Below, piece after piece: positions 1 to 64,000 of a stretch of 64,000 nucleotides of DNA. This stretch comes from a virus, in IMG/VR virus record IMGVR_UViG_3300032257_000004, positions 27,317-91,316 of that record. One strand, given 5' to 3'. Each line of letters opens with the position of its first letter. Positions within the stretch are counted from its first letter, which is position 1. The notes under the pieces are model-generated. The model saw nothing but the letters and a program-made list of their open reading frames with translations, was not told the origin of the DNA and did not search any database. The position numbers and the translations under genes are program-made.

Positions 1-51
1 GCCCCTGATCGTGTGCTACACTAGACAGATAGCGCAAACAGGAGACACCGC

Positions 52-381
52 ATGGACGGGTTCTACGAGACAATTAGTGAAATTGAGTTGGCACCAACGC
101 TGTTGGACATGCCTCATGCAATGCAGTGGTCTGGACCATTTGGGGGCAACTCCAAGGTCGAGGTCAATTGTTGGTCGATAAACGGCCTGAACCCCTCCAT
201 GAAGATGGAATTTCCCAAAACCATAGACGAGTTGGTCGATATTTTCGACGAGGTGTACGCCTTCGTGGTGACGGACAATGGGGAGATTGTCCAGCAGGGC
301 TTAATGACTGGTGACAGCGATCTTCCGGACAACGTGGAGCCAATCGCCCTGCACCGTCTGTCTCGACGAATGATGACTTGA
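52..381 (+). CDS. hypothetical phage protein
   Basis: 109-aa ORF with GGAG RBS upstream. Confidence 0.6.
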   Translation: MDGFYETISEIELAPTLLDMPHAMQWSGPFGGNSKVEVNCWSINGLNPSMKMEFPKTIDELVDIFDEVYAFVVTDNGEIVQQGLMTGDSDLPDNVEPIALHRLSRRMMT

Positions 382-406
382 TCGCAGCCCCCCGCTGTGG
401 TATAGT
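378..406 (+). promoter_or_regulatory. sigma70-type promoter of the phage early/middle family
   Basis: TTGATC-17 nt (contains GCAGCCCC)-TATAGT with extended TG; same architecture as the promoters at 61.7-63.6 kb. Confidence 0.7.
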
Positions 407-430
407 GGGGCTGTGATTAGGGAGACAGTC

Positions 431-694
431 ATGGATTACCAAACACTGGTTAAGGGTCTCGGAGATGGCCTTATTTTTAGCGTCACGTTCACCAAGGTGG
501 ACGGTACGCTTCGCGAGATGGTGTGCCGGATGGGCGTAAAGTCTCGTCTTGCGGGCGGCAAAAAGTCGTTCAACGACGAGGAGAAAAACATCCTCACGGT
601 TTTCGATATGGAAAACGAGGGTTATCGATCGATCAAGATCGAAAATATCGTTAAGATCGTCGCCCACGGCGAAATTATCTACGAGGTGAAATAA
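431..694 (+). CDS. SH3/Sm-like beta-barrel phage protein (WYL_2/DUF2693-like)
   Basis: FSVTFTKVDGTLREM...VFDMENEGYRSIK pattern; GGAG RBS. Confidence 0.6.
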   Translation: MDYQTLVKGLGDGLIFSVTFTKVDGTLREMVCRMGVKSRLAGGKKSFNDEEKNILTVFDMENEGYRSIKIENIVKIVAHGEIIYEVK

Positions 695-697
695 GTC

Positions 698-1123
698 GTG
701 GACTATAAATATTCAGACGGAGGCCGGGAAGCGGCGGGATACAAGGGCAAGACTGGAGACTGTTTTGTTCGCGCCGCAGCCATCGCTACTGGTAAATCGT
801 ACGAGGAGGTTTATAATTTGGTCCTTCTTCGGTGCCGGGAAACGAACCACCGCAAGCGAAAGCGCCGGAACACCCCCTCCGGTGGCATTTATCGGGAGTT
901 TGCCGACACCATTATGGCCGAATACGGATGGGAGTGGGTCCCGATAGTTAAACCCGGATGTTCAGATCGGCCCAAACTCAAAGCAGGCGATTTGCCGAAG
1001 GGTCGAATTTTAGCTCGCGTCACGCGCCATTTCTGCGCGGTAATTGACGATGTAGTGCACGACACCCACGACCCTCGCCGGGGAGGAACCCGTCTCGTGT
1101 ACGGATATTACAGGAAGAAGTGA
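698..1123 (+). CDS. hypothetical protein, possible papain/C39-like Cys-His-Asp fold
   Basis: GDCFVRAAAIATG...HFCAVIDD..HDTHD pattern. Confidence 0.5.
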   Translation: MDYKYSDGGREAAGYKGKTGDCFVRAAAIATGKSYEEVYNLVLLRCRETNHRKRKRRNTPSGGIYREFADTIMAEYGWEWVPIVKPGCSDRPKLKAGDLPKGRILARVTRHFCAVIDDVVHDTHDPRRGGTRLVYGYYRKK

Positions 1124-1287
1124 TGAAAAACAAACATCTTGACTCTGACGAATTGTACCTTTTCTACGTTGAACTTTGCCACAAGATACAAAAATTGGTA
1201 GAAGACGAAATCGGGGACTTGATGGCCTCCGATCAAAACGAAATCCGAGAACTTTTGTGCGAACAGTTTCGCTTCGACGCGGGATAG
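1123..1287 (+). CDS. small hypothetical protein (54 aa, MKNKHLDSDELY...)
   Basis: Translated by hand; TGATG coupling to the upstream stop. Confidence 0.5.
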   Translation: MKNKHLDSDELYLFYVELCHKIQKLVEDEIGDLMASDQNEIRELLCEQFRFDAG

Positions 1288-1293
1288 ACAGCG

Positions 1294-1336
1294 TAAATAT
1301 GCAGACGGAGGCCTTAAATATGCAGACGGAGGCCGG
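1294..1336 (+). repeat. 20-bp tandem duplication (21-bp period) TAAATATGCAGACGGAGGCC; third copy at 706-727
   Basis: Copies at 1294-1313 and 1315-1334; 706-727 matches 1315-1336 at 21/22. Confidence 0.85.
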
Positions 1337-1556
1337 AGTAGTCCCAGCCGTCCATTTCGTCGGGTTCAAAGGCGACGAATACTGGAGCGCTGTTAAAGTT
1401 TGGGGTAAACCGGCTTTCATCCACCGGGGATGGGACAACCGGGCCCAAAGAGAAATCCACGTGTCGGATACCGTGGTGTTTGCAACCGGGCCCCACGACC
1501 AAAAGCCCAAAAAGCGTAGCTTCAACGACGTTGAACCCCGCAATGAGTGGGGCTGA
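1320..1556 (+). CDS. hypothetical phage protein (HFVGFKGDEY...)
   Basis: 3' part of ORF 1176-1556; start uncertain (1299 or 1320). Confidence 0.5.
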   Translation: MQTEAGVVPAVHFVGFKGDEYWSAVKVWGKPAFIHRGWDNRAQREIHVSDTVVFATGPHDQKPKKRSFNDVEPRNEWG

Positions 1557-1651
1557 TAGGGGCCGGAATAAAATTAGTTGGCGGGGCCCTCTCGGTGTGA
1601 TAGTCTGTACGATCCTGTCCACCTATTGTCGATCCAACCATGGGGCCCCCT

Positions 1652-3445
1652 ATGAAAGAAGTTCCTTTTGTCTCCGAATTTGAATCTAACCTAACAGATT
1701 TTGGAAAGCGAACTTTAAAGGACAGATACCTAGTGGGGGACGAAGGATTCGACGGTTTAGTCGATCGAGTTACCGGCGCTTACAGCAACGACCCTTTCCA
1801 CGCCGCCCGACTCAGAGGTTATATCAGCCGAATGTGGTTTATGCCAGCAACCCCGGTTCTGGCCAACGGTGGCACTGATCGAGGCTTACCGATCTCCTGC
1901 TATTTGAATTCAGTCAATGATAACATGAATTCGATCCTTGACTCGTTTACTGAAGTCGGCTGGTTGTCGTGTCGTGGTGGTGGAGTTGGAACATACTGGG
2001 GTGGAGTCCGAGAAGTCGGGTCGAAAGTCAAGGGGCGTCCCGGCGCTGAGGGCATAATCCCATTCCTACAGATTCAAAACACGTACACCAAGGCGATGAA
2101 TCAGGGAACGGTTCGAGGGGCATCATCCGCTTTTTACATCGATGTTGACCATCCCGAGATTGAAGAGTTCATTGAAATCCGGAAAACTACCGGTGGAGAC
2201 CCCAACCGCAAAACCCTTTATTCTCACCACGGTGTCATCGTCAATGACGAATTCATGGATGCCGTGAAAAAAGACCTCCCGTTCAACCTGATTTCCCGCG
2301 AGCATGGTGGGGTGATTAAAACGATTAGTGCCCGGTCGCTTTGGACCAAGATTCTGGCGACCCGAATGGAACAGGGCGAGCCGTATTTGATGTTCCGCAC
2401 CGCCATCGACGAGGGAAGACCGGACGTCTACAAGAAACTGGGCCTAAATGTTACTCAGTCGAATCTCTGCACCGAAATCACTTTAGCTACTGGGCCCGAC
2501 CACGAGGAAAAAGATAGAACGGCGGTGTGCTGCCTCTCTTCCCTCAATCTCGAAAAATTCGACGAGTGGAAGGACGACGAAAAGTTTATACTGGACGTAA
2601 TGTACTTCTTGGACAACGTCCTTCAGGACTTCATCGATCGCGCCTCTAAACTGCCCGGATTTGACAAGGCCGTCTATTCGGCAACGAGAGAGCGGGCGGT
2701 GGGCCTAGGGGTGATGGGATTCCATGGATATTTGATGTCCAAAATGATTCCGGTAGAATCTCCGATGGCTATTGGTCAAAACAAGATCATATTCGAGCAC
2801 ATACACAAGCGGACGGAGGAGGCAGACCGGGTCATCTGTATCGATCGGGGACCATGCCCCGATGCCAAGGAGGCGGGTATCCTTAAGCGTTTTAGCCATA
2901 AGACGGCCATCGCCCCCACCGCGACCATCAGCACCATCTGTGGACAGTCCACGCCCGGTGTAGAAATGATTCCAGCCAACCAGTTTATCCACAAAACCGA
3001 TTCCGGCACCCACACGGTGATGAACAAGTATCTCAGAGCCTTGATGGAAGAAAAAACGAAGGACGACACTTTCCCTAGAGAAATGTGGAGTTGGTTTTGG
3101 GAGCAGGTCCGTGAACACAGCGGTTCGGTGCAATGGGCAACCGACTACCTGAGCGAACACGAACTAGCGGTGTTCAAAACTGCGTTTGAAGTCGACCAGC
3201 GATACATCATTGATTTGGCCGCAGATCGCGGACAGTTTATCGACCAAGGGCAATCCGTAAACCTATACTTTGCGGGCGACGCCGACAAGCGTTATATTAA
3301 TGAGGTCCATCTTAGGGGATACGACAAGGGGCTCAAAACCCTTTATTATTGCCGTTCCAATTCCGTCGCCAGAGCCAAGACGGTTGGACACGACAGTATC
3401 GGTTCACCAATCGTTGAGCCGGATGAATGCTTAGCCTGTCAGTAG
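1652..3445 (+). CDS. nrdA: ribonucleotide reductase class Ia alpha subunit (no ATP cone)
   Basis: PATPVLANGG, ISCYL, TQSNLCTEI, APTATIS, KTLYYCRS, C-terminal CxxC (ECLACQ). Confidence 0.95.
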   Translation: MKEVPFVSEFESNLTDFGKRTLKDRYLVGDEGFDGLVDRVTGAYSNDPFHAARLRGYISRMWFMPATPVLANGGTDRGLPISCYLNSVNDNMNSILDSFTEVGWLSCRGGGVGTYWGGVREVGSKVKGRPGAEGIIPFLQIQNTYTKAMNQGTVRGASSAFYIDVDHPEIEEFIEIRKTTGGDPNRKTLYSHHGVIVNDEFMDAVKKDLPFNLISREHGGVIKTISARSLWTKILATRMEQGEPYLMFRTAIDEGRPDVYKKLGLNVTQSNLCTEITLATGPDHEEKDRTAVCCLSSLNLEKFDEWKDDEKFILDVMYFLDNVLQDFIDRASKLPGFDKAVYSATRERAVGLGVMGFHGYLMSKMIPVESPMAIGQNKIIFEHIHKRTEEADRVICIDRGPCPDAKEAGILKRFSHKTAIAPTATISTICGQSTPGVEMIPANQFIHKTDSGTHTVMNKYLRALMEEKTKDDTFPREMWSWFWEQVREHSGSVQWATDYLSEHELAVFKTAFEVDQRYIIDLAADRGQFIDQGQSVNLYFAGDADKRYINEVHLRGYDKGLKTLYYCRSNSVARAKTVGHDSIGSPIVEPDECLACQ

Positions 3446-3455
3446 GAGAGAGACA

Positions 3456-3821
3456 ATGACACCGGCAGAATCGAAACAACAGTTAGATGTACTTCGGGAC
3501 GAATTCTTCCTGACTTGGGGAGCGATGTGCGATTGCATGTCCTCCATTGCCAAGTCCAAAGGATTCTACGAGGGGGAGCATAACCCCGGCGAGTTGATCG
3601 CCCTTATGCACTCGGAACTGTCCGAGTTGTTGGAATACGTCCGCAAACCGGCGAACGATAGCCATGTCACCGATATGGATGGTCGCGCCGTGGAACTTGC
3701 GGATTTGATAATTCGAGCGATGGACTTTTCGTCCAGATTCGATCTTAACGTTGCCGACGCCATCATCGCGAAGGCCAAATACAACGCTGACCGTCCATAT
3801 AAGCACGGCAAAAAATTCTAG
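3456..3821 (+). CDS. MazG-like nucleotide pyrophosphohydrolase (candidate MazZ)
   Basis: SELSELLE...ELADLIIR motifs, NADRPYKHGKKF tail. Confidence 0.75.
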   Translation: MTPAESKQQLDVLRDEFFLTWGAMCDCMSSIAKSKGFYEGEHNPGELIALMHSELSELLEYVRKPANDSHVTDMDGRAVELADLIIRAMDFSSRFDLNVADAIIAKAKYNADRPYKHGKKF

Positions 3822-3830
3822 GAGGAACAA

Positions 3831-4784
3831 ATGTCTCTAACGGAGGCCAGACTCGCGCTTCGCCCATACGAATACCCGTGGGCGATCGAAGCTACTACCA
3901 AACAGCAAAAAGCCCACTGGCTTCCGGATGAAATCCCCATGTCCAAGGACGTGAAGGACTGGAACAGCAACATGACCCCCGGCGAGATTAGTCTAGCCAA
4001 AAACATCATGTTGTTGTTTACCCAGTCGGATATCGACGTTGGAAACGGGTATCTGGACCACTACCTTCGAGTGATGAAAAATCCCGAGATTCGGTTCATG
4101 TTGACCACCTTTGCGGGTCAGGAAGTGATACATGTACTGGCGTACAGTCATTTGATCGAATCGCTAGGTCTACCCGAGTCCACATATACTGAGTTCTTGA
4201 ATTACAAGTCGATGCTGGACAAGCACGAACACATCATGTCGATGAAATCCGACACCCCCCAAGAACTGGCCTTGACCATGGCCGTCTTCGGAGGATTTGT
4301 GGAGGGCTTGCAGTTGTTCGCGTCGTTCATCATGCTACTGAACTTCCAGAGGTTTGGGAAGCTTAAGGGCATGGGTCAAGTAGTGGCGTGGAGTGTTCGC
4401 GACGAGACTATCCATTGCGAGGGCGTTTGCCACATGTTCCGGCAATACGTGGAGGAAAATTCCGATTCGATCGACAAGGGCCTGTTGCAGGCGGAGGTCG
4501 AGCGCCATTGCAAGATGGCGGTGTTCCACGAGGATGCGTTCATCGACAAGGCATTCGAAATGGGGGATGTTGAGGGATTGACCTCGGACCGCGTGAAGGG
4601 TTATATTCGATACGTGGCCGACCGCAGAATGGAAATGCTGGGTTATCCGCCCGTCTACGGAGTCAGTGTCGACCCCGAGCCTTGGTTCGAAGAGGCTATT
4701 GGCGGAGTAGAACACGTCAATTTCTTCGAAAACAAATCTACCGCGTATTCGAAGGCATCAACCACGGGAACAGATTGGTTCTAA
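3831..4784 (+). CDS. nrdB: ribonucleotide reductase class Ia beta subunit
   Basis: HWLPDEIPM, QEVIHVLAYS, EGLQLFASF, RDETIH di-iron ligands, NFFE..AY tail. Confidence 0.95.
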   Translation: MSLTEARLALRPYEYPWAIEATTKQQKAHWLPDEIPMSKDVKDWNSNMTPGEISLAKNIMLLFTQSDIDVGNGYLDHYLRVMKNPEIRFMLTTFAGQEVIHVLAYSHLIESLGLPESTYTEFLNYKSMLDKHEHIMSMKSDTPQELALTMAVFGGFVEGLQLFASFIMLLNFQRFGKLKGMGQVVAWSVRDETIHCEGVCHMFRQYVEENSDSIDKGLLQAEVERHCKMAVFHEDAFIDKAFEMGDVEGLTSDRVKGYIRYVADRRMEMLGYPPVYGVSVDPEPWFEEAIGGVEHVNFFENKSTAYSKASTTGTDWF

Positions 4785-5164
4785 TGCAAAGAGTTAACGC
4801 CGACTACCCCGAAGATTCTCCATACTGGAGACTTCGCTACAAACTGATTGGAGACCTCAGCATGTTTCAGCTGGGCTCCGACTATAAATTGGTGGATTTA
4901 GTCGAGGGTAGAGCGGCGTTAATTGCTATCGGGCAAGTGGACGAAGACGAATACGATGTGGCAGTCCGATATAGAAGTTGGTTGACAGAGGAAACTCCAG
5001 AGGGTACATTCAGGTTGGATGATATGCTCGTAAAGAAAATCTATATAGCGGGCAAAACCAAATATGGTTCCAACGACTGGATAGATAGAGATGAATCCGT
5101 CAGAGAAATTTTCGACTCCCTCGCGCCCAAACGTGTTCATAACACACTGGACCCCGACATTTGA
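4784..5164 (+). CDS. hypothetical protein
   Basis: TAATG coupling with nrdB. Confidence 0.55.
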   Translation: MQRVNADYPEDSPYWRLRYKLIGDLSMFQLGSDYKLVDLVEGRAALIAIGQVDEDEYDVAVRYRSWLTEETPEGTFRLDDMLVKKIYIAGKTKYGSNDWIDRDESVREIFDSLAPKRVHNTLDPDI

Positions 5165-5441
5165 TTATTCAGATGCCCTGCGGTTCGGGGATTTAAACCA
5201 AATAGTTTCTAATCAGTATTTCCAACCCTTCTTATTGGAGGGTCAGATGCAGGATTTCTTGGACCTATACAAACCCGAGAACGACTACTTGCTCCTGTCT
5301 GGAGACCCTGTCATAATCGGTATGTCGATCCACGCGGCTTTTAGTCGCTCCGATACGATCCAAGTCTTGAAGTTCGAGAAACGACTCAAGATGTATACAG
5401 ATATTGAATTGAGGAACCCGTTGAAAAATGTCGAAATTTGA
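5091..5441 (+). CDS. hypothetical phage protein
   Basis: 116-aa ORF in operon context (DYLLLSGDPV motif). Confidence 0.6.
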   Translation: MNPSEKFSTPSRPNVFITHWTPTFDYSDALRFGDLNQIVSNQYFQPFLLEGQMQDFLDLYKPENDYLLLSGDPVIIGMSIHAAFSRSDTIQVLKFEKRLKMYTDIELRNPLKNVEI

Positions 5442-5937
5442 ACATATGGAGGCCGTCGCACTTGTCGAACGAGCCGTGGCAACTGCCAAAGAGATGGACG
5501 AAATCCGGAAAGCCATGACGAAAATGGCCGAGGATACTGTCCGAGTTCCGGACATGTCGGAAGTGTTTGTAATGTCTCGCCAAATTCGGGACGTGCTCGA
5601 CTCCGCACTGAAGGAAATCACCAAACAGCGGGATGTGATTTCGTATAACACCCTTCCAAATATGATGGAAGACGAGGGCCTTACATCCTTCACCACAGAG
5701 TCCGGATATCGGGTCTCAGTGGCGCGGCGTTTCAGCGCTTCGTTTGTTGATAAGGAAGCGGGCTTCCAGTGGCTGAGAGATAACGGCCTTGAGGACATCA
5801 TCAAGGAAACTGTTCCTTCGCAGACACTTTCGGCCCAAATCCGCGAGATGATCGAATCGGAAAACATGGAACCGCCGGATGATGTCATCAAAACGTCCAT
5901 CGCGCCGTACACCTCAGTAACTAAAGTCAAGAAGTAG
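5428..5937 (+). CDS. hypothetical protein of the replication module
   Basis: 169-aa ORF; GAGG RBS. Confidence 0.65.
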   Translation: MSKFEHMEAVALVERAVATAKEMDEIRKAMTKMAEDTVRVPDMSEVFVMSRQIRDVLDSALKEITKQRDVISYNTLPNMMEDEGLTSFTTESGYRVSVARRFSASFVDKEAGFQWLRDNGLEDIIKETVPSQTLSAQIREMIESENMEPPDDVIKTSIAPYTSVTKVKK

Positions 5938-5940
5938 ATA

Positions 5941-5969
5941 TTGCTTAGCCCCTAGGGGCTTGGTAGTAT
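5941..5969 (+). promoter_or_regulatory. sigma70-type promoter with palindromic spacer
   Basis: TTGCTT-AGCCCCTAGGGGCTTGG-TAGTAT. Confidence 0.6.
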
Positions 5970-5994
5970 GTGTCATCGTCCACAGGAGATAAGC

Positions 5995-6840
5995 ATGACG
6001 AAAAAATCCACAGCTGTCGCTAAGAAAAACGAGGGCCAAGTTTCGGCGGTCCCCGATTTTATGAAAGGGGCAGAGGTCGTTAAGTCCAATCTGGACTCCG
6101 ACGACATTGAACTGCCGCGCATGAAGCTGCTGCAGTCTCTATCACCCGAACTTGAAGACGGCCACAAGGCCGGTGATCTGTTCCACCATGTGATGGAACA
6201 GTCCTTTGGTAGTTCGGTCCGGGTAATCCCGATCTTCCATTTCAAATCCTATATCCTTTGGAATCCGCGTAAATCCGGTGGTGGCATCCTTGCCCGCGCC
6301 GATGACGGCCAAGAGTGGGATCGCCTTGGTGAGTGGGAAGTCACTCTGGACTCCAATAAGCAGAAGCGTACCTGGGCCATTGAACACAAGAGTGTTCGCA
6401 AATCCGGTCTCGCTGAATGGGGCACGTCCGACGATCAGGACGAAAACTCCCCTCCGGCTGCTACCAAGCTGCTGAACGTGGTTGCGTGGCTCCCGGATTT
6501 CCCGGAACTGTCACCGATCGTCATTCCGTTCCAGCGCGGTCTTCTCAAAGCTGGTACTCGTTGGGTTTCGAAAATCGAGATGTCCAACGCACCGGAATTC
6601 GGCCAGACTTACGAACTGCTGAGTGAAAAGGTCTCCAACAACGACGGGGACGAATACTTCGCGTTCAAAACCAAGGGCACCGGGCTTTTGCAGGACGAGG
6701 ACTTGTTCAACAATCTCGCTCAAATGCACAAGCGCTTTGCCGACATGACCATTCGCGTCGTGGATGCAGAGGATATGGCATCGGATGGGGATTCCAACAC
6801 GGCGGCGTCTGAGGACTCGGAGATTGCTGATCGGATTTAA
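5995..6840 (+). CDS. putative ssDNA-binding/recombination protein
   Basis: LPRMKLLQSLSPE N-terminal motif, acidic C-terminus, position near polA. Confidence 0.5.
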   Translation: MTKKSTAVAKKNEGQVSAVPDFMKGAEVVKSNLDSDDIELPRMKLLQSLSPELEDGHKAGDLFHHVMEQSFGSSVRVIPIFHFKSYILWNPRKSGGGILARADDGQEWDRLGEWEVTLDSNKQKRTWAIEHKSVRKSGLAEWGTSDDQDENSPPAATKLLNVVAWLPDFPELSPIVIPFQRGLLKAGTRWVSKIEMSNAPEFGQTYELLSEKVSNNDGDEYFAFKTKGTGLLQDEDLFNNLAQMHKRFADMTIRVVDAEDMASDGDSNTAASEDSEIADRI

Positions 6841-7195
6841 CGACGGGCCTGAATTGCCCCGACTTGAATCCGCAGTAGCTTGCCCCAAATGCGGAAACCA
6901 GAAATCGAGAGTAGTTAAGTCCTCTCGGGGTCTGGTTTCCAAGGGCATTCGGCGCGGAACCAGAAGGCGGAGACGTTGTCAATCGTGCAAAGAGGTGTGG
7001 TCTACGATCGAACTTAACTTGGAAGATGTACTGACTACTGACATCGACCATATGGAGTTAATCACTAGATTGCAGCTAGCGGTGGCTAGTTTCCAAGAAA
7101 CCAATTTATCGTCAATGCGGCAGGTACTGAAAGCTACTAGAGAGTTGGAAGCTGCAGCGGGGGCGATCAAACAGGAGAATGCAGATGGGATATAA
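6764..7195 (+). CDS. NrdR-like zinc-ribbon protein (start uncertain)
   Basis: CPKC...SRVVKS...RRRRRCQSC..WSTIE resembles the NrdR N-terminal Zn ribbon; no ATP cone. Confidence 0.65.
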   Translation: MQRIWHRMGIPTRRRLRTRRLLIGFNDGPELPRLESAVACPKCGNQKSRVVKSSRGLVSKGIRRGTRRRRRCQSCKEVWSTIELNLEDVLTTDIDHMELITRLQLAVASFQETNLSSMRQVLKATRELEAAAGAIKQENADGI

Positions 7196-7196
7196 A

Positions 7197-7481
7197 ATGC
7201 ACAATCTTTGCGTCCCGCGTCCAAAAAAGGACGGCGGAACGTGGTGGCAAACAATCGGAGTTCAGTTCGAGAAAGACGACGGTACTCCCGGCGACATCAT
7301 TCTCAATTGCATTCCGGTTGGCGATGTCATTGATAACAACGGCGACATCTTTCCGTTCGATGGTAAGATCAAGGTCTTCCCGAAGGACAACGACGGTAAT
7401 AAAGGCTCCAAGCGGTCCAATACCCGCAAGGTGTCGTCCAAGACTCGCAACGACTCTCTCGATGACGAAATCCCATTCTAG
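7197..7481 (+). CDS. small SSB-like protein with DDEIPF tail
   Basis: WQTIGVQF core; C-terminus mimics the bacterial SSB C-terminal tip. Confidence 0.6.
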   Translation: MHNLCVPRPKKDGGTWWQTIGVQFEKDDGTPGDIILNCIPVGDVIDNNGDIFPFDGKIKVFPKDNDGNKGSKRSNTRKVSSKTRNDSLDDEIPF

Positions 7482-7673
7482 TGGGGGGATGCACATTGTC
7501 AGCGACGGTAACAAGCTGACAGTGCGGGAAGTCTCGGAGCCCATAGTGGAACTGAGAAGCTGGGGGGTTGGAAACGGCCCCCCTCTTCCTATAATAAATA
7601 CAATTGTTAGTAAAGATCGTGCCCGATCGATACTGAAAGACGTTCTTCCCGGTGACTACAATAGGATCAAGTA

Positions 7674-9563
7674 ATGGATAATGTCGAGGAATGCCTCTCC
7701 AGATTAGAGGAAGCGGATGTCGTCGGGATTGATGTCGAGACCAGCGGTCTTTCTTGGCACGAAAATTTTGTCGTGGGCTGGGTTTTTTCCTTCGGGCCTA
7801 AAGACGAAGACACTTATTACTTGCCGGTGCGGCATCTTGGAGGCGGAAACATTCCGGGTGGGATTACTCCTACCAAGGGGGACCAATATTATGGCACCGA
7901 ACATTTCCATCCAATCGAAAAACGAATTAAAAAGATTCTAGAGTCGAAACCTCGGCAGTATTACGCACACAACGCCAAATTCGATATGCATATGATCGCG
8001 TCGCTAGGCATTTGGCTCAGAGGCGATTTTGAAGACACCGCAGTCAACGCGGCCCTATTGAACGAAAACCAAGGCCGATACGACTTAGACACTTGTTGCC
8101 GCCGGACGGGGGTTACTCCCAAAGTAGGGGAAATCTACGAGGCGATTTCTAAATACATGTCCCGCAAGCATAGTATCGAAGTACCTGCCACTCGCGCCGC
8201 GATGGCCTATTTTTGGTATTTGCCGGGAGATGGTGTTGCCGCTGAATACGCTAGAGGCGATGGGATTTCCATGTCCTTGCTTCGCGACGCTCAGCATAAG
8301 GCTTTGGACGAGCGGGAGATGCGGCCAATCTGGGAGTTGGAGCGCCGAGTAACTCGGACACTATTTCGGATGGAACGGAGGGGGGTCCCCGTTGACGAGA
8401 AAGTGTTGGTCGGGGTTGAGGCCCGCGTAGAAAAAATGCTTAAGGACGCCACTCTCCGTCTCCCAAACGCGATAAATGTCCGATCGATGCCCCAAGTCAA
8501 ACAAGCGTTTTTGGAGAAGGGCTACAAGGAAGAGGACTTCCTGCGAACCGAAAAAGGGAACGTCAGCTTTCCGGAAGAATGGCTCACGGGCGAAGGCGGA
8601 CAACTCGGTCAAGACATTATTACGGTCCGGAAGTATTCGAATCTTGTTAACACTTTCATCAACGGTGCTATCAAAAAGAATGTCATCCGGGGTCGAGTGC
8701 ACGGCAATTTCAACCAAACCAAGGGAGATGAATACGGGGTTGTAACCGGGCGTTTATCCTGTTCCAAACCCAATTTCCAGCAAATCCCTAAGAGGGACAA
8801 GGTGCTAGCGCCTCTTCTCCGACAAGTGTTCAGGGCGGACGGTTTCCATTGGTGGTCCTCGGATTATTCGCAGCAGGAGTACCGCGTATTTGCGGAATAT
8901 GCGCGTTCAAAGTTCGTTTTGGAGGCATACGCCGAAGACCCCAACACCGATTACCACCAACTGGTTGCCGACATGCTAGGGGTGGAACGGGACCCAGCGG
9001 CTAAGCGCATTAATCTAGGGGTTATCTACAATATGGGGGCCCCATCCCTCGCCCGCAATTTAGGTGTCGTGGTGGATATTGCTCGCGGCTATCTGCTCCG
9101 GATGCGCCGGATGATGCCTGAAGCCACGAAATTCAACAAGACTGCTCAAAAGGTTGCAGAGCGCCGGGGGTATGTCAAAACTATTATGGGTCGCCGTAGA
9201 AGGTTCCCGAACGGCGAATTTGCCCACAAAGCCGGAAACTCAATCATTCAGGGTTCATCAGCCGACATCACCAAGGTTAAGATGGCAGAGTGCGACGAAT
9301 ACCTGATGGGAGAGGCCGAAAAGGACAACCTCAACATCTATGCCAGCGAAAGTAAGTCGAATCTTATACTTCAAATTCACGATTCTCTGGAGTTTTTGTT
9401 TGTGGAAGAGGAGCGGGCTAAAATGGAGCGCGTGGTGCAAATTATGGAATCGTTCGGTGAGAGCGATTTAATTCAGTTAAGCGTTCCAATGTCGGTCGAT
9501 ACCGATTTCGGAATTTCTTGGGGACACGCAACGTTTAAAAGCTATGAGGAGTGGGTGGAATGA
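7674..9563 (+). CDS. polA: family A DNA polymerase, 3'-5' exonuclease plus polymerase, no 5' nuclease (candidate DpoZ)
   Basis: DVETSG ExoI, HNAKFD ExoII, TGRLSCSKPNFQQIP, DYSQQEYR (motif A), KRINLGVIY (B), QIHDS (C). Confidence 0.93.
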   Translation: MDNVEECLSRLEEADVVGIDVETSGLSWHENFVVGWVFSFGPKDEDTYYLPVRHLGGGNIPGGITPTKGDQYYGTEHFHPIEKRIKKILESKPRQYYAHNAKFDMHMIASLGIWLRGDFEDTAVNAALLNENQGRYDLDTCCRRTGVTPKVGEIYEAISKYMSRKHSIEVPATRAAMAYFWYLPGDGVAAEYARGDGISMSLLRDAQHKALDEREMRPIWELERRVTRTLFRMERRGVPVDEKVLVGVEARVEKMLKDATLRLPNAINVRSMPQVKQAFLEKGYKEEDFLRTEKGNVSFPEEWLTGEGGQLGQDIITVRKYSNLVNTFINGAIKKNVIRGRVHGNFNQTKGDEYGVVTGRLSCSKPNFQQIPKRDKVLAPLLRQVFRADGFHWWSSDYSQQEYRVFAEYARSKFVLEAYAEDPNTDYHQLVADMLGVERDPAAKRINLGVIYNMGAPSLARNLGVVVDIARGYLLRMRRMMPEATKFNKTAQKVAERRGYVKTIMGRRRRFPNGEFAHKAGNSIIQGSSADITKVKMAECDEYLMGEAEKDNLNIYASESKSNLILQIHDSLEFLFVEEERAKMERVVQIMESFGESDLIQLSVPMSVDTDFGISWGHATFKSYEEWVE

Positions 9564-10090
9564 ACGACAATAAATGGATGACCCGAGCCTACATTGCGGC
9601 TTCGATGTCGATGGACTCTCGGACTAAGATTGGGTGTGTTTTCGTCCATAAATGGCACGGAGATTTGAATTTCGTGTCGGCCAACAGGCCACCGGCTAAT
9701 TCTCGGCCCGCTAGTTACGAGGGAACGAGCCTCACTAAACATGACTATATGGAACATGCTGAGAGGCTCGCCATCTACGACATATTCCGAAATGCGATAG
9801 ACGAGGGAGCCGAATCCCTGGACTTCTCGGATTACACGGTGTACGTAAACGAAACTCCCTGCTCCGATTGCATGAGGGCGATGGTGGAGGTAGGTATTCG
9901 AGATGTCCGGATTTGCGATCGATGGTTCAACCATTGTCGAACTCACGGTCCCGATCCGAACGACAAATATGAAAAGTCGGCCACTATAATGACTATGGCC
10001 GGGGGTATGGTCACTCGCGGAGCGTTCGAACTAGAAGAGGCCGTTGTTGCTAGACGGGACGACTTAAATTTCAACCCCATGGATTACTGA
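9560..10090 (+). CDS. dCMP deaminase family protein
   Basis: HAE...PCSDC zinc motifs. Confidence 0.85.
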   Translation: MNDNKWMTRAYIAASMSMDSRTKIGCVFVHKWHGDLNFVSANRPPANSRPASYEGTSLTKHDYMEHAERLAIYDIFRNAIDEGAESLDFSDYTVYVNETPCSDCMRAMVEVGIRDVRICDRWFNHCRTHGPDPNDKYEKSATIMTMAGGMVTRGAFELEEAVVARRDDLNFNPMDY

Positions 10091-10734
10091 TGTATATATT
10101 CTATGATACTGAGACGACAGGGCTTGTGAACCACAAGCAACCGGCGCACCATCCGGACCAACCGCACATTGTTCAAATGGGCGCGATTTTAACTGACTCT
10201 CAGTTCCGAGAACAGGCGCGGTTGAATTGTGTTGTTCGCCCAGACGGGTGGGAAGTGCCGCCCTCGGTCACTGAAACCCACGGTATCTCGATCGAAGAGG
10301 CCGTAGAGCAGGGAATCAGGCTCGCGGCCTGCGATATCCACGGGATTACTCAGGACATCGCAATGGATAAGGGTATACCCCTAATTTTGGCAATGGGCCT
10401 GTTCAACGAAATGTGCGGTTTGGCGGACGTGGCCGTCGCCCACAACGTGGATTTCGACAAAAAGATGGTGGAGTGCGAATACCACCGGCTGGAGTGGGGC
10501 TTTTATTATCCCCCGGTCTCGGTCTGCACGATGAAATCCACCACTGACCTGTGCAAGCTGCCCGGAAGGTTTAGTAACTACAAGTGGCCTAAGTTGCAGG
10601 AACTACACGAATTTCTTTTTGGTGAAGGGTTCGCTGACGCTCACGACGCTATGGTGGATATCGAAGCCACCATCCGGTGTTACATCGAATTGAAAAAACG
10701 GGGCCACGACGAATGGCACGTGGTCAACACGTAG
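10090..10734 (+). CDS. DEDDh 3'-5' exonuclease (DnaQ-like)
   Basis: YDTETTG, AHNVDFD, AHDAMVD motifs. Confidence 0.9.
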   Translation: MYIFYDTETTGLVNHKQPAHHPDQPHIVQMGAILTDSQFREQARLNCVVRPDGWEVPPSVTETHGISIEEAVEQGIRLAACDIHGITQDIAMDKGIPLILAMGLFNEMCGLADVAVAHNVDFDKKMVECEYHRLEWGFYYPPVSVCTMKSTTDLCKLPGRFSNYKWPKLQELHEFLFGEGFADAHDAMVDIEATIRCYIELKKRGHDEWHVVNT

Positions 10735-10763
10735 TTGACTGTCACGCAGCCCCATGGTACTAT
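10735..10763 (+). promoter_or_regulatory. sigma70-type promoter with GCAGCCCC spacer box
   Basis: TTGACT-17 nt-TACTAT. Confidence 0.7.
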
Positions 10764-10782
10764 ATAGTCAGGAGGACTAAGT

Positions 10783-11232
10783 ATGAGTAAAACCAAAGAT
10801 GTCGAGTGGAACGACACGCACGAACTGGTTGGAAAGAGTGTGTATACCAATCGTCTGCCCGGAAAGATCGTGTCGGTCGACGAGGAAAACGGCAAATACA
10901 AGGTAGAGCAGACGGACGGAAAGGTCAGAATTCTGTCCGAGGGGTCGTTTTCGTTTACGGCCCGAGTTCTGGACTACAGGTACGAAAAAATCGACGGCAA
11001 AATGATTCGGGACGGTCGCCCATCTCGCGGCGTGAACGATGCGATCGGTCGCGCACTGGACGGGGACGAAATCGCTTTGGAGCAGGTCTGCGACGAAAAC
11101 GGTATTGATTTCGGGAAGTACTCCCACCTCAACCCCGGCATGAAACGTATGGCGGTCGGCAACATTCTTAGGGCTCGAATCAAACGCGGCGAGCGAGTAA
11201 CAGTCTTTGAAGAGGAAATAACTGATGACTGA
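10783..11232 (+). CDS. hypothetical protein; C-terminal domain paralogous to 60181-60678
   Basis: HLNPGMKRMAVGNILRARIKRGE versus HLNVGMQRMNLGNVLRAMVKRGE; AGGAGG RBS. Confidence 0.75.
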   Translation: MSKTKDVEWNDTHELVGKSVYTNRLPGKIVSVDEENGKYKVEQTDGKVRILSEGSFSFTARVLDYRYEKIDGKMIRDGRPSRGVNDAIGRALDGDEIALEQVCDENGIDFGKYSHLNPGMKRMAVGNILRARIKRGERVTVFEEEITDD

Positions 11233-11464
11233 GGCGATAGAATTTCTTAAGGCGTTCGGGATGTGGTATGCAGCCAACGTCGTTCTGTTTGCGCTCCTGA
11301 TTTTGGGTTTCATGTCCTATCAGAAGTTCAAAACCATGAATCGCGGAAATTTTGACGGATTCTGGGGTCCGTTGGTGTTTCTCATTTATTTACTTGTAGT
11401 TTTGGTGTTTTCAGTTTTGTGGCCCTACAGCCTATTCCAAATAGCTAAAAACGCCAAGGACTAA
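11225..11464 (+). CDS. small membrane protein (2 TM)
   Basis: Two hydrophobic segments; GAGG RBS. Confidence 0.6.
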   Translation: MTEAIEFLKAFGMWYAANVVLFALLILGFMSYQKFKTMNRGNFDGFWGPLVFLIYLLVVLVFSVLWPYSLFQIAKNAKD

Positions 11465-11499
11465 GGGGGCTGCACAAACCCCATCTCACTGATATACGA

Positions 11500-11859
11500 C
11501 TATTTTTGGTCGTCACTCTCAGCCCCTAGGGCCTCAGTGGTCAATCGGAATGCTTCGAGTATACCGACTACCTCTCCGAGACGCCCCGAGCAGTTTGAAT
11601 ACTGCTCCTCATAATCAGTCATCATATCCGACAAACCGCCCCGGTTGACTTCGTGTTCGAACAACTCCTCCTGAGTCAGGAACGGGTGTTCGATTCCGTC
11701 GCACTGGGACAGACGGTCCGGGATTTCTGGCACCAAAAATCTAACTTCAGTCACTAAAGTCGGAGGTTCGTTGGATTGGAGGAAGTCCCCTAATCCGGCG
11801 CAACTCGTTAATGGTATCCAGCAAAACGCCGTTAACAGGAGTGTCGTAGTCTTCCGCAT
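11500..11859 (-). CDS. o-spanin (Rz1-like lipoprotein)
   Basis: Signal peptide with LTSC lipobox; overlaps the 3' end of the i-spanin. Confidence 0.7.
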   Translation of the reverse strand: MRKTTTLLLTAFCWIPLTSCAGLGDFLQSNEPPTLVTEVRFLVPEIPDRLSQCDGIEHPFLTQEELFEHEVNRGGLSDMMTDYEEQYSNCSGRLGEVVGILEAFRLTTEALGAESDDQK

Positions 11860-12193
11860 CTCTAAGTCCTTCATCTATTAGATCGAATTCACTGGCCCGA
11901 TTTCTTTCGCGGAGCGCAGTTCTTTGGACGGATTCCAGTATGATATCTCGCCTCTCCAGTTCTCGATCGAATTCGTTAAGGTTTTGTTCGTTCAGGGACG
12001 ACAACTGGGAAACCTGTCCTCTCAGCAAATTGGACAGTTCCTGTTCTTTTTCGAGATCGGCCTGAACCCGTTGGTAGTCTCTCCACGTCAAAACTAGCCA
12101 GCCGATTATAAGGGTTCCGGCCCCTATAAGGGCGTATCGAACCACTGCTCCGACTACGGACTCACCCGCTAGTTTTGTTAGAAACGACATCAT
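11747..12193 (-). CDS. i-spanin (Rz-like)
   Basis: N-terminal TM followed by coiled coil, within the lysis cassette. Confidence 0.7.
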   Translation of the reverse strand: MMSFLTKLAGESVVGAVVRYALIGAGTLIIGWLVLTWRDYQRVQADLEKEQELSNLLRGQVSQLSSLNEQNLNEFDRELERRDIILESVQRTALRERNRASEFDLIDEGLRDAEDYDTPVNGVLLDTINELRRIRGLPPIQRTSDFSD

Positions 12194-12434
12194 ATTCTGA
12201 ACCGGCCCCGTTGCCCCTGCGCTGTCGGCGGTGTACGTAGTTACCGACAGCCACTAGCTGTGCCCCGGCTACCCCTATAAGGGTCGTGGCGTCCTCGCCT
12301 CTCCAGACCGCACCGACGACGGCGAGAGACGTAGCCCACATCATGACCTTAGATATACTAAGGACGTGTGTACCGGGCTCCATTATATTGATAAAGGAGA
12401 GAAAGTTGAAAAACTTAACCCAAAAGGTGGCCAA
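12162..12434 (-). CDS. putative holin
   Basis: 90 aa, two hydrophobic segments, basic C-terminal region, between endolysin and spanins. Confidence 0.55.
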   Translation of the reverse strand: MATFWVKFFNFLSFINIMEPGTHVLSISKVMMWATSLAVVGAVWRGEDATTLIGVAGAQLVAVGNYVHRRQRRGNGAGSEYDVVSNKTSG

Positions 12435-12987
12435 AGTAGTTCTCCATTTCGCTATCCACGTCGCGAAGAGTTTTACCGTCTTTGGTTGGCGACCCTTTTT
12501 GGCTGAGTTGGATGTGTGGCCAATCCCCGAATTCGGAACCTAGTCCACGCATCCCCATGGATTCGGCCACGGCTTCCATAACTCGGTACGCGTTGTGGTC
12601 GTATCCGTACTTTTTGGTGGAAGACCATGCGGCGACACCGGGTCGAACTTCCCAGAACGAATCTACGGCTTCACCCCACTGGTGCCAAGAGAGGCCCGGA
12701 ATGGCGTAAGTTACGTGGGATTTTCGACCGTTGGAGGATTGAGGCCCCACGAATTCGACACAATCAGCTAGAAAGTTGCAGTCCTTTTTACGAAGTTCTG
12801 AAACTTTTCGCTTCACGACAGCGGAGGATCGCGTCGAACGCCACTCTCTCGCTTGTTGCAGTGGATCGCGAAGTGTGCAGTACGGCACGACAACCAAACC
12901 GTAGTCATCCTTGATTTTTTCTTTCATTTCCAGATATTTGTCGCGAAATTCTGGAACCAGTAGATTAAGGTCTCGTGAACAACTCAT
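12415..12987 (-). CDS. endolysin, peptidase M15 family
   Basis: TLRD..QQ, SWHQWGEAVD, DWPHIQ zinc-peptidase motifs. Confidence 0.85.
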   Translation of the reverse strand: MSCSRDLNLLVPEFRDKYLEMKEKIKDDYGLVVVPYCTLRDPLQQAREWRSTRSSAVVKRKVSELRKKDCNFLADCVEFVGPQSSNGRKSHVTYAIPGLSWHQWGEAVDSFWEVRPGVAAWSSTKKYGYDHNAYRVMEAVAESMGMRGLGSEFGDWPHIQLSQKGSPTKDGKTLRDVDSEMENYFGHLLG

Positions 12988-13595
12988 TATCCCACACTCT
13001 TCCATGCTCCGGACCCAGTTTTAATCACCCGAACCAATGTTGATGGGGTAATAGTCGAGCCCCCGTCGATCGTCTCGGAGGCGTTGGGGTCCACGGTTAC
13101 GGTTTGACCGTTTGGGTCAAGCCAGAATGACCAGCCGTCCTCTAGCCCTGAAGTCGCTGGAAGGGCGATGGTGCAAGTGCCGGTCGCTTTAATAACTTTG
13201 CCCCTGTCCCCCACCACCATGGTTTCAGTCCCGGAGGAAACTTCTTCATAGGGAGGAGACAGAGCCTGCTTGAACAAAGATTCGATATCAGCTATTGCTC
13301 TCTTTAGAATGGTGGCAGTGTCGATATCGCCCTGTTCTGGGTACGGAATGGCATAGATTGAGGTGAAGGATGTAGAAATGGCGTACAGCTGGCTGGAAGC
13401 AGTTACCCCGGCGTAGTTGGCCGTGAGCGTTATCTGAGTGTCCGAATCCACGGAGCCAACAACATAGTAAATCCCGGAATTCTTAACCGAGAATACATCC
13501 CCTGCAGTGGCCTTGGTTGACCACGAAGTTCCGCTGCCGGTTACGACAGCGGACCCATTCGTTACAGTGACTGTTCCTGCAGTGTACTGGGACAT
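12987..13595 (-). CDS. tail fibre-associated protein
   Basis: YTAGTVTVTNGSAVVTGSGTSW N-terminus typical of tail fibre/spike anchors. Confidence 0.6.
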   Translation of the reverse strand: MSQYTAGTVTVTNGSAVVTGSGTSWSTKATAGDVFSVKNSGIYYVVGSVDSDTQITLTANYAGVTASSQLYAISTSFTSIYAIPYPEQGDIDTATILKRAIADIESLFKQALSPPYEEVSSGTETMVVGDRGKVIKATGTCTIALPATSGLEDGWSFWLDPNGQTVTVDPNASETIDGGSTITPSTLVRVIKTGSGAWKSVG

Positions 13596-13921
13596 TACTG
13601 TTTCGTTTCACCTTCACCGGATTTGAAAGCCGCGATTTCGGAGGCTTGTTGAGCCACCGTATTGCGGAGAGTTTCCATTTCCGCTTTGAGTTGTTCGGCG
13701 TGGGCCGAAACCATCGCGGCGCGATTGTTGGCTTCGTCGCGCTGGTTTTGCAGCGATGCCATAATGTACTGGGGTTCGATGTTGACCTGACCCGGCTGTC
13801 CCTGTTGTTGGCCCTGTTGTTGGCCCTGCATCGGAACCGCTTGAGGCGGAATCGCAGTGTCGGATCGTGCGGGTGCAGGTTGGGGTTTGGCCGCTTGGGC
13901 TCTAGCGTTGTTCTTAGCCAT
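13595..13921 (-). CDS. hypothetical Q-rich coiled-coil protein
   Basis: 108 aa; GGAG RBS. Confidence 0.6.
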   Translation of the reverse strand: MAKNNARAQAAKPQPAPARSDTAIPPQAVPMQGQQQGQQQGQPGQVNIEPQYIMASLQNQRDEANNRAAMVSAHAEQLKAEMETLRNTVAQQASEIAAFKSGEGETKQ

Positions 13922-13979
13922 TGAGTTTCTCCATTTTGGCTTGTCTCTAAACGAACCTATCTTATCACATTTGAGGTCT

Positions 13980-16900
13980 TTAGTCTAGACCCACTGCCTT
14001 TTTAATCATTGCGATTTGCGCCTTCAGTTGGTCGACTTCGGATTTCAGGTCTTGTATTTCGTCGTCCTTCTCCTGAATAGCCTTCACCATCGGGGCTATT
14101 AAGCCCTTGTAGTTCATCGTCATGTAGTCGTCGGGTTCGGTCGGATTTTGGACCAACCAAGGCCCGACTTTCTCGATTTCCTGCGCGACGAATCCCTCTT
14201 CGTAGGATTGGGTCAGGAAGTTGAAGTATTTCCGAGGATTTAGACTCCGGATGAAGTCCATTCCATTGGTGATGTCTTCAATGTTGCCCTTGACGCGACG
14301 GTCCGAAGTCTCATTGACCGTACCGGTGACGGTAATACCGCTGGTGGTTGTCTGGAACTTCTTCAGGTTATTGAAGTAGAGGAGTACATCACTGTTGCCA
14401 CTGTTCTCGCGCATAAGGATGCAAAGATCGGTTTCGTTACCGATGGTGCATTGTGAGTTGTTTTGCGCCCAAAGCCAGTCACTTTGCCCGCTTTCCCCCT
14501 CAAGGATGATGGAACCACCTGTACTACCAACGGGCAAGGCTGTGATGCCAGATGTGGACAGCAACATAACGTCTGTGCTGTTACATGTAGCTGTAATCTG
14601 ATGGGCCGTGGCAAGGTTGAAACCCGTAGCATTATTGACTGCTGCCCAAAGGTAGTCAGATATTACGTATTTACCAGTAGGTATGATTAAGCCACTGGTG
14701 TTGATTGTTGCTCGCACAGTAGCTGTTTGGTTGTCAGCGGTAGTCGTATCAACAGAGCAGAACTCAAAACCACCAGCCAAATTACCTCTAAGCACTGACC
14801 CTTTGAGGCCGAAGGTGCGGTAGCTACTGGCAGTCGATGTCCCGTGGCCCGCGCTGAACCCGATAAAAGGCCTGCCCGTGCCGCTCTCATATCCGAGGAC
14901 TGAGCCATATCCTGCGGTGTTGCCGTGACCCCATTCGAAGGCGTCTCCTGCGCTCGCTCCTCGTGCTGTCAGGAGCGCGCCATACTGGCCCACCGTGGTG
15001 CCGATACGAGCCCCTCCATCGACAGTCAAATCCGTCGAGAACGTGCTGGTCGTCGAGTTGATCGTGAGGCGGGTGGCACCGTTTTGGCGAAGGTAAATTG
15101 TCGCCGCCCCGGTGCCGCCCATATACAGCGCACTAGAGGCATTAGATTGCATATACGCGGAGCCTGATTGGTAGGCGATATGCTGGATATAGATCGAGCC
15201 ACCATAAATGATAGCTTGACCAGCCCCTCCTGTCGCGGCGTTCTGGACAAGAACCTGAGTGGTGCCAGCGTAATCCCGGCGAACCGTCAAAGCGGATGGT
15301 TGCCACATCCCAATTTCAACATCATCGACACGGTGGACTTGTATGTCAGGTGCAACATCAAAGCGGTCAGTGTGATCGCCGTTATTTGCGAGGATGCGAA
15401 CGCCATTTTGCCCGGTCAGGTAGGTCGTTGTGTCAGCAAGCGTCGAATCGAAGACGAGGCGATAAACGCCTCCGGTTGTCATCAAGCCGGTGTAGGACGC
15501 ACCATATTCACCGACCTGCATCGAGCGATTTGCGCCACCAATAACCGCACCATTGCTGGCAGAGGTGATATTCGCCACAGCGTTATCACCAGAGAATATC
15601 TGGACAGGACCAGCCGTGAGTGCCTGCCAAGCAATTTTCGTCGTGGTGGCGTTGACGAGGGAGAGCAGGTTCGAGCCAGAGCCTTGTGCAGCCAGCGTCC
15701 AATCATCTTGAGACGTGAAGCCTTGAATTGAGAGCTTGCCACCGAGCGAGCCCGTTCGCATGAGTTTGAGCGCATCGGCTACGGTTTGGGCAACGGTTGT
15801 AGACTGGTATTTCAAGTAGGCGCGGTTCGCATCGACAGTGAAGTTGATGTAGCCACCTGTCACCAGATCAATAATGTCCGCGCCGCCCCAGCGAAGATAG
15901 GTGTTACTGTCGGAAGACCAGTTGGGGTAAATTGCAGCATTGGCGGCATCTAATACAATGCCATCTGTGTCGTCGCCGCGCCTATAATAGAACAGTCCGT
16001 TGGGGGCTTTGAAGTAAGTTTGACCTCCCGAAATATAGTAGGTTCTGTCAGCACCGTTCGTGTCGGTGTGCCAAATGGTGTGGTCGATGGATGTGGAGCC
16101 GTTGATTTTTACCCGCGCGAAGGTGTTAAAGATTGCTTCACCAGCACCACCATTCCCGCCGTTAAATTCAATACCCCCCGGATTGGTCCCGGTACTGATG
16201 CCGCGTAGGACTACAGTTGAACTTGTTTCCGTCCATCCACTACCGCCAGAAAGAACAAGATAACCGTCATTGACTGTCCGTTTGATATAAGGATCGGCGT
16301 TGGACATGCGGATATGACCTTCAAACAAAAAGTCTCCGCCACCCGTGAACGTGAAGTATTTATTGGAGCCAGATGCGCCGGTTCTGACAACAAAATCATT
16401 TGGCGATCCTTCGTAAAGATAGATGTCCGTGTCGGCACCTATGCTAAGGCCCGCAAATCGAGAATTACTATTTGTATTGATTAAGGCACCCGTCATCGTT
16501 CCGCCAGCGAGGGGCAGATAATTACCGGGAGTGAAGTTGCCTTCGTGGAAAATCTTGTAGCTGGTGGTCCCCATAGACCAACCACCGACGACGAAATCAT
16601 TCCTAGACCCGTCAAGTCCGAAATACGCTGCGTAGTTGCCTGCTACGTGGAAGCACATCAACGCGTCTGTACCAGAGGTGGGCTGATAGATTTGTAACTG
16701 TGTGGCTATTTGACCCGTTGCGGCCTCTATAGTCTGGCCTGTTGTGGTGTAAAACAGACTTATACCAGAAGTAGCGTTCAACGCGCCCGTCAGCGTTCCG
16801 CCTGCGAGAGGCAGATAATTACCGGGGGTGAAGTTGCCAGCATGCCAAACTAGGTTTGTGGCGTTGGCGTAGATTTCGCTCTTCGCGCGGAGAACGCCCG

Positions 16901-19900
16901 AACTGCCACTCAAAGACATAAGGGTAGTGTCCCCACCGTTTTCCCATATAAAGCCCTGACTGTTGTTGTTAGCAACACGGAAGCGAATATGGTGGTAGGT
17001 CTGCCCATCAAGCGACGTTGGGGCGTAGCCACCGTTGAGTGCCTTTCCGCTGCCTGATTGGGCCATGTAAATGCCCCAATTAGTGTCGGCACTTGTCCAC
17101 ATAAACAGGCCGCGTGTGCTGCCTCCATCTGTACCGTTCTGAACAACAATTTTAGCACCTGCGCTCGCAGTCAGCACTCCCGTCATCGTTCCGCCAGTGA
17201 GGGGCAAGTAATTACCGGGAGTGAAGTTGCCACTGTGCCACAGCGTGTTCCATGTTGGAGTTACGGTCGCACCGGCTGTTGTCGCTCCGCTGAAAGTGGC
17301 AACTTGCGCGTTCCCATATCCAAAGCGAAGCGCACCGTATCCTACCGAAGCGTGTGTAAGACTGGTACGGTAGGATACCGCAGCCCCGTCCCAATTAGCA
17401 TAGAGATTACCTCCGAATACGCCGTAACCCCCGGCATCGGACGACATATCAGCCCAAATCATCCCCAGCATTCGGGAATTGAGGTGGTTGGCCACATTGA
17501 TCTGGCCGTTGCAGGTTACATTACTATCAAAGGTCCATGCGCCGTAACCAACCACACCGGCAGAGTTCGCCGCGATACGGACAGAGTTGCCGCCATAAAG
17601 ATAAGTGGTCTGAATATCGTCATCGAACATCAAGTAAGATGCGCCGGAACCGAGTAAGTTTGTGAAAGCCAACTGGTTAGCTGGGTCTGGCTGGGCTACA
17701 ATTGTCCAATCAGTGTTCGTTCCGTGACCCTCAAAGCGGATTTTACCACCGACCGAGGCTGTTTCCATAAGCTGTAAACGATCACTGTACGTTTGGGCAA
17801 TTACGTTCCCTTGGTATTGAAGGTAGACACGGTTCGCATCTATGGAGAGATTGACGTTGCCGCCCGCAATCCATCGTTGAGCGTCTGCAACATGTCGTTC
17901 CCAATATGTGTTGCTGTCCGCACCACTAGGATAAATGCGGAAATTGGCAGGATCGAGCCTGATATGGTCGGCAGTTCCATCATGGGCGTAGAACTCATGC
18001 CCCGCGCCAGAGGCCGCACCAGCGTACAGGTTGTCTCCGTTTAGAACAAACTGTAACCGCCCATCGGTATCATCGTCAGTGTGCCAAGTGCTTGTCCCCA
18101 TGCCGACAATGCGGTTGCCGTTAAGATCAAAGTCAGACCGGAGGGTGACAATGGCATCAGCCGTGCCGAGGTATAAGAGCCCCGCCGAATGATCACGCCA
18201 GATGATATTGGTTACGCCATCTGTGCTATCCCAAACACAGAAGTCCTGATCGTTCACCTGTATGTAGACACCGCCGCCATCGCCCGACAGACCGTTGGAG
18301 GTCCCTCCGTCCACGACAAGTCGTCCGGTCAGCGTCCCGCCAGTGAGCGGAAGGAATGGCCCGCCTGTCGTATAGCCTTGGCTGGACACCCACGTTTGGG
18401 TCGCTACAGAAGCGCCACCAATTTGCAGGTTAGTCGTGGCGTTCCACGTACCTGTCAACGTACCACCGGCAGAAGTCGTCTCGGCGCGAATACCACCGTC
18501 ATAATAGATCGCGGTTGATCCGTTTTTGTTAGCTGCCAGATAGTTCTTGGCCGTGATAATGTCTTGAAGGACAAACTGATCGGCACCGATTGGTGAGACC
18601 AAGCCCCATGTTCGTGTACCCGACTGGTTCTCAAGAATGATGCGAGCCCCATACGTACCAATGCTATTAACCGTGGTGCCATCAATCGCAGTAATCAGCC
18701 GATCAACGCCTGCATAACGCGCACGAACCACGTTGGCGTTGATAATCATGTTTTCTACAGTGCCAGCGTAGAAGTTTATTGTGTCGTCTGCTGACGAATA
18801 GATATAGGTGTCGTTGTCGGCATCGAGGTCGATACGCTGACCATCCATATCCAGAACACCAGACATGATCCCACCCGCGAGGGGAAGGTAGGAGTGAGTG
18901 TGTCCGGTGTCAGACTTACCATCAAGCGCCGTTTGTAGGCCGGTCACATTAGCGATGGTGTGCGTATGGGAGGATGCAGCTTTGCCGTCCAGCGCGGTCT
19001 GTAGCCCTGTTACGTCAGAGATCGCGTGGGCGTGACCTGCGAGGGAGACAGCAGTACCCCCAACAGTCAGGGCTGTAGTAGCGTTCCACGTTCCAGTCAG
19101 CGTACCACCGGCAGAAGTCGTGGATAGCTTAATAGCTGTGTCATAGAAAAGATCGACGCCGCCGCCCTGATAGAAATTCGCCATCGTTTCGATAGCGGAG
19201 CCGTCATAGCTTTGAATAGCGATCTGACCGTTAGCCGCGTGATTTAGATAACCTACATAGGCACCGCTTGGGCCTTGCAACTGTATCTGTGCGCCCGCTC
19301 CACTAATTCTGGCGGCGTAGATAGACGAATTTACAAACTGCGTGAGTGATGCACCGAACTTGATGCGATTAGCGCCGCTGTACTGAAGCGAACTGGTCGA
19401 AGTCAGGTTGACTGTCGGTGCGACCAGCGTCCCTGTCATAGTATCGCCAGCAAGAGCAACCTTACCGTCCAATGCGGTTTGGAGCCCCGTTACATTTGCA
19501 ATGGTGTGAGTGTGGCCCGCAACAGAAACAGCCGTACCACCCACGGTAAGGGAGGACGTGACGTTCCACGCGCCTGTGAGTGTCCCGCCTGCATCTGTCC
19601 ATGTTAGAGCAGTGCCGCCGTCCGCAATCAATCGGCCTTGGGTATCGCTGTCACGAACAGCGAAGATGCCGGGTCCGAGTTGCAGATTATCTTCGTACAG
19701 TTGCGAAGATGTGCCGCGAACCACAAACGAAGTCAGAGCCTCCAATCCACCGCTATGCGTAGCTGCTACATCCACGTTGTTATAGTAAAGATTAACCGAA
19801 CTACTTCTGTTCGCAATTATGTGGTAGTCGAATTCAAAATCTACATCGCCCGCGTCGTAACTTTGGACGGCGAACTGACCATTGTTAGAGTGACGTAGGT

Positions 19901-22900
19901 ACATGATGTGGTCGTTGTCACTAGGGGCTTGAAATTGAATGTCCCCGCCCTGAATACCTGACTTACCAACGTAGAGGGGCACGTTTACAACGGCTACGTT
20001 TGCCACCTGTACACGTAGTTTGTCTTGCCCGTCAGCTTGGAAATCCATTCTACCGGCACTATGGAAGTCGATACCGGTGTCAGTATCGTCCAGAGCGAAC
20101 AGACCATTCTTCGTATAGACCTCAGTTCCGTAAGCCGCGAACAACGCTGTGCCTTCGACGGAAATGCGGTAGTCATCATTACCGTTCCAGAACGGACCCG
20201 TTTGCGTAGTCCCCGTAGCCAGACGCATAATAGGGACAGTTTCCGACCCACCGCCTGCGAGAATGAACCCGCCTGCGTTGTGTACTGTGCCTCCACCCAT
20301 GTTGAGACCGTGGCCGGAAGTCAGAACAATATCGGTGTCACCGATGTTGAACGCCTCGTGACCCGATTCATCGTACATAATCAGAGTGCCAGCATCATTT
20401 ATAATCAGTCGGTTGTTACCGCTCGTGTCTTTGAACTCAAGCTGGCCTTGACGGAACATATTGAACCGAATGTTGCCCTCGTGGTCCCGCATCGACAGCA
20501 TCCCGTCGTTGCCAAGCTGGCCGATAAAGGCGCTGTAGGAACCATCAGTCTTGGGTTTGAATTCGACTTCACCACCAACACTGGTATTCTTTCCACTGAT
20601 CGTGTGACGCCAGTAGGCAATGTCGTTTGCGTTACCGCTAGTGTCTGCGACGTTGGTGTCAATGTTATTGGTGAAACGGTTGCCGTGACCGACATAGCTT
20701 CCAGAACCACCTGCAATAAGGATTGCGTTGTTGACCGTATTATCGCCGTTAGCATCGCCAATGAATTGATTGTGATCGACAATCGTATGATCGGCATCTA
20801 CATAAAGATGTGTGACATTGCCAGTTTTGCCTGAAGGGATAGACTCGGTGACGAAGGTGTTACCAATGATGATACCTTCTTCAGTGTAGGCTGGGTCACC
20901 GTCATTGATGACGTTCAGACCAATGAAGGCTTGACCATTAAAGCTGGCTTCGACCGTTGCATCATTCCAGTAAGAGAAGCTGTTGCTATCTACGTGGAAC
21001 TGAGAATAACCATCGATCTGCATTGCCATAGATGCAGCGTTAATATGGTTATGGTGAACAACCAGTGAAGGCTGCGTAGTACCGGTCTTGGCCGTGGCGG
21101 TGATACCGATACGAGCGCGCACAATATTGGAATGACTGATATACTGACCTTCAGGGAAACCGAAGATGTTGACACCAATATTGCAATCACTGGCCGTCAA
21201 ATGGTCGATGTGGCCTTCAAGGCTTTGACCGTGTGAATTATCATCGGCGTCGATCTGAGTCGTGATGTCGATGGCCGTACCATCGTAGTAAACAGGTGAG
21301 CCGTGAGTTGCATCAGCGTTCGAACCAATGTACCGGATAGATTTCAAGTCGTAGTAAGCTACGTTCTTGAGCATGATACCTTTTTTGAAGTAGTTGCCGA
21401 CACCAGTACCGTAAATATTAATGTGTTCAGCGTAGACTCTGGACTCGTTAACGAACGCAATATTACGGTCGAACCAAATGGCTTCGCCCGTGTCGTCGTT
21501 ATTATAGATTTCATCCCCAGCTACAGGGCTATAAACACCTACGCTGCGAGGGTCGTAGTCTTCATTCGTTACGAAGAAGCGGCTAGTTGCTCCGTCATAG
21601 CTGGTGATCTGTGCAGTCCAAGTTCTATTAGCCCACGTCCCGTCAGTCGAAGTGAAGATCACATCATCTGCGCTGAAGTTACCGGTTTCATTGGTGACAG
21701 AGATACCAGTTTGGAGATCGGGCCAAGCGACCTTGATAGCCTCGTCCCAAACACCACTGGTAGTGATGGAGAAATCTTTGAATGCGGCACCAGCGTTGTA
21801 ACCGTTTACGTTATAAGGCTCCAAACAGAAGGCGGCGTCGGCTACACTGCCTTCGAACAGGAAGGTTGTGGAGTTCTGGCCCGAACCATAGAGCATGATA
21901 CTTTCGGGCAAGAAGACTACATCGTCAAACCGGTAGGTGCCGGGTGGAGCAAAGATAACCGCTTTAGCGCCGCTAGACGTGTAGAGTTCGTCCGCCACAT
22001 CCCTTATTCGGGCCAGCATGTCCTCGTAGTTGCCTTGGTTGACTGTAGCCGAATTCTCGGGCCGAATATCAAAGTCCCACAGGCTATAGACGCGAGAGAT
22101 TTCGGATACAGATTTGAAGAACATCCGGCCCGGAGACGACACGTCCTCAACCATCGGAACGTTTCTGCGGGAACCGGAATAGTTCAGCGGCGTATCAGTA
22201 AGGTGGGTAAACGTGTTCTCTTCACCTGCCGAACCGGTGGTGTCCCCACTATCTTCCAAGATGAACGAACCGCTACCTGTAGCGAGCAAGACGATTTCTC
22301 GACCTAGTTTGTCGGAGTCGGCAGCTTCAATGTCGCCTTCCGCATCGTAGACTTTCACTCTGAAATAGTGAGTTCCAGCGGTATAAGTAGCCTCGGTATC
22401 AGTTTGGTCGTAAACGTACTGGCTGAATGTATCGGAGTCTGGCACCGAAGTGTCGTTGTGATCAGACTTAGAGACGTTTTTAATTTGGTAGTAATCCGTC
22501 GCAGGCTCACCGAAGAGTGAAGCACCGGGGAAAGTATTAACATCGAACTGGTTGGCCGTCGCCCCAGCAGTCGCAACCTTGGTGTAATCACGATTGGCAA
22601 TCTTGGTAGCGTTTGCTGTCCACCACGCGTCGTTCTGACCATCAGGGTCGCTGGTGGTGTGCCAGATTTCGATAGTAATTGTGGCCGGGGGAGTATTGGA
22701 TTGAATCAGTACATCATATACGGCGTGGCGCGCGGCAACGCGAACGTCGTCAATGTCGTCATCCAAAGTAATCGTATAGAAGTCGAGGTTGTTGTTCAGC
22801 TTGCCAGTGATCTGCTTGGTGCTATAGTTCTGTTTCGAGAAAATCTGGCTGCGCAGATATTCGGGAATCTCGCCAGAACGAAGAATAATGTTTCCGACGT

Positions 22901-25900
22901 CATCCATAAGGGTGAACGAACGCATAGTAACGTGGCCGTTTTTGTCGACCGAGAACGGAGCTCCAGCGCCGAGGAAGCTACCTGCCCAAATGCGCCAGTC
23001 GTACGAAGAGTTGCCTGACAGGCCAACGAACGAATTCGCGTCAGAGCCAATCTTGATTTCACTTTCAGCGAAGATATGCGTACCAGTGATGGAATCTGCA
23101 ACAATGCCCTGACCGTCAATACGGGTTCCGCCTGCGGGAGTCCAGTCGGACAAGACCGTTTGGTTGGCAGTGGCCTTGGAGACCATCAGCCTGCGGAATT
23201 TGGCAACTTCGGTATTCTCAAGAGATAGACCATTTAATAGAATTCGCATCCGGACAGCGGTGGCCGGGACAGTAAACACTCCTCCCAGCCGATCCATGTT
23301 AGCCAGAGTGCCATCCGTGCTAGCAGTGGTGTTCGAATACGTGAAGTCCTCGCCTGACAGATATCCGCCCGCGTATGCGCTGTAGAATTGTACAACTAAT
23401 TGCGCGTTTCCGGCGTTGGTAGCCTGCGCATAAACGGAGGCTTCATACTTTTCGCCTGCCGTAACGTCGTAGTCGTGTCGGTTGGCTCCGGAAGCGTCGC
23501 CCGGTCCTGCATTGTCCGTTTGGTCAGCGGCGGTGGAAGTCAGGACCAAAGCCTGTTCACTGCCGAACGCAGTACCCTCGGCTGCGGATTCGAACGTCTT
23601 GGTTACGTTCGCATTGGTGCCAATTTTGATGCTGGAAAAGTCTGCGGAGAAATCCGAGTTTTGAACCAAATTACGGCTAAAGCCCACGTTCATAGCGGCG
23701 GCGGAGACTGTACCGGCTACCAAAAGGTTGCCATCTATTTCAACATTAGTGGCGTCCATCCGAATCTTGGTGCCAGTAACTTGGAATACTGGAAGATTGG
23801 CAGCGGCGTTGGAATTCCAAATGGAGAAGTCGTCGGCTTGGAAACCGATTTCCGACATCAGGGCACCGTCGCCCCCGGCGCGCGAAGTCAACCAAGCGCG
23901 AGCAACGGTATTCGCATTTCCGGTCCCGGCCTGAGTCTGGAGCATAATGGTGGCGGTGGATGTTCCGCCATCGAACAGAGCCTCTTGGAAGATATCTGCC
24001 CGAGCCTTGGTCTCAGAATAGGACAAATCGCCGTACGCCACAAACGCGGATTTGTGGATTCGCCACTTGTCGTTGGTAGTTTGGTCGGAAGAATCAGCTG
24101 GGGCGATCCACCATACAGTGGGATCAGCAGTCCCCCAAGCCACGGCTCCGGCATCGGTCGACCCCTCCAGATCGAACACGAACGTGTACATTTTGCCGGT
24201 TTCGTAATAGGCGTTTTCGTTTTTATTGACGGCATGCAACCATGCACCACCGTTGTTGGTGCCGGAGCGCCAGTTGAATTCCGGGGTGACGGGAATATCC
24301 GCTTGTCCACTCACGAATTCCATCACGACTACTGCGTACCGAACCCTCTCCCAGTCGACAGCGGCTTGTTGATCGGCGGAAAGGGCCCAACCAGCGTAGA
24401 TTTGTCCAGTGTCGGCAGTGGCGGTGATCTCGATCCCATTATTGGCCAGAGCAGTAGTTACTGACGCCTTGGACGTGGCGTCTCCAGAACCGGTTCCGTC
24501 GTTCCACTGCCAGACAAGATCGGGGTGAACGTCTGTCAGGTTCGGCAAGACAGCGCCTGCTTCAACAGTATCTAGGCGATACGCGAGTGCAGTATCGCCA
24601 TTTTGGCGACCCAAAATCTCTTGCGCGATTCGGGCGTATACAGAACCTCCGGCATCGGCGGTGTCACCAGCATCGCCCACCAGAATTTCGGTGTTGGAAA
24701 CTCTTTGCTCAAGCGGAGCGTTTACTCCGACCAGCGAGCGCATCGAATCGATTCCGCCAGAGACGCTTTCCTTTGTCCCAACGGCCAGCAGCACGTCTGT
24801 ATTGGCCGGAGTAAACGCAACCCCCGCCGTGTTGGTGTTGTCGTGAGCGTACCATTGGTCATTAACGTCGTCGTAGGTTACTACACCCACGTATGCATTG
24901 CCGGTGGCCGGGTCAGTCAGACCCCCGCCAAATCTCGAACTCCAATCGGAATTGGAGTACATGATATAGAAGCGCTCGCCCCGTGGAACAGTCGAACCCT
25001 CCCATGGGGTGAGGATGTTGAAGGGAGTGTGGAAAATCTGGCCATTAGTACCAGTTTCGTCGATTCGGCCAAGAGTCGGGTGGTTGAACCAACCATCGCC
25101 GCCATCGTCTACACCATTCGATACTCGAATCTCTCCGTCGTCCGCCCCAGTAGTGAGTTCGTTCTTGTGGAAATAAGCGTCGCCATTTACACCGCCAGAG
25201 ATGCCGGGGGGAATGACGGATTTACCGATTTCCATCACCCGGTTGATTTCGTCTTGGACCGTACCTGCAAGTTTGGTCAGAGTGATTGAACCATCGGGAA
25301 TGTCGTCGATCGGTTCCAGAGTGGTAATGCTGCCCTCGTCCGAAGCCACCAGCCCATCAGTTCCGAATTCGTCGTACACCGCGTACTTGTAGTAATAGGT
25401 CGTGTCGGCGCTGGCGCTAAACGAGGGTTTGCCGGGGCCCTTAAAAACGACATTTCCATCGGTGGTAGAAACGCTGGGGGAAGTGTCCGCCCAAACAATC
25501 ATTCCCCGGAAGTCGGGGTCGTTAGGCTCCAGATAATCGAAGTAAATTTCGCGATACGACGCCGTAATGGTTACGTCTGGAAGGGCGGGTTTAGTATTCG
25601 TTACAGTCAGCGATTCGGTTCGACCAACTTCGTTGTACCGATTTACATACGACACTTCCACTTCGAAAGATCGAAGGGGTGCGCCATTGTTGTCGTCGAA
25701 ATTGTTTTCGTACGTATAAGTATAGAAGTTGTCAGTAACGAATTCTCGACGGAGCAGATTTCCGTTTCCATCCCGGACGTCCACTTGGTAGTGTTGAAAC
25801 AGAGGGTCCGTGGAGGACGAATCCCCACCGAAGCGTTCGGCACCGGGGCTCTGCGCCATTCCGGAGGCTCTGCGCCACGTGAACACCGCGTCCTTGCCCT

Positions 25901-28172
25901 CGAATTCCGTGTTGTTGCCCTGTTCGAACAACTCCAGACCGCTGACCGATGGGGCGGGAATAGGGGAGGTAGATTCGACCGTGATCGTGCCCTCGACCGG
26001 AGTGGAGGACAAAACTCCAAACACGTTCCGGGCGTACACCCGAACGGTATAGGTGTCCGCGTATGGGAAATCGATACGAGCGCTATTGGAGACCGTAGTT
26101 CCCAACTCTTTCCACTCGGGATCGCCAGTTCGGCTGTAAGTGATGAAATACCGGTCAATGTACCGATCGTCGGACTGCGACCAGCCAATGTCGATATAGT
26201 CGTCCACCGCTTGGGGGCTAATTACTTCGATCTGGCGCGAAAGCGAAATAGTGGACGGAGGGTCCATCTTGTTCATCGCGGGGAGTTTGGTGTAACTCTC
26301 GACCGGGAAGTCGATGCCCTCTTCTACCGACGCGAATTTGTCGTTGTTGTATTCGAGAGCAGTGACTTCGTAGCACTTGACTTCGTTGACTTCAACTTCG
26401 CGGATGGACAGAACCCGGTACTGCGGTAGAGTAACGTCCGTGCCAAGAATAGCGAAAGCCTCACCAACAAGCGGAGTTCTACTAGGAGAGCCCAACATCA
26501 CTACGGTGTCAGTCGAAGTAGTTCCCGGATTGGTCAGATTCACCAGTTCTGGAGCGCCCGATGCGTCGAGTACAGAGATTTGGTAAGTTTCGCCAGCGTC
26601 GAAATCGTAAGCTTTGTCCAGCGTCAGAGTGGAACCCGAAACGCCTGCAATCCGGCCAGCGTTGCGAACACCTAGTCTTTCAGGGTCCGACAAACGGATG
26701 ACCGAACCGGGACGGACGTTCAGGTGGTCAGCGTGGCAGACGTACGAGACCGTTTCGGTTTCGTTGAGTTCGGAATAAATGATCCAGCGAGCGGCCCGGT
26801 GAGCCATTGCTCTGGAGGTACAACCGTGGAGAACAACGTCTTTGCGACGATAACCCAGCGTGGCGATGCCGACACGGTCCTCTACTACTTCGACTGCGGG
26901 CCGACCAAAATTGTTGGGGTCGGTCCAAGTGACGAACACAGCAGTGTGGCGCGCTTTTTTAGCCGATTTCTGGTATCGGAACATCCCGCCGATAACGCGG
27001 GTCTGGTTGACTTCGATCTCCGGAGATTTCGGGCTATCCTGAATCAGAGTGACCGAACCCGAACCCCAGTACATCATACCACGGAAGGTGGAGGCCAGAA
27101 CGTTCAGAACTTCCCAAGCTTCCCTCTGCTCCTGAATTACGCCTTTAAACGTAAACCGGGGTTCAGTTCCGCCTTGTCCATCGTCCACGTTTCCGTCGCA
27201 ATAGACGCCGATATTGTACACGGCCCATTTGTCGACATTCGATATACCCAGTTCTTCGCCCAAGCCGTATCGATCGTGAGTCGCTAGATCGAACCAAATC
27301 CACGCGGGGTTGGAAGTGATGGCCTCGATGAAAGTACCATCCCATATGCCGGTATAAACCCGAGTCGCAGCGTCGTAGTTGCTTGGGACCTTAACTTTCC
27401 GGCCCTTCAGGCGATACGCGCGCTTTGGTGGCTGCGAACCAAACTGCTGCGCGTCAATTTCGATACCAATGAGGGCGGAATCCGGGTATGAAAACTTGGA
27501 CTCGTTGATGGCAGTGTACGAAGACCATATCGTGCCATTCTGGATGTCGATGGTCTCCGAATCCGGAGTAATACGTTGGACTTCGAGCGTGTAAGTGTCC
27601 GTCCCCGGAAGTTCCAAATAGTAGGAGCGTTCGTAGGGGGATGTGGTTTTGCCGGATATCGTGACGGTCTGTTCGGTGATGACGGAGCCACCGGGATTGG
27701 TTTTCCAAATGAATTTAAGGGAAACCGTGGTGCCCGTGATAACTTGCTCTTCCTGCTTAACGTGCTGGAGACCGGTAACTTTAATTGCGAGACGCAGGGC
27801 GTCCATTGTCGATCCATCGATCGATCGAGTGACAGGAATCGCGGCTTTGACTTCAGCCCCAACCGCGATGGTAGCTTCGGCCTCAGAGAATCCCGGAATA
27901 GAGGTCTGATCGGGCAGACCCTCTCTAGTTACCCACCTGAAGCCTTGGAAGTTGTACGAATCGTCGGAATTCTGGAGCGGAACTTCATTCAAGTAAATAG
28001 ACTTGGCACCATCGACCAGACCGCCGATTTCGCCTTCCGACACAAGGTCGATAATCTTTGCTTTGGACGTTGACCGAAGAGTGTTCGGGGCCTCTCGGAC
28101 CCCACCCTCTCCGGTGCTGCCTTTGCCTTTGCGGCCAGTAAGTAAGTCGAGGTCTGGATATTGATCTCTCAC
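13980..28172 (-). CDS. giant tail tip protein: gpJ-like N-terminus, FN3-like region, beta-helix (depolymerase-like), fibre repeats, C-terminal S74 chaperone
   Basis: LRSTSKAKIIDLVSEGEIGGL (gpJ-like); VIFAPPGTYRF..LYGSG (pectate-lyase-like helix start); repeats HTHTIANVTGLQTALDGK and GNFTPGNYLPLAGGTMTG; SDRRVKGNIE. Confidence 0.9.
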   Translation of the reverse strand: MRDQYPDLDLLTGRKGKGSTGEGGVREAPNTLRSTSKAKIIDLVSEGEIGGLVDGAKSIYLNEVPLQNSDDSYNFQGFRWVTREGLPDQTSIPGFSEAEATIAVGAEVKAAIPVTRSIDGSTMDALRLAIKVTGLQHVKQEEQVITGTTVSLKFIWKTNPGGSVITEQTVTISGKTTSPYERSYYLELPGTDTYTLEVQRITPDSETIDIQNGTIWSSYTAINESKFSYPDSALIGIEIDAQQFGSQPPKRAYRLKGRKVKVPSNYDAATRVYTGIWDGTFIEAITSNPAWIWFDLATHDRYGLGEELGISNVDKWAVYNIGVYCDGNVDDGQGGTEPRFTFKGVIQEQREAWEVLNVLASTFRGMMYWGSGSVTLIQDSPKSPEIEVNQTRVIGGMFRYQKSAKKARHTAVFVTWTDPNNFGRPAVEVVEDRVGIATLGYRRKDVVLHGCTSRAMAHRAARWIIYSELNETETVSYVCHADHLNVRPGSVIRLSDPERLGVRNAGRIAGVSGSTLTLDKAYDFDAGETYQISVLDASGAPELVNLTNPGTTSTDTVVMLGSPSRTPLVGEAFAILGTDVTLPQYRVLSIREVEVNEVKCYEVTALEYNNDKFASVEEGIDFPVESYTKLPAMNKMDPPSTISLSRQIEVISPQAVDDYIDIGWSQSDDRYIDRYFITYSRTGDPEWKELGTTVSNSARIDFPYADTYTVRVYARNVFGVLSSTPVEGTITVESTSPIPAPSVSGLELFEQGNNTEFEGKDAVFTWRRASGMAQSPGAERFGGDSSSTDPLFQHYQVDVRDGNGNLLRREFVTDNFYTYTYENNFDDNNGAPLRSFEVEVSYVNRYNEVGRTESLTVTNTKPALPDVTITASYREIYFDYLEPNDPDFRGMIVWADTSPSVSTTDGNVVFKGPGKPSFSASADTTYYYKYAVYDEFGTDGLVASDEGSITTLEPIDDIPDGSITLTKLAGTVQDEINRVMEIGKSVIPPGISGGVNGDAYFHKNELTTGADDGEIRVSNGVDDGGDGWFNHPTLGRIDETGTNGQIFHTPFNILTPWEGSTVPRGERFYIMYSNSDWSSRFGGGLTDPATGNAYVGVVTYDDVNDQWYAHDNTNTAGVAFTPANTDVLLAVGTKESVSGGIDSMRSLVGVNAPLEQRVSNTEILVGDAGDTADAGGSVYARIAQEILGRQNGDTALAYRLDTVEAGAVLPNLTDVHPDLVWQWNDGTGSGDATSKASVTTALANNGIEITATADTGQIYAGWALSADQQAAVDWERVRYAVVVMEFVSGQADIPVTPEFNWRSGTNNGGAWLHAVNKNENAYYETGKMYTFVFDLEGSTDAGAVAWGTADPTVWWIAPADSSDQTTNDKWRIHKSAFVAYGDLSYSETKARADIFQEALFDGGTSTATIMLQTQAGTGNANTVARAWLTSRAGGDGALMSEIGFQADDFSIWNSNAAANLPVFQVTGTKIRMDATNVEIDGNLLVAGTVSAAAMNVGFSRNLVQNSDFSADFSSIKIGTNANVTKTFESAAEGTAFGSEQALVLTSTAADQTDNAGPGDASGANRHDYDVTAGEKYEASVYAQATNAGNAQLVVQFYSAYAGGYLSGEDFTYSNTTASTDGTLANMDRLGGVFTVPATAVRMRILLNGLSLENTEVAKFRRLMVSKATANQTVLSDWTPAGGTRIDGQGIVADSITGTHIFAESEIKIGSDANSFVGLSGNSSYDWRIWAGSFLGAGAPFSVDKNGHVTMRSFTLMDDVGNIILRSGEIPEYLRSQIFSKQNYSTKQITGKLNNNLDFYTITLDDDIDDVRVAARHAVYDVLIQSNTPPATITIEIWHTTSDPDGQNDAWWTANATKIANRDYTKVATAGATANQFDVNTFPGASLFGEPATDYYQIKNVSKSDHNDTSVPDSDTFSQYVYDQTDTEATYTAGTHYFRVKVYDAEGDIEAADSDKLGREIVLLATGSGSFILEDSGDTTGSAGEENTFTHLTDTPLNYSGSRRNVPMVEDVSSPGRMFFKSVSEISRVYSLWDFDIRPENSATVNQGNYEDMLARIRDVADELYTSSGAKAVIFAPPGTYRFDDVVFLPESIMLYGSGQNSTTFLFEGSVADAAFCLEPYNVNGYNAGAAFKDFSITTSGVWDEAIKVAWPDLQTGISVTNETGNFSADDVIFTSTDGTWANRTWTAQITSYDGATSRFFVTNEDYDPRSVGVYSPVAGDEIYNNDDTGEAIWFDRNIAFVNESRVYAEHINIYGTGVGNYFKKGIMLKNVAYYDLKSIRYIGSNADATHGSPVYYDGTAIDITTQIDADDNSHGQSLEGHIDHLTASDCNIGVNIFGFPEGQYISHSNIVRARIGITATAKTGTTQPSLVVHHNHINAASMAMQIDGYSQFHVDSNSFSYWNDATVEASFNGQAFIGLNVINDGDPAYTEEGIIIGNTFVTESIPSGKTGNVTHLYVDADHTIVDHNQFIGDANGDNTVNNAILIAGGSGSYVGHGNRFTNNIDTNVADTSGNANDIAYWRHTISGKNTSVGGEVEFKPKTDGSYSAFIGQLGNDGMLSMRDHEGNIRFNMFRQGQLEFKDTSGNNRLIINDAGTLIMYDESGHEAFNIGDTDIVLTSGHGLNMGGGTVHNAGGFILAGGGSETVPIMRLATGTTQTGPFWNGNDDYRISVEGTALFAAYGTEVYTKNGLFALDDTDTGIDFHSAGRMDFQADGQDKLRVQVANVAVVNVPLYVGKSGIQGGDIQFQAPSDNDHIMYLRHSNNGQFAVQSYDAGDVDFEFDYHIIANRSSSVNLYYNNVDVAATHSGGLEALTSFVVRGTSSQLYEDNLQLGPGIFAVRDSDTQGRLIADGGTALTWTDAGGTLTGAWNVTSSLTVGGTAVSVAGHTHTIANVTGLQTALDGKVALAGDTMTGTLVAPTVNLTSTSSLQYSGANRIKFGASLTQFVNSSIYAARISGAGAQIQLQGPSGAYVGYLNHAANGQIAIQSYDGSAIETMANFYQGGGVDLFYDTAIKLSTTSAGGTLTGTWNATTALTVGGTAVSLAGHAHAISDVTGLQTALDGKAASSHTHTIANVTGLQTALDGKSDTGHTHSYLPLAGGIMSGVLDMDGQRIDLDADNDTYIYSSADDTINFYAGTVENMIINANVVRARYAGVDRLITAIDGTTVNSIGTYGARIILENQSGTRTWGLVSPIGADQFVLQDIITAKNYLAANKNGSTAIYYDGGIRAETTSAGGTLTGTWNATTNLQIGGASVATQTWVSSQGYTTGGPFLPLTGGTLTGRLVVDGGTSNGLSGDGGGVYIQVNDQDFCVWDSTDGVTNIIWRDHSAGLLYLGTADAIVTLRSDFDLNGNRIVGMGTSTWHTDDDTDGRLQFVLNGDNLYAGAASGAGHEFYAHDGTADHIRLDPANFRIYPSGADSNTYWERHVADAQRWIAGGNVNLSIDANRVYLQYQGNVIAQTYSDRLQLMETASVGGKIRFEGHGTNTDWTIVAQPDPANQLAFTNLLGSGASYLMFDDDIQTTYLYGGNSVRIAANSAGVVGYGAWTFDSNVTCNGQINVANHLNSRMLGMIWADMSSDAGGYGVFGGNLYANWDGAAVSYRTSLTHASVGYGALRFGYGNAQVATFSGATTAGATVTPTWNTLWHSGNFTPGNYLPLTGGTMTGVLTASAGAKIVVQNGTDGGSTRGLFMWTSADTNWGIYMAQSGSGKALNGGYAPTSLDGQTYHHIRFRVANNNSQGFIWENGGDTTLMSLSGSSGVLRAKSEIYANATNLVWHAGNFTPGNYLPLAGGTLTGALNATSGISLFYTTTGQTIEAATGQIATQLQIYQPTSGTDALMCFHVAGNYAAYFGLDGSRNDFVVGGWSMGTTSYKIFHEGNFTPGNYLPLAGGTMTGALINTNSNSRFAGLSIGADTDIYLYEGSPNDFVVRTGASGSNKYFTFTGGGDFLFEGHIRMSNADPYIKRTVNDGYLVLSGGSGWTETSSTVVLRGISTGTNPGGIEFNGGNGGAGEAIFNTFARVKINGSTSIDHTIWHTDTNGADRTYYISGGQTYFKAPNGLFYYRRGDDTDGIVLDAANAAIYPNWSSDSNTYLRWGGADIIDLVTGGYINFTVDANRAYLKYQSTTVAQTVADALKLMRTGSLGGKLSIQGFTSQDDWTLAAQGSGSNLLSLVNATTTKIAWQALTAGPVQIFSGDNAVANITSASNGAVIGGANRSMQVGEYGASYTGLMTTGGVYRLVFDSTLADTTTYLTGQNGVRILANNGDHTDRFDVAPDIQVHRVDDVEIGMWQPSALTVRRDYAGTTQVLVQNAATGGAGQAIIYGGSIYIQHIAYQSGSAYMQSNASSALYMGGTGAATIYLRQNGATRLTINSTTSTFSTDLTVDGGARIGTTVGQYGALLTARGASAGDAFEWGHGNTAGYGSVLGYESGTGRPFIGFSAGHGTSTASSYRTFGLKGSVLRGNLAGGFEFCSVDTTTADNQTATVRATINTSGLIIPTGKYVISDYLWAAVNNATGFNLATAHQITATCNSTDVMLLSTSGITALPVGSTGGSIILEGESGQSDWLWAQNNSQCTIGNETDLCILMRENSGNSDVLLYFNNLKKFQTTTSGITVTGTVNETSDRRVKGNIEDITNGMDFIRSLNPRKYFNFLTQSYEEGFVAQEIEKVGPWLVQNPTEPDDYMTMNYKGLIAPMVKAIQEKDDEIQDLKSEVDQLKAQIAMIKKAVGLD

Positions 28173-28909
28173 CGCAAATACCTATCTATATCTTGGAGCA
28201 GCGTTCCACCGCCAACTTGCGAACCACCACCCGGCCCGCTTGAGTAACCGCCGCCACCGCCGTAAGTTCCGGAACCGATGGCGATATCTTCAATGACGAT
28301 GGATGTGTGAACAACTACCGAGCCAGCCCAAACGTCGTCGCCATAAACCACTGGGATAACTGTGCCTTGTTCGGCCCGGTTTTCGGGACCATTGAACATG
28401 AACGACGACTGCTCTTCTCGGTCGCCGTAGTTGCCGACCTCGGGGGTGGGAGTCATCATCATAGCAACGCCGCCCAGTGCCAACGAAGCTCCAAACATGG
28501 CGATGTGCCCGAACGTCACTCCTGTACCGAATACAGAAAACGCCGTCTGAGCCAGACCCTTCATCAGGCCAATACCGACCGTCTGCATGCCGGGGATAAT
28601 GAGGGTAGCGCCAATCAGGGCGATGCCAAGCAGAACCTTGCCCACGCCCTTTTTACCACCGGATAGTTCGGGAATAATGTGAAGCTGTTTTGTTCGGCCC
28701 AAGCCGATAGCCATCATTGGAAGTGTTTGGTCGAATCCGGTCTCGATATCGCCCTTACGAATTCGGTAAAGACCTTCGCGCAGGTGGTTTTCAAAACCCT
28801 TCAGTTGGGAACACAAGGCTCTAATAGCCTCGGAGGGAGACTCTACGTGGAAGTTGAACGGGCCACCAAACTCATTGGCCAATTCCCCGTGAAGAACGAT
28901 TTCCGTCAT
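28169..28909 (-). CDS. tail assembly protein I (lambda gpI-like)
   Basis: IVLHGELA..FG, EAIRALCSQL, QGTVIPVVYG. Confidence 0.85.
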   Translation of the reverse strand: MTEIVLHGELANEFGGPFNFHVESPSEAIRALCSQLKGFENHLREGLYRIRKGDIETGFDQTLPMMAIGLGRTKQLHIIPELSGGKKGVGKVLLGIALIGATLIIPGMQTVGIGLMKGLAQTAFSVFGTGVTFGHIAMFGASLALGGVAMMMTPTPEVGNYGDREEQSSFMFNGPENRAEQGTVIPVVYGDDVWAGSVVVHTSIVIEDIAIGSGTYGGGGGYSSGPGGGSQVGGGTLLQDIDRYLR

Positions 28910-29669
28910 ATCTCAACCAGTGCGTTACGTATCGATTCCAAGGTCCTAGTGCAGTTTTGCAACTCAAACGTCCAACGTAGTGTTGAAGAACCACTCCGTT
29001 CCCTAGATAGATGCCTCCGTGGTTCGGGACATCAGACCGTATTTGGGAAAGAAATACGTCGCCTCTCTTTACGTCTTTCGCCTCAATCGGGACGAACCCA
29101 GCTTTAGAAATCCCATCTCTATACAGGTCTTTCTCCAGCCACCATTCCCAGTCTCTAGGGAACTCCGGTAGTATAACACATTCTTCAATCTCATAGAAGT
29201 CCCTGATGATAGCGTAGCAGTCCCCCATTCCATCCGACCCTGAGGGGCCGTGGCGAAACTCTCTGCCTTCAAGGGGTGGGGTTGCGATATCGGGACCCCA
29301 ATAAACGACATCACGGCAATAACCGGGCGTCACGTTGGCCACTCCAAACGTCTTGTCAAACGCCTTTTGGGTTTTCATGTCGTGTTCAGATATATAGAGT
29401 TCTGGTTGATCGGGGTGGCTGTGCACGAATGCGACGCACTGGAACATAAATCGATCCACATCGGCTTGGGACACGACAAATTCGTTATAAGGGTCCTCGT
29501 GAATGTTCTCCACGATCTCGACACTGCCGTCTGGCATAACGAAGGCGCACCCCTCATGGGGGTACACATTCAGAAAGTGTTGTTTTAGCTGGTCCTGAAC
29601 CTTAGAACCGGTTAAGAGCAACTGCTGGGAAGAAATAACCGGGGAGGTCTTGGTCTGGGAATCGGGCAT
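28872..29669 (-). CDS. tail assembly protein K (JAB/MPN plus NlpC/P60)
   Basis: PHEGCAF..FVHSHP; DCYAIIRD..NHGGIYLG. Confidence 0.88.
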   Translation of the reverse strand: MPDSQTKTSPVISSQQLLLTGSKVQDQLKQHFLNVYPHEGCAFVMPDGSVEIVENIHEDPYNEFVVSQADVDRFMFQCVAFVHSHPDQPELYISEHDMKTQKAFDKTFGVANVTPGYCRDVVYWGPDIATPPLEGREFRHGPSGSDGMGDCYAIIRDFYEIEECVILPEFPRDWEWWLEKDLYRDGISKAGFVPIEAKDVKRGDVFLSQIRSDVPNHGGIYLGNGVVLQHYVGRLSCKTALGPWNRYVTHWLRYDGNRSSRGIGQ

Positions 29670-30318
29670 TACACCCTCCGGGAGTTTGACTGCAGCTATC
29701 GTTAGCCTTGGTGGAGGAATCGTCCGCACCATCGAAATAATTCGACCCGGCATAAGGACAAGCCCATGGAGTGCTGTCAGTGTCGAAATCATCACTAGTA
29801 GAGTTGTAACGGCGATAGCGCCGGAGGCACACCTCTTTAGTAACAATTCGCTTGGGGAGTTTCACCCCGCGCTGGTCCAGAATAGACGACAGAACGAACT
29901 GTACGGAGTCCTTGTCCTGATGCTTCAACTGTTCAAAGTAAAATACTTCGTCGGGGAATTTTTGGGAAGTGTCGGGTTCGGCACCATCGTCGAGGAATCG
30001 CTCAAAGGTACGAATACGGGTTAACTTCAAGCCGATGAAATCGTTGTAAGTGTTCAGCATGGCTGTAGCCAGAGCGTTCAGGTTGCCCAAACTGAGGGTT
30101 GGACTCGGGAAGCTGCTCTGCCCATCCCACTGAATTCCTTCGAGTTTGATGGGGAACAGGCTGTAGGTGTTGCTTCCCCACTCTACCCCACTGGACCCAT
30201 CGCGCGAAAAGTTGCTAAATCGCAGAGTGCCGCCGCCCAACGAACTGACATCAATCTCGAACAATTCGACTTCGCTACCGAGTTCCGCCCCATAAACGTA
30301 TAATTCAATATCAGGCAT
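29602..30318 (-). CDS. minor tail protein L (lambda gpL-like)
   Basis: ELFEID..GG.LRF, RIRTFERFLD, C-terminal Cys cluster ending CNARF. Confidence 0.88.
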   Translation of the reverse strand: MPDIELYVYGAELGSEVELFEIDVSSLGGGTLRFSNFSRDGSSGVEWGSNTYSLFPIKLEGIQWDGQSSFPSPTLSLGNLNALATAMLNTYNDFIGLKLTRIRTFERFLDDGAEPDTSQKFPDEVFYFEQLKHQDKDSVQFVLSSILDQRGVKLPKRIVTKEVCLRRYRRYNSTSDDFDTDSTPWACPYAGSNYFDGADDSSTKANDSCSQTPGGCNARFPDQDLPGYFFPAVALNRF

Positions 30319-30664
30319 TGGGTACACTCCGAATCGCCATGTTGATACTCCAGTACCCCGGCTTGGTAGGAGTGCGTTCCATTTCGTCCGAGACTAGAAG
30401 TACGTCGTTCGGTATGATTTCCGGCACCCCCAAGTAGAAGGAAATGTAGCCCCGGCGCGTCTGCCAAAACGATTCAATCGTGTCCGCCTCTGAATCAGTA
30501 AGGGAAGGCCACATCAAGCTTCCTTGATATTTCGGATCGGTAAATACGCCGCGAGGTGCCCGCATCTCGTAATCGTCGCCAAACGCCACAGTTTTAGCAC
30601 CGTGGGTCTGTTTGACCGACGAATTCCAAGTGGGGTTAATAGAAGGGTTCATTGAATCTGGCAT
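30311..30664 (-). CDS. minor tail protein M (lambda gpM-like)
   Basis: FGDDYEMR..RG motif directly after the tape measure gene. Confidence 0.75.
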   Translation of the reverse strand: MPDSMNPSINPTWNSSVKQTHGAKTVAFGDDYEMRAPRGVFTDPKYQGSLMWPSLTDSEADTIESFWQTRRGYISFYLGVPEIIPNDVLLVSDEMERTPTKPGYWSINMAIRSVPNA

Positions 30665-33600
30665 CAGAGTTTAGTAACCTTTCCGCCCATGCCCGGACTA
30701 TTGGACATTTCCATAACTGTCTCAGCCACCAAGCCCTTGAGCGCTTCGCGTGTCTGGCCGGAAGTCTTGCGGGCAATCTCTTCGGCGTCCGCGTCACCCT
30801 CGACATGCACATGCGTCTCGTTGTTTATCACGAGGGACGAGAGACCGCCTCCCGTGGCCTGTCCGTGCATCTGGACCCCCAGTGCCCCGTCTCGTCCTCT
30901 CGCTAACGGGAGGATAGCCTCTGGCCCCGCCTCGCCCATAAGACCCATGCGACCCCCGCCGTAGCCAAACATGGTGGGTTCGTTCATGACACCACCACGA
31001 GCAAAGGCTCTAACCGGACCGTCGAATACACCACCCTGAGCGAATGGCATAAAGGGCAACGCCCGCATGGCCGATTTGACAATCGGTAGAATCACCTGCA
31101 TGCGCAGAACTTCCAGTATGGCGTCGTTTACGGCCCGAATGATGTCCAGCAGAAATTCGTTGATACTCTGGCGCGGACGAGTAAAATCGAAAGCCCCCAT
31201 GATGGTGGTGGAAATGCTATCTGCCACACCTTCCCAAAGTTTTTCCATCTCCTCGGCAGCTTCGCGCATCACTTCCAACGAATCCTCGGCCTGTTGCGCC
31301 GTTCTCTCGTTGCGAAGCTGCAGGTCTGCCCCCGCGATGATGGCGTCTCGTTCCCCCGGAGTCAGGTAAGGGTTGCTGCGGTTTCCAAGTTCGTGTTGTT
31401 CCTCAGCCGCTGATCGGGCTTCGGATAGCCTCTCATTGATAAGTCTCTGACGCTCCAGTTGCTTCAAGGCTTCGCCCGTGGCTAGTGCCTGTTCGGCTTC
31501 CAGCGCGTACCTAGCGGTCACTTGGGCTACAGTTTCGCCCTCCGTTTGCATCTGCGCGATTGTGCGTTCGCGGTACTGATTGTTCAAGTCCAGCTGAGTG
31601 CCATATTGAGCCAGAACTGCAGTCAGCTCTTCGGTGACTAGGGTTTCGTCCCGACCTGCGCCAATTTGGCGCTCGGCTTCAGTGTTCGCCTCCGCTATCA
31701 TAGCGGTGATACGTTCCCTTTCCTCGCGGTGCTGACGAATAACGCCCTCATAGCGAGTTTCACCGATCGAACCGACTCGGGACCGCGAACGGTCCGTTTG
31801 AGACTGGGCCCGCGTCAACATGTCTGTCAGTTGGCGGAATTGGTCGTTCAGAGCCTCAATTTTCCGAGCAGTGTCCGCGCTAACCAAGGCACGAATCTCT
31901 TCCTCGGACATACCTAGCGCGCCCGCCATTTCCAGCAACTCTTCAGTCGTTGCAGCAGCGGCGCGTTCAATAGTGGCGATTTCGCCCGCCATTTGGGTCA
32001 TGGCCCCGACTTGCAAGCCGAACACGGTGTTTTCAGCCGACACTCTACCGGCTTCCACCCTCAGGATACCGAGATTATCAATAATACTCTGCAGCAGTTC
32101 CAAATCCTCAGGGCTTCTAGGGATTAGGGCCCCTTCGGCTCCCTCTACCGGGTTCATCATCAGTCGATACCGGTGCATATCCGCTTCGAAGCTGTCCATT
32201 CCGATAGTATCGACCCGGAATTGAATACTTTCGGCATCAGAATTGAGACTGTTCATTACGTCCCGGTCAAAAGCAGCAAAATTCCTCAGGTCCTCTTCTA
32301 CCTGATCGAAATGTTCAGTAGTGTTGGCGGCGGTTTCTCCCAGCTGCTCCATAATGGCTTGGGCGTCCTGCAGGTGCTGGTTTTGGTCCGCGATTCGATC
32401 GTTGATGCCCTGAAGAGCGTTCTCGCGAATACCCTCCATTACGGCATCACTGTTCATCCACTCGGCTGCATCCTCACCATATCGGTCCTGATTAAACAAT
32501 GAAGGGTTTTCGGCCCTTGCTCGGGCTTGGTTTAATTCTTCGATTAACCGCTGAGACAAATCTATTCTTGCTTGCGCTGTGCGAATATGCTCATTGAGCG
32601 CATCCATAACCTCAGTCCGCTCCTCCGCCACCTCAGTTAGTTGCTCGGCATTGGCGGGAAGAAGAGAGGCTTCATTGGTCTCAGCCATAATGGCCTGTAG
32701 TTCTTCAAATTCCCGAGTCACGGCAGCGCGTCTACGATTCTCCATGAACGACGACACGGCGAAAGTACCAATTCCGCCTAGAACCAAGCCTACTGGACCA
32801 CCAACAAACCGCAGGAGCATTCCCATGGACCTGAGGACAGTGGATAGAACCCCTGCCAGTCCCGCAGCGGCCCTAGTCATAAATCCGAATAGACCGCCGA
32901 TTCGGGAGCCACTCCGCATAATTCTAGCAAAAGCGCGGCTATTCAACCCCACCACACTTAGCAGACCCCGCATTGCTTTGGAAAGAACCCCGGTTCGACG
33001 CGCGCTGGATGTCATCCGGGCACCAAACCTGCGACTGTTTCTATCGAACAAACTCATGGTAGCACTAAAACCCGCAGCGAAACCACTTGCTGTATAAGCC
33101 ATAGTCCCGGCGCGAGCAGCGCCAGCGCCAGCCCCTCTTACCGCGCCTAAGGCTCTTCCGCCAAAGGCCCTAACCGCCCCTATAGCGGCAACAGCTTGAG
33201 AACTCGCCAAAGCCCGGTTAGCGGCAATAGCCACACCGTTGAAAGCCGCAGCAAGTCCGAGGACCGCCAAGGTCATTGTTTGCCAGTTCATTTGTTCGGC
33301 AACGGTTCTGTAGTCGCTTTGCGTCTCCACCGCTTCCCGAGTTGAATACTTCAGGATGTCGATTGAATCCTTCAACTGGTTGGTCCGGTCTTTTTGGTCA
33401 TCCAGTGCCTTGGACAAATCGATGCTAACATCCAAATAGTCGGTTGAAAGTTCTGCAGCATCCTCTACCGAGGAAGACGACGAATTAACGTTGTCTCCAA
33501 GAAACCCGAATGCGGTGGCTGCTGCAGTAGCGACTGCGGCCAGTACCGCAATGATTCCGACAATACCTCCGCTTCCCGATGCCGTAAGAACAAAGGAAGC

Positions 33601-34830
33601 CATGGCGGCGAGTAGCCTGCCCGCAATGAAAACCGAAGCGAACGAAGTAAGGGCTGCTAGCGCCGGGACGATTACCGCTCGGAATCGGTAAATCGTGCCC
33701 GTCACCGCTTCAAACATCGCCGCCGTACCACGAACGATCTGAATCAAATTCTCACTCTCAAACAAAGACCGCAGCGTGTTGGATACATTGATAACGGTGC
33801 GTTCGAATCCAGCTTCCCAGCCCGACAATGCCAAAAGCCGGAAAGCTGTAACCATCCGGTTCATCTCGGCTTGGGCAGACCTGCGGGAAGCTTCAAGACC
33901 GGGTCCAAAGGTACGTCTCAACTCCTCGGCCACTCGGGGCAAGACTTCAGCCGACACCAACTGCCCTGTACGCATCAGGGTGTTGAATTCGCGGCGCAGA
34001 CTCTCCGTGGCCGTTTCGACTCCAAAATACGCGCGTACAAACAAGTTGAAAGCACCGGGAAGCCGGTCGCCCAACTGGTTTCTCAATTCCTCGGCCTGAA
34101 CTGTACCCTTCGATATCATCTGCTCGAAGGCTTTAATCACGCCTCGCGTTTGCTCCAGATTGAATCGCAGAACGGTGGATGCCTCGGCCACCGACAAGAA
34201 GATATCCCGCGTAGCCTCGCCCGCCAACTGAGTACCAGCGGAAGCGGCGGACATTTGGGCGTACATGTCCGCCAAAGCGAAGATGTCGGCACCCAAGTAG
34301 TTGGCAATTCCGCGCATATCTTCGAATGCGGCATTAGCCGCTTCTACGGAGCCGAATACTGAGTGCATGACGTTTCGAATACGGTCGAAACTTGTACCCA
34401 TCTCGACAATGTGTCGAGCCAGCATTCCTAGGCCGATACCGGCGATGATGCCACGCATAGACCCAAGGGTATTGTTCAGCTGGTGGATGGACCCCTTCGC
34501 CCTTCTAGACGAAGCGGCGGCTCGACCAGCTTTGGCCGAATACCTGTCCAATTGTTTACCAGACCTAAGAAGGGCGGACCCTGCAGCGTTGACGGCACGG
34601 GACATCTTCAATGTTCCGTTTGTCATTTTATCTTGGCCGACTTCAGCCCGTTTCACGGTTTTTGCTAGATCGGACTGTTGTTGAGCCAGTTTTCTGGTTC
34701 TCGACTCAAGAGTTCTAGCGGCTTTAGTTGTGTCTCGTCCAGCGCGACTTAAACGGTCAAGGCGGGTCGACGCCCGCTTTACAGACTCTGTCTGTACCTG
34801 AAGTTCAAGTGTTGCCGTGTTACTAGCCAT
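30664..34830 (-). CDS. tape measure protein
   Basis: 1388 aa, Ala-rich; QMISKGTVQAEELRNQLGDRLPGA; C-terminal MGEAGPEAILPL. Confidence 0.95.
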   Translation of the reverse strand: MASNTATLELQVQTESVKRASTRLDRLSRAGRDTTKAARTLESRTRKLAQQQSDLAKTVKRAEVGQDKMTNGTLKMSRAVNAAGSALLRSGKQLDRYSAKAGRAAASSRRAKGSIHQLNNTLGSMRGIIAGIGLGMLARHIVEMGTSFDRIRNVMHSVFGSVEAANAAFEDMRGIANYLGADIFALADMYAQMSAASAGTQLAGEATRDIFLSVAEASTVLRFNLEQTRGVIKAFEQMISKGTVQAEELRNQLGDRLPGAFNLFVRAYFGVETATESLRREFNTLMRTGQLVSAEVLPRVAEELRRTFGPGLEASRRSAQAEMNRMVTAFRLLALSGWEAGFERTVINVSNTLRSLFESENLIQIVRGTAAMFEAVTGTIYRFRAVIVPALAALTSFASVFIAGRLLAAMASFVLTASGSGGIVGIIAVLAAVATAAATAFGFLGDNVNSSSSSVEDAAELSTDYLDVSIDLSKALDDQKDRTNQLKDSIDILKYSTREAVETQSDYRTVAEQMNWQTMTLAVLGLAAAFNGVAIAANRALASSQAVAAIGAVRAFGGRALGAVRGAGAGAARAGTMAYTASGFAAGFSATMSLFDRNSRRFGARMTSSARRTGVLSKAMRGLLSVVGLNSRAFARIMRSGSRIGGLFGFMTRAAAGLAGVLSTVLRSMGMLLRFVGGPVGLVLGGIGTFAVSSFMENRRRAAVTREFEELQAIMAETNEASLLPANAEQLTEVAEERTEVMDALNEHIRTAQARIDLSQRLIEELNQARARAENPSLFNQDRYGEDAAEWMNSDAVMEGIRENALQGINDRIADQNQHLQDAQAIMEQLGETAANTTEHFDQVEEDLRNFAAFDRDVMNSLNSDAESIQFRVDTIGMDSFEADMHRYRLMMNPVEGAEGALIPRSPEDLELLQSIIDNLGILRVEAGRVSAENTVFGLQVGAMTQMAGEIATIERAAAATTEELLEMAGALGMSEEEIRALVSADTARKIEALNDQFRQLTDMLTRAQSQTDRSRSRVGSIGETRYEGVIRQHREERERITAMIAEANTEAERQIGAGRDETLVTEELTAVLAQYGTQLDLNNQYRERTIAQMQTEGETVAQVTARYALEAEQALATGEALKQLERQRLINERLSEARSAAEEQHELGNRSNPYLTPGERDAIIAGADLQLRNERTAQQAEDSLEVMREAAEEMEKLWEGVADSISTTIMGAFDFTRPRQSINEFLLDIIRAVNDAILEVLRMQVILPIVKSAMRALPFMPFAQGGVFDGPVRAFARGGVMNEPTMFGYGGGRMGLMGEAGPEAILPLARGRDGALGVQMHGQATGGGLSSLVINNETHVHVEGDADAEEIARKTSGQTREALKGLVAETVMEMSNSPGMGGKVTKL

Positions 34831-35194
34831 CGCTCTTTGGGGCCTTAAAATGTTTCAGGTATTGACCGTCTACGGTCTTCAACCACTCTATCTCACTCCA
34901 TTTTAACACAAGACCCGAATAACGACAATAAGCGTCGATGTCCGGCAGAGATATACCGTTAGGCCCCATTCCGTTCGAAGTACGGAACTTGGAGATGTCC
35001 CAGAATAAGTCTATGATTGTCTTGGTGGCGGTGAGTTGCTCCGGCTCAATGTCCTCCGGAGCAACTTCCATACCGGCATCAATGCGCTCACTGATGTATT
35101 CCAACAAATCTTTACCGTTGTCTCCCCCAAAGAGCAGCCTGAATCTCCATTCAGACCATTCAGTCAGGTTGTCAGAGACTTCTACGTAAAATTT
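34823..35194 (-). CDS. tail assembly chaperone gpT segment (reached by -1 frameshift)
   Basis: The -1 frame from the slippery site reads YVEVSDNLTEW...LLEYISER without stops into ORF 34823-35107. Confidence 0.8.
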   Translation of the reverse strand, partial: KFYVEVSDNLTEWSEWRFRLLFGGDNGKDLLEYISERIDAGMEVAPEDIEPEQLTATKTIIDLFWDISKFRTSNGMGPNGISLPDIDAYCRYSGLVLKWSEIEWLKTVDGQYLKHFKAPKSDG

Positions 35195-35589
35195 GTATCG
35201 TCCTCCATGAACTCTTCAACCTGATCGCGAAGCCATCGGAAAGTAGGGTCCATAAGAACTTTGTACGCGTTGTCAAAATTGCAAGGAAGAGCCTCGCCAT
35301 AAGCGACGATGTTCCAATCGACTACGCACCGGGCTACGGTCTCGGTGTTTTCGTTTTCGATTTGCTCAGCTGAAAGGGAGATTTTTCTCCGGCCCTTCTG
35401 TTTCGAAAGGCGGCGATCCATCACCGTCCGTGAAGATTTTTGGTAATGGTCGGAATAAAGTCCAGCGACGCGAATGTACATCGCATCCCCCTCGTTATTC
35501 TTCAGAATTTCCCCGGTGGTCGGGTGGGTCAATTCCATTCTGGCACCGTCGTTAGACTTGCCAACTACGTCGATTTCTGAAAGGTCCAT
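35182..35589 (-). CDS. tail assembly chaperone (gpG-like)
   Basis: MELTHPTTGE..., WLRDQV; upstream of the tape measure gene. Confidence 0.8.
   Translation of the reverse strand: MDLSEIDVVGKSNDGARMELTHPTTGEILKNNEGDAMYIRVAGLYSDHYQKSSRTVMDRRLSKQKGRRKISLSAEQIENENTETVARCVVDWNIVAYGEALPCNFDNAYKVLMDPTFRWLRDQVEEFMEDDTNFT
35188..35194 (-). other. programmed -1 frameshift slippery heptamer A AAU UUU
   Basis: X XXY YYZ heptamer one codon before the chaperone stop. Confidence 0.8.
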
Positions 35590-35619
35590 GTCTCTATCCT
35601 CATTGGTTGAACTAATTCA

Positions 35620-35648
35620 ACCATACCACACTGGGATAACTAAGTCAA
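35620..35648 (-). promoter_or_regulatory. promoter TTGACT-17-TATGGT (extended TG)
   Basis: Same TGTGGTATGGT -10 region as 41705-41733. Confidence 0.65.
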
Positions 35649-36100
35649 TAAAATGGAAAGAGAAGAAACAATGTAGCAACTATGCCCACCGCAAGGAAAG
35701 CAAACGAGGTCCAGTTTAGGCGAGCAGAGTCAAAGTTGGGCTGAACCATGTACGATGCTCGAATATGGCCATACGCAGCCAAAACCACTGCCACTTCCCT
35801 CGATGGAAGATTGGCAACTACTCCCCACTTTATTAAAAACTCTTCAAAGGGGAGACCATAATAAACGGACACCCAAGTTACGAACCAATAAAGACCGTCT
35901 GTAAATTCCCCCAAAAAGCCTATAAAAATTCCGAGCCCAATCCAATCAGTAGGGCTGACTCCGTGGAAGTTTCGGAACCGAATACAATCTTTGGAAATAC
36001 ACTTGAAAGTGTTGTGGTAGCGAATCATGACCCACAAACAAAAAGCCAGAGCCGGAAGAGTCATTCCAATGGACAGGGCCGACAAAAACTCATAAAACAC
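35645..36100 (-). CDS. multi-pass membrane protein
   Basis: About 4 hydrophobic segments. Confidence 0.6.
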   Translation of the reverse strand: MFYEFLSALSIGMTLPALAFCLWVMIRYHNTFKCISKDCIRFRNFHGVSPTDWIGLGIFIGFLGEFTDGLYWFVTWVSVYYGLPFEEFLIKWGVVANLPSREVAVVLAAYGHIRASYMVQPNFDSARLNWTSFAFLAVGIVATLFLLFPFY

Positions 36101-36246
36101 CAGAAATACCCCTGACCAAAAGAGCCTCTAGCAACTCTTTAGTGTTATTCTTCTCTGCAGCCTTCTGCACAACTTCTTTTTTCAACGTTTTAAGCTGCCC
36201 TTCGAGGCGAGAGATTTCGTTCTCCGTGTCTTCTCGTTTTTTCCGT

Positions 36247-36435
36247 CTACGGGGAAGCATCCATCTGACCCCTGAGTTCGATCCAAGTATTAATTTGGTC
36301 TTTTAAGTTGGCGAGATACTCTTTTTCAATTTCCCGTTTAGCCTCAGCCTCTTTTCTCCATAGCCAGAAGAAAAGACCCGCCATAAAGAAGCCCGGTCCG
36401 TTTTCAAATAAATATGGGACAAGGGCGGCTTCCAT
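36247..36435 (-). CDS. small TM plus coiled-coil protein (holin-like)
   Basis: GPGFFMAGLFFWLW followed by a charged helix. Confidence 0.5.
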   Translation of the reverse strand: MEAALVPYLFENGPGFFMAGLFFWLWRKEAEAKREIEKEYLANLKDQINTWIELRGQMDASP

Positions 36436-36463
36436 GGCGGATGCTTTCTAACTCAGGGAGAAT

Positions 36464-38038
36464 TTACGCTGATAGGAACCAGACAAGAGCCTTAGTACCG
36501 AGAGTTGGGTCTTCCTCTGCGTAGAACGTGATGTTCTCCACAACGGACTGGCCAGAGTTACCCTTAGGCGCAGCCGTGATGACTACATTCGGGAATTCCA
36601 TGACCATAACATGCCCATCCTTCTGATCCTTCAGAGTGACGATCAGACGGAATCGAGTACCAGCGATGTATTTTTGGCGCATCGAACGGGACGTAAAGTA
36701 GATAGATGACTGAATTTCAGCCTCGAAATCGCCCTGCTCCACGTGGGACGCCGTTTCCGCGCCAACCGCGTATTTGGCTTCCCGGTTATTGGAAATGGAC
36801 ACCGACATGTTTTCCACGTCATTGGTGGTAACTCCATCCCGAACGAGGGACGCGCCCTCGATTGAACCGGCAAATGGCACAACATCCGCAACTGCGGTGT
36901 AAGCGCCGGAACCGATGGGGAACTGAACTTCGGTGTTGTCGGAATCGATACCGACCATACCAAACTCGGCAGTGACTTCGCCCGATGTTGGGATTTCGAC
37001 ACTGAGTTCGTTAACTTCCATACCACGGTAGTATTCGTAAATGACCGGGCTGAGGTCCAAATACGCGACCTCGTAGGAGAAGAACTTGCGGGTAACGCCA
37101 GCTGCCCCGAACCAGTCACCAGCTGCTGCGGTGACGGAGGTTCCGCCACCAAACGACTCTGCAGTGATTTCGCGGTCGAGGACCATATAAGAACCGTCCG
37201 AAGCCACCTCTTTCAGTACGAACGTTTGGTCGTTCGAACCGGTGGTAGAACTAGCGGTAGTGATAGTCATTCCAGCTACGAAACCTGTCGAACGGAGACG
37301 GTTGCTGGAATCGGTGATGGTGTCGCCTTGAGTACCGGAACCACCCTCAAGGGTGTCCGAACCGGAGGTGGCGGCACCCGCCGATGCGAAATCAATGGTG
37401 GCCGAAGCGAGGGTCCAAGCGATTGTAAATGCGTTGCCAACGGTGCCAACGGTGTCGTACCGAATCCGCAGGGTGGTGCTGGAGACGTCTTCGTAAGTAG
37501 CCTCCGCAACCGAATCCTCAGTCGAAGTGTTCAATGTTGCTACGAGGTCTGCAATCGTAGCCGCGAGGTCCGCACCCAGTTCAATATGGTTTTCTTCGGT
37601 CGGTGCTGTCTTGAACGTGAACAGAACGCCGTTAATCGTGATGGTGTCGTTGTTGGCCGGTTGAGAGTCGAACACCGCATCGCCAGCGGCGTAGGCACCG
37701 CCAGCGGCGTAGGCCAGATTCGCACCTGAAAGGGTTGGAAGGGCCAGTGTGGTCGAGAACGCCGATTCGATAAGTTCTCGAATAGATGGGTCGTTCTTCA
37801 GAGGGACGGCAACCGTCCCCATGGCGCTTTTGTTTCCGCCAACTTGTCGACCACCCATGCGGTTCGACTTAATTTCGCCGGACCTTTCATAGGTTTTCTG
37901 TTCGTCAAGGGCAGTGTTTTCGAGTTGGGGGACCACTTTCCAAGGCGGGTTCGTAGGAGTTGTTCCGCGAGTCGATTCTACGACCTGCGAGACCCGTACG
38001 CGGGAGCGGGAAGCGGGTGAGATAAGAGACGCGGGCAT
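36464..38038 (-). CDS. major tail (tube) protein with inserted domain
   Basis: VVESTRGTTP N-terminus, YRGMEVNELSVEI, position after the tail terminator. Confidence 0.8.
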   Translation of the reverse strand: MPASLISPASRSRVRVSQVVESTRGTTPTNPPWKVVPQLENTALDEQKTYERSGEIKSNRMGGRQVGGNKSAMGTVAVPLKNDPSIRELIESAFSTTLALPTLSGANLAYAAGGAYAAGDAVFDSQPANNDTITINGVLFTFKTAPTEENHIELGADLAATIADLVATLNTSTEDSVAEATYEDVSSTTLRIRYDTVGTVGNAFTIAWTLASATIDFASAGAATSGSDTLEGGSGTQGDTITDSSNRLRSTGFVAGMTITTASSTTGSNDQTFVLKEVASDGSYMVLDREITAESFGGGTSVTAAAGDWFGAAGVTRKFFSYEVAYLDLSPVIYEYYRGMEVNELSVEIPTSGEVTAEFGMVGIDSDNTEVQFPIGSGAYTAVADVVPFAGSIEGASLVRDGVTTNDVENMSVSISNNREAKYAVGAETASHVEQGDFEAEIQSSIYFTSRSMRQKYIAGTRFRLIVTLKDQKDGHVMVMEFPNVVITAAPKGNSGQSVVENITFYAEEDPTLGTKALVWFLSA

Positions 38039-38049
38039 TTAATTCTCCG

Positions 38050-38478
38050 TCAGTAAAGGGTGTATGTGTAAAAATCGACTGATACCGAAATCACCACAAA
38101 ATCACCATCCTCAGCTTGAAGTCCGTAATGGGATCGTTCTATTGTAACCCGCTTGGAGTTCTTCGTCAATGTTATTCCACGTTTGAAGTGGTTGACTAGA
38201 CCTCCAGCGAGATTGTAAGCGGGGACTAGCCCCGCCCCTTTGGGCACCATGATATTAATATAATACGCCCCGTTGATCTTATAATGCCCCTCAGGGCCTT
38301 GGCCAATCAGGCGGGGAGTTCGGAACGTTGTGATGGTTTTGAGATACATAGAATTGGAAGGCGGATTAAACGCCTTGTCGTTCTGGAATTCGATCTTAGC
38401 ATTCCACGAACCACCATCGTAAAGCCTCAGCTTTTCGTTGAAAGCATTGATGATATCGCCATCATTAGAATCGGGCAT
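38050..38478 (-). CDS. tail terminator-like protein
   Basis: Size and position; G.YYINIMVPKGAG. Confidence 0.65.
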   Translation of the reverse strand: MPDSNDGDIINAFNEKLRLYDGGSWNAKIEFQNDKAFNPPSNSMYLKTITTFRTPRLIGQGPEGHYKINGAYYINIMVPKGAGLVPAYNLAGGLVNHFKRGITLTKNSKRVTIERSHYGLQAEDGDFVVISVSVDFYTYTLY

Positions 38479-38936
38479 CAGAAATCATTCAACCTCGCAG
38501 CTTGGGCGACATACAAGTCCCAGTTAGCAACATGGTCCCTAAATATAGAACCTGCAGGTGCTTGGGGCGACATTCCGGCCTCCAGTAGAGCAACATAGGG
38601 CGCTTTATTGTACAAATGGATGTTGTCGCCCACTTTCCACCCGTTCAACGGTTCAACGTCGATGTAGTGGTCGATTCCGGCCCTTTTGGTTCTGTCATAA
38701 CCACCCGGACGGGAATTAATCCCAAATCTCCAGTGGGCCTTGGCTCGACCCGATCTAAACGGGGTAGATTGAACCACAGCGTCGCCCATAAGTTGAGCGG
38801 CGTCCAGCACGATATACCCCAAGTCCTCTTCGGTTTTTTTGGCCCACTTTCGAAGCTGGACATCAAAACTCCCACCTTTGCGGGTGTACAGAAGACTTCC
38901 AAAATTTCTCGCTAATCCTCTATTGCTAGGTGGCAT
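38478..38936 (-). CDS. HK97 gp10-like tail completion protein
   Basis: TPFRSGRAKAHW, NKAPYVALLEAG.S.QAPAG. Confidence 0.75.
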   Translation of the reverse strand: MPPSNRGLARNFGSLLYTRKGGSFDVQLRKWAKKTEEDLGYIVLDAAQLMGDAVVQSTPFRSGRAKAHWRFGINSRPGGYDRTKRAGIDHYIDVEPLNGWKVGDNIHLYNKAPYVALLEAGMSPQAPAGSIFRDHVANWDLYVAQAARLNDF

Positions 38937-39336
38937 CTCTTTGTCCCTGTGTAGATAGGTGCAAGAGGTATATTGCGCCCACTCCGGCGTCGTCCTCTGC
39001 GATCTGGATTACCGTCCATGTTTCCCGGTCCGCGTCCCATGGCGCAGCCCCAATCTGTACTTCCACCCCAAGTTTAATGGGGGCCGAGAAATCAGAACCT
39101 CGAACCGTAGCAATGAGATCGCCGTCCTTGATCATGTCGATCGATTTGAACTTACTAGCCCCTCCGGTCCACACCAGCTTGGTGGCAGTGTCGGCGGCGG
39201 TTTTTGCCATTCTTCCAGTGACGTCGTCGTATGAAGTGGTGTCCGAATACTCTCTTACTAACGCATCCTTGACCACGTCACCGAATGCGGCAAATATAGA
39301 ATTAGCTGTTTCTTTCCACGCAGCTACTTCACTCAC
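38926..39336 (-). CDS. head closure/stopper protein
   Basis: Position; YDDVTG motif. Confidence 0.55.
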   Translation of the reverse strand: MSEVAAWKETANSIFAAFGDVVKDALVREYSDTTSYDDVTGRMAKTAADTATKLVWTGGASKFKSIDMIKDGDLIATVRGSDFSAPIKLGVEVQIGAAPWDADRETWTVIQIAEDDAGVGAIYLLHLSTQGQRDAT

Positions 39337-39884
39337 CTATACAACTCCGCCTGAATTCCATTTTGGATTTTGCGAACATAATAAGGCTGGAGATATAAGT
39401 CAACCAATGGGTAGACTTTCTCTCGCAATCGCCCCTCGACGAGATCGAACAAATAGCCGGATGCTTGGAAAAATTCCTGTTCCAGAGAACCGACCTTTTG
39501 TTTCTTGATTTGGTTTCCGCCGTTAGCGTCACTTCTGGTCAAGGACGTCGGAGCCGGAGTCAACTGGTCCGCCCATAACCACTGCAGGGCGAGTTCGCAT
39601 TGAGCGTCCTTCACTGCCTGCGGTGTGGACGTGCCATCGAACAACCGGCCCTCGTCGTCGTAGAAGTCTTTGCGGGGCCATTTCATCACCTGAGTGGAGA
39701 GGTAGAGAACCCCGCACCACTCATACCGACGATCCATATGGACCGCCGCAAAACGAAGAGCATTCTCTCGCTGGTCATCAGTTTTGGCGACATCGGACCA
39801 CTCGGATGAATGGGGCCTGCCGTCAAAGTACGTCGTTGCCTCAGCGAGGGTGACGTAACTGTCTGTTCCGACCGTGAGAGCCAT
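39333..39884 (-). CDS. head-tail adaptor
   Basis: DSYVTLAEA..YF, KWPR, PQAVKDAQCELAL. Confidence 0.75.
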   Translation of the reverse strand: MALTVGTDSYVTLAEATTYFDGRPHSSEWSDVAKTDDQRENALRFAAVHMDRRYEWCGVLYLSTQVMKWPRKDFYDDEGRLFDGTSTPQAVKDAQCELALQWLWADQLTPAPTSLTRSDANGGNQIKKQKVGSLEQEFFQASGYLFDLVEGRLREKVYPLVDLYLQPYYVRKIQNGIQAELYR

Positions 39885-39888
39885 TTAC

Positions 39889-40167
39889 TTACTTCTTTTT
39901 GCTGGGGGTCTTCGTTTTGGCTTTCGGCTCGACGGGCTCTGGAACCGCGATCGAAGCGTCGCCAGCAGTTTCACCGCTTTTCGTCTTGATGTCGACCTCG
40001 ACTTCGACGGGCTTAGCATCCTCCTTACCGAATTCTGCTGCGGGCTCAGGTTTGGCTGGTTTCCAGCCGAACTTCATTTGTTCCTTGGCGTCGATGGGGT
40101 GAAAGGATCGTTTCTCTCCCTTTTCATTCACCATAGGAATCTGAGAACTGAAGGGTCCTTTAGGCAT
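39889..40167 (-). CDS. hypothetical virion-module protein
   Basis: Start reassigned to MPKGPF (GGAG RBS); the upstream extension is a hairpin. Confidence 0.55.
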   Translation of the reverse strand: MPKGPFSSQIPMVNEKGEKRSFHPIDAKEQMKFGWKPAKPEPAAEFGKEDAKPVEVEVDIKTKSGETAGDASIAVPEPVEPKAKTKTPSKKK

Positions 40168-40186
40168 ATTTATCTCCAAATAAGGC

Positions 40187-40221
40187 AATGGGCGGGCCGG
40201 GTTTTCCCGGTCCGCCCATTT
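40187..40221. terminator. hairpin downstream of the capsid/cement genes
   Basis: AATGGGCGGGCCGGG-TTTT-CCCGGTCCGCCCATT. Confidence 0.6.
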
Positions 40222-40246
40222 TATTTCACCCAAACTCCGAAGTCAA

Positions 40247-40678
40247 TTAGAGTTTAGTCAGAAAACAACCATAGTCGACGGTTGGGTTTGTTCCACCGGT
40301 CAGGTCCATACCGCAGCGGATAGCTGCAGCATTGGCGTCCTGAACAAGAATGTCGTTCAAATCAAGAACGATTTCCAATTCGGTTTCCGAACCATTCCAA
40401 GTCCGACGACCCACCTCAACGGGGGTGTCAGAGAAGGCCGCAAGCGAATCAACGTCGATAACGAAATCAACTTGAGTCGGTGCGACATCACCGCCAACAA
40501 CGATATTGTGGAAAACCGCTTTGAAGCGATAATCAATACCGGAGTTGTCTTCAACAGCATCCGGATGGTTCAGAGCAAGATCGAGAGCGATACCTGCTTC
40601 GTCCGCATCGGCTGTTTCGGCAGCATCAGCAACATCGCGAAGCTGAAGGCCGACATCCATGATAGCACGATTGGCCAT
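40247..40678 (-). CDS. putative capsid decoration/cement protein
   Basis: Follows the major capsid gene with AGGAGG RBS; beta-rich, acidic. Confidence 0.55.
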   Translation of the reverse strand: MANRAIMDVGLQLRDVADAAETADADEAGIALDLALNHPDAVEDNSGIDYRFKAVFHNIVVGGDVAPTQVDFVIDVDSLAAFSDTPVEVGRRTWNGSETELEIVLDLNDILVQDANAAAIRCGMDLTGGTNPTVDYGCFLTKL

Positions 40679-40693
40679 GTCAATGTCCTCCTA

Positions 40694-41611
40694 TTATACC
40701 GCGACGGCGGCGTTGGTGATACCTTGAAGACGACCGGCAGAACGACCGTGGTACAATGCCACGCCCGAGTACCACTCAACCCGAGTACGGAAGACTGGCT
40801 TCGACTCAAGTTCTCCAAGATCGCGGGCATCAATCCCACCGTTCTCAATACCAACGAGGTGGTTTTCGGAGAACGACGTACAATAGATTGATGTGCTGGT
40901 GGAACCACCGCCTGAAGATGCTTCAGTGAACGGGAGGATTTGATTGCCCTCTTCGTCCTCGTCCAAAATCAGGATAGGAAGTTCAGCGTAGTACGATTGG
41001 CGACGGCCAAATTCGTCTTGTTCGAAGGTGATATAACCACCAACGCTGGTGTTCCGAGACGCTTGAGTCAGACGCCGACGCATCGACTTGTTCATGATCA
41101 AGTGTGTTGGATTGTCGACGGAGTCAATGAGTTCGTCGAGGTTTGCCAGAGACAGTGCACCACCGGTAGCATGGTTAGTTACCAGTTGGTTTCCGCCAAG
41201 ACGTTGTTGGAGGCCATCAAATTCGCGCGGGTTAGTACCCGAATCGCCTTTGATGAACGCTTTGCCCCAACGGAGGGCCAGAGCGCGAACCTTCATCGCT
41301 TCGTGGGTTGATCGCTGGTCAGCGCCCATGGTGTCAACGATGAATTTATCGACATCCAAATCGCCACCGGCAATAGTCAGGGTTTCAACACGCGGGTTCA
41401 AGACACCTGTGGACTCTGTGAAACCTTCGTTCACACCACGGAATCCAACTCCCGGCAGTTTGTCTTCGCGGTTATAGCGAAGTGCGTTGCCTTCGATTCC
41501 CTCGAAAGGGAGGACGCGAAGTACATCGCTGTTGCGGGCATAAAGCTCGATGATCGCGGATCGAACCACGTCACCAGAATGGAGCTTAGCCGCTTCTACC
41601 AAAGTGAGCAT
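40694..41611 (-). CDS. major capsid protein
   Basis: MLTLVEAAKL...LPGVGFRGVNEG...EFDGLQQR; position after scaffold. Confidence 0.9.
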   Translation of the reverse strand: MLTLVEAAKLHSGDVVRSAIIELYARNSDVLRVLPFEGIEGNALRYNREDKLPGVGFRGVNEGFTESTGVLNPRVETLTIAGGDLDVDKFIVDTMGADQRSTHEAMKVRALALRWGKAFIKGDSGTNPREFDGLQQRLGGNQLVTNHATGGALSLANLDELIDSVDNPTHLIMNKSMRRRLTQASRNTSVGGYITFEQDEFGRRQSYYAELPILILDEDEEGNQILPFTEASSGGGSTSTSIYCTSFSENHLVGIENGGIDARDLGELESKPVFRTRVEWYSGVALYHGRSAGRLQGITNAAVAV

Positions 41612-41704
41612 TTGTTTTCCTCTTTCCTCACAATAGATTAACGGGGGTTCAGCTCCGCAGCCTTGCTTACGGGAGCGCGATTTGGAAGCCTAGCTTCTAT
41701 TTGC

Positions 41705-41733
41705 ACCATACCACACTCACCCGAATTCGTCAA
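41705..41733 (-). promoter_or_regulatory. promoter upstream of the major capsid gene, TTGACG-17-TATGGT
   Basis: Near-consensus -35 and extended -10. Confidence 0.7.
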
Positions 41734-41741
41734 TTATAGAA

Positions 41742-42572
41742 TTAACGAGATCGTGCATTTGCCTTTTTCGCCGCTTGTTGGCGATACTGGCGCAGGCGTT
41801 CTTGCGGAGACAGGTCTTGGTCGATCTTCGGGCCAGTGCGACGGATACCATCGCCCTGAGGTTGACCGGAACCGCCCATTACGTCGGCTTCCCAGTCGTC
41901 CGAGATATCGTCCTTGTCGCGGTATTCTTCGATAAACTCTTTCAAAGTCATCGGGCCATCTTTGCCGTACCGCAAATTGCCGTCATCGCCTTTGATAATA
42001 ATCGATTCGTGGCCGTTTTCGTCAACATCAACTGAAACCTGAGTCATCAAATACATCTGGTGCATAGGCAATTTGCCCTGCTTGATGCCGGATTCCAGAA
42101 GGGCGCTTTTGAGTTCGTAACCGAGAGTTTTGTCGATCCGAGCCTTGCGCTCAAGTTCAGCCGTTGCGTTGGCTTTGTCCAACTGGCCTTGCAGAGAGTT
42201 GACTTGGTTTTCGGCGCGCTTGTTGGCTTCCGAAACAGCCTTCTCGATTTTGGAATTAATATCCTTGCCCTCGGTGTTCATGAATTCGATGGCCTGAGTA
42301 GCAACTTCAGGGTCGATATAAGTCTCTTCACCGGTATCAGCGTCCTTGACCTTGTACCGAGTAAGTTTTCCGAGAAGTTCCTCGTTTTTGGCTTTGACAC
42401 CCGACACGAGTTCGCGCTCTGCCCAGTCCTGAAGTTTTTTCTTCGACTCAGGGTCTTTCAGGGCGGCATTTAGATCGAACGGAACGGGATCGCCGCCACC
42501 GTCACCGCCGTCGTCGTAAAACGAGTGGGCAGGGATTCTCATGAGGGGGTATAGTGTTTTATTCGTCGTCAT
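41742..42572 (-). CDS. capsid scaffolding protein
   Basis: GVKAKNEELLG coiled coil, GGSG near C-terminus; between portal and capsid. Confidence 0.75.
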   Translation of the reverse strand: MTTNKTLYPLMRIPAHSFYDDGGDGGGDPVPFDLNAALKDPESKKKLQDWAERELVSGVKAKNEELLGKLTRYKVKDADTGEETYIDPEVATQAIEFMNTEGKDINSKIEKAVSEANKRAENQVNSLQGQLDKANATAELERKARIDKTLGYELKSALLESGIKQGKLPMHQMYLMTQVSVDVDENGHESIIIKGDDGNLRYGKDGPMTLKEFIEEYRDKDDISDDWEADVMGGSGQPQGDGIRRTGPKIDQDLSPQERLRQYRQQAAKKANARSR

Positions 42573-44112
42573 TGGACCTTGTCCTTTGGTTTTCAGACCC
42601 TTGGTCTGGGTTGGGTTCTTGTTCTGGCTGATCTGCACTTGCCTCATTTTGATTTTTCATAGACGCGGCCTCAGCCTCAGCCAGCGCCTTGAGGTCTTCT
42701 TCGAGATCGGCCTTCGCCGCCTCTACTTCTTCGTCAATATCGACAGTCTTGTCGAGACGTTCACCGCGTTGCAATTCCTTGAGGAATACGCGGCGTGAAA
42801 TTTCGCCCGCCTTGCGGGTATTAAGCAGGAACTCCGCTTCGTTGGCGTCCATAGGCGTCAAGTCGAAATCTTTGTTCAACTTGATAAGTTTTTCGACTTC
42901 GGGGATGTCTCTCGCCCAAAGGGCAGCTATGCCCATGGCGCGATTATACGAATTCTCGTGGGACGACACCACCGAAAGGAGCCAAGACTGGAAATCTGAT
43001 CTGGAGAGACGCCTAGCGTCCGCCGAAGTGTTGGCACCCAGCGAAGTCTGAGACCTCATGCCGGATTCCCACATCTCACGAAGAATCATTTCCGCAGTTT
43101 CTTTACCGATGTTCAGCGAACGACCGGTATACTCTACGTACTCCGCTTTGGCGTTTCTAGGTAGAACCAGTGCGGCGTTGGAACCCGTTTTAATATGGGA
43201 GTCTTGGACGCCGGATAGGACCAAGATCGGGTTCAGGTGGAACATCAGACCGTGGTTGAAAGCCGACAAAACGCGGTAGTGGTCGATATTCAAATTGGCA
43301 GATTCCACCAATGGTGGTTTGGACACCATGGGACGAATCATCTGCGAATAAATGGGTTGATACGGAATAAACCCTAGAGGGTTAGGACCCTCTTCCACCA
43401 ATTCCGGTTGGACTGAGTCCAGATCGGTTTCTTCGGTCTCCAAGCGAGCGACCCAAAGTTCCCATTTGTTCTTGTACCATACCTTGTAATATACGGAAGT
43501 ATAGTGGTCGTCCATTGGGCCATCGGATTCGCGATACGAATACCTGTGAACCAACCACTTGAACTGATAGGAACCGTCGAGTGTGCGCTCCAGAGCCCAG
43601 TTAATGATTTCGATGGGCGAGACCGGCACCAGATACGGGCGGGGGTTGGTCATCTTGACCACGGAACGACTATCCATTCCGGAAGTGTTGGGGAAATCCA
43701 CCGCGATGAAATAATGCCCCATAAGATAGGACTTGAGAGAAACGTTGCGGAGGAAAGTGTCGAGTTCGGTGCCCAAAAGGTCCGCGTCCTCTACCATGCT
43801 CTCAAACCACTCGGGCGCTTCGCCCTCTTCCGGGTACACTGGGTTCTCGCGGTACATGTGGCCCGTAGTGTACTTCACCAGTCGGTCGATGCCATTGAAG
43901 TAAACTGCGTTGTCCAAACGCCTGTCGTAAGCGGTTCTTTTGTTGGAACCCGCTTTTTTGGCGTCGATTTCCTCGGACTCGGTCATGGGTAGGTACTTGG
44001 TGGAAGCGCTTTTTACAGCCGGTGCACCAATGTACAAGTCGTCCATGATCTCCCAGTTGGAATACTGGTCATCGTAGTCTGGATGCGTTCGGTTCAGTTG
44101 ATTTTCTGCCAT
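42559..44112 (-). CDS. portal protein (DUF4055-like)
   Basis: HPDY..W, KYLP, YDRRLDNAVYFN, KPPL..ANLNIDHY. Confidence 0.88.
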   Translation of the reverse strand: MAENQLNRTHPDYDDQYSNWEIMDDLYIGAPAVKSASTKYLPMTESEEIDAKKAGSNKRTAYDRRLDNAVYFNGIDRLVKYTTGHMYRENPVYPEEGEAPEWFESMVEDADLLGTELDTFLRNVSLKSYLMGHYFIAVDFPNTSGMDSRSVVKMTNPRPYLVPVSPIEIINWALERTLDGSYQFKWLVHRYSYRESDGPMDDHYTSVYYKVWYKNKWELWVARLETEETDLDSVQPELVEEGPNPLGFIPYQPIYSQMIRPMVSKPPLVESANLNIDHYRVLSAFNHGLMFHLNPILVLSGVQDSHIKTGSNAALVLPRNAKAEYVEYTGRSLNIGKETAEMILREMWESGMRSQTSLGANTSADARRLSRSDFQSWLLSVVSSHENSYNRAMGIAALWARDIPEVEKLIKLNKDFDLTPMDANEAEFLLNTRKAGEISRRVFLKELQRGERLDKTVDIDEEVEAAKADLEEDLKALAEAEAASMKNQNEASADQPEQEPNPDQGSENQRTRSNDDE

Positions 44113-44145
44113 TGGTGTCATTTAACCATAATTGAATGGGTTAAA

Positions 44146-45570
44146 TCAATATGGGCTGTTAGCCCGCGATCCAACCGACTGTTTCTCACCACGAACCCTA
44201 TACCGCAACATGTCGATAACGTGGTCCTCGTAACCACGGGCTACATCGTCAAATCGAACATTGTCTCTCGGAGCCGTTGGAAGCAACCGAATTGTATGCC
44301 TGCAGTTCTCAAAAACGAAGAATCCGGGTTTTTCCATTCTATCCCGCGTGGCCTCTTTTAGCAAGGTCCTTATCTTCTCAACCCCCAAAACCCTTGAACC
44401 GGGTCGTTTGTCGGACACCGACCAATAAACGCCCTCGTCTTCCATATCGTCCGCGATACAATTGCCGTTCTGGTCGTCGAAAATAGAAGCATCAGCCGGT
44501 CCACCGTACACGTTGTACGGAATGTTCGCTTCGATGTCCTTGATTCCCTTGGCTATTTCGACGGCTTCCAACTTGATCCCCTCGTCCGACTTGCCGTTCC
44601 ACCCGTACCACTCTCCGATTTGGAATATAGTCCCCGCTGGGAAATGCCTAGTAGTGCCATCGGCCAGAACCACTCCAGTACCGTCGCTCTCCGCGAACCA
44701 CCCGACCGAAAAGGGCTTGGAACTGCCCCAGTCAAAGGCCCGATCCACGTACCAACTGGCCGGAATCCTGAAAGGTTTCATTACGTGGACGTCTTCTTTC
44801 CACACATCGTCGAAAATACCTCCAATAATAACATCAAAGTTACCATCGAGATAAGCTTCAACCAGCTTGGCGTCGCCCATACCCTTAATACGATTTGGAT
44901 AATCGGGGTCCTCCTCCATCAGGGACGGGTTATCCCGGATTTTGGCCGGGATAAACTGCCGCAGCATACCCCCGTCGTCCTCTTCCGCCCTGTGGTAGCC
45001 CATCGGAGGGGCAGGGTCGATCCACGTCTGCTTCATAAACTGGTGGCAGGGACCACCGGGGTTGGAGCCGCACAAAATCTTTGGGAACTGTCCGTGGACG
45101 CCTTGCGGGACTTTCACCCCGACCATCCGTACCCGAGTGCGGAGAAACTTATAAACGACTGGAGTGAATTGCGACAACTCGTCGATCAGGAGAACGTGGA
45201 TTTCGGCCCCTAGGTACTTGTACCGGTCGTCGTCCCGCTGGCAGTGGCAGAGTTTAATGGTGGAGCCGTTCCAAAAGTCGAACGTATACTTGGTTTTGTT
45301 CCACTTTACGTGGCCGTTGTCGATGAACGGGCCCAGCAGAATAGGCAGTGCTGCCGGTCCGTTCAGGTGGTTGGCCTCTAGATCGGGGAAATTGCGCCGG
45401 AATAGATAAATTTGAATGCCTGGAATCTGGGAAGCCCAGATGACCGCCGCCGCTCGCATCAGGTACGACTTACCGCCGCCCGCCGCGCCGCCGTAGAGCA
45501 TTTCAGTCGCTTCGGACGTGAAAACCAGCCCCTGAGTCGGGTGTAGAACAATATCTAACTCAGGAAGCAT
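44146..45570 (-). CDS. terL: terminase large subunit
   Basis: YGGAAGGGKS Walker A, LLIDE Walker B, SNPGG, FDWG, EDHVIDMLRY. Confidence 0.95.
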   Translation of the reverse strand: MLPELDIVLHPTQGLVFTSEATEMLYGGAAGGGKSYLMRAAAVIWASQIPGIQIYLFRRNFPDLEANHLNGPAALPILLGPFIDNGHVKWNKTKYTFDFWNGSTIKLCHCQRDDDRYKYLGAEIHVLLIDELSQFTPVVYKFLRTRVRMVGVKVPQGVHGQFPKILCGSNPGGPCHQFMKQTWIDPAPPMGYHRAEEDDGGMLRQFIPAKIRDNPSLMEEDPDYPNRIKGMGDAKLVEAYLDGNFDVIIGGIFDDVWKEDVHVMKPFRIPASWYVDRAFDWGSSKPFSVGWFAESDGTGVVLADGTTRHFPAGTIFQIGEWYGWNGKSDEGIKLEAVEIAKGIKDIEANIPYNVYGGPADASIFDDQNGNCIADDMEDEGVYWSVSDKRPGSRVLGVEKIRTLLKEATRDRMEKPGFFVFENCRHTIRLLPTAPRDNVRFDDVARGYEDHVIDMLRYRVRGEKQSVGSRANSPY

Positions 45571-46105
45571 CGGATTTAGGTCCTACCGAAATCGCTTCGT
45601 GTTCGTAGATTTCGATTTTTTTGGCTTTGCCTTGGCTCGTTTCTGCCTTGACTTCGCCGCCAACGGCGTTGATGAGAACATTGACCACGGGCCTGAGAGA
45701 CGCTTCATCATCTTCTCCTTTCTCTACATCTTTAATCATGCCATTCAGCATTTCAAGGGCTCGGAGCCGATCTGAATGCTTGGCACTGGGATCATTAGCA
45801 ATCTCCCACACTTTAGCATACACGACTTTCGAATCCAATAGTAGGGCTTCCCCCACCTTTTTGTAGAAGATAGTGAGCGCTTTTTGGATTTTGGGGCGCG
45901 CAAGGTGCATCACCCCGAGGCGCTGAGCGGCCTTTTGGTCGCACTGATAAACGGACGCATACGCAGCCCCCGGTGAATGGGTGGTCACGTACTGCGACAC
46001 GAACAACATGTCGTCCGTGGTAACTTCTAACTCTTTTAGTTCTTGAACTTCGCCCGGATTTAAAGATGGTACTTTAAACTCAGGGGTTTCGATCAAATTG
46101 CCCAT
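45560..46105 (-). CDS. terminase small subunit-like protein
   Basis: FVSQY...AAY..Y, LARPKIQKAL, DRLRALEML; directly upstream of terL. Confidence 0.7.
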   Translation of the reverse strand: MGNLIETPEFKVPSLNPGEVQELKELEVTTDDMLFVSQYVTTHSPGAAYASVYQCDQKAAQRLGVMHLARPKIQKALTIFYKKVGEALLLDSKVVYAKVWEIANDPSAKHSDRLRALEMLNGMIKDVEKGEDDEASLRPVVNVLINAVGGEVKAETSQGKAKKIEIYEHEAISVGPKSDAS

Positions 46106-46355
46106 TTTTGAACTTCTGGATTGCCTCAGCTATTCTCGGGTTATTTTGCAGCCGATACGCGGCGCTCGACTGGCTTCCCGGAGTCGAGTGTCTATACCCG
46201 GCGCTCCGAATAGAAGCCATGCCATTCCCTGTCTTGGAATAGTGAAAACAAAACAGAATCTGTTGATCGGTCAACGGATACTGGTGCGACAGGCTACGGC
46301 GTATGGCTTCAAAGTTGTATGGAAAATCTCCCACATTCACCTCCGTGTCATTCAA
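46080..46355 (-). CDS. second terminase small subunit-like HTH protein
   Basis: LTDQQILFCFHY..TGNG..SIRSAGY...AAYRLQNNPRI. Confidence 0.65.
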   Translation of the reverse strand: MNDTEVNVGDFPYNFEAIRRSLSHQYPLTDQQILFCFHYSKTGNGMASIRSAGYRHSTPGSQSSAAYRLQNNPRIAEAIQKFKNGQFDRNP

Positions 46356-46367
46356 CCGTATTTTACC

Positions 46368-47786
46368 CTACTCACGCTTCGTGAGCAAGGGGTTTTGGAT
46401 AGTGTTTGCCAAATCCTCTTTGCGCTGAAGCGCTGCGATAATCTTCTCTTCGATGGGAAGATTGACCCCGGTGGAAAACATGTCGTAGTACGTAACCGGA
46501 GTATCCTGCCCGTGCCGGTGGTTCCGGTCCTCAGCCTGCAGGCGATTTTCAAGCGAGAAGTCGTTTTCGTAAAAGATGGTGGAGGAGCAACGATCATCGC
46601 CCGGTTGGCCCAGCAGAGTGAGGCCGATTCCGCCGGATTGAATCTGGCAAATAATAACCCGGCACTCGGAATCGTTATTAAACCGATCCCGCTGTTCTTT
46701 CCTCTCCGCAGGCTTCATTCCGCCCCGAATATAGGCCGGTTTGTAATCCTTCAATACGCCCATCAACATGTCGATTGTGTATTTGTGGATACAGAATATA
46801 ATCGTCTTGCCCTGTATCTGTTCGACGATGTCTACCAGCGCCTGAATCTTGGGAATTTGGGTCGGGGTTTTGAACAGGGGAACCACCTTACCGTCCTCGC
46901 CATGCATGAAACCCGACACGATCTGCTGCATCTTCTGAGCCGCAGTAATCGCCATGTTCACACTGATGACTTCACGGTTAACAATGGTAATGAATTCAGA
47001 TTCGATCTGAACGTAGTGCTTGGCCTGCGCCGGAGTAAGCTGAACCTTGCGATTAATATAAGTCTTGTCCGGAAGGTCCGTCCAATCCTTCTTTTTGGCA
47101 ATCATGGTCGTGTTCTTCATGAGAGCCTGCAGGGTATCTACATTTTTGGCACCCACGATCTGCTTACCGAGATATCCTCCCATTACGCAAAACTTGTGCC
47201 TAAACGGGTAGTACCGGTAGGAACTGGGGAGCGCTCGGATGGCCCTCAGTTGCGCCCACAAATCGGCCACGGACTGAGTAACCGGGGTGCCCGTCGCGAT
47301 GCGAACATACTTCGATCGGGCGCAGTAGCTGAGAATAGACAGTGTGCGCTTAGCCTTGTGGTTTTTGATCTTGGACGATTCGTCGATAAACGTGTACATG
47401 CTGGAGCCGTAAATCTCGTAGACTCCATCCAAGAAATTCTGTCCCCGATCAGTGATGGAGGCTTCATAGTTTACCACCACCACGAACGGCTTGTTTTTGG
47501 GGAGCTTTTCCGGGGGCGGCACGTCGTCCCATACGAAAATCTCCGGCTTGAAGCCCATTTTCTCGGCTTCATCCTTCCAGTTGTCCAGAAGGGACTTTGG
47601 CATGAACCCCACCGCGCACTGAATTTCGTCCTTCGACACAAGGTCGATGAATTCGTTCAGAATAATCGCGGTCTTGCCCAATCCCTGTTCGAGAAAAAAC
47701 CCGAATCCGGTTTTGCCTTCCGCAGCTTCCGCCGCAGTCGTTTGGACCTCGTACGGGGTGGAGTTCAGATGCCAAGGAGTTTTCAT
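46368..47786 (-). CDS. SNF2-family helicase
   Basis: EQGLGKT, DESSKIKN, TGTP, GIGLTL, QAEDRNHRHGQ. Confidence 0.92.
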   Translation of the reverse strand: MKTPWHLNSTPYEVQTTAAEAAEGKTGFGFFLEQGLGKTAIILNEFIDLVSKDEIQCAVGFMPKSLLDNWKDEAEKMGFKPEIFVWDDVPPPEKLPKNKPFVVVVNYEASITDRGQNFLDGVYEIYGSSMYTFIDESSKIKNHKAKRTLSILSYCARSKYVRIATGTPVTQSVADLWAQLRAIRALPSSYRYYPFRHKFCVMGGYLGKQIVGAKNVDTLQALMKNTTMIAKKKDWTDLPDKTYINRKVQLTPAQAKHYVQIESEFITIVNREVISVNMAITAAQKMQQIVSGFMHGEDGKVVPLFKTPTQIPKIQALVDIVEQIQGKTIIFCIHKYTIDMLMGVLKDYKPAYIRGGMKPAERKEQRDRFNNDSECRVIICQIQSGGIGLTLLGQPGDDRCSSTIFYENDFSLENRLQAEDRNHRHGQDTPVTYYDMFSTGVNLPIEEKIIAALQRKEDLANTIQNPLLTKRE

Positions 47787-48373
47787 TTAGTCACCGTGTC
47801 GCATTTAAATTCGATATCGTTAATGTGGTCGAAAACAGCCCTAGCGGACTCGGGGTCCCCGCCCGACATATCCTTGAACCACTCGGATTTGACTACATCG
47901 TCCAAAATTTCCATCATATGGTCCAGAATGTCGTCTACTTCCCGGTTGCCCATTCGCCGCTCTTCGGCCAGAAACGCGCAGGCTTCGATTACATCCGCCA
48001 ACCAAACGATTTGTTTAATTGGTTTGGGCGGGTCGCTGTAGAAAAGACCGCCAAATCTGGCCGCTGCGGTTTCCGATTCCCACTTTTTGAACGCCTCGTT
48101 GCCCCTCAACCCGGCGTATCCCTTGATGGGATTCGGGATGTCCGAGGTGAACGACTCTTCAATATCGTGCGTCAGCGCCGCTTTCAGCACTCCGTCGAGT
48201 TCGACTCCGTTTTCCGCCATCCACGGAACTTCGCAAATCGAATGAAAAATCCACCTGCAGTACAGAGCCACATAGTAGCTGTGTTCGGCTACGGATTGTG
48301 TGCGGAGTGTTCGAACAATCGACCACCGAGGGACGAATTGCAGGGTTCTTAACTCTCTCGGAAAATTTTTCAT
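47783..48373 (-). CDS. datZ: HD-domain dATP triphosphohydrolase (DatZ-like)
   Basis: VPRWSIV..QSVAEHSY, THDIEE..TSDIPNPIK, LAD; immediately downstream of purZ. Confidence 0.8.
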   Translation of the reverse strand: MKNFPRELRTLQFVPRWSIVRTLRTQSVAEHSYYVALYCRWIFHSICEVPWMAENGVELDGVLKAALTHDIEESFTSDIPNPIKGYAGLRGNEAFKKWESETAAARFGGLFYSDPPKPIKQIVWLADVIEACAFLAEERRMGNREVDDILDHMMEILDDVVKSEWFKDMSGGDPESARAVFDHINDIEFKCDTVTK

Positions 48374-49524
48374 CTCAGTTTAATCCCTTTTTCGGAGTTC
48401 GCCCAATTGACAATGTCGGCCTTTGGGTCCAACTGGAAGTCAATGCTGTTGACAGTGGGGCGCGGAATTACATCCGAGACATCCGGACCGTAACCCAACA
48501 AATCCGGACCCTTACCATTCGCATCCATCTGATTGGAGAGCGCACGGACTTGATTCTTGTCCAGATAGTTGCAGAAATTCAGGAAGACCAAATCCGGTCG
48601 GATATACTCCAGCGATCGCCTGTATTGTTCCATTGAAAAGTCGAAAATCCGGCGCGGGCGTTTAGTCACGGTAGTGAGTTCGGGCTCTACTCCGATCTTC
48701 TCCCACTCCAGTTCCTTTTGGTTTGCATGGGACGGGCCGCTCCACCCCACCATCTTCCCATTTTCGTCGTAGATATTACCAACTCGAATAGGGTAAGTCC
48801 GAACGCACATCAGCGTTTTGTGGAGGAAGGAGGGGTGAAGGCCCGCATCCGACATCGCCTGCGATGGTGTAACATCGCGGGAAGTGCAATAGGGGTAGAA
48901 TCCACCGGAGTTGACACCAAGGCTGAAGCCTTGCGGAACTTCCAGAATCGACCCCCTGCAACTCGCGAATTCGTTGGGGGTGATTTCCCGGACGAAAGGC
49001 CGGAGCCGTTGGTCCAGCGCGGCCACGTTGCCCCGGCGAGCGATTTTGTCGGCCAGTGCAGCGCCAACTCCCTTTTGAGTGGAGCCAATTTTGCTAGTCG
49101 ACGAGCCCGAAGCCTTCTCCGCCGCAGTATGCTCTGGCAGAATTACCGCCGCGTTGGGGTGAATGAACACCCGGTCCCACATGTTATGCTCTTCCAACTC
49201 TTGGAACAGGATGTCGGGGTCGATTATCGCCCCGGCGTCGATAACCGCGAAGCTGTCCTCGTTGATCACCGCTGAAGTCGGGAGATGGAAGGTGGTGAAC
49301 TTGCGATCGCCAATCACTGTTGTATGGCCCGCATTGGCCGAAGCGTTGGTTATGGCGTAGGAGAAACCGTCGACATTCATAGCGACGTATGCGGCGATTA
49401 AACCCTTGCCCGTGGACCCGTATTGGCCATCAATGATGACGGACACTTTCCCCGGTTTGATGAAATCTTCGAGAGGGTTCGGATCAACGTACCCCGAGAT
49501 GATGTTTTCTTCAACCTTTTGCAT
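48370..49524 (-). CDS. purZ: N6-succino-2-amino-2'-deoxyadenylate synthase
   Basis: PurA fold with DGQYGSTGKG (Ser replacing the PurA Asp), NAGHT, GSTQKGVG, YPYCTSR, RTYPIRVGN, ELTTVTKRPRR, LNFCNY (no TKLD). Confidence 0.92.
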   Translation of the reverse strand: MQKVEENIISGYVDPNPLEDFIKPGKVSVIIDGQYGSTGKGLIAAYVAMNVDGFSYAITNASANAGHTTVIGDRKFTTFHLPTSAVINEDSFAVIDAGAIIDPDILFQELEEHNMWDRVFIHPNAAVILPEHTAAEKASGSSTSKIGSTQKGVGAALADKIARRGNVAALDQRLRPFVREITPNEFASCRGSILEVPQGFSLGVNSGGFYPYCTSRDVTPSQAMSDAGLHPSFLHKTLMCVRTYPIRVGNIYDENGKMVGWSGPSHANQKELEWEKIGVEPELTTVTKRPRRIFDFSMEQYRRSLEYIRPDLVFLNFCNYLDKNQVRALSNQMDANGKGPDLLGYGPDVSDVIPRPTVNSIDFQLDPKADIVNWANSEKGIKLR

Positions 49525-50101
49525 TTTTAATCCTTTCTATATACGCCCGAATTTCTTCATCGGTGCGATCGAATTTCATTTTGAGCAGAGCGGGAAGGTA
49601 GAAATCATCCAACTCTCGGTACAAGTCGTCCAGCCCGCGCTTGTTTTCCACCCGCATCATGTTGTGGTAGTCCAATATTGGCGATCTCGAATCTTTATAC
49701 TCATAGTCCGGACGGGAGACGTCGAATATGACACAGTGGTCATGGTTCTGGTGCGCAAACCCCATAATCGCCGCCCACTGGAAGGGCTTGCCAACCGATT
49801 CGATTACATGGTTCGTACCGGGGCCCTGATATTCGTCCCTGAACATGCGCTCCACCCATAGAGGGAAATAGTACTCGTCCAACTGCCCGATATAGATATA
49901 TAGATCGCGAGGGGTAGCTCCATTCAGAGTCGGCTGGGGTTCATCTTTTTCGGCGTCCGTGAACTCCATACCCACGAGCCGGTGAGCCTCTTTCTTGATC
50001 TGCGCCGCGATAGACAATCTCACGAAATTGTGTTTGTTGTGAAAATGGTCGTAAACCGTGGTTTTTCCGGCGCGCTGTGGACCCGTTAATCCGATAATCA
50101 T
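49511..50101 (-). CDS. deoxynucleoside monophosphate kinase
   Basis: MIIGLTGPQRAGKT P-loop; TPRDLYIYIG. Confidence 0.75.
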   Translation of the reverse strand: MIIGLTGPQRAGKTTVYDHFHNKHNFVRLSIAAQIKKEAHRLVGMEFTDAEKDEPQPTLNGATPRDLYIYIGQLDEYYFPLWVERMFRDEYQGPGTNHVIESVGKPFQWAAIMGFAHQNHDHCVIFDVSRPDYEYKDSRSPILDYHNMMRVENKRGLDDLYRELDDFYLPALLKMKFDRTDEEIRAYIERIKNAKG

Positions 50102-50886
50102 GCTTTGCCTCTTTTTTCCATATAAAGATCGAGAATGATCGGGAATTTCTCGGATTGTCCAAGCAACTCAAATATCGCCGCAGCATAGTCCCGAATTTCC
50201 TTTTGCGCGTCTGGATGCCAGCGCAGGTCCATAAATTTGAACAGATTCCATAGGCTCACGGAAGCTACCATTTCTGAGTAAATCCCCACCGGCATCACGC
50301 ATCGGGCTACTTCTCTTGGAACTCCCATTTCAAGCAAGTTTCGATAAGAATAATCTGCCGCCCGGTACGCTCTTTCGATTTCCTTCAGCGCCGCAACATC
50401 TTCCTCGGTATATTCGCCCGAGATAACTCGGGACTGGTGGTTTTTCGTTGACTGAACTCCGATTTCATCCACCCTCGGCATCCAGTAATGGGGCGGCAGA
50501 GCCTTGTAGCGCGCCGACTCCTCATTGAACGACCAAACCCGGTGCCGGTGCCACTCGCGGTACACGAAAATGGGGGCTTTAACCCACAATTTCACGTAAG
50601 TTTTTTCGAACGGAGTGGAATGGCAGGGGTTCGACATGAACAAATGCCGCAACAGTCGCGGATCGTTCATCTTGCCATCGCCCTTGTCTGGCCTCCATGC
50701 GGCCTCCGGCTGTACCCGTGCGTCGCGGGCTACTGAGGCATCAGACCCGGCGACATCGATCAAGGAGACGTATCCGTACGGCCCCACGGGTACATACGGA
50801 TGGTCCTGTGGATAGGTCCACTCTCCCACCATTTCTTTGGTCGTTTTGTCTAACTGACCGTAATCGTGTCTTTTCCACTCACTCAA
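50098..50886 (-). CDS. thyX: FAD-dependent thymidylate synthase
   Basis: HSTPFE, RHRVWSFNEESARY, PREVARCVMP, AQKEIR; TTG start inferred. Confidence 0.93.
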   Translation of the reverse strand: MSEWKRHDYGQLDKTTKEMVGEWTYPQDHPYVPVGPYGYVSLIDVAGSDASVARDARVQPEAAWRPDKGDGKMNDPRLLRHLFMSNPCHSTPFEKTYVKLWVKAPIFVYREWHRHRVWSFNEESARYKALPPHYWMPRVDEIGVQSTKNHQSRVISGEYTEEDVAALKEIERAYRAADYSYRNLLEMGVPREVARCVMPVGIYSEMVASVSLWNLFKFMDLRWHPDAQKEIRDYAAAIFELLGQSEKFPIILDLYMEKRGKA

Positions 50887-51512
50887 TTTGCCGCTCCAAG
50901 TTCTATTAGTGTTTCTATGATCTGGCGCTCCGTCTCCCCGGATTCGCACCACTGGACATTTTTCGGCATATTAATGATCTGCCGGTAAAGGTGGGTTGAA
51001 TTGAGAGTGTCCTTGCCAATCCCGTGCCTGCCATCCGGAAATTGGACCGCCTTGAAATCCGCGCTGTTGGCCCCTACTCTCCACAGATCAATATCCATCG
51101 TGTTAGTGTTCGCTACAATCCATGCCCACTGGCTGACTTTGCCGATCGAATCCAGCACATATAAGTCGTTGGAAACGTCGACTCCGGACATGGCTCTTCG
51201 AACCCATGCTGCGGGGTCCACCCTCTCGATAAGATTCGCAGCGTCGATAAACAACTCCCGTACAGTGATTTCCTCCGCTTTGCACATGTCGCGAACGATA
51301 GGGCTAGCGATCAGAGAATTATGGGAATTGTCAGGATGAAAAACTTGGTCTTTAATGTCCTCCAGAGTGTCGACGCTAACGTTTAGAGATTCAGCGATGA
51401 ACGACTTGAAAGACCGTGCGAGATTGAGTTTGGTAAAGCCCCAATACTCGACGAGATAATCAGCAATCCAAGTTTTCCCGGCTCTAGGGGGTCCGTTAAG
51501 ACAGATTAACAT
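50883..51512 (-). CDS. second dNMP kinase-like P-loop protein
   Basis: MLICLNGPPRAGKT; GGAGG RBS. Confidence 0.7.
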   Translation of the reverse strand: MLICLNGPPRAGKTWIADYLVEYWGFTKLNLARSFKSFIAESLNVSVDTLEDIKDQVFHPDNSHNSLIASPIVRDMCKAEEITVRELFIDAANLIERVDPAAWVRRAMSGVDVSNDLYVLDSIGKVSQWAWIVANTNTMDIDLWRVGANSADFKAVQFPDGRHGIGKDTLNSTHLYRQIINMPKNVQWCESGETERQIIETLIELGAAN

Positions 51513-51535
51513 GAGTTTCCTCCGATAGTGACTAC

Positions 51536-51564
51536 ATACTACCACACCCAACCCACTCACACAA
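51536..51564 (-). promoter_or_regulatory. promoter for the kinase-thyX-purZ-datZ-helicase operon
   Basis: TTGTGT-17-TAGTAT with TGTGG extension. Confidence 0.55.
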
Positions 51565-51573
51565 CGGTGCATT

Positions 51574-51996
51574 ATGGCGAATAGCGAAAAAGACGTTTAC
51601 AAAGAAGTTAAGAAAATCGTTCGATCGAGACTGAAGGGCAGATGCCTGAAGATCAGCGATCGACACATTGCCGGAATTGTCGACCTATACACCTGCGACA
51701 ACGCTTTCGGGCCCACTTGGATCGAGGTTAAATACGAGACCAACCCGAAGATGGCCAAAACCAAAATCAAACTTAAAATGACGGCTCTCCAGCGCAATTT
51801 CATCCGGGAAGAGCAGGCTTGCGGCGGTAAGGCCGGGTGGCTCCTGTGCGTGAAGGTTAAACCCCGGCTCTGGCGGTATTACGCGGGCAGCGATGCGAGC
51901 GTAACGGAAGTCAGCCAGCGGTCGTTCATTCAAGAGCGCAAAGCGGGAGAGGCTCTCAATATCATTCGGGTTTTGGAGACAATTCATAATGTTTAA
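51574..51996 (+). CDS. PD-(D/E)xK nuclease (VRR-NUC/resolvase-like)
   Basis: AGIVDL...WIEVK...TALQ. Confidence 0.75.
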   Translation: MANSEKDVYKEVKKIVRSRLKGRCLKISDRHIAGIVDLYTCDNAFGPTWIEVKYETNPKMAKTKIKLKMTALQRNFIREEQACGGKAGWLLCVKVKPRLWRYYAGSDASVTEVSQRSFIQERKAGEALNIIRVLETIHNV

Positions 51997-52162
51997 GGAG
52001 AGGGCGAAGGGCTCGGACGCAAGCTAGCATGTACGACTCCTTCGCCTTTCCGTCCATTTCTCGCCACCGAACTGTCATTCCCGACACCATGGCCTCGGCC
52101 ATCTCGAACATGATATCCTCGTCAATGGCAACTCCCCCGCCGATTAGGACTTGCGAACTCAT
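51962..52162 (-). CDS. hypothetical protein
   Basis: GAGG RBS; overlaps the upstream stop. Confidence 0.55.
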   Translation of the reverse strand: MSSQVLIGGGVAIDEDIMFEMAEAMVSGMTVRWREMDGKAKESYMLACVRALRPLLKHYELSPKPE

Positions 52163-52422
52163 TCGAGGTCCTCGGGTGCCTCAATGAAGAGCCCGATTTC
52201 TTTGGCCCATTGAGAGTCGACAACTCCGTCCTCAATCATAATTCCGATTAACTTTTCAAGGGTGGCGATGGACTGCGACGCATAGTCGTCATAACAGTCT
52301 TTTAGAAACTTGATATCCTCCATGGCGTTCAAATCCGGGTCGACACTACACCGGGCCCGTTGAAAAGATATTCTAGACGCCGCCAGCGTCTCCAGAAGGA
52401 TCGTAAAACTCAGGTCTCGCAT
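52159..52422 (-). CDS. hypothetical protein
   Basis: GGAG RBS. Confidence 0.55.
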   Translation of the reverse strand: MRDLSFTILLETLAASRISFQRARCSVDPDLNAMEDIKFLKDCYDDYASQSIATLEKLIGIMIEDGVVDSQWAKEIGLFIEAPEDLE

Positions 52423-52939
52423 TTCTAAGAGTCTCCATGAATTCCAGAAAGTCTTTCTCGTCCATCGAGCCCTTCGCGAGATTGCAAGTTACACTCACGA
52501 ATTGTACGTTGCCCTCGACATAACCTTCGGAACTATTTATCCGATCTATAGAAGCCAACTTGTGGGGCTTGACCTTTATATTGGCGTGGCTCTGGAGTTT
52601 CAACTTGATTCCAGTATACCGGCACCGCCCCTTTTGGTGTCTCCATAGCTGCTTAATATACACAGGATCGATGGTTACGTCTATGCCGGATTTGCGGGAC
52701 CGATTCTTAAGGCTGTTGTAGTAGTATCGGTAGGGGTCGTGAGTTCCCCGCTTCTTGTCCGCGTACGAAATTAATCGGTCAACTGCTTTTCGATATTTGG
52801 TAGCGCATCCAATGGAGCAAAAGAATTCGATCTGGCCACGAACGAGACCCTTGCGGGCGTCTCCCCAAGGTTTCATGAACTGAACTTCACAATTGGCGCA
52901 TACCATTGGAATTCGACGCATGGGGGGATTGCACACCAT
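52373..52939 (-). CDS. HNH-like (homing-type) endonuclease
   Basis: QKGRCRYTG...SIDRINSSEGY..GNVQFV...NLAK; N-terminal CxxC/FCS..C. Confidence 0.75.
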   Translation of the reverse strand: MVCNPPMRRIPMVCANCEVQFMKPWGDARKGLVRGQIEFFCSIGCATKYRKAVDRLISYADKKRGTHDPYRYYYNSLKNRSRKSGIDVTIDPVYIKQLWRHQKGRCRYTGIKLKLQSHANIKVKPHKLASIDRINSSEGYVEGNVQFVSVTCNLAKGSMDEKDFLEFMETLRNARPEFYDPSGDAGGV

Positions 52940-52977
52940 GGAGAGTATTCGGTCAACAGAATGTATTGAACCCCATC

Positions 52978-53006
52978 TTGATGTACCTATCCACCTATGG
53001 TATGGT
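52978..53006 (+). promoter_or_regulatory. tmRNA promoter
   Basis: TTGATG-17-TATGGT. Confidence 0.6.
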
Positions 53007-53012
53007 GATCTC

Positions 53013-53075
53013 GCTTTTTATGAGGCTCCTAGCTATTGCCACTGGACGCGGGTGCAATTCCCGCCGCCTCCACCA
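53013..53075 (+). ncRNA. ssrA: two-piece tmRNA, acceptor piece (5' end approximate)
   Basis: T arm GCGGG-TGCAATT-CCCGC, then CGCCTCC-ACCA; pairs with GGGGGCG at 53255, including the G3:U70 Ala determinant. Confidence 0.9.
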
Positions 53076-53254
53076 TGAATGCACCTAGAAGGGGTTTAGT
53101 CGGCTAAGGCTAACCGCTTCGAACATACTAAGCCGTCCGGTGTTAGTCCACTGGAAAACAAAGCGGCGGGACGCTAATCCCGCAGATGCCACTCCCCCGG
53201 CTGGGTGGCCTTCCCGTTGGGGATGTAGCTTAAGTAGTACGGTGCGTTCTTGAT

Positions 53255-53428
53255 GGGGGCGAATTAGGTATCGACAGGGTAAGATCGAAGAGAAGAGAAA
53301 GCCGGGTGAGGCCCGCTATAGGCTCAAATTCAATAAATGTCAACGATAACGACATTGTGGAGCAGGAGCAGCTTCTCGCTGCGTAACGTTTCCGGGGCAA
53401 GGGGGTGCCTAGCAACAGAAACCCCCAC
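53255..53428 (+). ncRNA. ssrA: two-piece tmRNA, coding piece; tag (A)VNDNDIVEQEQLLAA
   Basis: GGGGGCGAA...TCGAC 5' end; tag frame 53339-53386 after ATAAAT; GCAACAGAA 3' motif. Confidence 0.9.
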
Positions 53429-53460
53429 TTAATAGCAATCGGTGTAGCGCTGCACCGCTA

Positions 53461-53510
53461 GAAAGCCCCCGGTTCTTCTCCTTCGTTGTGGCCGGGGGCT
53501 TTCGTTTATT
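53461..53510. terminator. bidirectional terminator; its loop is antisense to the early-gene RBS motif
   Basis: Stem 53461-53473/53491-53503, loop TCTTCTCCTTCGTTGTG. Confidence 0.75.
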
Positions 53511-53757
53511 AAGACATCAGGGTGGCGAGTCTAACCACGGTCAGCGCCATTATAAAAAGCCCCGCGAAAAAGGTAATCTTGCCCATCAACACGGACGACT
53601 TATACTCCATCTCGTTCATCTCCGTGCGGAGGCAGTTGTCCCCGTCCAGCATTCCCCGGATCGAAGCGTTGCGCCAAATCTGGCACATTCGGACGTGGGT
53701 AAAGAGCGTAACCATCCAGACAACGACTGTAATAACTAGCAAAACGTAATACCACAT
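53509..53757 (-). CDS. small membrane protein (2 TM)
   Basis: MWYYVLLVIT...; GGAG RBS. Confidence 0.6.
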   Translation of the reverse strand: MWYYVLLVITVVVWMVTLFTHVRMCQIWRNASIRGMLDGDNCLRTEMNEMEYKSSVLMGKITFFAGLFIMALTVVRLATLMS

Positions 53758-53773
53758 TGGGATATTTCTCCAT

Positions 53774-53811
53774 AAAAGTGGGGCCCGAGCCTTTCGACCC
53801 GAGCCCCGATT
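53774..53811 (-). terminator. intrinsic terminator after Ro60
   Basis: GC-rich hairpin with GAAA-containing loop followed by CTTTTAT on the - strand. Confidence 0.65.
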
Positions 53812-53815
53812 GGTG

Positions 53816-55480
53816 TTAGTCGCGGAGGAAGGACTCCACGATATTGTAGGCGCTGGCATCAAAGCCTGAGACCTGCAGATTAAGCGGGTCATCCGGCAGT
53901 TGAGCAGTACCCGCCCGCGAACCGGCCAGTTGCATTTCGACCGCCTTGCAGTTCGGGTTCCGCTTGCGACGGTATTCGTCGCACATCTGGAAGGTATGCC
54001 GCCATCCGGCCCATGATTCGGAGTCGGTGAGCATTACCACCGCATCAAAATCGTTCTTGGCCTTAAGCGCCACATCGAATGGGATAGCACAGTTAGTGCC
54101 TCCGCCCGACCTTGCTTGCATCACAATGCTGTCGATCGTGGTTCGCTTCGTGATCGGGATGTAGTTGTTCGCGGAGGTATCGAAGCCAATGATATGGACA
54201 TTCGACTCCATTCGAACAAAGACGTAGGCCATCAGTGCCGCGATTTCAGCGGGGTTGACCACTGCGCCCGACCAGCCCATAGAACCTGAGGTGTCGACCG
54301 CCAGAAGGGTTGGCTTGGTGATCTGGTGCCCCTCCGAGTATTTGATCGACAAATCAAAGGCGTCGGAGAGGGCCTCGACCACACGGTTAGAGGGTTTCCA
54401 CTCTCCCGACCCACGCAGCCCCCGGCCACTCGCGTACGTCCGAGCAGCATAGAGCAGGTGGAAGGGGTGAATGTTACTCCTCCGGATAGCCTCTTCATTG
54501 TTCAGGCGTTCAACGACGAATTTCTCCGCCACCGAATTGAAGTCGATAACTCCGCGTTTGGTCATGTTGCCCAAATTGCGGACCATCGCCATCATCGGCA
54601 TATGGGGAAGCAGTGCGTCCCATACCATCGGGTTTTTCAGGTCCTCAGTCGGCACCGCTTCGCGTGGAAGCCGGTGTTGCCGAATAAGGTCCAGTTTGGT
54701 CCCGATATTGTCGCTGATATGCAGAGTATTCGCCGCCGCCAACCGATCGGGCAGGCGCGCGGCCTGCTCCGGCTCGCCTTTCGGGGAGATATCGGCGTAG
54801 AGCGCGTTCTTGTCCGCTCCACCTACTGCCCACGAAATCAACGCCCGCGCTTGCACGGTGTCGGCAACATCCTCGTACTCGAAGGATGGACGGCCTTTTT
54901 TGGCCACGCCCGGTCTGGCAATACGAAGGACGTCGCGGAACGACATACCTTCGCGCTGGAAGTATTTGATGAACTGGTTTTCCAGATCGCCAACACTTCG
55001 TGTGGTGAACCATCGCGACACTTGCCGTTGCAGGCCCGACCCGCCGATCCCGCGCATCGTTTTCAGATACTGCAGGAATTTGAACAGTTGGGTGCCGGTT
55101 CGAAGCAGTGTCGGGATTTTCGACATTGCGTACGACCGTTCGTCGTCGGTGCCGTTCGAGCATGCCTGGGCGAATACATAGAGGGCTGCATCCAACTTGT
55201 GGACCCGGCCATTCGTCAGCGCTTCGTCGAGATAGTCGACGGTCGCCCGGTGCATCGCTTGAACGGCTCGGAGTGACGACTCCGCCGATTCGATGGTGAC
55301 ATCCCGCTCGTTCGCGTAGTAAGTCCCGCCTTCAGTACCGATGGTAACGAAGCGGCGCATTCGATCGAAATCCGACTGTTGGAACGCAAACGCGCCCGCG
55401 TCGTTTTTCACCATATTTTTTCCCGGCACCGCTTGGCTCTGCGGCGTCGAGTTCTGATTTACATGGTCGGTGATTCTCAT
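53816..55480 (-). CDS. rsr: Ro60/Rsr RNA-binding protein (TROVE plus vWA)
   Basis: TPQSQ..MVKNDAGAFAF..RRFVTIGTEGGTYY; MPMMAMVRNLGNMT; IHPF; MIDAS LAVDTSGSM; GGGTNC; LTDSESW. Confidence 0.95.
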   Translation of the reverse strand: MRITDHVNQNSTPQSQAVPGKNMVKNDAGAFAFQQSDFDRMRRFVTIGTEGGTYYANERDVTIESAESSLRAVQAMHRATVDYLDEALTNGRVHKLDAALYVFAQACSNGTDDERSYAMSKIPTLLRTGTQLFKFLQYLKTMRGIGGSGLQRQVSRWFTTRSVGDLENQFIKYFQREGMSFRDVLRIARPGVAKKGRPSFEYEDVADTVQARALISWAVGGADKNALYADISPKGEPEQAARLPDRLAAANTLHISDNIGTKLDLIRQHRLPREAVPTEDLKNPMVWDALLPHMPMMAMVRNLGNMTKRGVIDFNSVAEKFVVERLNNEEAIRRSNIHPFHLLYAARTYASGRGLRGSGEWKPSNRVVEALSDAFDLSIKYSEGHQITKPTLLAVDTSGSMGWSGAVVNPAEIAALMAYVFVRMESNVHIIGFDTSANNYIPITKRTTIDSIVMQARSGGGTNCAIPFDVALKAKNDFDAVVMLTDSESWAGWRHTFQMCDEYRRKRNPNCKAVEMQLAGSRAGTAQLPDDPLNLQVSGFDASAYNIVESFLRD

Positions 55481-55627
55481 GACCATACTCCCTTTCTTTC
55501 CCCAATACAAATGAGGCCCGAACAGCTTGTTTGCCATTCGGGCCTCTCGGAAAAGCCGGACTGTCGCGGGGAAACACAACGCTGTTCGGCTTTTATACAG
55601 CGACGGATTAGATCGCTGTTGTTGAGA

Positions 55628-55695
55628 GGCCGAACGTGTGAGTGCGATAGAGGAGTTTATTTTAGAAGAATAACCCTCAGTGCTTCAGTCCGACC
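55628..55695 (-). ncRNA. Y RNA-like unit E (Ro-binding stem only)
   Basis: GGTCGGACTGAAGCACTGAGGGTTAT...CACACGTTCGGCC. Confidence 0.75.
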
Positions 55696-55708
55696 AGTAT
55701 GTTAGTGC

Positions 55709-55830
55709 GGAAGAACGTGTAATGAGAACGGAGTCGCTCCCCAATTTGGAGCAGTAGCGCCCGATTTGTAGCTTTCGCCTAAGGGCGCAGGAGTCGAACC
55801 TGCTAACAACCGTTACTCTTCAGTCCTTCC
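55709..55830 (-). ncRNA. Y RNA unit D (YrlA-like: T arm, acceptor-like stem, D-like arm)
   Basis: GGACTGAAG...GCAGG-TTCGACT-CCTGC...GCTCC-AAATTGG-GGAGC...CACGTTC. Confidence 0.8.
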
Positions 55831-55843
55831 AGTATGTTAGTGC

Positions 55844-55931
55844 GAAAGAACGTGTAATGAAAACGGAGTCGCTCCCCAATTTGGAGCACAAGCGGCGAGC
55901 CTGCTGATAACCGTTACTCTTCAGTCCTTTC
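55844..55931 (-). ncRNA. Y RNA unit C (duplicate of D lacking the acceptor stem)
   Basis: Near-identical to unit D in stem and D arm; degenerate T arm GCAGG-CTCGCCG-CTTGT. Confidence 0.75.
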
Positions 55932-55985
55932 AAAAACTGGTGCCGGGGAAGATTGAAAAGCCCCACCGGCAGGCTTTCATTTAAG

Positions 55986-56123
55986 TATCCGAACGTGGTA
56001 TGGAAAGGATGTTTTACCTTGCTCTACCAGCTGAGCTATCCCCCTTCATTGGCAGGGGGAGCAGGACTCGAACCTACGACCTAGGGCTCCTAAAGCGATA
56101 ACCCTTATCCGTCAGTCCGGACA
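55986..56123 (-). ncRNA. yrlA: YrlA-type Y RNA unit B with a full permuted tRNA-like domain
   Basis: CCGGACTGAC..GGGTTATC; T arm GTAGG-TTCGAGT-CCTGC; closed acceptor TCCCCCT-GCCAATGA-AGGGGGA; D arm GCTC-AGCTGGTA-GAGC; CACGTTCGG. Confidence 0.9.
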
Positions 56124-56194
56124 CTATCTCGATTTAACCGCCACCTGTCATCTTGCATTCCCCTTTAAACTTGTAGTCGCCCTGTAAAGATAAA

Positions 56195-56258
56195 GGTGAA
56201 CGTGTGAGTGCAGTGAGGGGTCATCATTTGCCAATAACCCTCGGTGCTTCAGTCCACC
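56195..56258 (-). ncRNA. Y RNA-like unit A (Ro-binding stem only)
   Basis: GGTGGACTGAAGCACCGAGGGTTAT...CACACGTTCACC; paralog of unit E. Confidence 0.75.
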
Positions 56259-56296
56259 CTTAACTATCTCAAAGGCGACGCCGTAACGTCCCATAT

Positions 56297-56325
56297 AACC
56301 TACCACACCCACCCCTACTGCACAA
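56297..56325 (-). promoter_or_regulatory. promoter for the Y RNA array-Ro60 operon
   Basis: TTGTGC-17-TAGGTT with TGTGG extension. Confidence 0.6.
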
Positions 56326-56348
56326 GACCCCCTTCTCGAAGGCCCCCG

Positions 56349-56377
56349 TTGCGCGCCCCCGCGCGTATGTGTACTAT
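56349..56377 (+). promoter_or_regulatory. divergent promoter
   Basis: TTGCGC-17-TACTAT. Confidence 0.6.
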
Positions 56378-56400
56378 AGGGGTCTAGATGGGAGACACCA

Positions 56401-56712
56401 ATGACCAAAGACACTGAACCACTAATCGCCCCCAATTGGAACAGGGACCTGCATCTAATCATCGAGGCGCTGCAGAACGACAACCTCTGGCTGGTGGATA
56501 TGCAACTGAAGTACATCACCGTTCAAGTCGACACCCGATCCGGGGGCGCATTCGTCCTGCAGGATCGCGACGGGAACCCCGTCTCGATCGACCGACTAAT
56601 GGGGGCGCACCACGAATCCCTCGATCGATGGGGACCGGGCCGCGCGCATGTTCGCGGGCGCTCCGATGCTCCAACCGACAAACCTGCTCTTTTCAAGAAA
56701 CTGGAAAAATAA
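56401..56712 (+). CDS. hypothetical protein
   Basis: GGAG RBS; TAATG coupling to the next gene. Confidence 0.6.
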   Translation: MTKDTEPLIAPNWNRDLHLIIEALQNDNLWLVDMQLKYITVQVDTRSGGAFVLQDRDGNPVSIDRLMGAHHESLDRWGPGRAHVRGRSDAPTDKPALFKKLEK

Positions 56713-57842
56713 TGCTAAATCCACTCGCTGACGACCTCCAGATCACGTTCTGGGCCCGACAAGCTCTCGGGGGGAAAGTTCTGGTGAACGGCATGGCCGA
56801 ATACCTGAACGGGTTTCCAACCGACCTTCGCGCTATGCCGCCCGATGTTCGAATCCTCCACGTCGAGGACGGGGAAACTATTCCGGACCGAACACCCATC
56901 GCGACAATCTACACGGGCCCCATCGCAAGTGTTATTCAAAACCAAACCCTGATGCGAATGATGGGGCACTTCTTTCACCACTGCTCGCGGGAAATCAATC
57001 GCGCCGCGAACTCCCGAGTGCTGGCCAAAGAACTCATGCGTATCTACGCAGCGGACGGAATCGTTTGGGACCAAGCCGTGGACTTCATGTCGTGGATTCC
57101 GGACAACGGGCACTCCTACAGATTATTCTGGCACCGAACTATGGAACCCTGCTTTAGCGACGCGATGGACTTGGAAATCGCCAGCTACGGTCCGGAACTT
57201 ACGACCGATTGGTATTTGAACGAATTCCAAGAACGGGGGCATACGGCGCGACTGACTGGTATGGACCCCAGTTCGGCCCTCAGATCATTTCTGCTGGAGC
57301 GGAACAAATACACCGTTCTGAACCAGTACCGGAACACCGGGCTGACCCTGCGCATAGACTGGGACACTCGGAGTCCTCTGTCCTCCATTCCTATGTTCGT
57401 GGACATGCTGACTGATGCCTACGGGTACAATACCGATTCGATGGGGAGGAAAATGCTTCCCGATTTTATGAAACTCCGGCCCCGATATATTGGGAAGGAT
57501 ATTCAGGCGATTCCGAGGGCTCTGGTCGAACTCCAAAATCGCGGCGTGAGCCTCAAAGGCATTCAGCCTGTACTTCGGAACAGTATTCTGGACCAGAAAG
57601 ACTTGGTTGAGTGCCAGTGGTTCGTTTCCGCGTGGCACAACCGCAAACTCGGGAACTGGGTGGGTGTCAACAGTACCGACTATATGAATGGCCTGTCTAC
57701 TGAGAAAGGGCCGTTGATGGTGCTGCGCGACTGTGGTAAGATCGTCGTATCTCAAGGGACCGACACCGGCATCATGGTGCCATTTGAAGAAATGGGGCAC
57801 GTGGACCGGGACGCAATAAGGGGAAGAGCCAGATGGTCTTGA
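56712..57842 (+). CDS. highly diverged nicotinamide phosphoribosyltransferase (NAMPT/NadV)-like protein
   Basis: Collinear remnants MLNPLADD, VEDGETIP, LRIDWD, YGYNTDSMGRKMLP, STEKGPL, IRGRAR; catalytic motifs degenerate. Confidence 0.6.
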   Translation: MLNPLADDLQITFWARQALGGKVLVNGMAEYLNGFPTDLRAMPPDVRILHVEDGETIPDRTPIATIYTGPIASVIQNQTLMRMMGHFFHHCSREINRAANSRVLAKELMRIYAADGIVWDQAVDFMSWIPDNGHSYRLFWHRTMEPCFSDAMDLEIASYGPELTTDWYLNEFQERGHTARLTGMDPSSALRSFLLERNKYTVLNQYRNTGLTLRIDWDTRSPLSSIPMFVDMLTDAYGYNTDSMGRKMLPDFMKLRPRYIGKDIQAIPRALVELQNRGVSLKGIQPVLRNSILDQKDLVECQWFVSAWHNRKLGNWVGVNSTDYMNGLSTEKGPLMVLRDCGKIVVSQGTDTGIMVPFEEMGHVDRDAIRGRARWS

Positions 57843-58048
57843 AAATTAGCGAACTAAGAGAAGGCATGCTAGTATATCCGACGCCCAAATGCGGATGTTT
57901 GGATATAAACGGGGCACTTCAGGTCAGAGTCGGAGGAAAAGGTGGTGATGAATTTTTTGTCTATTGCAAAGAAGGTGAACACTTTATTTGCGACCACGAC
58001 GGGGACGGAATCAGCCGCGAATTCGACAAGTACGAACGCTCTCCATGA
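57833..58048 (+). CDS. small Cys-containing hypothetical protein
   Basis: Overlapping operon context. Confidence 0.5.
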   Translation: MVLKISELREGMLVYPTPKCGCLDINGALQVRVGGKGGDEFFVYCKEGEHFICDHDGDGISREFDKYERSP

Positions 58049-58185
58049 TCTTCATCGTGAATTCGGAGAAGTAGTATACGGGTACTGCTGTAACGAATTG
58101 GCCAACATACACACTGACCACGATTCTGTAATACAGCACGTGACCGATCTAATGAATGAAATCCAAGCCGAAAAAGGGAAAATTA

Positions 58186-58470
58186 ATGGCTCGTGAATTT
58201 AAAAAAGCACCATTCGCGGAGTTTGAAGACGCCTCCGTTCGGACCGGCATGAACATGGCCGACCTTTGTGAATCGATGGGGTATTCCCCCGGCGCGTACA
58301 GTGGGTGGCAGAAAGACGACTGCATTCCGTACGTGGCTTCAGTCGCTCTGCGCACCATAGTGGCCGAACACCTGAAGGTGGCGATGATCTACGTTCCAGA
58401 GGCCGACTTCGAGACGGTGCGGAAAATTGTTATCGGGTGCGGGGGGACTTTCCGCACGGTACGGATTTGA
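58186..58470 (+). CDS. putative HTH DNA-binding protein
   Basis: GMNMADLCESMGYSPGAYSGW resembles a Cro/XRE HTH. Confidence 0.55.
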   Translation: MAREFKKAPFAEFEDASVRTGMNMADLCESMGYSPGAYSGWQKDDCIPYVASVALRTIVAEHLKVAMIYVPEADFETVRKIVIGCGGTFRTVRI

Positions 58471-58545
58471 GAATATAGCTCAGCTGGACAGAGCAGCCGA
58501 CTTCTAATCGGCAGGTCGGGGGTTCGAATCCTCCTATTCTCGCCA
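58469..58545 (+). tRNA. tRNA-Arg (anticodon UCU)
   Basis: Cloverleaf: GAGAATA/TATTCTC acceptor, D arm, GCCGA-CTTCTAA-TCGGC, GTTCGAATC, encoded CCA. Confidence 0.95.
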
Positions 58546-58559
58546 AAAAAGGAAAGACT

Positions 58560-58973
58560 ATGGTTGAACTAGAAAAACATCCCCGATGGGTTACCCAGAC
58601 TACATTTTACGATCCAAACAGCCCTAACAAAGGCAACTGTACAGAAGCAGCAGTAGCTTCCATTCTCAACATCCCCCTTGAAGAAGTCCCCAACTTTAGA
58701 AATGAGGGTGAAGATAACTTCTGGGACACTTTCGAGAAATTTCTTCTTTCTAAGGGATTTTTTGCTTTTTTATGCCCCAACTTTCATCCGGAGACTTTGT
58801 ATTTAGCATCCGGAATGTCTAATAGAGGGGTGATGCACATGGTGGTTTATAGGGACGGCGACCTTTATTGGGACCCTCACCCATCTCGATCAGGAATCGA
58901 CAAAGTTGAACATACTTATACTTTAATCCCACTGGACCCCGGAAAGAACAGGAACAAAAGAAACCGGCGTTAA
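58560..58973 (+). CDS. hypothetical protein, C39-like Cys/His/Asp pattern
   Basis: GNCTEAAVASIL...HMVV...WDPHP. Confidence 0.6.
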   Translation: MVELEKHPRWVTQTTFYDPNSPNKGNCTEAAVASILNIPLEEVPNFRNEGEDNFWDTFEKFLLSKGFFAFLCPNFHPETLYLASGMSNRGVMHMVVYRDGDLYWDPHPSRSGIDKVEHTYTLIPLDPGKNRNKRNRR

Positions 58974-59201
58974 TGTTCAAGGGCTAACGCTCTGCTGAGA
59001 AGATGCTCCGGCATGCGTTTTTTGAACAAATTCATTTCTTAAATCGTTCCCTCCTGTTTTTGGCCAAACTTAAGTTCCTGCCCTTCATGACTAGGGTAGG
59101 GCGACCCTTGCCGAACCCATCGGCAAGACTGTTCCTTCGGGACTTCTGGCCCGTCATAAGCTGTTTCTTCATTGCTGAGAACGCAGATTTTCGAAGATCG
59201 A

Positions 59202-59477
59202 TCAATGGACTGTAACCTCAGTTAGAAAACACTGTTTATTGACATCGTCCCCAATTAGGATCGACACTGGCACCCCATCGTCGCCATAAGCGAACACCTC
59301 AAGGGTGGGCTGAAACGAACAACTACTGGTAGATTGAGGCTTTACGGCTTCAAGAAGGAATAACCGAGTACTTCCACGATCAGTAGTAAACGTGAACGGT
59401 GTGCCCTGCTTGGCCGTTTTCAGTGCTTCAAAAGCTTTCATGCCCTTAAGGCTACCACGGAGACGTGCTGTCCGCAA
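59202..59477 (-). CDS. hypothetical protein (start uncertain)
   Basis: 91-aa ORF. Confidence 0.4.
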   Translation of the reverse strand: MRTARLRGSLKGMKAFEALKTAKQGTPFTFTTDRGSTRLFLLEAVKPQSTSSCSFQPTLEVFAYGDDGVPVSILIGDDVNKQCFLTEVTVH

Positions 59478-59493
59478 GTCATGTCATGTCATT

Positions 59494-59579
59494 CAACCCA
59501 ATTGCACCCAAATATTTCTGAGATATTTTAAAAAAGAAAAAAAGAAATATATTATACCCAACCCAATTGCAACCAATAT
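59494..59579. repeat. direct repeat CAACCCAATTGCA(C/A)CCAA(A)TAT flanking an A-rich tract
   Basis: Copies at 59494-59515 and 59559-59579. Confidence 0.7.
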
Positions 59580-59624
59580 CCGTAGTCCTTGCGGTCGTTA
59601 TACGCCCCGCGCGGCCCCCGCCGC

Positions 59625-59653
59625 TTGCGCGGGGGGCCGCGCTGTGCTACGAT
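59625..59653 (+). promoter_or_regulatory. promoter for the U-less RNA, -35 inside an inverted repeat
   Basis: TTGCGC-17-TACGAT with TG extension; inverted repeat 59609-59642. Confidence 0.7.
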
Positions 59654-59659
59654 TCGGGA

Positions 59660-60113
59660 GTCGGGCGGCGCAGCGCCCCCGGCCCCCGCCGGGGGGAGCC
59701 CCGGCCCCGCCCCCGGCCCCGCCGGAGGCGGGCGGAGAAAGGAGCAGAACGACGCCAGACCAGACGGACCCCGCGAATCGCGGCGAGCCACCAGCACCCG
59801 GAGCCGAACCGAAGCCCGACCCCCCGCCGAGAGGCGGCAGGCAGAGCCCAAGGCAGACCGACCGGGGCCCCCCACGGGGGGAGGCAGACAAGGGAGAGAA
59901 CACAGCCGGAGACCCCCGGCGCGAGGCCCCGAGAGGGGCGGAGCGCAGGCAGGACCGGCGACCGAGGGAGACCGAACCGCCCCGAACCGAGAGGACGCGA
60001 GACAGCCACGCAGGCAGACCACCGCCCGAGCCGCGAAGCGCGAACACCGAAGGCAAGGCAGGCAAGGCCCCACGGGAAAGCAAAGCCGAAACGCCGCACC
60101 GACACGCGGCGTC
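59660..60113 (+). ncRNA. putative ~454-nt uridine-depleted structured RNA released by hammerhead 1
   Basis: Only one T (59778) in 59662-60111; bounded by a promoter and a ribozyme cleavage site. Confidence 0.65.
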
Positions 60114-60152
60114 CGCATGGGCGGGCCCCATGCGCTGACGAGGCATCCCGCC
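60085..60152 (+). ncRNA. hammerhead ribozyme, type II (HH1); cleavage after C60113
   Basis: GCC-GAAA-CGCCGC/GCGGCG-TC-CGCATGGG/CCCATGCG-CTGACGA-GGC; GGCGGG (60120-60125) can pair with CCCGCC (60147-60152). Confidence 0.88.
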
Positions 60153-60180
60153 GAGCAGAACCACAACGAAGGACGACATC

Positions 60181-60678
60181 ATGTCGAATGCAACCGAAGC
60201 ACAAGGCGAGTGCACAAACGCCACCCCCGAAGCCGAGGCGCACGATCCGAAGCGCCCCATCCGGAACATCTCCGCGATGAAAACCCCGGCGCTCCGGAAG
60301 CGCCTGCAGGACGCGGGCTTGGACGTGGCCCCACGGGCCAATCGCGCCCGCCTGATTGAGGCGGCACGGGCCGCTGGCCTTTGGCGCTACGATGGCGACC
60401 AAGTACCGGCCAAGTACAAGGCCAAGTACGGACGCACCCAATCGTGCGACGACGACGTGGCCACGTCGCTCAAGGACGCAGTCACCGGAGCCGATGGCTC
60501 CTGCGATCTGGACGCCGTCCGGAACGTGGCGATCGCGAATGACATCGATCCCAAGCGCTGGGGCCACTTGAACGTGGGCATGCAGCGCATGAATCTCGGG
60601 AATGTCCTGAGGGCGATGGTCAAGCGCGGTGAGTACGTCATCGTGGGCACTTCGGAGTGGAATCCGGAAGCCGCCTAG
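60181..60678 (+). CDS. first early gene after HH1; hypothetical
   Basis: ACAACGAAGGA RBS; paralogous domain in 10783-11232. Confidence 0.8.
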   Translation: MSNATEAQGECTNATPEAEAHDPKRPIRNISAMKTPALRKRLQDAGLDVAPRANRARLIEAARAAGLWRYDGDQVPAKYKAKYGRTQSCDDDVATSLKDAVTGADGSCDLDAVRNVAIANDIDPKRWGHLNVGMQRMNLGNVLRAMVKRGEYVIVGTSEWNPEAA

Positions 60679-60741
60679 GCCAACCACGGAGAGCGGGGGC
60701 GAGAGCCCCCGCGATCCAATCAACCAACGAAGGAGAATACG

Positions 60742-60966
60742 ATGCAGATGATGATTGTTGTTGACGCCGCAATACACGGCGACGTCGAGATGGGGCGATC
60801 TTTTGCCGCCCAACTCGGATGGAAACCAGAACTCCAGCAGGAAGTGAATCCGAAGATCGGATACTTCCAGCTGGTAGTGCCTGAATACATCGCAGACCAC
60901 ATAGCCGAATTCGGATGGATAGAGTTTAGCACTCCGAAATTCCGAATCGAGATCACGTGGCCCTAG
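60742..60966 (+). CDS. hypothetical early protein
   Basis: CAACGAAGGAGAA RBS. Confidence 0.7.
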   Translation: MQMMIVVDAAIHGDVEMGRSFAAQLGWKPELQQEVNPKIGYFQLVVPEYIADHIAEFGWIEFSTPKFRIEITWP

Positions 60967-61035
60967 ATCGAAACCAAGGCGAGCGCGCGAATGCGCTCGC
61001 TGCGGTCTGCAGGTTGGTCCTGCACTGACGAGATC
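60966..61035 (+). ncRNA. hammerhead ribozyme, type II (HH2); cleavage after C61007
   Basis: GATC-GAAA-CC..GGCGAGCGC/GCGCTCGCT..GG-TC-TGCAGG/CCTGCA-CTGACGA-GATC. Confidence 0.88.
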
Positions 61036-61054
61036 AGTAACGAAGGAGAATGAA

Positions 61055-61300
61055 ATGAATAGAATCCAAATAGAGCGCGATAGCGCCGAATGGGATCGGA
61101 CGCTCGCCTTTCAGGAGGCGTTCATTCAGTGGTTCGGCATCGCCGGATTTGCGCTGATTTTTATTGGCGGAGCCGGAGCGATCATCTTCGGAAGCAATCA
61201 CATGGTCGGCCTGACTATCTGGTCGATGTGCGTTGCCTTCGTTGGCGTGGCGATGTTGATGCTGACGCCTTATTGGCGCACGATTGCGGAGAGCGACTAA
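61055..61300 (+). CDS. small membrane protein
   Basis: Two hydrophobic segments; AACGAAGGAGAA RBS. Confidence 0.7.
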   Translation: MNRIQIERDSAEWDRTLAFQEAFIQWFGIAGFALIFIGGAGAIIFGSNHMVGLTIWSMCVAFVGVAMLMLTPYWRTIAESD

Positions 61301-61452
61301 TGGTCCGCCTCTTGGTAGTGCTGGCCTACGCAGGCAGCATGGTAATGATCGGCCTTGCCCTTTTGGGCGGGGTCGATTTCATCACGGGAATAATGGCATC
61401 GCTCGGAATGGCCGCAGCGGGCAAGATGATCGAAGGAGATCACTGCGACTAA
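61300..61452 (+). CDS. small membrane protein (50 aa)
   Basis: TAATG coupling; hydrophobic. Confidence 0.55.
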   Translation: MVRLLVVLAYAGSMVMIGLALLGGVDFITGIMASLGMAAAGKMIEGDHCD

Positions 61453-61774
61453 CTACATGCTTTCCCTTTAGGTCGCCGGTCAACCTCTCCGGCTGTGTTC
61501 ACCTGTATTTGTGTGTGGTTGGCTAGAATGCATATCGATTCATGAGCGGAATTTGTGTGAAGACGAATGGAACCAATCCCGGTTTATAGGCGGACCTTTG
61601 TTTTTCTTTAGAATAGATGTCGATTCTTAGGCGAATCTTTTTTCTTTTTTCTGGAATCAACGTCGGTTCTTAAGCGGGCGTTGGAATGCGTTCGGAATCG
61701 GCCTTGACGCGCAGCCCCCGCCGTGGTATGGTACGGATGCGGCACTCCGCCGCGAACAACGAAGGACGAATACA

Positions 61775-62266
61775 ATGAACGTGAACCAATTCATCGAGCG
61801 GATTCTGAATCGGACGTACGATCCACAGAACACGCGGGTTGCATTCGGGGCGGCGGTATCGCCGGAATTCCTGATCCCAGCGGAAGACGTGGGACCGGAA
61901 CTTATGAAGGTGGACGGCGAGGATGTCCTGATTCTCGTGAGCGGAATACGGGCTCGCGGGTTCGACACGCTAGTCGGCGAAATCCGGACCGAGTTCTTGG
62001 CAGAGACGGCCAAAGAACGAGACGAGCCCCGGACCGAATACTTCATCGGTTATTCTGGGCCCCGCGACGAGGCGGACAACTTCCTAGGTCTGATGGGAGT
62101 GGAACTCGTAGAGGTCGAACAGGAGTTAGACGACGGGTTCGTTGCGCTGGCCCTCCTACCCGGTTCGATGGCGGAACTACTGAAAGCCAACGGCGAACTG
62201 GAATTCAGATCAGGCGAATGCACCCTGAACGTAGACATGCCAGACCACTGGCCAGCGGGGCAGTAG
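61775..62266 (+). CDS. acidic hypothetical early protein
   Basis: Own promoter and RBS; terminator follows. Confidence 0.75.
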   Translation: MNVNQFIERILNRTYDPQNTRVAFGAAVSPEFLIPAEDVGPELMKVDGEDVLILVSGIRARGFDTLVGEIRTEFLAETAKERDEPRTEYFIGYSGPRDEADNFLGLMGVELVEVEQELDDGFVALALLPGSMAELLKANGELEFRSGECTLNVDMPDHWPAGQ

Positions 62267-62278
62267 AACACAGGGAGA

Positions 62279-62310
62279 GCGCGGGCTTCGGTCCGCGTTT
62301 TTTCTTTTTT
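62279..62310 (+). terminator. intrinsic terminator
   Basis: GCGCGGGC-TTCG-GTCCGCGT followed by a T tract. Confidence 0.85.
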
Positions 62311-62431
62311 GTGGAATAGGTATCGATTCTACGGCGAACCGGAACTAAGTCGGAATCGGGGTTGCGCGCAGCCCCCGTCTGTGGTACGGTACGGATGCGG
62401 CACGACGCCGCGAACAACGAAGGAAAACAGA

Positions 62432-62827
62432 ATGAAAACGAACCTAGAACTAGCGGCAGAGACCGCCTTCTGGTGCCAGAGCGACGAAGCCGTCGCACAG
62501 CGGACAGACGCGGAACAGACCGCGACCGAATTTCTTCTGGAAGAAATGGACCGAATCGTAAACGACCCGAAAAAAGGCGATTCGGTGGTGATTCGGATGA
62601 AGGGCGAATTCGAAACCGAGATCGCAATAGTCGACTCCAACCACCTTGAATTCCTGAAAACGGAATTTGTTAACAACGACCGATTCGAATTTGAACCCAA
62701 CCCAACCGAAGTGGAAGACAAAATCGGATTCACGATCAGAGAGGGGTTCTTTCACTTCCTCACCGACAAGGACGCGGAATCCACCGCAGAATACCTTACC
62801 TGGTGGGAAAACGGTTCGGACCTCTGA
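62432..62827 (+). CDS. acidic hypothetical early protein
   Basis: Start at the ATG after ACAACGAAGGA. Confidence 0.75.
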   Translation: MKTNLELAAETAFWCQSDEAVAQRTDAEQTATEFLLEEMDRIVNDPKKGDSVVIRMKGEFETEIAIVDSNHLEFLKTEFVNNDRFEFEPNPTEVEDKIGFTIREGFFHFLTDKDAESTAEYLTWWENGSDL

Positions 62828-62913
62828 ACCCGCCATGAACGGGGGTTGCGCGCAGCCCCCGCCTATGGTATGGTATTAGTGCGGCGGTTTGCCGCGAACG
62901 AAGGAGAACGAAA

Positions 62914-63138
62914 ATGGCCTATTCAATACGAATCAACGAGTGGCAACGGAAGTTGCTGGTGGAAGCCATCCAGAACACGCCCTTGGGGGCGATGCCGAAA
63001 ATCGCGGAGAGTGACAATTTCGGTCCCTGCCCCCCGGACGCCGAGGCACAGGAAGCTTGGACCTTGGTTCAGATGTTGGAAGGTCTCCCCGCGCTGGAAG
63101 CGGAGAGCCCCGGCATCCTGAACCTACTCTGCGAGTAG
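62914..63138 (+). CDS. hypothetical early protein
   Basis: Own promoter and RBS. Confidence 0.7.
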   Translation: MAYSIRINEWQRKLLVEAIQNTPLGAMPKIAESDNFGPCPPDAEAQEAWTLVQMLEGLPALEAESPGILNLLCE

Positions 63139-63220
63139 AAGCGGACCGGAACGGGGGTTGCGCTGTCGCAGCCCCCGTGGTACGATTTGGGACTGACAGA
63201 CACAACGAAGGAAAAACGGA

Positions 63221-63532
63221 ATGTCGATTTACTACGTATTCGTGGGGACGAAGATCACCCGGAAATTGGTAACAGAGGCGACACTGGGAACGGACGCGGA
63301 GATATTCGTCCGAGAGGAGGGCGGAAAAGAATTCGCACTCGTGGTGGACGGCAATTACCTTTGGATTCACGACACGCCAGAGCGGACCACTGCGGCGAAA
63401 TACGGTCGAAACGACCCGACACCATGCCTCGAATGGCTGGAGGATAGGTTCGACGTCGAGATTTTCGACGAATACGACCCAAGATTCGAAAACCACCTCG
63501 AAGGAACCGACATCACGGTGTTGGAATTTTAG
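63221..63532 (+). CDS. hypothetical early protein
   Basis: Own promoter and RBS. Confidence 0.7.
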   Translation: MSIYYVFVGTKITRKLVTEATLGTDAEIFVREEGGKEFALVVDGNYLWIHDTPERTTAAKYGRNDPTPCLEWLEDRFDVEIFDEYDPRFENHLEGTDITVLEF

Positions 63533-63623
63533 CGGAACCAACCCGGAACGGGGGTTGCGCTGTCGCAGCCCCCGTGGTATGGTACTAGTGCGGCAAGAGA
63601 CCGCGTAACGAAGGAGAATTGAA

Positions 63624-63824
63624 ATGAAACTGCACGTTTGCACAATCTCGGTCGAGGGCTTCGACCATGACTTTGACGTCGTTCTGGTGGCGGACAGCGC
63701 ACCGGAACTGGAGCGGATCGTCAAGGAACACTACGACCACTGCTGTCGGGAGGGTGGGGATAATTCCAAGCTTCGTTCGAATTGGACGACGGCCATCTTG
63801 AACGACGCCTCGGTGATCTTCTGA
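63624..63824 (+). CDS. hypothetical early protein
   Basis: Own promoter and RBS. Confidence 0.7.
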   Translation: MKLHVCTISVEGFDHDFDVVLVADSAPELERIVKEHYDHCCREGGDNSKLRSNWTTAILNDASVIF

Positions 63825-64000
63825 TGGGAACGGTCATCGACAGACTCGAACAGGTGTTCTCGAAGGACAAGAGCATCGAGAACCCTCGCGCCACGGCACT
63901 TCGCCACGCCCTCTACGGAAGCGGCGACTGGCACCTCGAAGAACTTTGCCACCTCGAAGACGAACAACTGATTCGTCTGGAACGCATCATGAAACGGAGC
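63824..64000 (+). CDS. hypothetical protein, truncated by the window edge
   Basis: TGATG coupling; open to the end of the window. Confidence 0.5.
   Translation, partial: MGTVIDRLEQVFSKDKSIENPRATALRHALYGSGDWHLEELCHLEDEQLIRLERIMKRS

Follow-up and report, generated by a model that had tools for sequence, protein, structure and literature searches.

The window analysed here, 64 kb of a 91,316-bp virus record that is rated complete and has a terminal overlap of 127 bp, belongs to a tailed phage with genes for terminase, portal, major head protein, DNA polymerase, and ribonucleotide reductase. A DNA search against cultured phages gave no match, and the portal protein is less than 30% identical to that of any cultured phage. 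The phage is apparently lytic. A PurZ-type adenylosuccinate synthetase is encoded at 48370-49524 of the window (minus strand; phrog_1211, E 5e-69), and the presence of this gene in the sequence suggests a 2-aminoadenine genome. A single sequencing run is listed for this DNA, a DNA run from a microbial mat.

Minus-strand genes occupy 10.8-55.6 kb, and plus-strand genes run from ~56.4 kb through the end of the window and round to ~10.7 kb. Embedded among the minus-strand genes is a plus-strand tmRNA gene, flanked by genes for an endonuclease VII-like protein and a Ro60 homologue (Table 1). Upstream of the Ro60 gene, at 55628-56258, Rfam recognized no Y RNA at gathering threshold. Between Ro60 and the tmRNA gene lies a convergent 82-aa ORF for which no family match was found; its start, an ATG behind GGAGA, was picked by eye. 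Neither Hfq nor CsrA had a match among the phage-encoded proteins.

The tmRNA is of the two-piece, alphaproteobacterial type and scores 99 bits with Rfam model RF01849 and 104 bits with RF04321. Its type suggests that the host of the phage belongs to the same clade as the bacteria that carry the small RNAs NfeR1 and AbcR1. The permuted-tmRNA model starts at 53013 and RF01849 ends at 53429; thus, the next 80 nt constitute a 3′ trailer, and this trailer holds two hairpins. The promoter of the unit shares its sigma-70 type with the early and capsid promoters of the phage, and an alignment shows its -35 and -10 elements to be kept in the one relative described below.

Table 1. Features of the tmRNA locus and of the leader-bearing genes, in window coordinates
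Feature	Position	Strand	Description and basis
Endonuclease VII/HNH-like gene	52373-52939		flanks the tmRNA gene on one side
tmRNA gene, two-piece (permuted), alphaproteobacterial type	52974..53429	+	tag VNDNDIVEQEQLLAA; ARAGORN, Rfam
Promoter of the tmRNA unit, sigma-70-type	52978..53006	+	TTGATG-17-TATGGT with TG extension; pattern scan
Small trailer hairpin	53441..53458	+	fold; not conserved in the relative
12-bp GC-rich hairpin, candidate terminator or 3′ stem-loop of the tmRNA unit	53461..53503	+	folds
Predicted open loop UUCUUCUCCUUCGUUGUGG	53473..53491	+	reverse complement of the early-gene leader
U-rich tail UUUCGUUUAUU	53500..53511	+	sequence; TTTATT kept in the relative
Convergent 82-aa ORF	53509..53757	-	hydrophobic stretches; ORF list
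Ro60 homologue	53816-55579	-	TROVE and Ro60 vWA domains, Pfam; flanks the tmRNA gene on the other side
Leader site 1, 13-nt match	60161..60173	+	before ATG 60181; behind type II hammerhead 60084-60152
Leader site 2, 13-nt match	60725..60737	+	before ATG 60742
Leader site 3, 12-nt match	61039..61050	+	before ATG 61055
Leader site 4, 11-nt match	61756..61766	+	before ATG 61775; own promoter 61704; 5′ GCGGC hairpin
Leader site 5, 11-nt match	62414..62424	+	before ATG 62432; own promoter 62362
Leader site 6, 12-nt match	62897..62908	+	before ATG 62914; own promoter 62846
Leader site 7, 12-nt match	63201..63212	+	before ATG 63221; own promoter 63158
Leader site 8, 12-nt match	63607..63618	+	before ATG 63624; own promoter 63555

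The long-looped hairpin behind the tmRNA

The larger of the two trailer hairpins starts 32 nt past the end of the tmRNA model, and the stop codon of the convergent 82-aa ORF lies 5 nt from it. Its arms (5′, 53461-53472, GAAAGCCCCCGG; 3′, 53492-53503, CCGGGGGCTTTC) form a 12-bp stem with eight G-C pairs, GC-rich as in intrinsic terminators. The loop measures 19 nt, or 17 nt if the pair U53473.G53491 is counted. An earlier note on this DNA had described such a hairpin with an unusually long loop, and both the fold and all of its coordinates proved right. As RNA, the hairpin has a predicted energy of -27.3 kcal/mol on the plus strand (z -4.2) and of -24.7 kcal/mol on the minus strand. A U-rich tail follows it on the plus strand, and no U-tract follows it on the minus strand. 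The small hairpin leans the same way, with seven pairs on the plus strand and five on the minus strand, a U.G pair being possible on the plus strand only.

Intrinsic terminators normally have loops of 3-8 nt that are free to vary. At 17-19 nt, the loop behind the tmRNA lies outside this range, and a terminator consensus scan detected only a smaller alternative hairpin at 53480-53498. When unpaired probabilities were computed within a 258-nt RNA comprising the coding piece and the trailer, 11 of the 17 loop bases at 53474-53490 had values of 0.94-1.0 and the other six had values of 0.25-0.35. The hairpin does not belong to the conserved tmRNA structure, as judged both from RF01849 and from the intervening segment found in the relative, and the loop as a part of the tmRNA fold is ruled out by the end of the Rfam model at 53429. 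A scan of 53380-53560 with 4227 Rfam families gave none at gathering threshold (best, rdlD at 18 bits vs 50), and no antisense-RNA family matched the hairpin, the families scanned including C4, ar14, AbcR, and RsaE. The hexamer UCCUUC shows no general enrichment in the hairpin loops of this genome (22% of its copies vs 21% for permuted hexamers), and a general excess of this kind was rejected on these figures.

A leader shared by nine genes

The 9-mer AACGAAGGA occurs 10 times in the window, against an expectation of 0.8, and 0 of 100 shuffles reached this count. Eight copies lie 7-8 nt before plus-strand ATGs (60165-63615); the remaining two are a minus-strand copy inside the loop (53479-53487) and a plus-strand copy inside the ribonucleotide reductase gene (3055). 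A ninth leader is found outside the window, at genome position 2867 before an ATG at 2884, and has a 12-nt match to the loop. Genome-wide, the count that the earlier note had proposed gives the nine leaders, the copy in the ribonucleotide reductase gene, and two minus-strand copies. The extended form of the leader is (C)AACGAAGGA(GAA). The reverse complement of the loop matches the eight leaders of the window over 11-13 nt, in exactly the places where the note had put these matches. The 3′ part of the leader, GGAGAAYGAAA (leaders 60165-63620), resembles the T4 RegB consensus GGAGRAYARAA (PMC3014915). No homologue of RegA or RegB was identified in the phage.

The leader-bearing mRNAs appear to share one building plan. 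Five of the genes have their own promoters, with TTGCGC or TTGACG, a 17-nt spacer carrying the box GCAGCCCCC, and TATGGT or a close variant. In four of these five, a GCGGC...GCCGC 5′ hairpin comes after the promoter and is followed by an unstructured leader. More generally, most leader bases are predicted to be unpaired, and a 5′ hairpin precedes each leader. The type II hammerhead ahead of the first leader was recognized by Rfam; a second candidate before leader 3 (60966-61035) has the core motifs by eye, and there Rfam gave none at E <= 0.1. Pfam returned no family for the nine leader-bearing proteins or for one neighboring gene. This lack of families fits small early or host-takeover genes, although their early expression is something that we infer. 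Behind other promoters of this type, the ribosome-binding sites are different ones. Thus, the leader marks a subset of nine genes and not the entire early arm, a narrower set than the whole early regulon that the earlier note had in mind. Operator-like inverted repeats, (A/G)GAAT-N8-ATTC, also recur in this region (window 61520-61680 and 62305-62335; L039:610-640), downstream of early-arm terminators and upstream of promoters.

The likeness between loop and leader can be put in numbers. On a 23-nt weight matrix built from the nine leaders, the minus strand of the loop scores 19.5 bits and takes rank 10, directly behind the nine training sites; the next sites score 15.2 and 13.9. Per random genome, 0.02 sites of at least 19.5 bits are expected on both strands under an iid model, and 13 of 300 Markov-1 random genomes contained one, for an overall expectation of ~0.02-0.04. 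The mean energy of the loop/leader duplexes is -21.6 kcal/mol (n = 9 leaders), compared with -12.0 +/- 1.8 kcal/mol for composition-matched shuffled loops (n = 2000), none of which reached the observed value. Thus, the base order of the loop matters, and not its pyrimidine content alone. A 16S-type 3′ tail pairs with the leaders at only -6 to -10 kcal/mol. When ~22,800 windows of 40 nt were scanned for duplex energy on both strands of the genome, the nine leaders were all among the top 16, which bears out the proposal that the complementarity is specific to these leaders. Purine-rich windows elsewhere come to -18 to -20 kcal/mol, so that targets stand apart from non-targets by a modest energy gap.

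A search of GTDB bacterial genomes with the loop 18-mer returned 17 unrelated matches, and our own rough estimate of the number expected by chance is also ~17. Thus, no host ssrA terminator with this loop exists among the GTDB genomes. In Brevirhabdus pacifica (L049:2084-2101), the 18-mer, read on its opposite strand, serves naturally as a ribosome-binding site (CACAACGAAGGAGAACAGTC-GTG) that follows a terminator; the leader type therefore occurs as a ribosome-binding site in at least one alphaproteobacterium.

The second minus-strand copy of AACGAAGGA in the genome (genome 552-566; the plus strand reads CCAACUCCUUCGUUGG) lies just beyond the end of the window; the last gene of the leader-bearing block ends with its stop codon 18 nt upstream. 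The copy is part of a small hairpin with a 5-bp stem and the loop UCCUUC, and a strong plus-strand terminator follows directly (11-bp stem, loop UAUCCUUC, seven U; L039:552-601). Its reverse complement matches the leaders over at most 12 nt, with duplex energies of -16 to -24 kcal/mol. Both minus-strand 9-mer copies of the genome thus adjoin plus-strand transcript ends. The second site ranks below the top 20 on the 23-nt matrix and overlaps a good minus-strand promoter-like site, TTGCCA-16-TAGAAT; for these reasons, it may be unrelated. Rfam found only sub-threshold likeness there, to ar14 (18 vs 58.8), mmgR, and RsaE.

Conservation and strand in one relative

IMG/VR was scanned with the Ro60 neighbor, the portal, the loop 16-mer, a tmRNA pattern, an early-promoter pattern, and two early proteins. 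These scans found only one relative, a contig of 14.7 kb (L001/L010) whose Ro60 is 74-76% identical. A metagenome scan gave only distant Ro60 genes among the matches listed, and a protein search pointed to closer relatives, P0003 (76%, on a 90,650-bp contig), P0004, and P0005. The 14.7-kb contig keeps the order endonuclease, tmRNA, Ro60, and ends ~400 bp beyond Ro60, short of the early region. It has no counterpart of the 82-aa ORF of the window. Its endonuclease VII-like gene contains an extra AACGAAGGA (L001:3045-3053, on the Ro60 strand) that is missing from the homologue in the window and is probably due to chance.

In the relative, ~200 nt separate the tmRNA from the hairpin, and this segment carries a 60-aa, very basic ORF. 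The ORF (L001:2305-2487, minus strand of the locus) has a good Shine-Dalgarno sequence and no counterpart in the window; in Pfam it gives only a weak match to DUF7022 (E 3e-4, below cut-off). This segment indicates that the element is the 3′ end of the transcription unit and not a part of the tmRNA.

The intervening segment and the trailer of the tmRNA cannot be aligned between the two phages, and the hairpin is nevertheless kept. Indeed, the longest identical run of the whole tmRNA locus is TTCTCCTTCGTTGTGGCCGGGGGCT, 25 nt that make up most of the loop and the 3′ arm, and this run exceeds any identical stretch within the tmRNA itself. Seventeen of the 19 loop bases are identical in this one relative. 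The two substitutions lie opposite the spacer between Shine-Dalgarno sequence and AUG, where the nine leaders also vary.

The stem of the relative differs by one compensatory change (A-U to G-C) and by one C-to-U change. Through the latter, the tmRNA strand has a U.G pair where the opposite strand has an A.C mismatch; thus, the stem of the relative folds on the tmRNA strand only. The predicted energies of its hairpin are -24.5 kcal/mol (z -3.1) for the tmRNA strand and -16.0 kcal/mol (z +0.6) for the other. This upholds the earlier proposal that folding is favored on the plus strand. The tail after the hairpin reads CACCUUUAUUU in the relative where the window has UUUCGUUUAUU, and ~20 nt downstream, on the tmRNA strand, the relative has a second hairpin with a better U-tract, UUCAGUUUUU. 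Sequence comparison with this single relative provides good evidence that the element works as a plus-strand RNA and that the sequence of its loop is under selection.

A proposed anti-leader RNA, its alternatives, and known systems

The interpretation that we tentatively prefer is that the loop is an extended anti-Shine-Dalgarno seed on a plus-strand RNA, which pairs with the nine leaders and blocks 30S subunits. We consider this quite possible, if a little short of probable. It starts from what is observed, namely the complementarity, its specificity, the predicted open loop, the plus-strand fold, and the conservation in one relative; beyond these, we infer that the RNA is stable, acts in trans, and represses. 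The hairpin would then be the 3′ stem-loop of the plus-strand tmRNA transcription unit, either the terminator itself or a hairpin just before it. Candidates for the effector RNA are the 3′ trailer that remains once the tmRNA is processed, a 3′-end fragment, or the coding piece with the trailer attached. The loop would pair over 11-13 nt with the leader, 7-8 nt upstream of the start codons of nine small ORFan genes. Since this pairing would cover the ribosome-binding site, the translation, and probably also the stability, of the nine mRNAs would be lowered together. A duplex of 11-13 bp within a loop of 17-19 nt is sterically demanding, and probably only part of it forms. As it accumulates, the structured RNA would increasingly outcompete 30S subunits. 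Given the promoter type that the tmRNA unit shares with the early genes, the RNA would be made alongside its targets; any logic of timing drawn from this is conjecture.

The hairpin could instead be an ordinary convergent terminator that regulates nothing, with a loop kept for some other reason such as termination efficiency or RNA stability and a likeness to the leader that reflects coincidence or shared ancestry. Some complementarity to Shine-Dalgarno sequences is a property of any C/U-rich loop, yet none of the 2000 composition-matched shuffled loops paired as well as the real one. The ~0.02-0.04 such sites expected by chance per genome must be read with the knowledge that several repeated motifs could have been picked, and the 17 occurrences of the loop 18-mer in bacterial genomes, one of them the Brevirhabdus ribosome-binding site, are close to the chance number. 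The conservation comes from a single relative (n = 2). Within that comparison, however, the 19-nt loop is 17/19 identical despite the unalignable intervening segment and trailer, and both substitutions fall exactly where the leaders vary. On balance, we regard an ordinary terminator as rather unlikely.

Read from the minus strand, or as the site of a bound protein, the loop might be a mimic of the leader that titrates a leader-recognizing factor or 30S subunits. The site could be part of the 3′ UTR of the convergent minus-strand mRNAs (Ro60 and membrane-protein genes) or could serve a RegA-like or RegB-like factor. The minus-strand copy is indeed a full-length leader match that includes the purine-rich part after the Shine-Dalgarno sequence (19.5 bits), it occupies a 3′ UTR position of minus-strand genes in both phages, and the likeness of GGAGAAYGAAA to the T4 RegB sequence GGAGRAYARAA (PMC3014915) makes a leader-reading protein conceivable. 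However, owing to the A.C mismatch, the hairpin of the relative folds no better on the minus strand than shuffled sequence does (z +0.6), and this strand asymmetry weakens the minus-strand decoy that the earlier note had offered as its alternative. In addition, the conserved U-rich tail sits on the plus strand, and no candidate RNA-binding regulator was found, either by Pfam among the leader genes or in the form of CsrA or Hfq. No start codon follows the minus-strand copy within reach in either phage, and its use as a real ribosome-binding site was rejected on the same ground. We hold a leader mimic to be improbable. Still less likely, and by a wide measure so, is a role in cis within the tmRNA precursor, in which the loop would pair with the purine stretch 53288-53302 of the coding piece or guide the processing, folding, or stability of the two-piece tmRNA in another way. 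A pairing of the loop with CGAAGAGAAGAG in the coding piece is possible around one bulge (-13.2 kcal/mol), the stretch is kept in the relative, where it reads AACGAAGAGAAGAG, and the 3′ domains of phage tmRNAs can carry regulatory RNA, as does the glutamine riboswitch of Melnitz (PMC9004378). In the Rfam structure, however, the acceptor piece already uses this stretch as its partner in P2. The energy of about -13 kcal/mol compares with -18 to -26 kcal/mol for the leaders, and in the relative ~200 nt and an ORF lie between tmRNA and hairpin.

If the loop is indeed an anti-leader seed, what would be new is a phage-specific leader common to nine genes and matched by one long, terminator-type loop. 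A host-takeover gene set would answer to one antisense seed by way of a shared leader built for the purpose, giving a compact and portable switch in which one RNA acts on many targets. Moreover, a function would be assigned to the 3′ trailer of a phage tmRNA gene; the role of phage tmRNA genes as a class is itself unclear. A broader proposal, which we consider conceivable but doubtful, is that this lytic phage controls nine ORFan early genes by RNA alone, with the loop at the 3′ end of the tmRNA unit, possibly still attached to the coding piece, as the master and the second anti-leader hairpin providing feedback. If true, this would be an RNA counterpart of T4 RegA and RegB; the same phage also has Ro60, a hammerhead ribozyme, and a tmRNA. 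To our knowledge, small-RNA regulation in lytic phages has been little explored, and the RNA-level shut-off of early genes that we know of is carried out by proteins, T4 RegA and RegB.

It is useful to set the element beside known regulators. In RNAIII, the terminator hairpin H14 is one of the pairing loops, and the loops of P1 c4 and P4 CI base-pair to repeats in their targets that overlap a ribosome-binding site. C-rich or CU-rich loop seeds such as those of RNAIII, RsaE/RoxS, and CJnc190 are widespread; they pair with G-rich Shine-Dalgarno regions and block initiation (PMC12205990). Unlike the element described here, those RNAs are host regulators of unrelated sequence, consist of several hairpins, and have no tie to phage early genes. 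Phage P1 uses a processed antisense RNA (cited in PMC8546580). The P1 c4 sites are two in one immunity operon of a temperate phage, whereas the element described here would act on nine separate mRNAs, and its phage is apparently lytic.

In T4, RegB cuts GGAG in early-gene Shine-Dalgarno sequences with the consensus GGAGRAYARAA, and RegB and RegA inactivate early mRNAs via their translation initiation regions (PMC3014915). The analogy is functional, since RegB and RegA are proteins and the effector proposed here is an RNA loop. The OM43 phage Melnitz has a permuted ssrA of alphaproteobacterial type with an early-type promoter and a regulatory RNA element on its 3′ side (PMC9004378). That element is a glutamine riboswitch, a sensor acting in cis, and not an antisense loop directed against the phage's own genes. 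Finally, NfeR1 (alpha-r14) and AbcR1 of Alphaproteobacteria silence many mRNAs at the ribosome-binding site through anti-Shine-Dalgarno motifs in hairpin loops (PMC10746234, PMC4152367), an established precedent for a mechanism of the kind proposed. As in NfeR1 and AbcR1/2, the anti-Shine-Dalgarno motif of the phage would be presented in an unpaired hairpin loop, here by prediction. The seeds of NfeR1 and AbcR1 are short generic motifs (CCUCCUCCC, UCCC) directed at host transporter and metabolic mRNAs; the phage, in contrast, encodes a loop of 17-19 nt behind its tmRNA, with a match of 11-13 nt to a leader of its own.

What the first reader, a model, noticed from the sequence alone, without database searches (positions are those of the whole stretch)
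59625..60152. A ~450-nt uridine-free RNA bounded by a promoter and a self-cleaving hammerhead
Seen in sequence: 59662-60111 (450 nt) has exactly one T on the + strand (59778), and 59779-60111 (333 nt) has none. The run starts just after a good promoter (TTGCGC-17-TACGAT, predicted start ~59660). It ends at the obligatory U of the GUC cleavage triplet of a complete type II hammerhead (cut after C60113). It is rich in short GC hairpins (CCGCC-GAGA-GGCGG, GCCCC-GAGA-GGGGC, CCCCCC-ACG-GGGGG) and carries eight AGGCA(G/A) motifs (59839, 59851, 59882, 59947, 60012, 60051, 60056, 60060). Established: hammerhead cleavage leaves a 2',3'-cyclic phosphate on the upstream product. Inference: the phage makes a discrete, almost U-less RNA as a very early transcript. 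Possible roles: (a) a nuclease-resistant decoy or sponge, lacking the U needed by RNase E or U-containing toxin RNase sites, with repeated protein-binding motifs; (b) a template strand essentially free of A, and therefore of Z in this purZ phage, letting host RNA polymerase start transcription or genome entry on unmodified template; (c) a very stable R-loop with no rU:dA pairs. It also has almost no possible start or stop codons. I know of no described equivalent.
Basis: partly seen in the sequence, partly recalled or inferred. Interest (0 to 1): 0.95.

Follow-up and report, generated by a model that had tools for sequence, protein, structure and literature searches.

The report
Uridine-free self-cleaving phage leader RNA
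A 91-kb phage that probably writes its DNA with 2-aminoadenine starts its first early operon with a conserved, folded, non-coding 450-base leader that contains almost no T (no U in the RNA) and is cut off by a hammerhead ribozyme; I found no natural RNA of this kind described, and its function is unknown.

Summary
Window 59662-60111 has one T in 450 nt; the next-longest T-free run in the 91,316-bp genome is 45 nt. No A-, C- or G-free run exceeds 46 nt.

The tract is non-coding on both strands. It is kept, with 2-6 T, in two independent metagenome relatives, and its core is 87-91% identical, higher than the adjoining gene. It folds into G-C-only hairpins, several capped by GAGA loops, with compensatory changes.

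It lies between a promoter that fits this phage's own early-promoter consensus and an Rfam-significant, covarying type II hammerhead that cuts after C60113. No sigma-70-type promoter can lie inside a T-free stretch, so the tract should be transcribed together with the ribozyme. This gives a ~455-nt RNA with about 3 U and a 2',3'-cyclic phosphate end.

Why U (or template A/Z) is excluded is unresolved. I lean to a nuclease-proof trans-acting RNA; a Z-free template is the main rival. Similar non-homologous non-coding tracts occur in other PurZ phage contigs and in none of about 3 Mb of control phage DNA, but they are absent from most cultured Z phages.

Earlier notes of this scan report mirror-image (adenine-free sense strand) early leaders on other DNA. 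No expression data could be obtained.

The parts
59202..59441 (-). Small divergent gene (79 aa from its ATG). It has its own promoter-like site: TTGCGG 59477-59472, 17 nt, TAGCCT 59454-59449. The ATG lies only 7 nt after the -10, so the mRNA may be leaderless.
   Evidence: tblastn gives 60% identity to L002. Promoter scan. No Pfam or PHROG hit.
59478..59600 (.). AT-rich control region between the divergent genes. It has direct repeats AATTGCA(C/A)CCAA at 59500-59511 and 59565-59576, and a sigma-70-like site TTTAAA-17-TATTAT at 59527-59555 on the + strand.
59604..59647 (.). 21-nt inverted repeat (GCGCGGCCCCC-type box in both orientations) overlapping the -35 and the spacer. It is also the longest A-free run of the genome (59603-59648). 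In L002 the same hairpin is followed by a U-rich tail and so looks like a terminator.
59625..59653 (+). Early promoter TTGCGC-17-TACGAT with TG before the -10. Predicted start about 59659-59661.
   Evidence: Same -35 as 7 of 12 and same -10 as 2 of 12 boxed early promoters of this genome. The TTGCGC-N17-TnnnnT geometry is conserved in L001, L002, L098 and L155.
59662..60111 (+). T-free tract: the body of the predicted ~455-nt U-free leader RNA. It is non-coding.
59745..59995 (+). Conserved structured core: 87% column identity over three phages, and 91% for 59760-59885. It is built of G-C-only helices. The hairpins are 59771-59783 (the lone T lies in its loop), 59824-59837 (GAGA loop), 59868-59882 and 59926-59939 (GAGA loop).
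   Evidence: RNAalifold gives 54 pairs, 5 of them with compensatory changes.
59996..60083 (+). Variable 3' part of the tract. It has indels of 2-37 nt between relatives but stays almost T-free. It holds the AAGGC/AGGCA repeat cluster at 60050-60068.
60084..60152 (+). Type II hammerhead ribozyme: GAAAC, stem III, GUC 60111-60113, stem I, CUGACGA, stem II. The predicted cut is after C60113.
   Evidence: Rfam RF02276 at 41.6 bits. Conserved in L001 and L002 at 46-47 bits. Three compensatory pairs in stem I.
60181..60678 (+). First early gene (P0001, 165 aa), with RBS AAGGA at 60169-60173. Its family is a marker of PurZ phages.
   Evidence: Substitutions show a third-codon-position excess, p about 1e-8.
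60693..60712 (+). GAGA-capped G-C hairpin after P0001. Its counterpart in L002 is followed by a T run, like a terminator.
60966..61035 (+). Possible second hammerhead (GAUC/GAUC stem II, GAAAC, GUC, CUGACGA by eye).
   Evidence: Read in the sequence. Not reported by Rfam at E <= 1.

Best explanation
The tract is the body of a non-coding leader RNA of the first rightward early operon of a PurZ-encoding (probably 2-aminoadenine, 'Z') phage.

How it is made. Host RNA polymerase starts at the promoter 59625-59653. It transcribes about 455 nt that fold into G-C-only hairpins, several closed by GNRA-type GAGA loops, joined by A-rich single strands carrying repeated GGCAG/AGGCA motifs. It then transcribes a type II hammerhead. 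The ribozyme cuts after C60113. This releases the leader with a 5' triphosphate and a 2',3'-cyclic phosphate end. The mRNA of P0001 is left with a 5'-OH and a hairpin.

Constraint. Selection keeps T out of the sense strand. That means U out of the RNA and A/Z out of the template.

Mechanism I commit to (inferred, about 35-40%). The released RNA is a long-lived trans-acting RNA, a sponge or scaffold for a protein that binds the repeated single-stranded motifs. U-lessness makes it inert to U-dependent endonucleases (RNase E needs U near the cut; many toxin RNases cut U-containing sites). It also removes all start and stop codons and any hairpin-plus-U-tract terminator.

What is shown: the composition, the conservation, the non-coding nature, the covariation, the promoter fit and the ribozyme. 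What is inferred: transcription, cleavage in vivo, stability and the trans function.
For: Composition and uniqueness in the genome.

Conservation. The tract, with 2-6 T, is present in L001 and L002. The core is 87-91% identical, against 64-69% amino-acid identity for P0001.

Non-coding.
- No 3-base periodicity (p 0.4-0.9).
- Substitutions are spread evenly over positions mod 3 (p 0.26-0.98), against p about 1e-8 in P0001.
- Indels of 1, 2, 7, 10, 13, 28 and 37 nt.

RNA structure. 54 consensus pairs, 5 with compensatory changes, and GAGA loops.

Promoter. It fits the genome's own consensus. Its leader is 527 nt, against 19-42 nt for 10 of the 11 other + strand early promoters found by the same scan; one has 335 nt.

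Hammerhead. Significant, conserved and covarying. Its stems are also U-free in L001/L002: 4 U in all, 3 of them in the GUC triplet and the CUGAUGA box.

Logic. A stretch without T cannot hold a TTG...TAnnnT promoter, so the conserved ribozyme must be reached from upstream of 59662.

Motifs. AGGCA occurs 8 times against 1.1 expected. GGCAG occurs 7, 5 and 4 times in the three phages.

Precedent. Hammerheads flanking phage genes, and one just upstream of a first early gene with a mapped 5' end at the cleavage site, are in print (PMC3088659).
Against:
- The fold is no more stable than shuffles (z -1.36).
- Only three sequences support the covariation.
- The AGGCA motif is poorly kept in L001 (1 copy).
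- In L098, L155 and L109 a T-free 5' leader runs straight into the start codon of a P0001-like gene with no hammerhead. There the U-less part is not released, which argues that U-lessness is tied to the promoter-proximal position rather than to a free RNA.
- An RNA-level reason does not explain why such tracts turned up only in PurZ phage DNA in my samples.
- It also does not explain why the promoter element is A-free on the same strand in four of five relatives.
Confidence: 0.5

Rival explanations
1. Z-free reading track. The constraint acts on DNA, not RNA. In Z-DNA every A is 2-aminoadenine. The template strand of the first transcribed ~450 nt is kept free of Z so that unmodified host RNA polymerase can clear the promoter and elongate on the incoming genome. 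In relatives the non-template strand of the promoter, which sigma reads, is also Z-free. The RNA structure would be a second, separate function.
For: - All phages with the neighbouring gene family are PurZ+: 21 of 21 IMG/VR records at least 90% complete and 8 of 9 cultured Z phages. None of 33 complete control records is PurZ+.
- Non-homologous non-coding-like T/A-free tracts of at least 100 nt occur in about 7 lineages of PurZ-associated DNA: the window clade, L098/L155, L083, L078/79, L048, L131/G003 and phage OH.
- None was found in 2.2 Mb of random loci plus 0.98 Mb of complete PurZ-negative genomes, although these have higher G+C. A rough conditional binomial gives p about 0.004.
- The promoter element is A-free, with hexamer TTTTCT, TTTCCT or TTTTTT, in L001, L002, L098 and L155.
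- T rises gradually after the tract: 0.05.13.17.21 per 300 nt. Third-position T in P0001 is 0.10, against 0.22 +/- 0.05 in the genome.
- From my own memory, unchecked: Z in a template was reported to impede T7 and human RNA polymerases (Tan et al. 2022).
Against: - Other early promoters of the same architecture in this genome drive short leaders with ordinary T: 3-15 T in the first 60 nt of the 12 examined and 19-42 nt to the start codon for 10 of 11.
- The window's own -10 (TACGAT) contains A.
- P0001 itself contains T.
- In L001/L002 about 60-70 nt after the element contain T.
- Long tracts are absent from phiVC8, SH-Ab 15497, PMBT28 and PSA28, where the longest is 63 nt or less.
- At whole-genome level the excess is not significant: 2-3 of 22 against 0 of 22.
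- It does not explain the 87-91% sequence conservation.
- Earlier notes of this scan report three-letter early leaders in other mobile elements, with the opposite base missing.
Confidence: 0.22
2. Cis-acting leader only. The folded U-free RNA works while still attached or nascent. It could be a transcription insulator or spacer that cannot terminate (no U tracts), cannot be translated and offers no Rho or RNase E entry. The hammerhead then simply trims it away to give a defined, stable mRNA end.
For: - Hairpin-rich RNA without U cannot form intrinsic terminators.
- The phage uses GAGA-capped hairpins with T runs elsewhere as terminator-like sites.
- Hammerhead trimming of phage transcripts is known.
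- T-free leaders without a ribozyme exist in L098, L155 and L109.
Against: A spacer needs no 87-91% conserved core. Ten of 11 other promoters of the same type in this genome manage with 19-42-nt leaders.
Confidence: 0.15
3. DNA element for replication or R-loop formation: an origin or primer site read on one strand.
For: It lies at the divergence point of two gene arms. An A-free segment abuts the T-free tract, so that both strands are T-free reading outward. This is also seen in L002 and L098.
Against: - No G/C skew (169 G, 175 C).
- A 2',3'-cyclic phosphate end cannot prime synthesis.
- GNRA loops and the ribozyme point to an RNA on the + strand.
- By reasoning, in Z-DNA rA:dT is weaker than dZ:dT, so this RNA is a poor R-loop former.
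Confidence: 0.05
4. Hidden adenine-free gene on the - strand, like the A-free genes noted earlier in this scan, or a mutational skew of the GRINS type.
For: - All six frames are open, including a 417-aa - strand ORF.
- Another PurZ phage (G010/L011) does have an RBS and an ATG leading into an A-free frame.
- GRINS are published intense-skew elements (PMC8256042).
Against: - No codon periodicity, no third-position excess, and frame-breaking indels.
- The 42% amino-acid identity of the - strand ORF to L002 is what the antisense of conserved DNA gives.
- The tract is single-copy, non-coding and has no GC skew.
- A T-to-C drive would leave C well above G, which is not seen.
Confidence: 0.03

Closest known systems
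Hammerhead-flanked genes of phages and prophages (Perreault et al. 2011, PMC3088659), including HHphage of haloviruses HF1/HF2 just upstream of the first early gene
   Same: A type II hammerhead sits in a phage early transcript, a few tens of bases before a start codon. A possible second ribozyme lies after the next gene. Processing would give the mRNA a defined 5' end.
   Different: Nothing there describes the upstream product as a long, conserved, folded RNA, nor any exclusion of one base.
Protein-sponge RNAs such as CsrB/RsmY/RsmZ (own knowledge)
   Same: A few hundred nucleotides, many short hairpins, and a repeated short motif between or on them.
   Different: Those motifs are GGA in loops and the RNAs contain U. 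GGA is not enriched here by my rough count. The motif here is GGCAG/AGGCA and no partner is known. Membership not met.
Transcripts that avoid a nuclease site, for example ACA-less mRNAs that escape MazF, and laboratory G-less or U-less cassettes (own knowledge)
   Same: Removing a sequence element or a whole base changes how enzymes see the transcript or the template.
   Different: Those are engineered or avoid a 3-5-nt site. Here a whole base is missing from a natural non-coding RNA. ACA itself is present in the tract.
Adenine-free early leaders and genes noted earlier in this scan (e1-3505284, e1-3274779, e1-2620685; unchecked AI notes)
   Same: Three-letter sequence at the very start of an early operon of a mobile element, conserved across lineages and undescribed.
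   Different: There the sense strand lacks A and mostly codes for protein. Here the sense strand lacks T and is non-coding.
[quoted passage not shown] 2021, PMC8256042)
   Same: Extreme strand-specific base skew over hundreds of bases.
   Different: GRINS are repeated, lie inside coding genes and promote gene conversion. This tract is single-copy, non-coding, has an AT skew only, and is conserved as a folded RNA.

Membership tests
Hammerhead ribozyme type II (Rfam RF02276) | Score at or above the curated gathering score | tested here: met
   41.6 bits against 37 in the window. 46.0 and 46.9 bits in L001 and L002.
Hammerhead ribozyme type II (Rfam RF02276) | Catalytic core (CUGANGA, GAAA, cleavage triplet GUH) and three stems with stem II open | tested here: met
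   GAAAC, GUC 60111-60113 and CUGACGA are present (CUGAUGA in the relatives). Stems I and III are hairpins and stem II is closed by the flanks.
Hammerhead ribozyme type II (Rfam RF02276) | Stems kept by compensatory change | tested here: met
   3 of 8 stem I pairs changed on both sides between the window and L001/L002.
Hammerhead ribozyme type II (Rfam RF02276) | Self-cleavage activity | not testable with these tools
   Needs in vitro transcription.
Any described RNA family for the tract itself (Rfam 15) | Covariance-model match | tested here: not met
   No family at the gathering score. Even at E <= 1 over 59300-61300 the only match besides the hammerhead is a 19-bit chance hit.
Sigma-70-type early promoter of this phage | TTG(C/A)(C/G)N, 17 nt with a GC-rich box, TG, TAnnnT | tested here: met
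   TTGCGC-GGGGGGCCGCGCTGTGC-TACGAT. The -35 and -10 hexamers recur at other early promoters. The box is an inverted variant. Activity was not tested.
Protein-coding gene (either strand), including the scan's adenine-free genes | Codon periodicity, third-position substitutions and frame-preserving indels | tested here: not met
GRINS | Repeated copies within a genome, location in coding sequence, combined GC and TA skew | tested here: not met
   The covariance model finds only this copy in the 64-kb window, and the genome has no other T-free run above 45 nt. Non-coding. G 169 against C 175.
CsrB/Rsm-type sponge RNA | Many GGA motifs presented in hairpin loops | tested here: inconclusive
   By a rough hand count GGA is not above expectation. 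The enriched motif is AGGCA/GGCAG. No Rfam Csr/Rsm match.
Z-genome (PurZ) phage | PurZ, with an HD-type dATPase next to it | tested here: inconclusive
   The best NCBIfam hit is PurZ NF038379 at 237 bits, below its cut-off of 300 but above the best PurA model at 172. The neighbouring HD protein hits only a 5'-deoxynucleotidase model weakly. There is 36-41% identity to PurZ of phiVC8, SH-Ab 15497 and ZP6. The base composition of virion DNA is not testable here.

The most novel reading that the evidence does not exclude
In 2-aminoadenine phages the incoming genome offers the unmodified host RNA polymerase a dedicated Z-free track. The strand that sigma reads at the first early promoter, and then the template strand of the first few hundred transcribed bases up to the first early gene (a PurZ-phage marker protein), are kept free of Z. 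If so, the U-free RNA is the footprint of a DNA-base-modification problem, and the first sign of how Z-DNA is first transcribed.
Probability: 0.2. Interest if true: 0.9.

Novelty: categorically new. Interest (0 to 1): 0.8.

Why it matters
If the RNA is made as predicted, it would be a natural, conserved, folded RNA written in three letters (A, C, G). It would have helices of G-C pairs only and ends set by a promoter and a ribozyme. Nothing in Rfam or in the papers I could search resembles it.

Base exclusion as a selected trait points to an agent that acts on U in RNA, or on A/Z in a template strand, at the first moments of infection. Either answer would be new biology. One is a new way for a phage RNA to be invisible to host RNases, ribosomes and terminators. 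The other is the first clue to how host RNA polymerase copes with 2-aminoadenine DNA.

It also offers a design principle for very stable, translation-silent RNAs. Together with the mirror-image adenine-free early leaders noted elsewhere in this scan, it suggests a wider unrecognised class of three-letter early regions in mobile elements.

Tried and rejected
Tools that gave nothing:
The Logan contigs of the close homologues P0003 and P0005 could therefore not be fetched.

Searches for more relatives or family members:
- blastn of the region against cultured phages gave only a 53-nt chance hit.
- Exact-pattern scans for the conserved core gave 12 chance hits in IMG/VR and none in GTDB genomes.
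- A covariance model of the 127-nt core found no homologue in about 2.1 Mb of PurZ-phage loci and cultured Z-phage genomes. The other T/A-free tracts are therefore not the same RNA.

Rejected readings:
- A coding reading on either strand.
- Tandem-repeat or iteron nature: only short local repeats.
- Extra thermodynamic stability beyond composition: z -1.36.

Tracts that turned out to be coding:
- Many T/A-free tracts in related loci, and all those in control DNA, are coding low-complexity sequence. They include K/A/E-rich tails of the P0001 family, collagen-like repeats and scaffold-like N-termini.
- The Bm1 and BCSR129 tracts are coding tails.

Neighbouring proteins:
- Pfam, PHROGs and NCBIfam gave nothing for P0001 and its neighbours.
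- Foldseek against PDB gave no match. VIA-align gave only weak LEM/SAP-like (Z 4-4.8) and other helical matches.

Literature: searches for uridine-free or thymine-free tracts and for transcription of Z-DNA found no relevant description.

Correction of an earlier idea: I first thought the tract promoter lacked the spacer box. It carries an inverted variant, so I dropped the 'box-less immediate-early promoter' argument.
Full report
**1. The observation**

Window 59662-60111 is A105 C175 G169 T1, with the single T at 59778. The exact T-free runs are 333 and 116 nt.

The window is the last 64 kb of a one-contig, 91,316-bp virus record. Its ends overlap, so it is a complete circular or terminally redundant assembly. 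In that genome the next T-free run is 45 nt. The longest runs free of A, C or G are 46, 38 and 37 nt.

The chance of at most one T in 450 nt is about 1e-49 at the genome's T content.

**2. A real, conserved, non-coding feature**

*Relatives.* The gene just downstream (60181-60678, P0001, 165 aa) has close homologues. Two metagenome contigs carrying it could be fetched, L001 and L002. Both have the same layout:
- an A-free element;
- a 391-454-nt tract with 2-6 T;
- a type II hammerhead;
- an AACGAAGGA ribosome-binding site;
- the gene.

Three independent assemblies exclude an artefact.

*Conservation.* The central 250 nt are 87% identical over the three phages, and 127 nt of them are 91% identical. 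The protein next door is only 64-69% identical. The 3' third of the tract is variable, with indels of 2-37 nt, yet it stays nearly T-free.

*Coding is excluded on both strands.*
- There is no 3-base periodicity (p 0.4-0.9). Truly coding T-free tracts give p below 1e-4.
- Substitutions fall evenly on the three phases (p 0.26-0.98). In P0001 they pile up at third positions (p about 1e-8).
- Indels of 1, 2, 7, 10, 13, 28 and 37 nt break any frame.
- The 417-aa - strand ORF matches L002 at 42% identity, as the antisense of conserved DNA would.

**3. An RNA on the + strand**

*Structure.* RNAalifold on the core gives 54 pairs, all G-C except one U-A in L002. Five pairs changed on both sides. Several hairpins are closed by GAGA, a GNRA-type tetraloop. 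The lone T of the window sits in a hairpin loop. The fold is not more stable than shuffled sequence (z -1.36). The evidence for structure is therefore covariation and loop type, not energy.

*Hammerhead.* The site at 60084-60152 passes Rfam's curated threshold here and in both relatives. It has the full core and shows three compensatory pairs in stem I. In L001/L002 it contains only 4 U, three of them in the GUC triplet and the CUGAUGA box. Avoidance of U therefore continues through the ribozyme stems.

*Promoter.* The upstream promoter is TTGCGC-17-TACGAT with TG before the -10. It fits this phage's own early promoters. Twelve of these share TTG(C/A)(C/G)N-17-TAnnnT with a GC-rich spacer box; seven have TTGCGC and two have TACGAT. 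A stricter scan finds 12 such promoters on the + strand including this one. Its spacer holds an inverted variant of the box. A second copy upstream makes a 21-nt inverted repeat.

*Leader length.* From the -10 to the start codon is 527 nt. Ten of the 11 other + strand promoters in the stricter scan have 19-42 nt; the eleventh has 335 nt.

*Inference.* A stretch without T cannot contain a TTG...TAnnnT promoter. The conserved ribozyme must therefore be transcribed from upstream of 59662, together with the whole tract. The predicted product runs from about 59660 to C60113. It is about 455 nt with three U, a 5' triphosphate and a 2',3'-cyclic phosphate; the end chemistry is established for hammerheads. 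The mRNA keeps a 5'-OH and the ribozyme hairpins.

*Precedent.* Hammerheads that flank phage genes, and one 13 nt before the first early gene of haloviruses HF1/HF2 with a mapped 5' end at the cut, are published (PMC3088659). The ribozyme part is therefore known. The upstream product is not.

*A caveat on the promoter.* In L001 and L002 the homologous element has the hexamer TTTTCT. In L098 it is TTTCCT and in L155 TTTTTT. All are at exactly 17 nt from TTGCGC. In L002 the preceding hairpin plus U-rich tail scores as a terminator. A second, AT-rich promoter-like site lies upstream at 59527-59555. Either start would still transcribe the tract.

**4. Context: PurZ phages**

*The phage is probably a Z-genome phage.*
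- The window encodes a PurA-family protein whose best NCBIfam model is PurZ. It scores 237 bits, below the strict cut-off of 300 but above the best PurA model at 172.
- It is 36-41% identical to PurZ of phiVC8, SH-Ab 15497 and ZP6.

*The P0001 family tracks PurZ.*
- Every IMG/VR record that is at least 90% complete and carries a P0001-like gene also carries a PurZ homologue, 21 of 21.
- Eight of nine cultured PurZ phages have the P0001 C-terminal motif.
- None of 33 complete control records has PurZ.

*T/A-free tracts in PurZ-associated DNA.* Across 157 loci around P0001-like genes (1.72 Mb), tracts of at least 90 nt free of A or T are common. Tracts free of C or G do not occur.

Many are coding. 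They encode K/A/E-rich tails of the P0001 family itself and show strong periodicity.

Others look non-coding:
- L098, with two abutting tracts (A-free, then T-free);
- L155;
- L083, L078/79 and L102-like arrays of T-free repeats;
- L048;
- L131/G003;
- a 114-nt tract near the right end of Ochrobactrum phage OH.

In L098, L155 and L109 a T-free 5' leader of 85-130 nt follows the same TTGCGC-N17 element. It runs into the start codon of a P0001-like gene without any hammerhead.

None of these is homologous to the window's core.

*Controls.*
- 249 random GC-rich IMG/VR loci (2.2 Mb) and 22 complete PurZ-negative genomes (0.98 Mb) contain only coding low-complexity tracts.
- Counting about 7 lineages against 0 in similar amounts of DNA gives a rough p of 0.004.
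- At the level of complete genomes the difference, 2-3 of 22 against 0 of 22, is not significant.
- phiVC8, SH-Ab 15497, PMBT28 and PSA28 have nothing longer than 63 nt.

The link to Z genomes is therefore suggestive, not established.

*Earlier notes.* Earlier notes of this scan report the mirror image on other DNA: sense strands without A at the start of early operons of phages and plasmids, mostly coding. I saw one such case here. In G010/L011 an RBS and an ATG lead into an A-free frame.

**5. How it most likely works**

*Shown:*
- the composition;
- the conservation;
- the non-coding nature;
- covarying G-C helices with GNRA caps;
- the promoter fit;
- a conserved ribozyme.

*Inferred: everything about function.* The high sequence conservation calls for an RNA (or single-strand) function beyond mere lack of T. 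The strict lack of T is a second constraint.

*Leading reading (about 35-40%).* The released leader is a very long-lived trans-acting RNA.
- Without U it has no RNase E-type sites and lacks the U-containing sites of many toxin RNases.
- It has no start or stop codon in any frame, and no terminator after its many hairpins.
- Its cyclic-phosphate end should hinder 3' exonucleases and polyadenylation.
- The repeated single-stranded GGCAG/AGGCA motif could bind a protein: 8 AGGCA against 1.1 expected, and GGCAG 7, 5 and 4 times in the three phages.

*Main rival (about 20-25%).* The constraint is on the template: a Z-free track for the host polymerase. It fits several observations:
- the PurZ association;
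- the A-free promoter hexamers;
- the T-free leaders that are not released in other phages;
- the gradual return of T after the tract;
- the low third-position T of P0001.

It is weakened by several others:
- other early promoters of this genome have short, T-containing leaders;
- there is A in the window's own -10;
- there is T in the first 60-70 nt after the element in L001/L002.

*Minor readings.*
- A purely cis-acting spacer or insulator (about 15%) does not explain the conserved core.
- An origin or R-loop role (about 5%) is unlikely. There is no G/C skew, a cyclic-phosphate end cannot prime, and in Z-DNA rA:dT would have to displace dZ:dT (reasoning).
- A mutational origin of the GRINS type (PMC8256042) is unlikely. 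The tract is single-copy, non-coding and conserved. T was replaced by G and C equally, not by C alone.

**6. Novelty and limits**

Rfam has no family for the tract. Full-text searches found no description of U-free or T-free natural RNAs or tracts, nor of how Z-DNA is transcribed.

I rate the ribozyme as a known kind. I rate the three-letter, conserved, folded leader as new in kind.

Limits:
- only three sequences;
- classification of the distant tracts rests on periodicity and inspection;
- the host is unknown. The window's tmRNA is of the alphaproteobacterial permuted type, which hints at an alphaproteobacterium.

Noticed in passing
window 60181-60678 (P0001) and loci L003-L157: The P0001 family, with its invariant C-terminal motif HLNxGxxRMNLGNVLR, looks like an unrecognised marker of PurZ (Z-genome) phages. 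All 21 complete IMG/VR records carrying it have PurZ, and 8 of 9 cultured PurZ phages have it, among them phiVC8, SH-Ab 15497, PMBT28 and ZP6. None of 33 complete control records has PurZ. It often occurs in 2-3 paralogues with K/A/E-rich tails. There is no Pfam, PHROG or NCBIfam hit. The AF2 model (pLDDT 80) has a weak LEM/SAP-like helix-extension-helix at residues 29-69.
   Followed up: partly
window 60966-61035: A second hammerhead-like element (GAUC/GAUC stem, GAAAC, GUC, CUGACGA) lies after the second early gene. It is plausible by eye, but Rfam does not report it even at E <= 1.
   Followed up: partly
window 59439-59477, - strand: The divergent 79-aa gene has a promoter-like site (TTGCGG-17-TAGCCT) whose -10 ends 7 nt before the ATG. 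Its mRNA may therefore be leaderless, as with phage repressor genes.
   Followed up: no
window 59604-59647: The GC-rich box found in the spacers of this phage's early promoters occurs here twice in inverted orientation. One copy is upstream of the -35 and one is in the spacer. Together they form a 21-nt palindrome, a likely operator. In L002 the same hairpin is followed by a U-rich tail.
   Followed up: partly
G010 27821-27956 (= L011/L085 9236-9371): In another PurZ phage an AGGAGG RBS and an ATG lead into a 136-nt adenine-free frame. It would encode a small protein made only of F, L, S, C, W, P, R, V, A and G. This resembles the adenine-free genes noted earlier in this scan.
   Followed up: no
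L001 1-160; L083 4534-5035; L078 427-602; L102 5580-5734: Arrays of short tandem repeats whose units all lack T on one strand (for example ACCAAGAAACCCAGAC and GAAGGCA-type units) lie in non-coding parts of PurZ phage contigs.
   Followed up: no
Ochrobactrum phage vB_OspP_OH (L407) 41011-41124: A 114-nt tract with one T lies in the unannotated gap between the last gene and the 55-bp terminal repeat of this cultured PurZ phage.
   Followed up: no
window 52974-53429 and 58469-58542: The phage carries a two-piece (permuted) alphaproteobacterial-type tmRNA (Rfam 99-104 bits) and a tRNA. The tmRNA type hints at an alphaproteobacterial host.
   Followed up: no
window 60693-60712; L002 2726-2747: G-C hairpins capped by GAGA recur outside the tract, for example after P0001. 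In L002 that hairpin is followed by a T run, like a terminator. This is the same hairpin style as inside the U-free leader.
   Followed up: no

Follow-up and report, generated by a model that had tools for sequence, protein, structure and literature searches.

Two type II hammerhead ribozymes flanking the first early genes of an uncultured phage and their proposed role in transcript punctuation

The first two early genes of an uncultured phage are bracketed by two genuine type II hammerhead ribozymes, here called HH1 and HH2. We consider it probable that both are active within the first early transcript, where they would punctuate and insulate the early operon without the need for promoters. 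The DNA analysed here (the window) is a 64,000-nt stretch from the 91,316-bp genome of an apparently lytic, tailed phage, whose record carries terminal repeats. The arrangement itself is already published: Perreault et al. (2011) described hammerhead clusters flanking phage genes. Features of the locus are collected in Table 1.

Table 1. Features of the ribozyme locus in window coordinates.
Feature	Position	Strand	Description
Putative promoter	59625..59653	+	TTGCGC-17 nt-TACGAT, read from the sequence; candidate for the first early transcript
Leader	59662..60083	+	almost uridine-free, conserved, structured; body of the predicted HH1 5' cleavage product
HH1	60084..60152	+	type II hammerhead (Rfam RF02276, descriptor, model R2); stem II 60085-87/60142-44, GAAA 60088-91, stem III 60091-60112, GUC 60111-13, stem I 60114-60134, CUGACGA 60135-41, 3' tail 60145-52; stems II/III/I 3/7/8 bp (strict descriptor)
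RBS box before ORF1	60165..60173	+	AACGAAGGA, shared by early genes
ORF1	60181..60678	+	165 aa; homologues at 64-74% identity, many distant ones
GC hairpin	60688..60717	+	very stable, between ORF1 and ORF2; -26.5 kcal/mol, z -5.8
ORF2	60742..60966	+	74 aa, variable slot; TAG stop overlaps HH2
HH2	60966..61035	+	type II hammerhead (descriptor, shuffles, fold, model R2, orthologues); stem II 60966-69/61032-35, GAAA 60970-73, extended stem III 60973-61006, GUC 61005-07, stem I 61008-61024, CUGACGA 61025-31; stems II/III/I 4/3+/6 bp (strict descriptor)
RBS box before ORF3	61039..61047	+	AACGAAGGA, 3 nt after HH2 stem II
ORF3	61055..61300	+	81 aa, small hydrophobic protein; first gene of the predicted HH2 3' product

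Identification and conservation of the hammerheads

A strict type II descriptor applied to both strands of the 91,316-bp genome returned exactly two sites, HH1 and HH2, and a relaxed descriptor covering types I, II and III returned the same two. Across 300 dinucleotide shuffles, the descriptor matched 0.017 times per genome, with no match as strong as HH2. Model R2 is a covariance model trained solely on hammerheads from distant, unrelated phage loci, five in number, and is thus independent of this one; searched against the whole genome, it matched HH1 (43.7 bits, E 1.2e-11) and HH2 (48.7 bits, E 2.5e-13) and nothing else. The relaxed descriptor, two covariance models and Rfam found no further ribozyme over the 91 kb. 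[quoted passage not shown] The initial annotation, which had placed two type II hammerheads with full cores on this strand, is thereby confirmed by the descriptor and model R2. The HH2 core is canonical throughout (CUGACGA, GAAA, A15.1-U16.1, C17, G10.1-C11.1, with type II topology), and its minimum-energy fold is the exact hammerhead junction (z -2.9). In HH1 as in HH2, the catalytic nucleotides C3-U4-G5-A6-N7-G8-A9, G12-A13-A14 and U16.1-C17 are in place, and the three helices converge on the core with the standard pairs G10.1-C11.1, A15.1-U16.1 and 1.1-2.1 bordering it. The stems had also been described as fully paired; this does not hold for HH2 stem III, which contains a 2x2 internal loop with A60976 and A60977 opposite G61002 and C61003.

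Two metagenomic relatives, L061 and L062, encode ORF1 proteins 64-69% identical to that of the window. Both came from a metagenome scan, and together with the window they form a comparative set of three genomes. No close relatives were found among INPHARED phages or in single-protein scans of IMG/VR. None of 185,579 bacterial and archaeal genomes scanned with a profile contained a relative of ORF1, and a profile scan of IMG/VR yielded distant homologues sharing its C-terminal domain and no closer ones. HH1 and HH2 are syntenic in L061 and L062, and the core is intact in all six orthologous copies, varying at N7 only. When the window is compared with its relatives, stem I of HH1 displays three double compensatory changes, and stems I and II of HH2 display one such change each. 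Each hammerhead has its own orthologue in both relatives, maintained through compensatory changes; this supports a selected pair and not a recent duplication, as first proposed. This conclusion is further supported by an alignment of 14 hammerheads in which 93.7% of cells are paired, as opposed to 30-40% for slid partners; having been made to fit the model, this alignment leans toward pairing, and a by-eye comparison of orthologues agrees with it. In the same alignment, 10 of 16 pairs show two-sided changes, and none of 500 shuffles attains its covariation score.

An Rfam scan recovered one member of the pair. HH1 matched RF02276 (Hammerhead_II) over its whole length with 41.6 bits, exceeding the gathering score of 37, and its orthologues score 46-47 bits, also above that value. 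HH2, on the other hand, has no Rfam match even at E<=10, and its orthologues (L061 1481-1538, L062 2998-3055) are likewise unreached by RF02276. RF02276 represents pseudoknot-stabilised type II hammerheads, with which HH1 shares the core, the topology and the option of a pseudoknot between loop I and the 3' tail. [quoted passage not shown] In HH1, CGGG at 60122-25 is complementary to CCCG at 60147-50, a possible 4 bp in the window as against only 2 bp in L061 and L062. With the tail removed, the minimum-energy fold of HH1 is the hammerhead; with the tail present, an alternative fold is 0.4 kcal/mol better than the hammerhead fold. HH2 and its orthologues differ in having a shorter form with no visible pseudoknot, GGYC-GAAAC...GGUC-UGC...GCA-CUGANGAG-RCC, and a search of the three orthologues for a conserved pseudoknot or a contact between loop I and the stem II flank found no consistent partner. 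More than 120 exact matches to this short form occur in IMG/VR, and the Rfam cut-off caught seven of the 24 tested. HH2-type ribozymes are found at gene boundaries of many unrelated phages, across which the consensus is nearly identical. Since the Rfam type II model misses most of this short class, phage hammerheads are under-annotated.

The absence of a recognisable tertiary contact in HH2, the weak HH1 pseudoknot in the relatives and the slightly better alternative fold of HH1 with its tail are points against activity. Hammerheads that lack tertiary contacts are slow at physiological Mg2+ (PMC3088659).

The uridine-free leader and the early genes

The unusual feature of the region is the leader upstream of HH1, which contains almost no uridine: a single T occurs within 59662-60111. 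In the window, L061 and L062, the U-free run stops exactly at U16.1 of HH1, and the 5' half of HH1 contains no other U; therefore, this half of the ribozyme obeys the no-U rule of the leader. HH1 thus supplies a precise predicted 3' end for a conserved U-free leader RNA. The leader is conserved at the nucleotide level, its central part well so, with 1-nt indels and compensatory hairpin changes, which argues against a coding function. A coding reading was rejected on the further grounds that no start codon is possible inside the leader and that its three-frame translations are nonsense-like. T-free runs beside distant ORF1-family genes (L040, L101 and L087) were considered as leader homologues and rejected, as they encode Lys/Ala/Pro-rich, histone-H1-like N-termini.

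The putative promoter ahead of the leader resembles five downstream cassette promoters, such as TTGCGC...TACGAT near 63158-63186. It falls below the threshold of a consensus promoter scan, which lists TTTAAA-17-TATTAT at 59527-59555 instead. Both the transcription start and a single transcript across the region are thus presumed, a point against the reading proposed below.

The genes that follow offer few clues to their function. ORF1 has a possible HeH/SAP/Rho_N-like N-terminal motif and a C-terminal domain widespread in phages, and the distant members of its family have Lys/Ala-rich, histone-H1-like N-termini. Searches with ORF1-3 gave no Pfam match, one marginal PHROGs match, and weak HeH/Rho_N-like structural leads only in the Atlas. 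The slot occupied by ORF2 holds a homologue in L061 and an unrelated Cys-rich 71-aa ORF in L062, with the ribozymes retained. The first base of HH2 is the G of the ORF2 TAG stop codon, so that the stop overlaps stem II, and ORF3 is conserved directly behind HH2 in both relatives. The RBS box reported after each ribozyme is indeed present there, but it is not ribozyme-specific: AACGAAGGA occurs 10 times in the window (0.8 expected) and precedes eight early ORFs. Neighbouring early cassettes combine their own promoter with a 5' GC hairpin and this same RBS.

In L061 and L062, a U-run behind the ORF1-ORF2 hairpin gives it the look of a terminator; the window copy has no such run. In the two relatives the hairpin could already separate ORF1 from ORF2, a point against a three-way split of the transcript by the ribozymes.

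Proposed role of the pair and alternative readings

How might two hammerheads punctuate an early transcript? Co-transcriptionally, the RNA would fold into a three-way junction behind the polymerase at each site and be cut after C60113 and C61007, yielding three RNAs from one primary transcript. The first would be the leader, approximately 450 nt long, ending in the stem III hairpin of HH1 and GUC with a 2',3'-cyclic phosphate. The second would be an mRNA for ORF1 and ORF2, with its 5'-OH on the 8-bp stem I hairpin of HH1 and the long stem III hairpin of HH2 at its 3' end. The third, the ORF3 message, would open with the 6-bp stem I hairpin of HH2, which would carry the 5'-OH, 14 nt before the RBS. 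The middle product, 894 nt long (60114-61007), had been correctly delimited in the initial annotation, together with its two ORFs, which are the first behind the leader. Its proposed protein-independent excision as a ~0.9-kb two-gene RNA with 5'-OH and cyclic phosphate ends follows from hammerhead chemistry, provided that the ribozymes are active.

Because cleavage makes stem II intermolecular at 3-4 bp, this stem would be expected to fall apart, uncoupling the RBS from the structure upstream. Every piece would have a terminal hairpin where cutting had created a 5' or 3' end, and the resulting layout of 5' hairpin, short spacer, AACGAAGGA and ATG would be that of the promoter-driven neighbouring cassettes. 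Greater stability and equalised translation are likely consequences, of which a benefit to mRNA stability is plausible. Against such a benefit, RNase J, which is present in some bacteria, degrades RNA with a 5'-OH end, as in the case of glmS. More generally, what hammerheads do for bacteria and phages has yet to be proven (PMC6765202).

In addition to its part in punctuation, HH1 would act as the maker of the 3' end of the U-free leader RNA. Could this be its principal task? HH1 might mainly serve to free the leader as an independent non-coding RNA whose defined 3' end bears a cyclic phosphate, with HH2 an unrelated gene-boundary ribozyme and any effects on mRNA secondary. The exact coincidence of the U-free run with U16.1 in three genomes and the lack of any other U in the 5' half of HH1 favour this reading, as do the well conserved leader centre with its compensatory hairpin changes, found even though the ORF1 proteins have diverged, and the occurrence of HH2-type ribozymes at gene boundaries elsewhere. 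It depends, however, on a predicted transcription start and a presumed role for the leader RNA, and it does not exclude punctuation; the two are compatible because the same cut makes both ends. As a full account of the pair, we regard it as unlikely.

The excised two-gene RNA had also been proposed to be circularised by host RtcB. A reverse hammerhead reaction could alternatively make the head-to-tail joint, and by either route the product would be an exonuclease-proof circular mRNA. A 5'-OH together with a 2',3'-cyclic phosphate is the substrate of RtcB, so the end chemistry suits this proposal. The 5' end of the segment would retain stem I, CUGACGA and the pseudoknot tail of HH1, and the 3' end would retain GAAA, stem III and GUC of HH2, making a chimeric HH2/HH1 hammerhead conceivable, with stem II pairs C-G, U-G and G-C in L061 and L062. 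In the window and L062, the two ends meet in the minimum-energy fold of the back-junction. Bacterial Ro60 genes frequently occur in linkage with rtcB, and the phage does carry Ro60/TROVE, as the initial annotation stated. However, RtcB was not found in the phage genome, and the presence of Ro60 without RtcB makes circularisation speculative. The chimeric stem II is poor, with two pairs in the window and, in the relatives, three of which one is a wobble; each of the three genomes has a different predicted pairing of the ends, with no conserved end helix; and the segment itself contains the terminator-like hairpin in L061 and L062. Moreover, the possibility of circular or spliced products from phage hammerhead clusters has been raised before, and a search for them detected none (Perreault et al. 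2011, PMC3088659). Taken together, this evidence goes against the proposal, which we consider very improbable. An extension of it, in which a circular, translatable phage mRNA is accompanied by a U-free, cyclic-phosphate RNA released by HH1 that feeds a Ro60/Y-RNA system, is likewise highly doubtful. A spliced leader-ORF3 product was also considered and rejected, its chimeric stem II comprising 1 bp only.

Known ribozyme-flanked circles invite comparison. In viroid-like RNAs, retrozymes and engineered ribozyme constructs used with RtcB, two self-cleaving ribozymes likewise give a single RNA segment both a 5'-OH and a 2',3'-cyclic phosphate, and retrozyme circRNAs are of similar size at 600-1000 nt (PMC5680766, PMC7229834). 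These systems differ in that a single motif supplies both ribozyme halves or the ends form a designed helix, whereas at the phage locus the stems II of HH1 and HH2 differ, end pairing is not conserved and the genome has no ligase gene.

Also very improbable is that HH1 and HH2 are inactive or selfish remnants, mobile modules carried with gene cassettes and having no role in expression: horizontal spread could account for the near-identical HH2-type consensus in unrelated phages, HH2 showed no tertiary contact, and the genes adjoining such ribozymes are not constant (as in the ORF2 slot of L062; PMC3088659), but the cores are intact in six of six copies, the stems have been kept by compensatory changes while the proteins differ by 30-36%, and the exact placement of stop codon, ribozyme and RBS is conserved.

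As a candidate for punctuation of the early transcript, the locus combines two ribozymes with three defined predicted products in a compact test case, and the neighbouring genes, whose own promoters give them an identical layout of 5' hairpin and RBS, serve as an internal control.

Relation to known systems

The synthetic insulator RiboJ uses a hammerhead to remove a variable 5' leader, leaving a hairpin before the RBS and making translation independent of context. It is an engineered part derived from satellite RNA, of which HH1 and HH2 may, by analogy, be a natural counterpart.

Among natural systems, the hammerhead of the haloviruses HF1 and HF2 (HHphage) has its cleavage site no more than three nucleotides from where the 5' end of the early transcript was mapped (PMC3088659). 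That transcript is polycistronic and, like HH1, the hammerhead stands a few nucleotides before the first ORF; it sets the 5' end of the mRNA, as HH1 would. It differs in being a core variant in an archaeal virus, for which no second ribozyme or U-free leader has been described.

The closest parallel is provided by the prophage clusters of Perreault et al. (2011, PLoS Comput Biol, PMC3088659), which flank genes singly or in short blocks and cleave both in vitro and in vivo. There, as here, hammerheads (type II and others) on the coding strand sit in short intergenic gaps and bracket one or two small, inconstant genes, and the job proposed for them, the division of one long phage transcript into mRNAs of gene length, is the one that we propose for HH1 and HH2. 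The present locus differs in three respects. Its host element is an uncultured, apparently lytic 91-kb phage rather than a prophage; its predicted products copy the 5' hairpin and common RBS of promoter-driven neighbours; and its first ribozyme also ends a conserved, structured leader of ~450 nt that is almost free of uridine.

Two hammerheads and their orthologues

The report of two type II hammerhead ribozymes, HH1 and HH2, bracketing ORF1 and ORF2 is correct and well supported. The Rfam scan proposed in the initial annotation bore out HH1, which RF02276, the type II model, scores at 41.6 bits against a gathering score of 37; HH2 gave no Rfam match even at E<=10. All defining hammerhead elements can nevertheless be read in HH2, although its stems are not quite fully paired as described, since stem III contains a 2x2 internal loop. 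HH1 and HH2 are the only two sites that a strict type II descriptor picks out on either strand of the full genome; a relaxed one covering all three permutations picks out the same pair, and dinucleotide-preserving genome shuffles (n=300) give 0.017 matches per genome, none equal to HH2 in quality. The hammerhead junction is the minimum-energy fold of HH2 (z = -2.9). Tail-less HH1 is predicted to fold as a hammerhead, and with its tail a competing fold is better by 0.4 kcal/mol; the program used cannot score pseudoknots, and an HH1 pseudoknot would shift the balance to the hammerhead fold. R2, a covariance model trained solely on an alignment (A6) of five hammerheads of distant phage loci, finds HH2 with E 2.5e-13 (48.7 bits) and HH1 with E 1.2e-11 (43.7 bits), has no other matches in the genome, and also detects both orthologue pairs.

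ORF1 homologues share 64-74% identity. Two were recovered by a profile scan of metagenome contigs, in the relatives L061 (69%) and L062 (64%), each with two type II hammerheads positioned as in the window. Rfam scores the HH1 orthologues at 46-47 bits, above the cut-off, and misses those of HH2, like HH2 itself. Across the six copies N7 (C, U or A) is the sole variable core position, as expected of a hammerhead. Three double compensatory changes occur in HH1 stem I (C-G to A-U, A-U to G-C, U-A to C-G), and one, A-U to G-C, in each of HH2 stems II and I. In an alignment of 14 such ribozymes standard pairs fill 93.7% of pair cells, dropping to 30-40% when partners are slid 1-3 columns, and 10 of 16 pairs have changes on both sides. 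HH1 and HH2 are thus separately maintained ribozymes, and the initial annotation was right to discount a recent duplication.

Coordinates of features in the window and in related loci
Feature	Window	L061	L062	Remarks
4,730-aa ORF	13980-28172			- strand
tmRNA	52974-53429			permuted, two-piece, alphaproteobacterial type
TROVE/Ro60 protein gene	53816-55579			- strand
tRNA	58469-58542
Putative promoter	59625-59653			TTGCGC-17-TACGAT; read from sequence
Leader	59662-60111	314-618	1694-2147	nearly uridine-free
HH1	60084-60152	596-651	2124-2180	window extent from RF02276; orthologues 41 nt upstream of ORF1
ORF1	60181-60678			165 aa
GC hairpin	60688-60717	1207-1240	2727-2757	3' of ORF1
HH2	60966-61035	1481-1538	2998-3055	orthologues immediately 3' of ORF2
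HH2 stem II	60966-69 with 61032-35			GAUC/GAUC; sequence reading
HH2 GAAA	60970-73			sequence reading
HH2 stem III	60973-61006			long
HH2 GUC	C17 = 61007			sequence reading
HH2 stem I	61008-61024			6 bp; sequence reading
HH2 CUGACGA	61025-31			sequence reading
Type II hammerheads near ORF1-family genes				L039 4270-4329; L041 4346-4414; L050 4238-4294; L076 1098-1161

A nearly uridine-free leader ending at HH1

The window covers positions 27317-91316 of a 91,316-bp IMG/VR virus record. The record has a 127-bp direct terminal repeat and, judged by the type of tmRNA it encodes, the host may be an alphaproteobacterium. The hammerhead locus heads a run of small + strand ORFs with a common RBS box, AACGAAGGA, found 10 times in the window against 0.8 expected; eight of the ten copies precede ORFs, between 60165 and 63615. 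Upstream of HH1 lies the leader, itself preceded by an AT-rich stretch and a putative promoter that is under the consensus-scan threshold, yet matches five downstream cassette promoters in form.

The 450-nt leader has one T only, and its T-free run stops precisely where HH1 must have its U16.1. L061 (U-free run 314-618, U16.1 at 619) and L062 (2103-2147, U16.1 at 2148) show this too. Because the run ends at U16.1 in three genomes, the 5' half of HH1 itself follows the no-U rule, which would make the U-free unit the same RNA as the 5' cleavage product. What kind of RNA is this? Its central part is well conserved at the nucleotide level, and the ORF1 proteins of the same genomes are only 64-69% identical. 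Relatives differ by single-base indels and by compensatory changes in small hairpins, such as CCGCC/GGCGG to CCGUC/GACGG, which rule out a coding region and point to a structured non-coding RNA with HH1 probably setting its 3' end. The L061 contig begins with a tandem repeat free of T (1-160; unit roughly 16 nt, ACCAAGAAACCCAGAC), which precedes the leader of this relative.

Proposed processing of the early transcript

Why place ribozymes around the first early genes? Hammerhead cleavage ends the upstream product in a 2',3'-cyclic phosphate and starts the downstream one with a 5'-OH. Given type II topology, the upstream RNA at each cut would end in the stem III hairpin and the stem I hairpin would open the downstream RNA from its first nucleotide; stem II (3-4 bp), turned intermolecular by the cut, should melt and so free the RBS region. 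Three RNAs are proposed: the U-free leader, an ORF1-ORF2 mRNA (894 nt between the cuts; its counterparts in the relatives measure 890 and 878 nt) and the ORF3 message. The first base of HH2 is the G of the ORF2 TAG stop, and the ORF3 RBS begins 3 nt downstream of HH2 stem II.

The downstream early genes (61704-63620) form five one-gene cassettes, each with its own promoter (TTGCGC/TTGACG-17-TAYGGT/TACGAT, the spacer carrying a GCAGCCCCC box). The predicted 5' end of each message forms a 5-bp GC hairpin, and the AACGAAGGA RBS comes a few bases later. The hammerhead products reproduce this layout of 5' hairpin and RBS without a promoter, and the best reading of the sequence is that the hammerheads punctuate and insulate the first early operon. 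Terminal hairpins and a 5'-OH may protect against 5'-monophosphate-dependent RNase E entry, a plausible benefit of cleavage; the direction of the stability effect is host-dependent, because in some hosts RNase J breaks down RNA with a 5'-OH.

The GC hairpin after ORF1 is very stable in the window (z -5.8). A U-run behind it makes it terminator-like in L061 and L062; the window copy has no U-run. HH2 stem III in the window is lengthened by an extra GC-rich segment, which may compensate by supplying the hairpin that closes the 3' end of the ORF1-ORF2 RNA. ORF2 has a homologue in L061 and an unrelated Cys-rich ORF in its place in L062, with HH2 retained. The gene position from the ORF1 hairpin to HH2 (60742-60966; 2783-2998 in L062) is taken by unrelated small ORFs in different relatives, the flanking RNA elements being kept.

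The initial annotation had also proposed circularisation of the excised ORF1-ORF2 RNA by host RtcB, which is unsupported and which we regard as very improbable. The phage does encode the Ro60 protein invoked in its favor, but RtcB was not found in the phage. A chimeric hammerhead of the HH2 5' half and HH1 3' half has a stem II of just C-G and U-G in the window, joined by G-C in the relatives. In the window and in L062 the predicted back-junction folds place the two ends next to each other, but by differing pairings, and spliced or circular products considered for comparable clusters were not detectable (Perreault et al. 2011, PMC3088659). A "spliced" junction, with a single stem II pair, was rejected.

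Known systems and wider occurrence

The processing part of the initial proposal is reasonable, but its concept is already in print: the first natural type II hammerheads were described by Perreault et al. (2011, PMC3088659), with three such clusters cleaving in vitro and in vivo. An early transcript of haloviruses HF1 and HF2 carries a hammerhead 13 nt upstream of its first ORF (PMC3088659), and a 2019 review still listed hammerhead function as unproven (PMC6765202). The one feature that sets the locus apart is how exactly HH1 is coupled to a leader that is conserved, structured and U-free.

HH2 has the form of a short type II hammerhead without a visible pseudoknot. IMG/VR viral contigs match its consensus (CGAAAC...GGUCUGC...GCACUGANGAG) exactly at more than 120 sites, and the matches listed, which include loci L132-L211, often fall 2-3 to a contig. 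Of 24 matches tested, RF02276 recovered just 7 at the gathering score, which leaves this class under-annotated. In four distant phage lineages a ribozyme lies 7-31 nt past the stop of an ORF1-family gene, which suggests a recurrent link between this early-gene family and ribozyme punctuation.

Distant ORF1-family proteins (L040 3700-3890, L101 25-136, L087 1394-1487) have Lys/Ala/Pro-rich, histone-H1-like N-terminal repeats, and the window ORF1 has, on weak leads, a possible HeH/SAP/Rho_N-like stretch in their place. The family may therefore bind nucleic acid.
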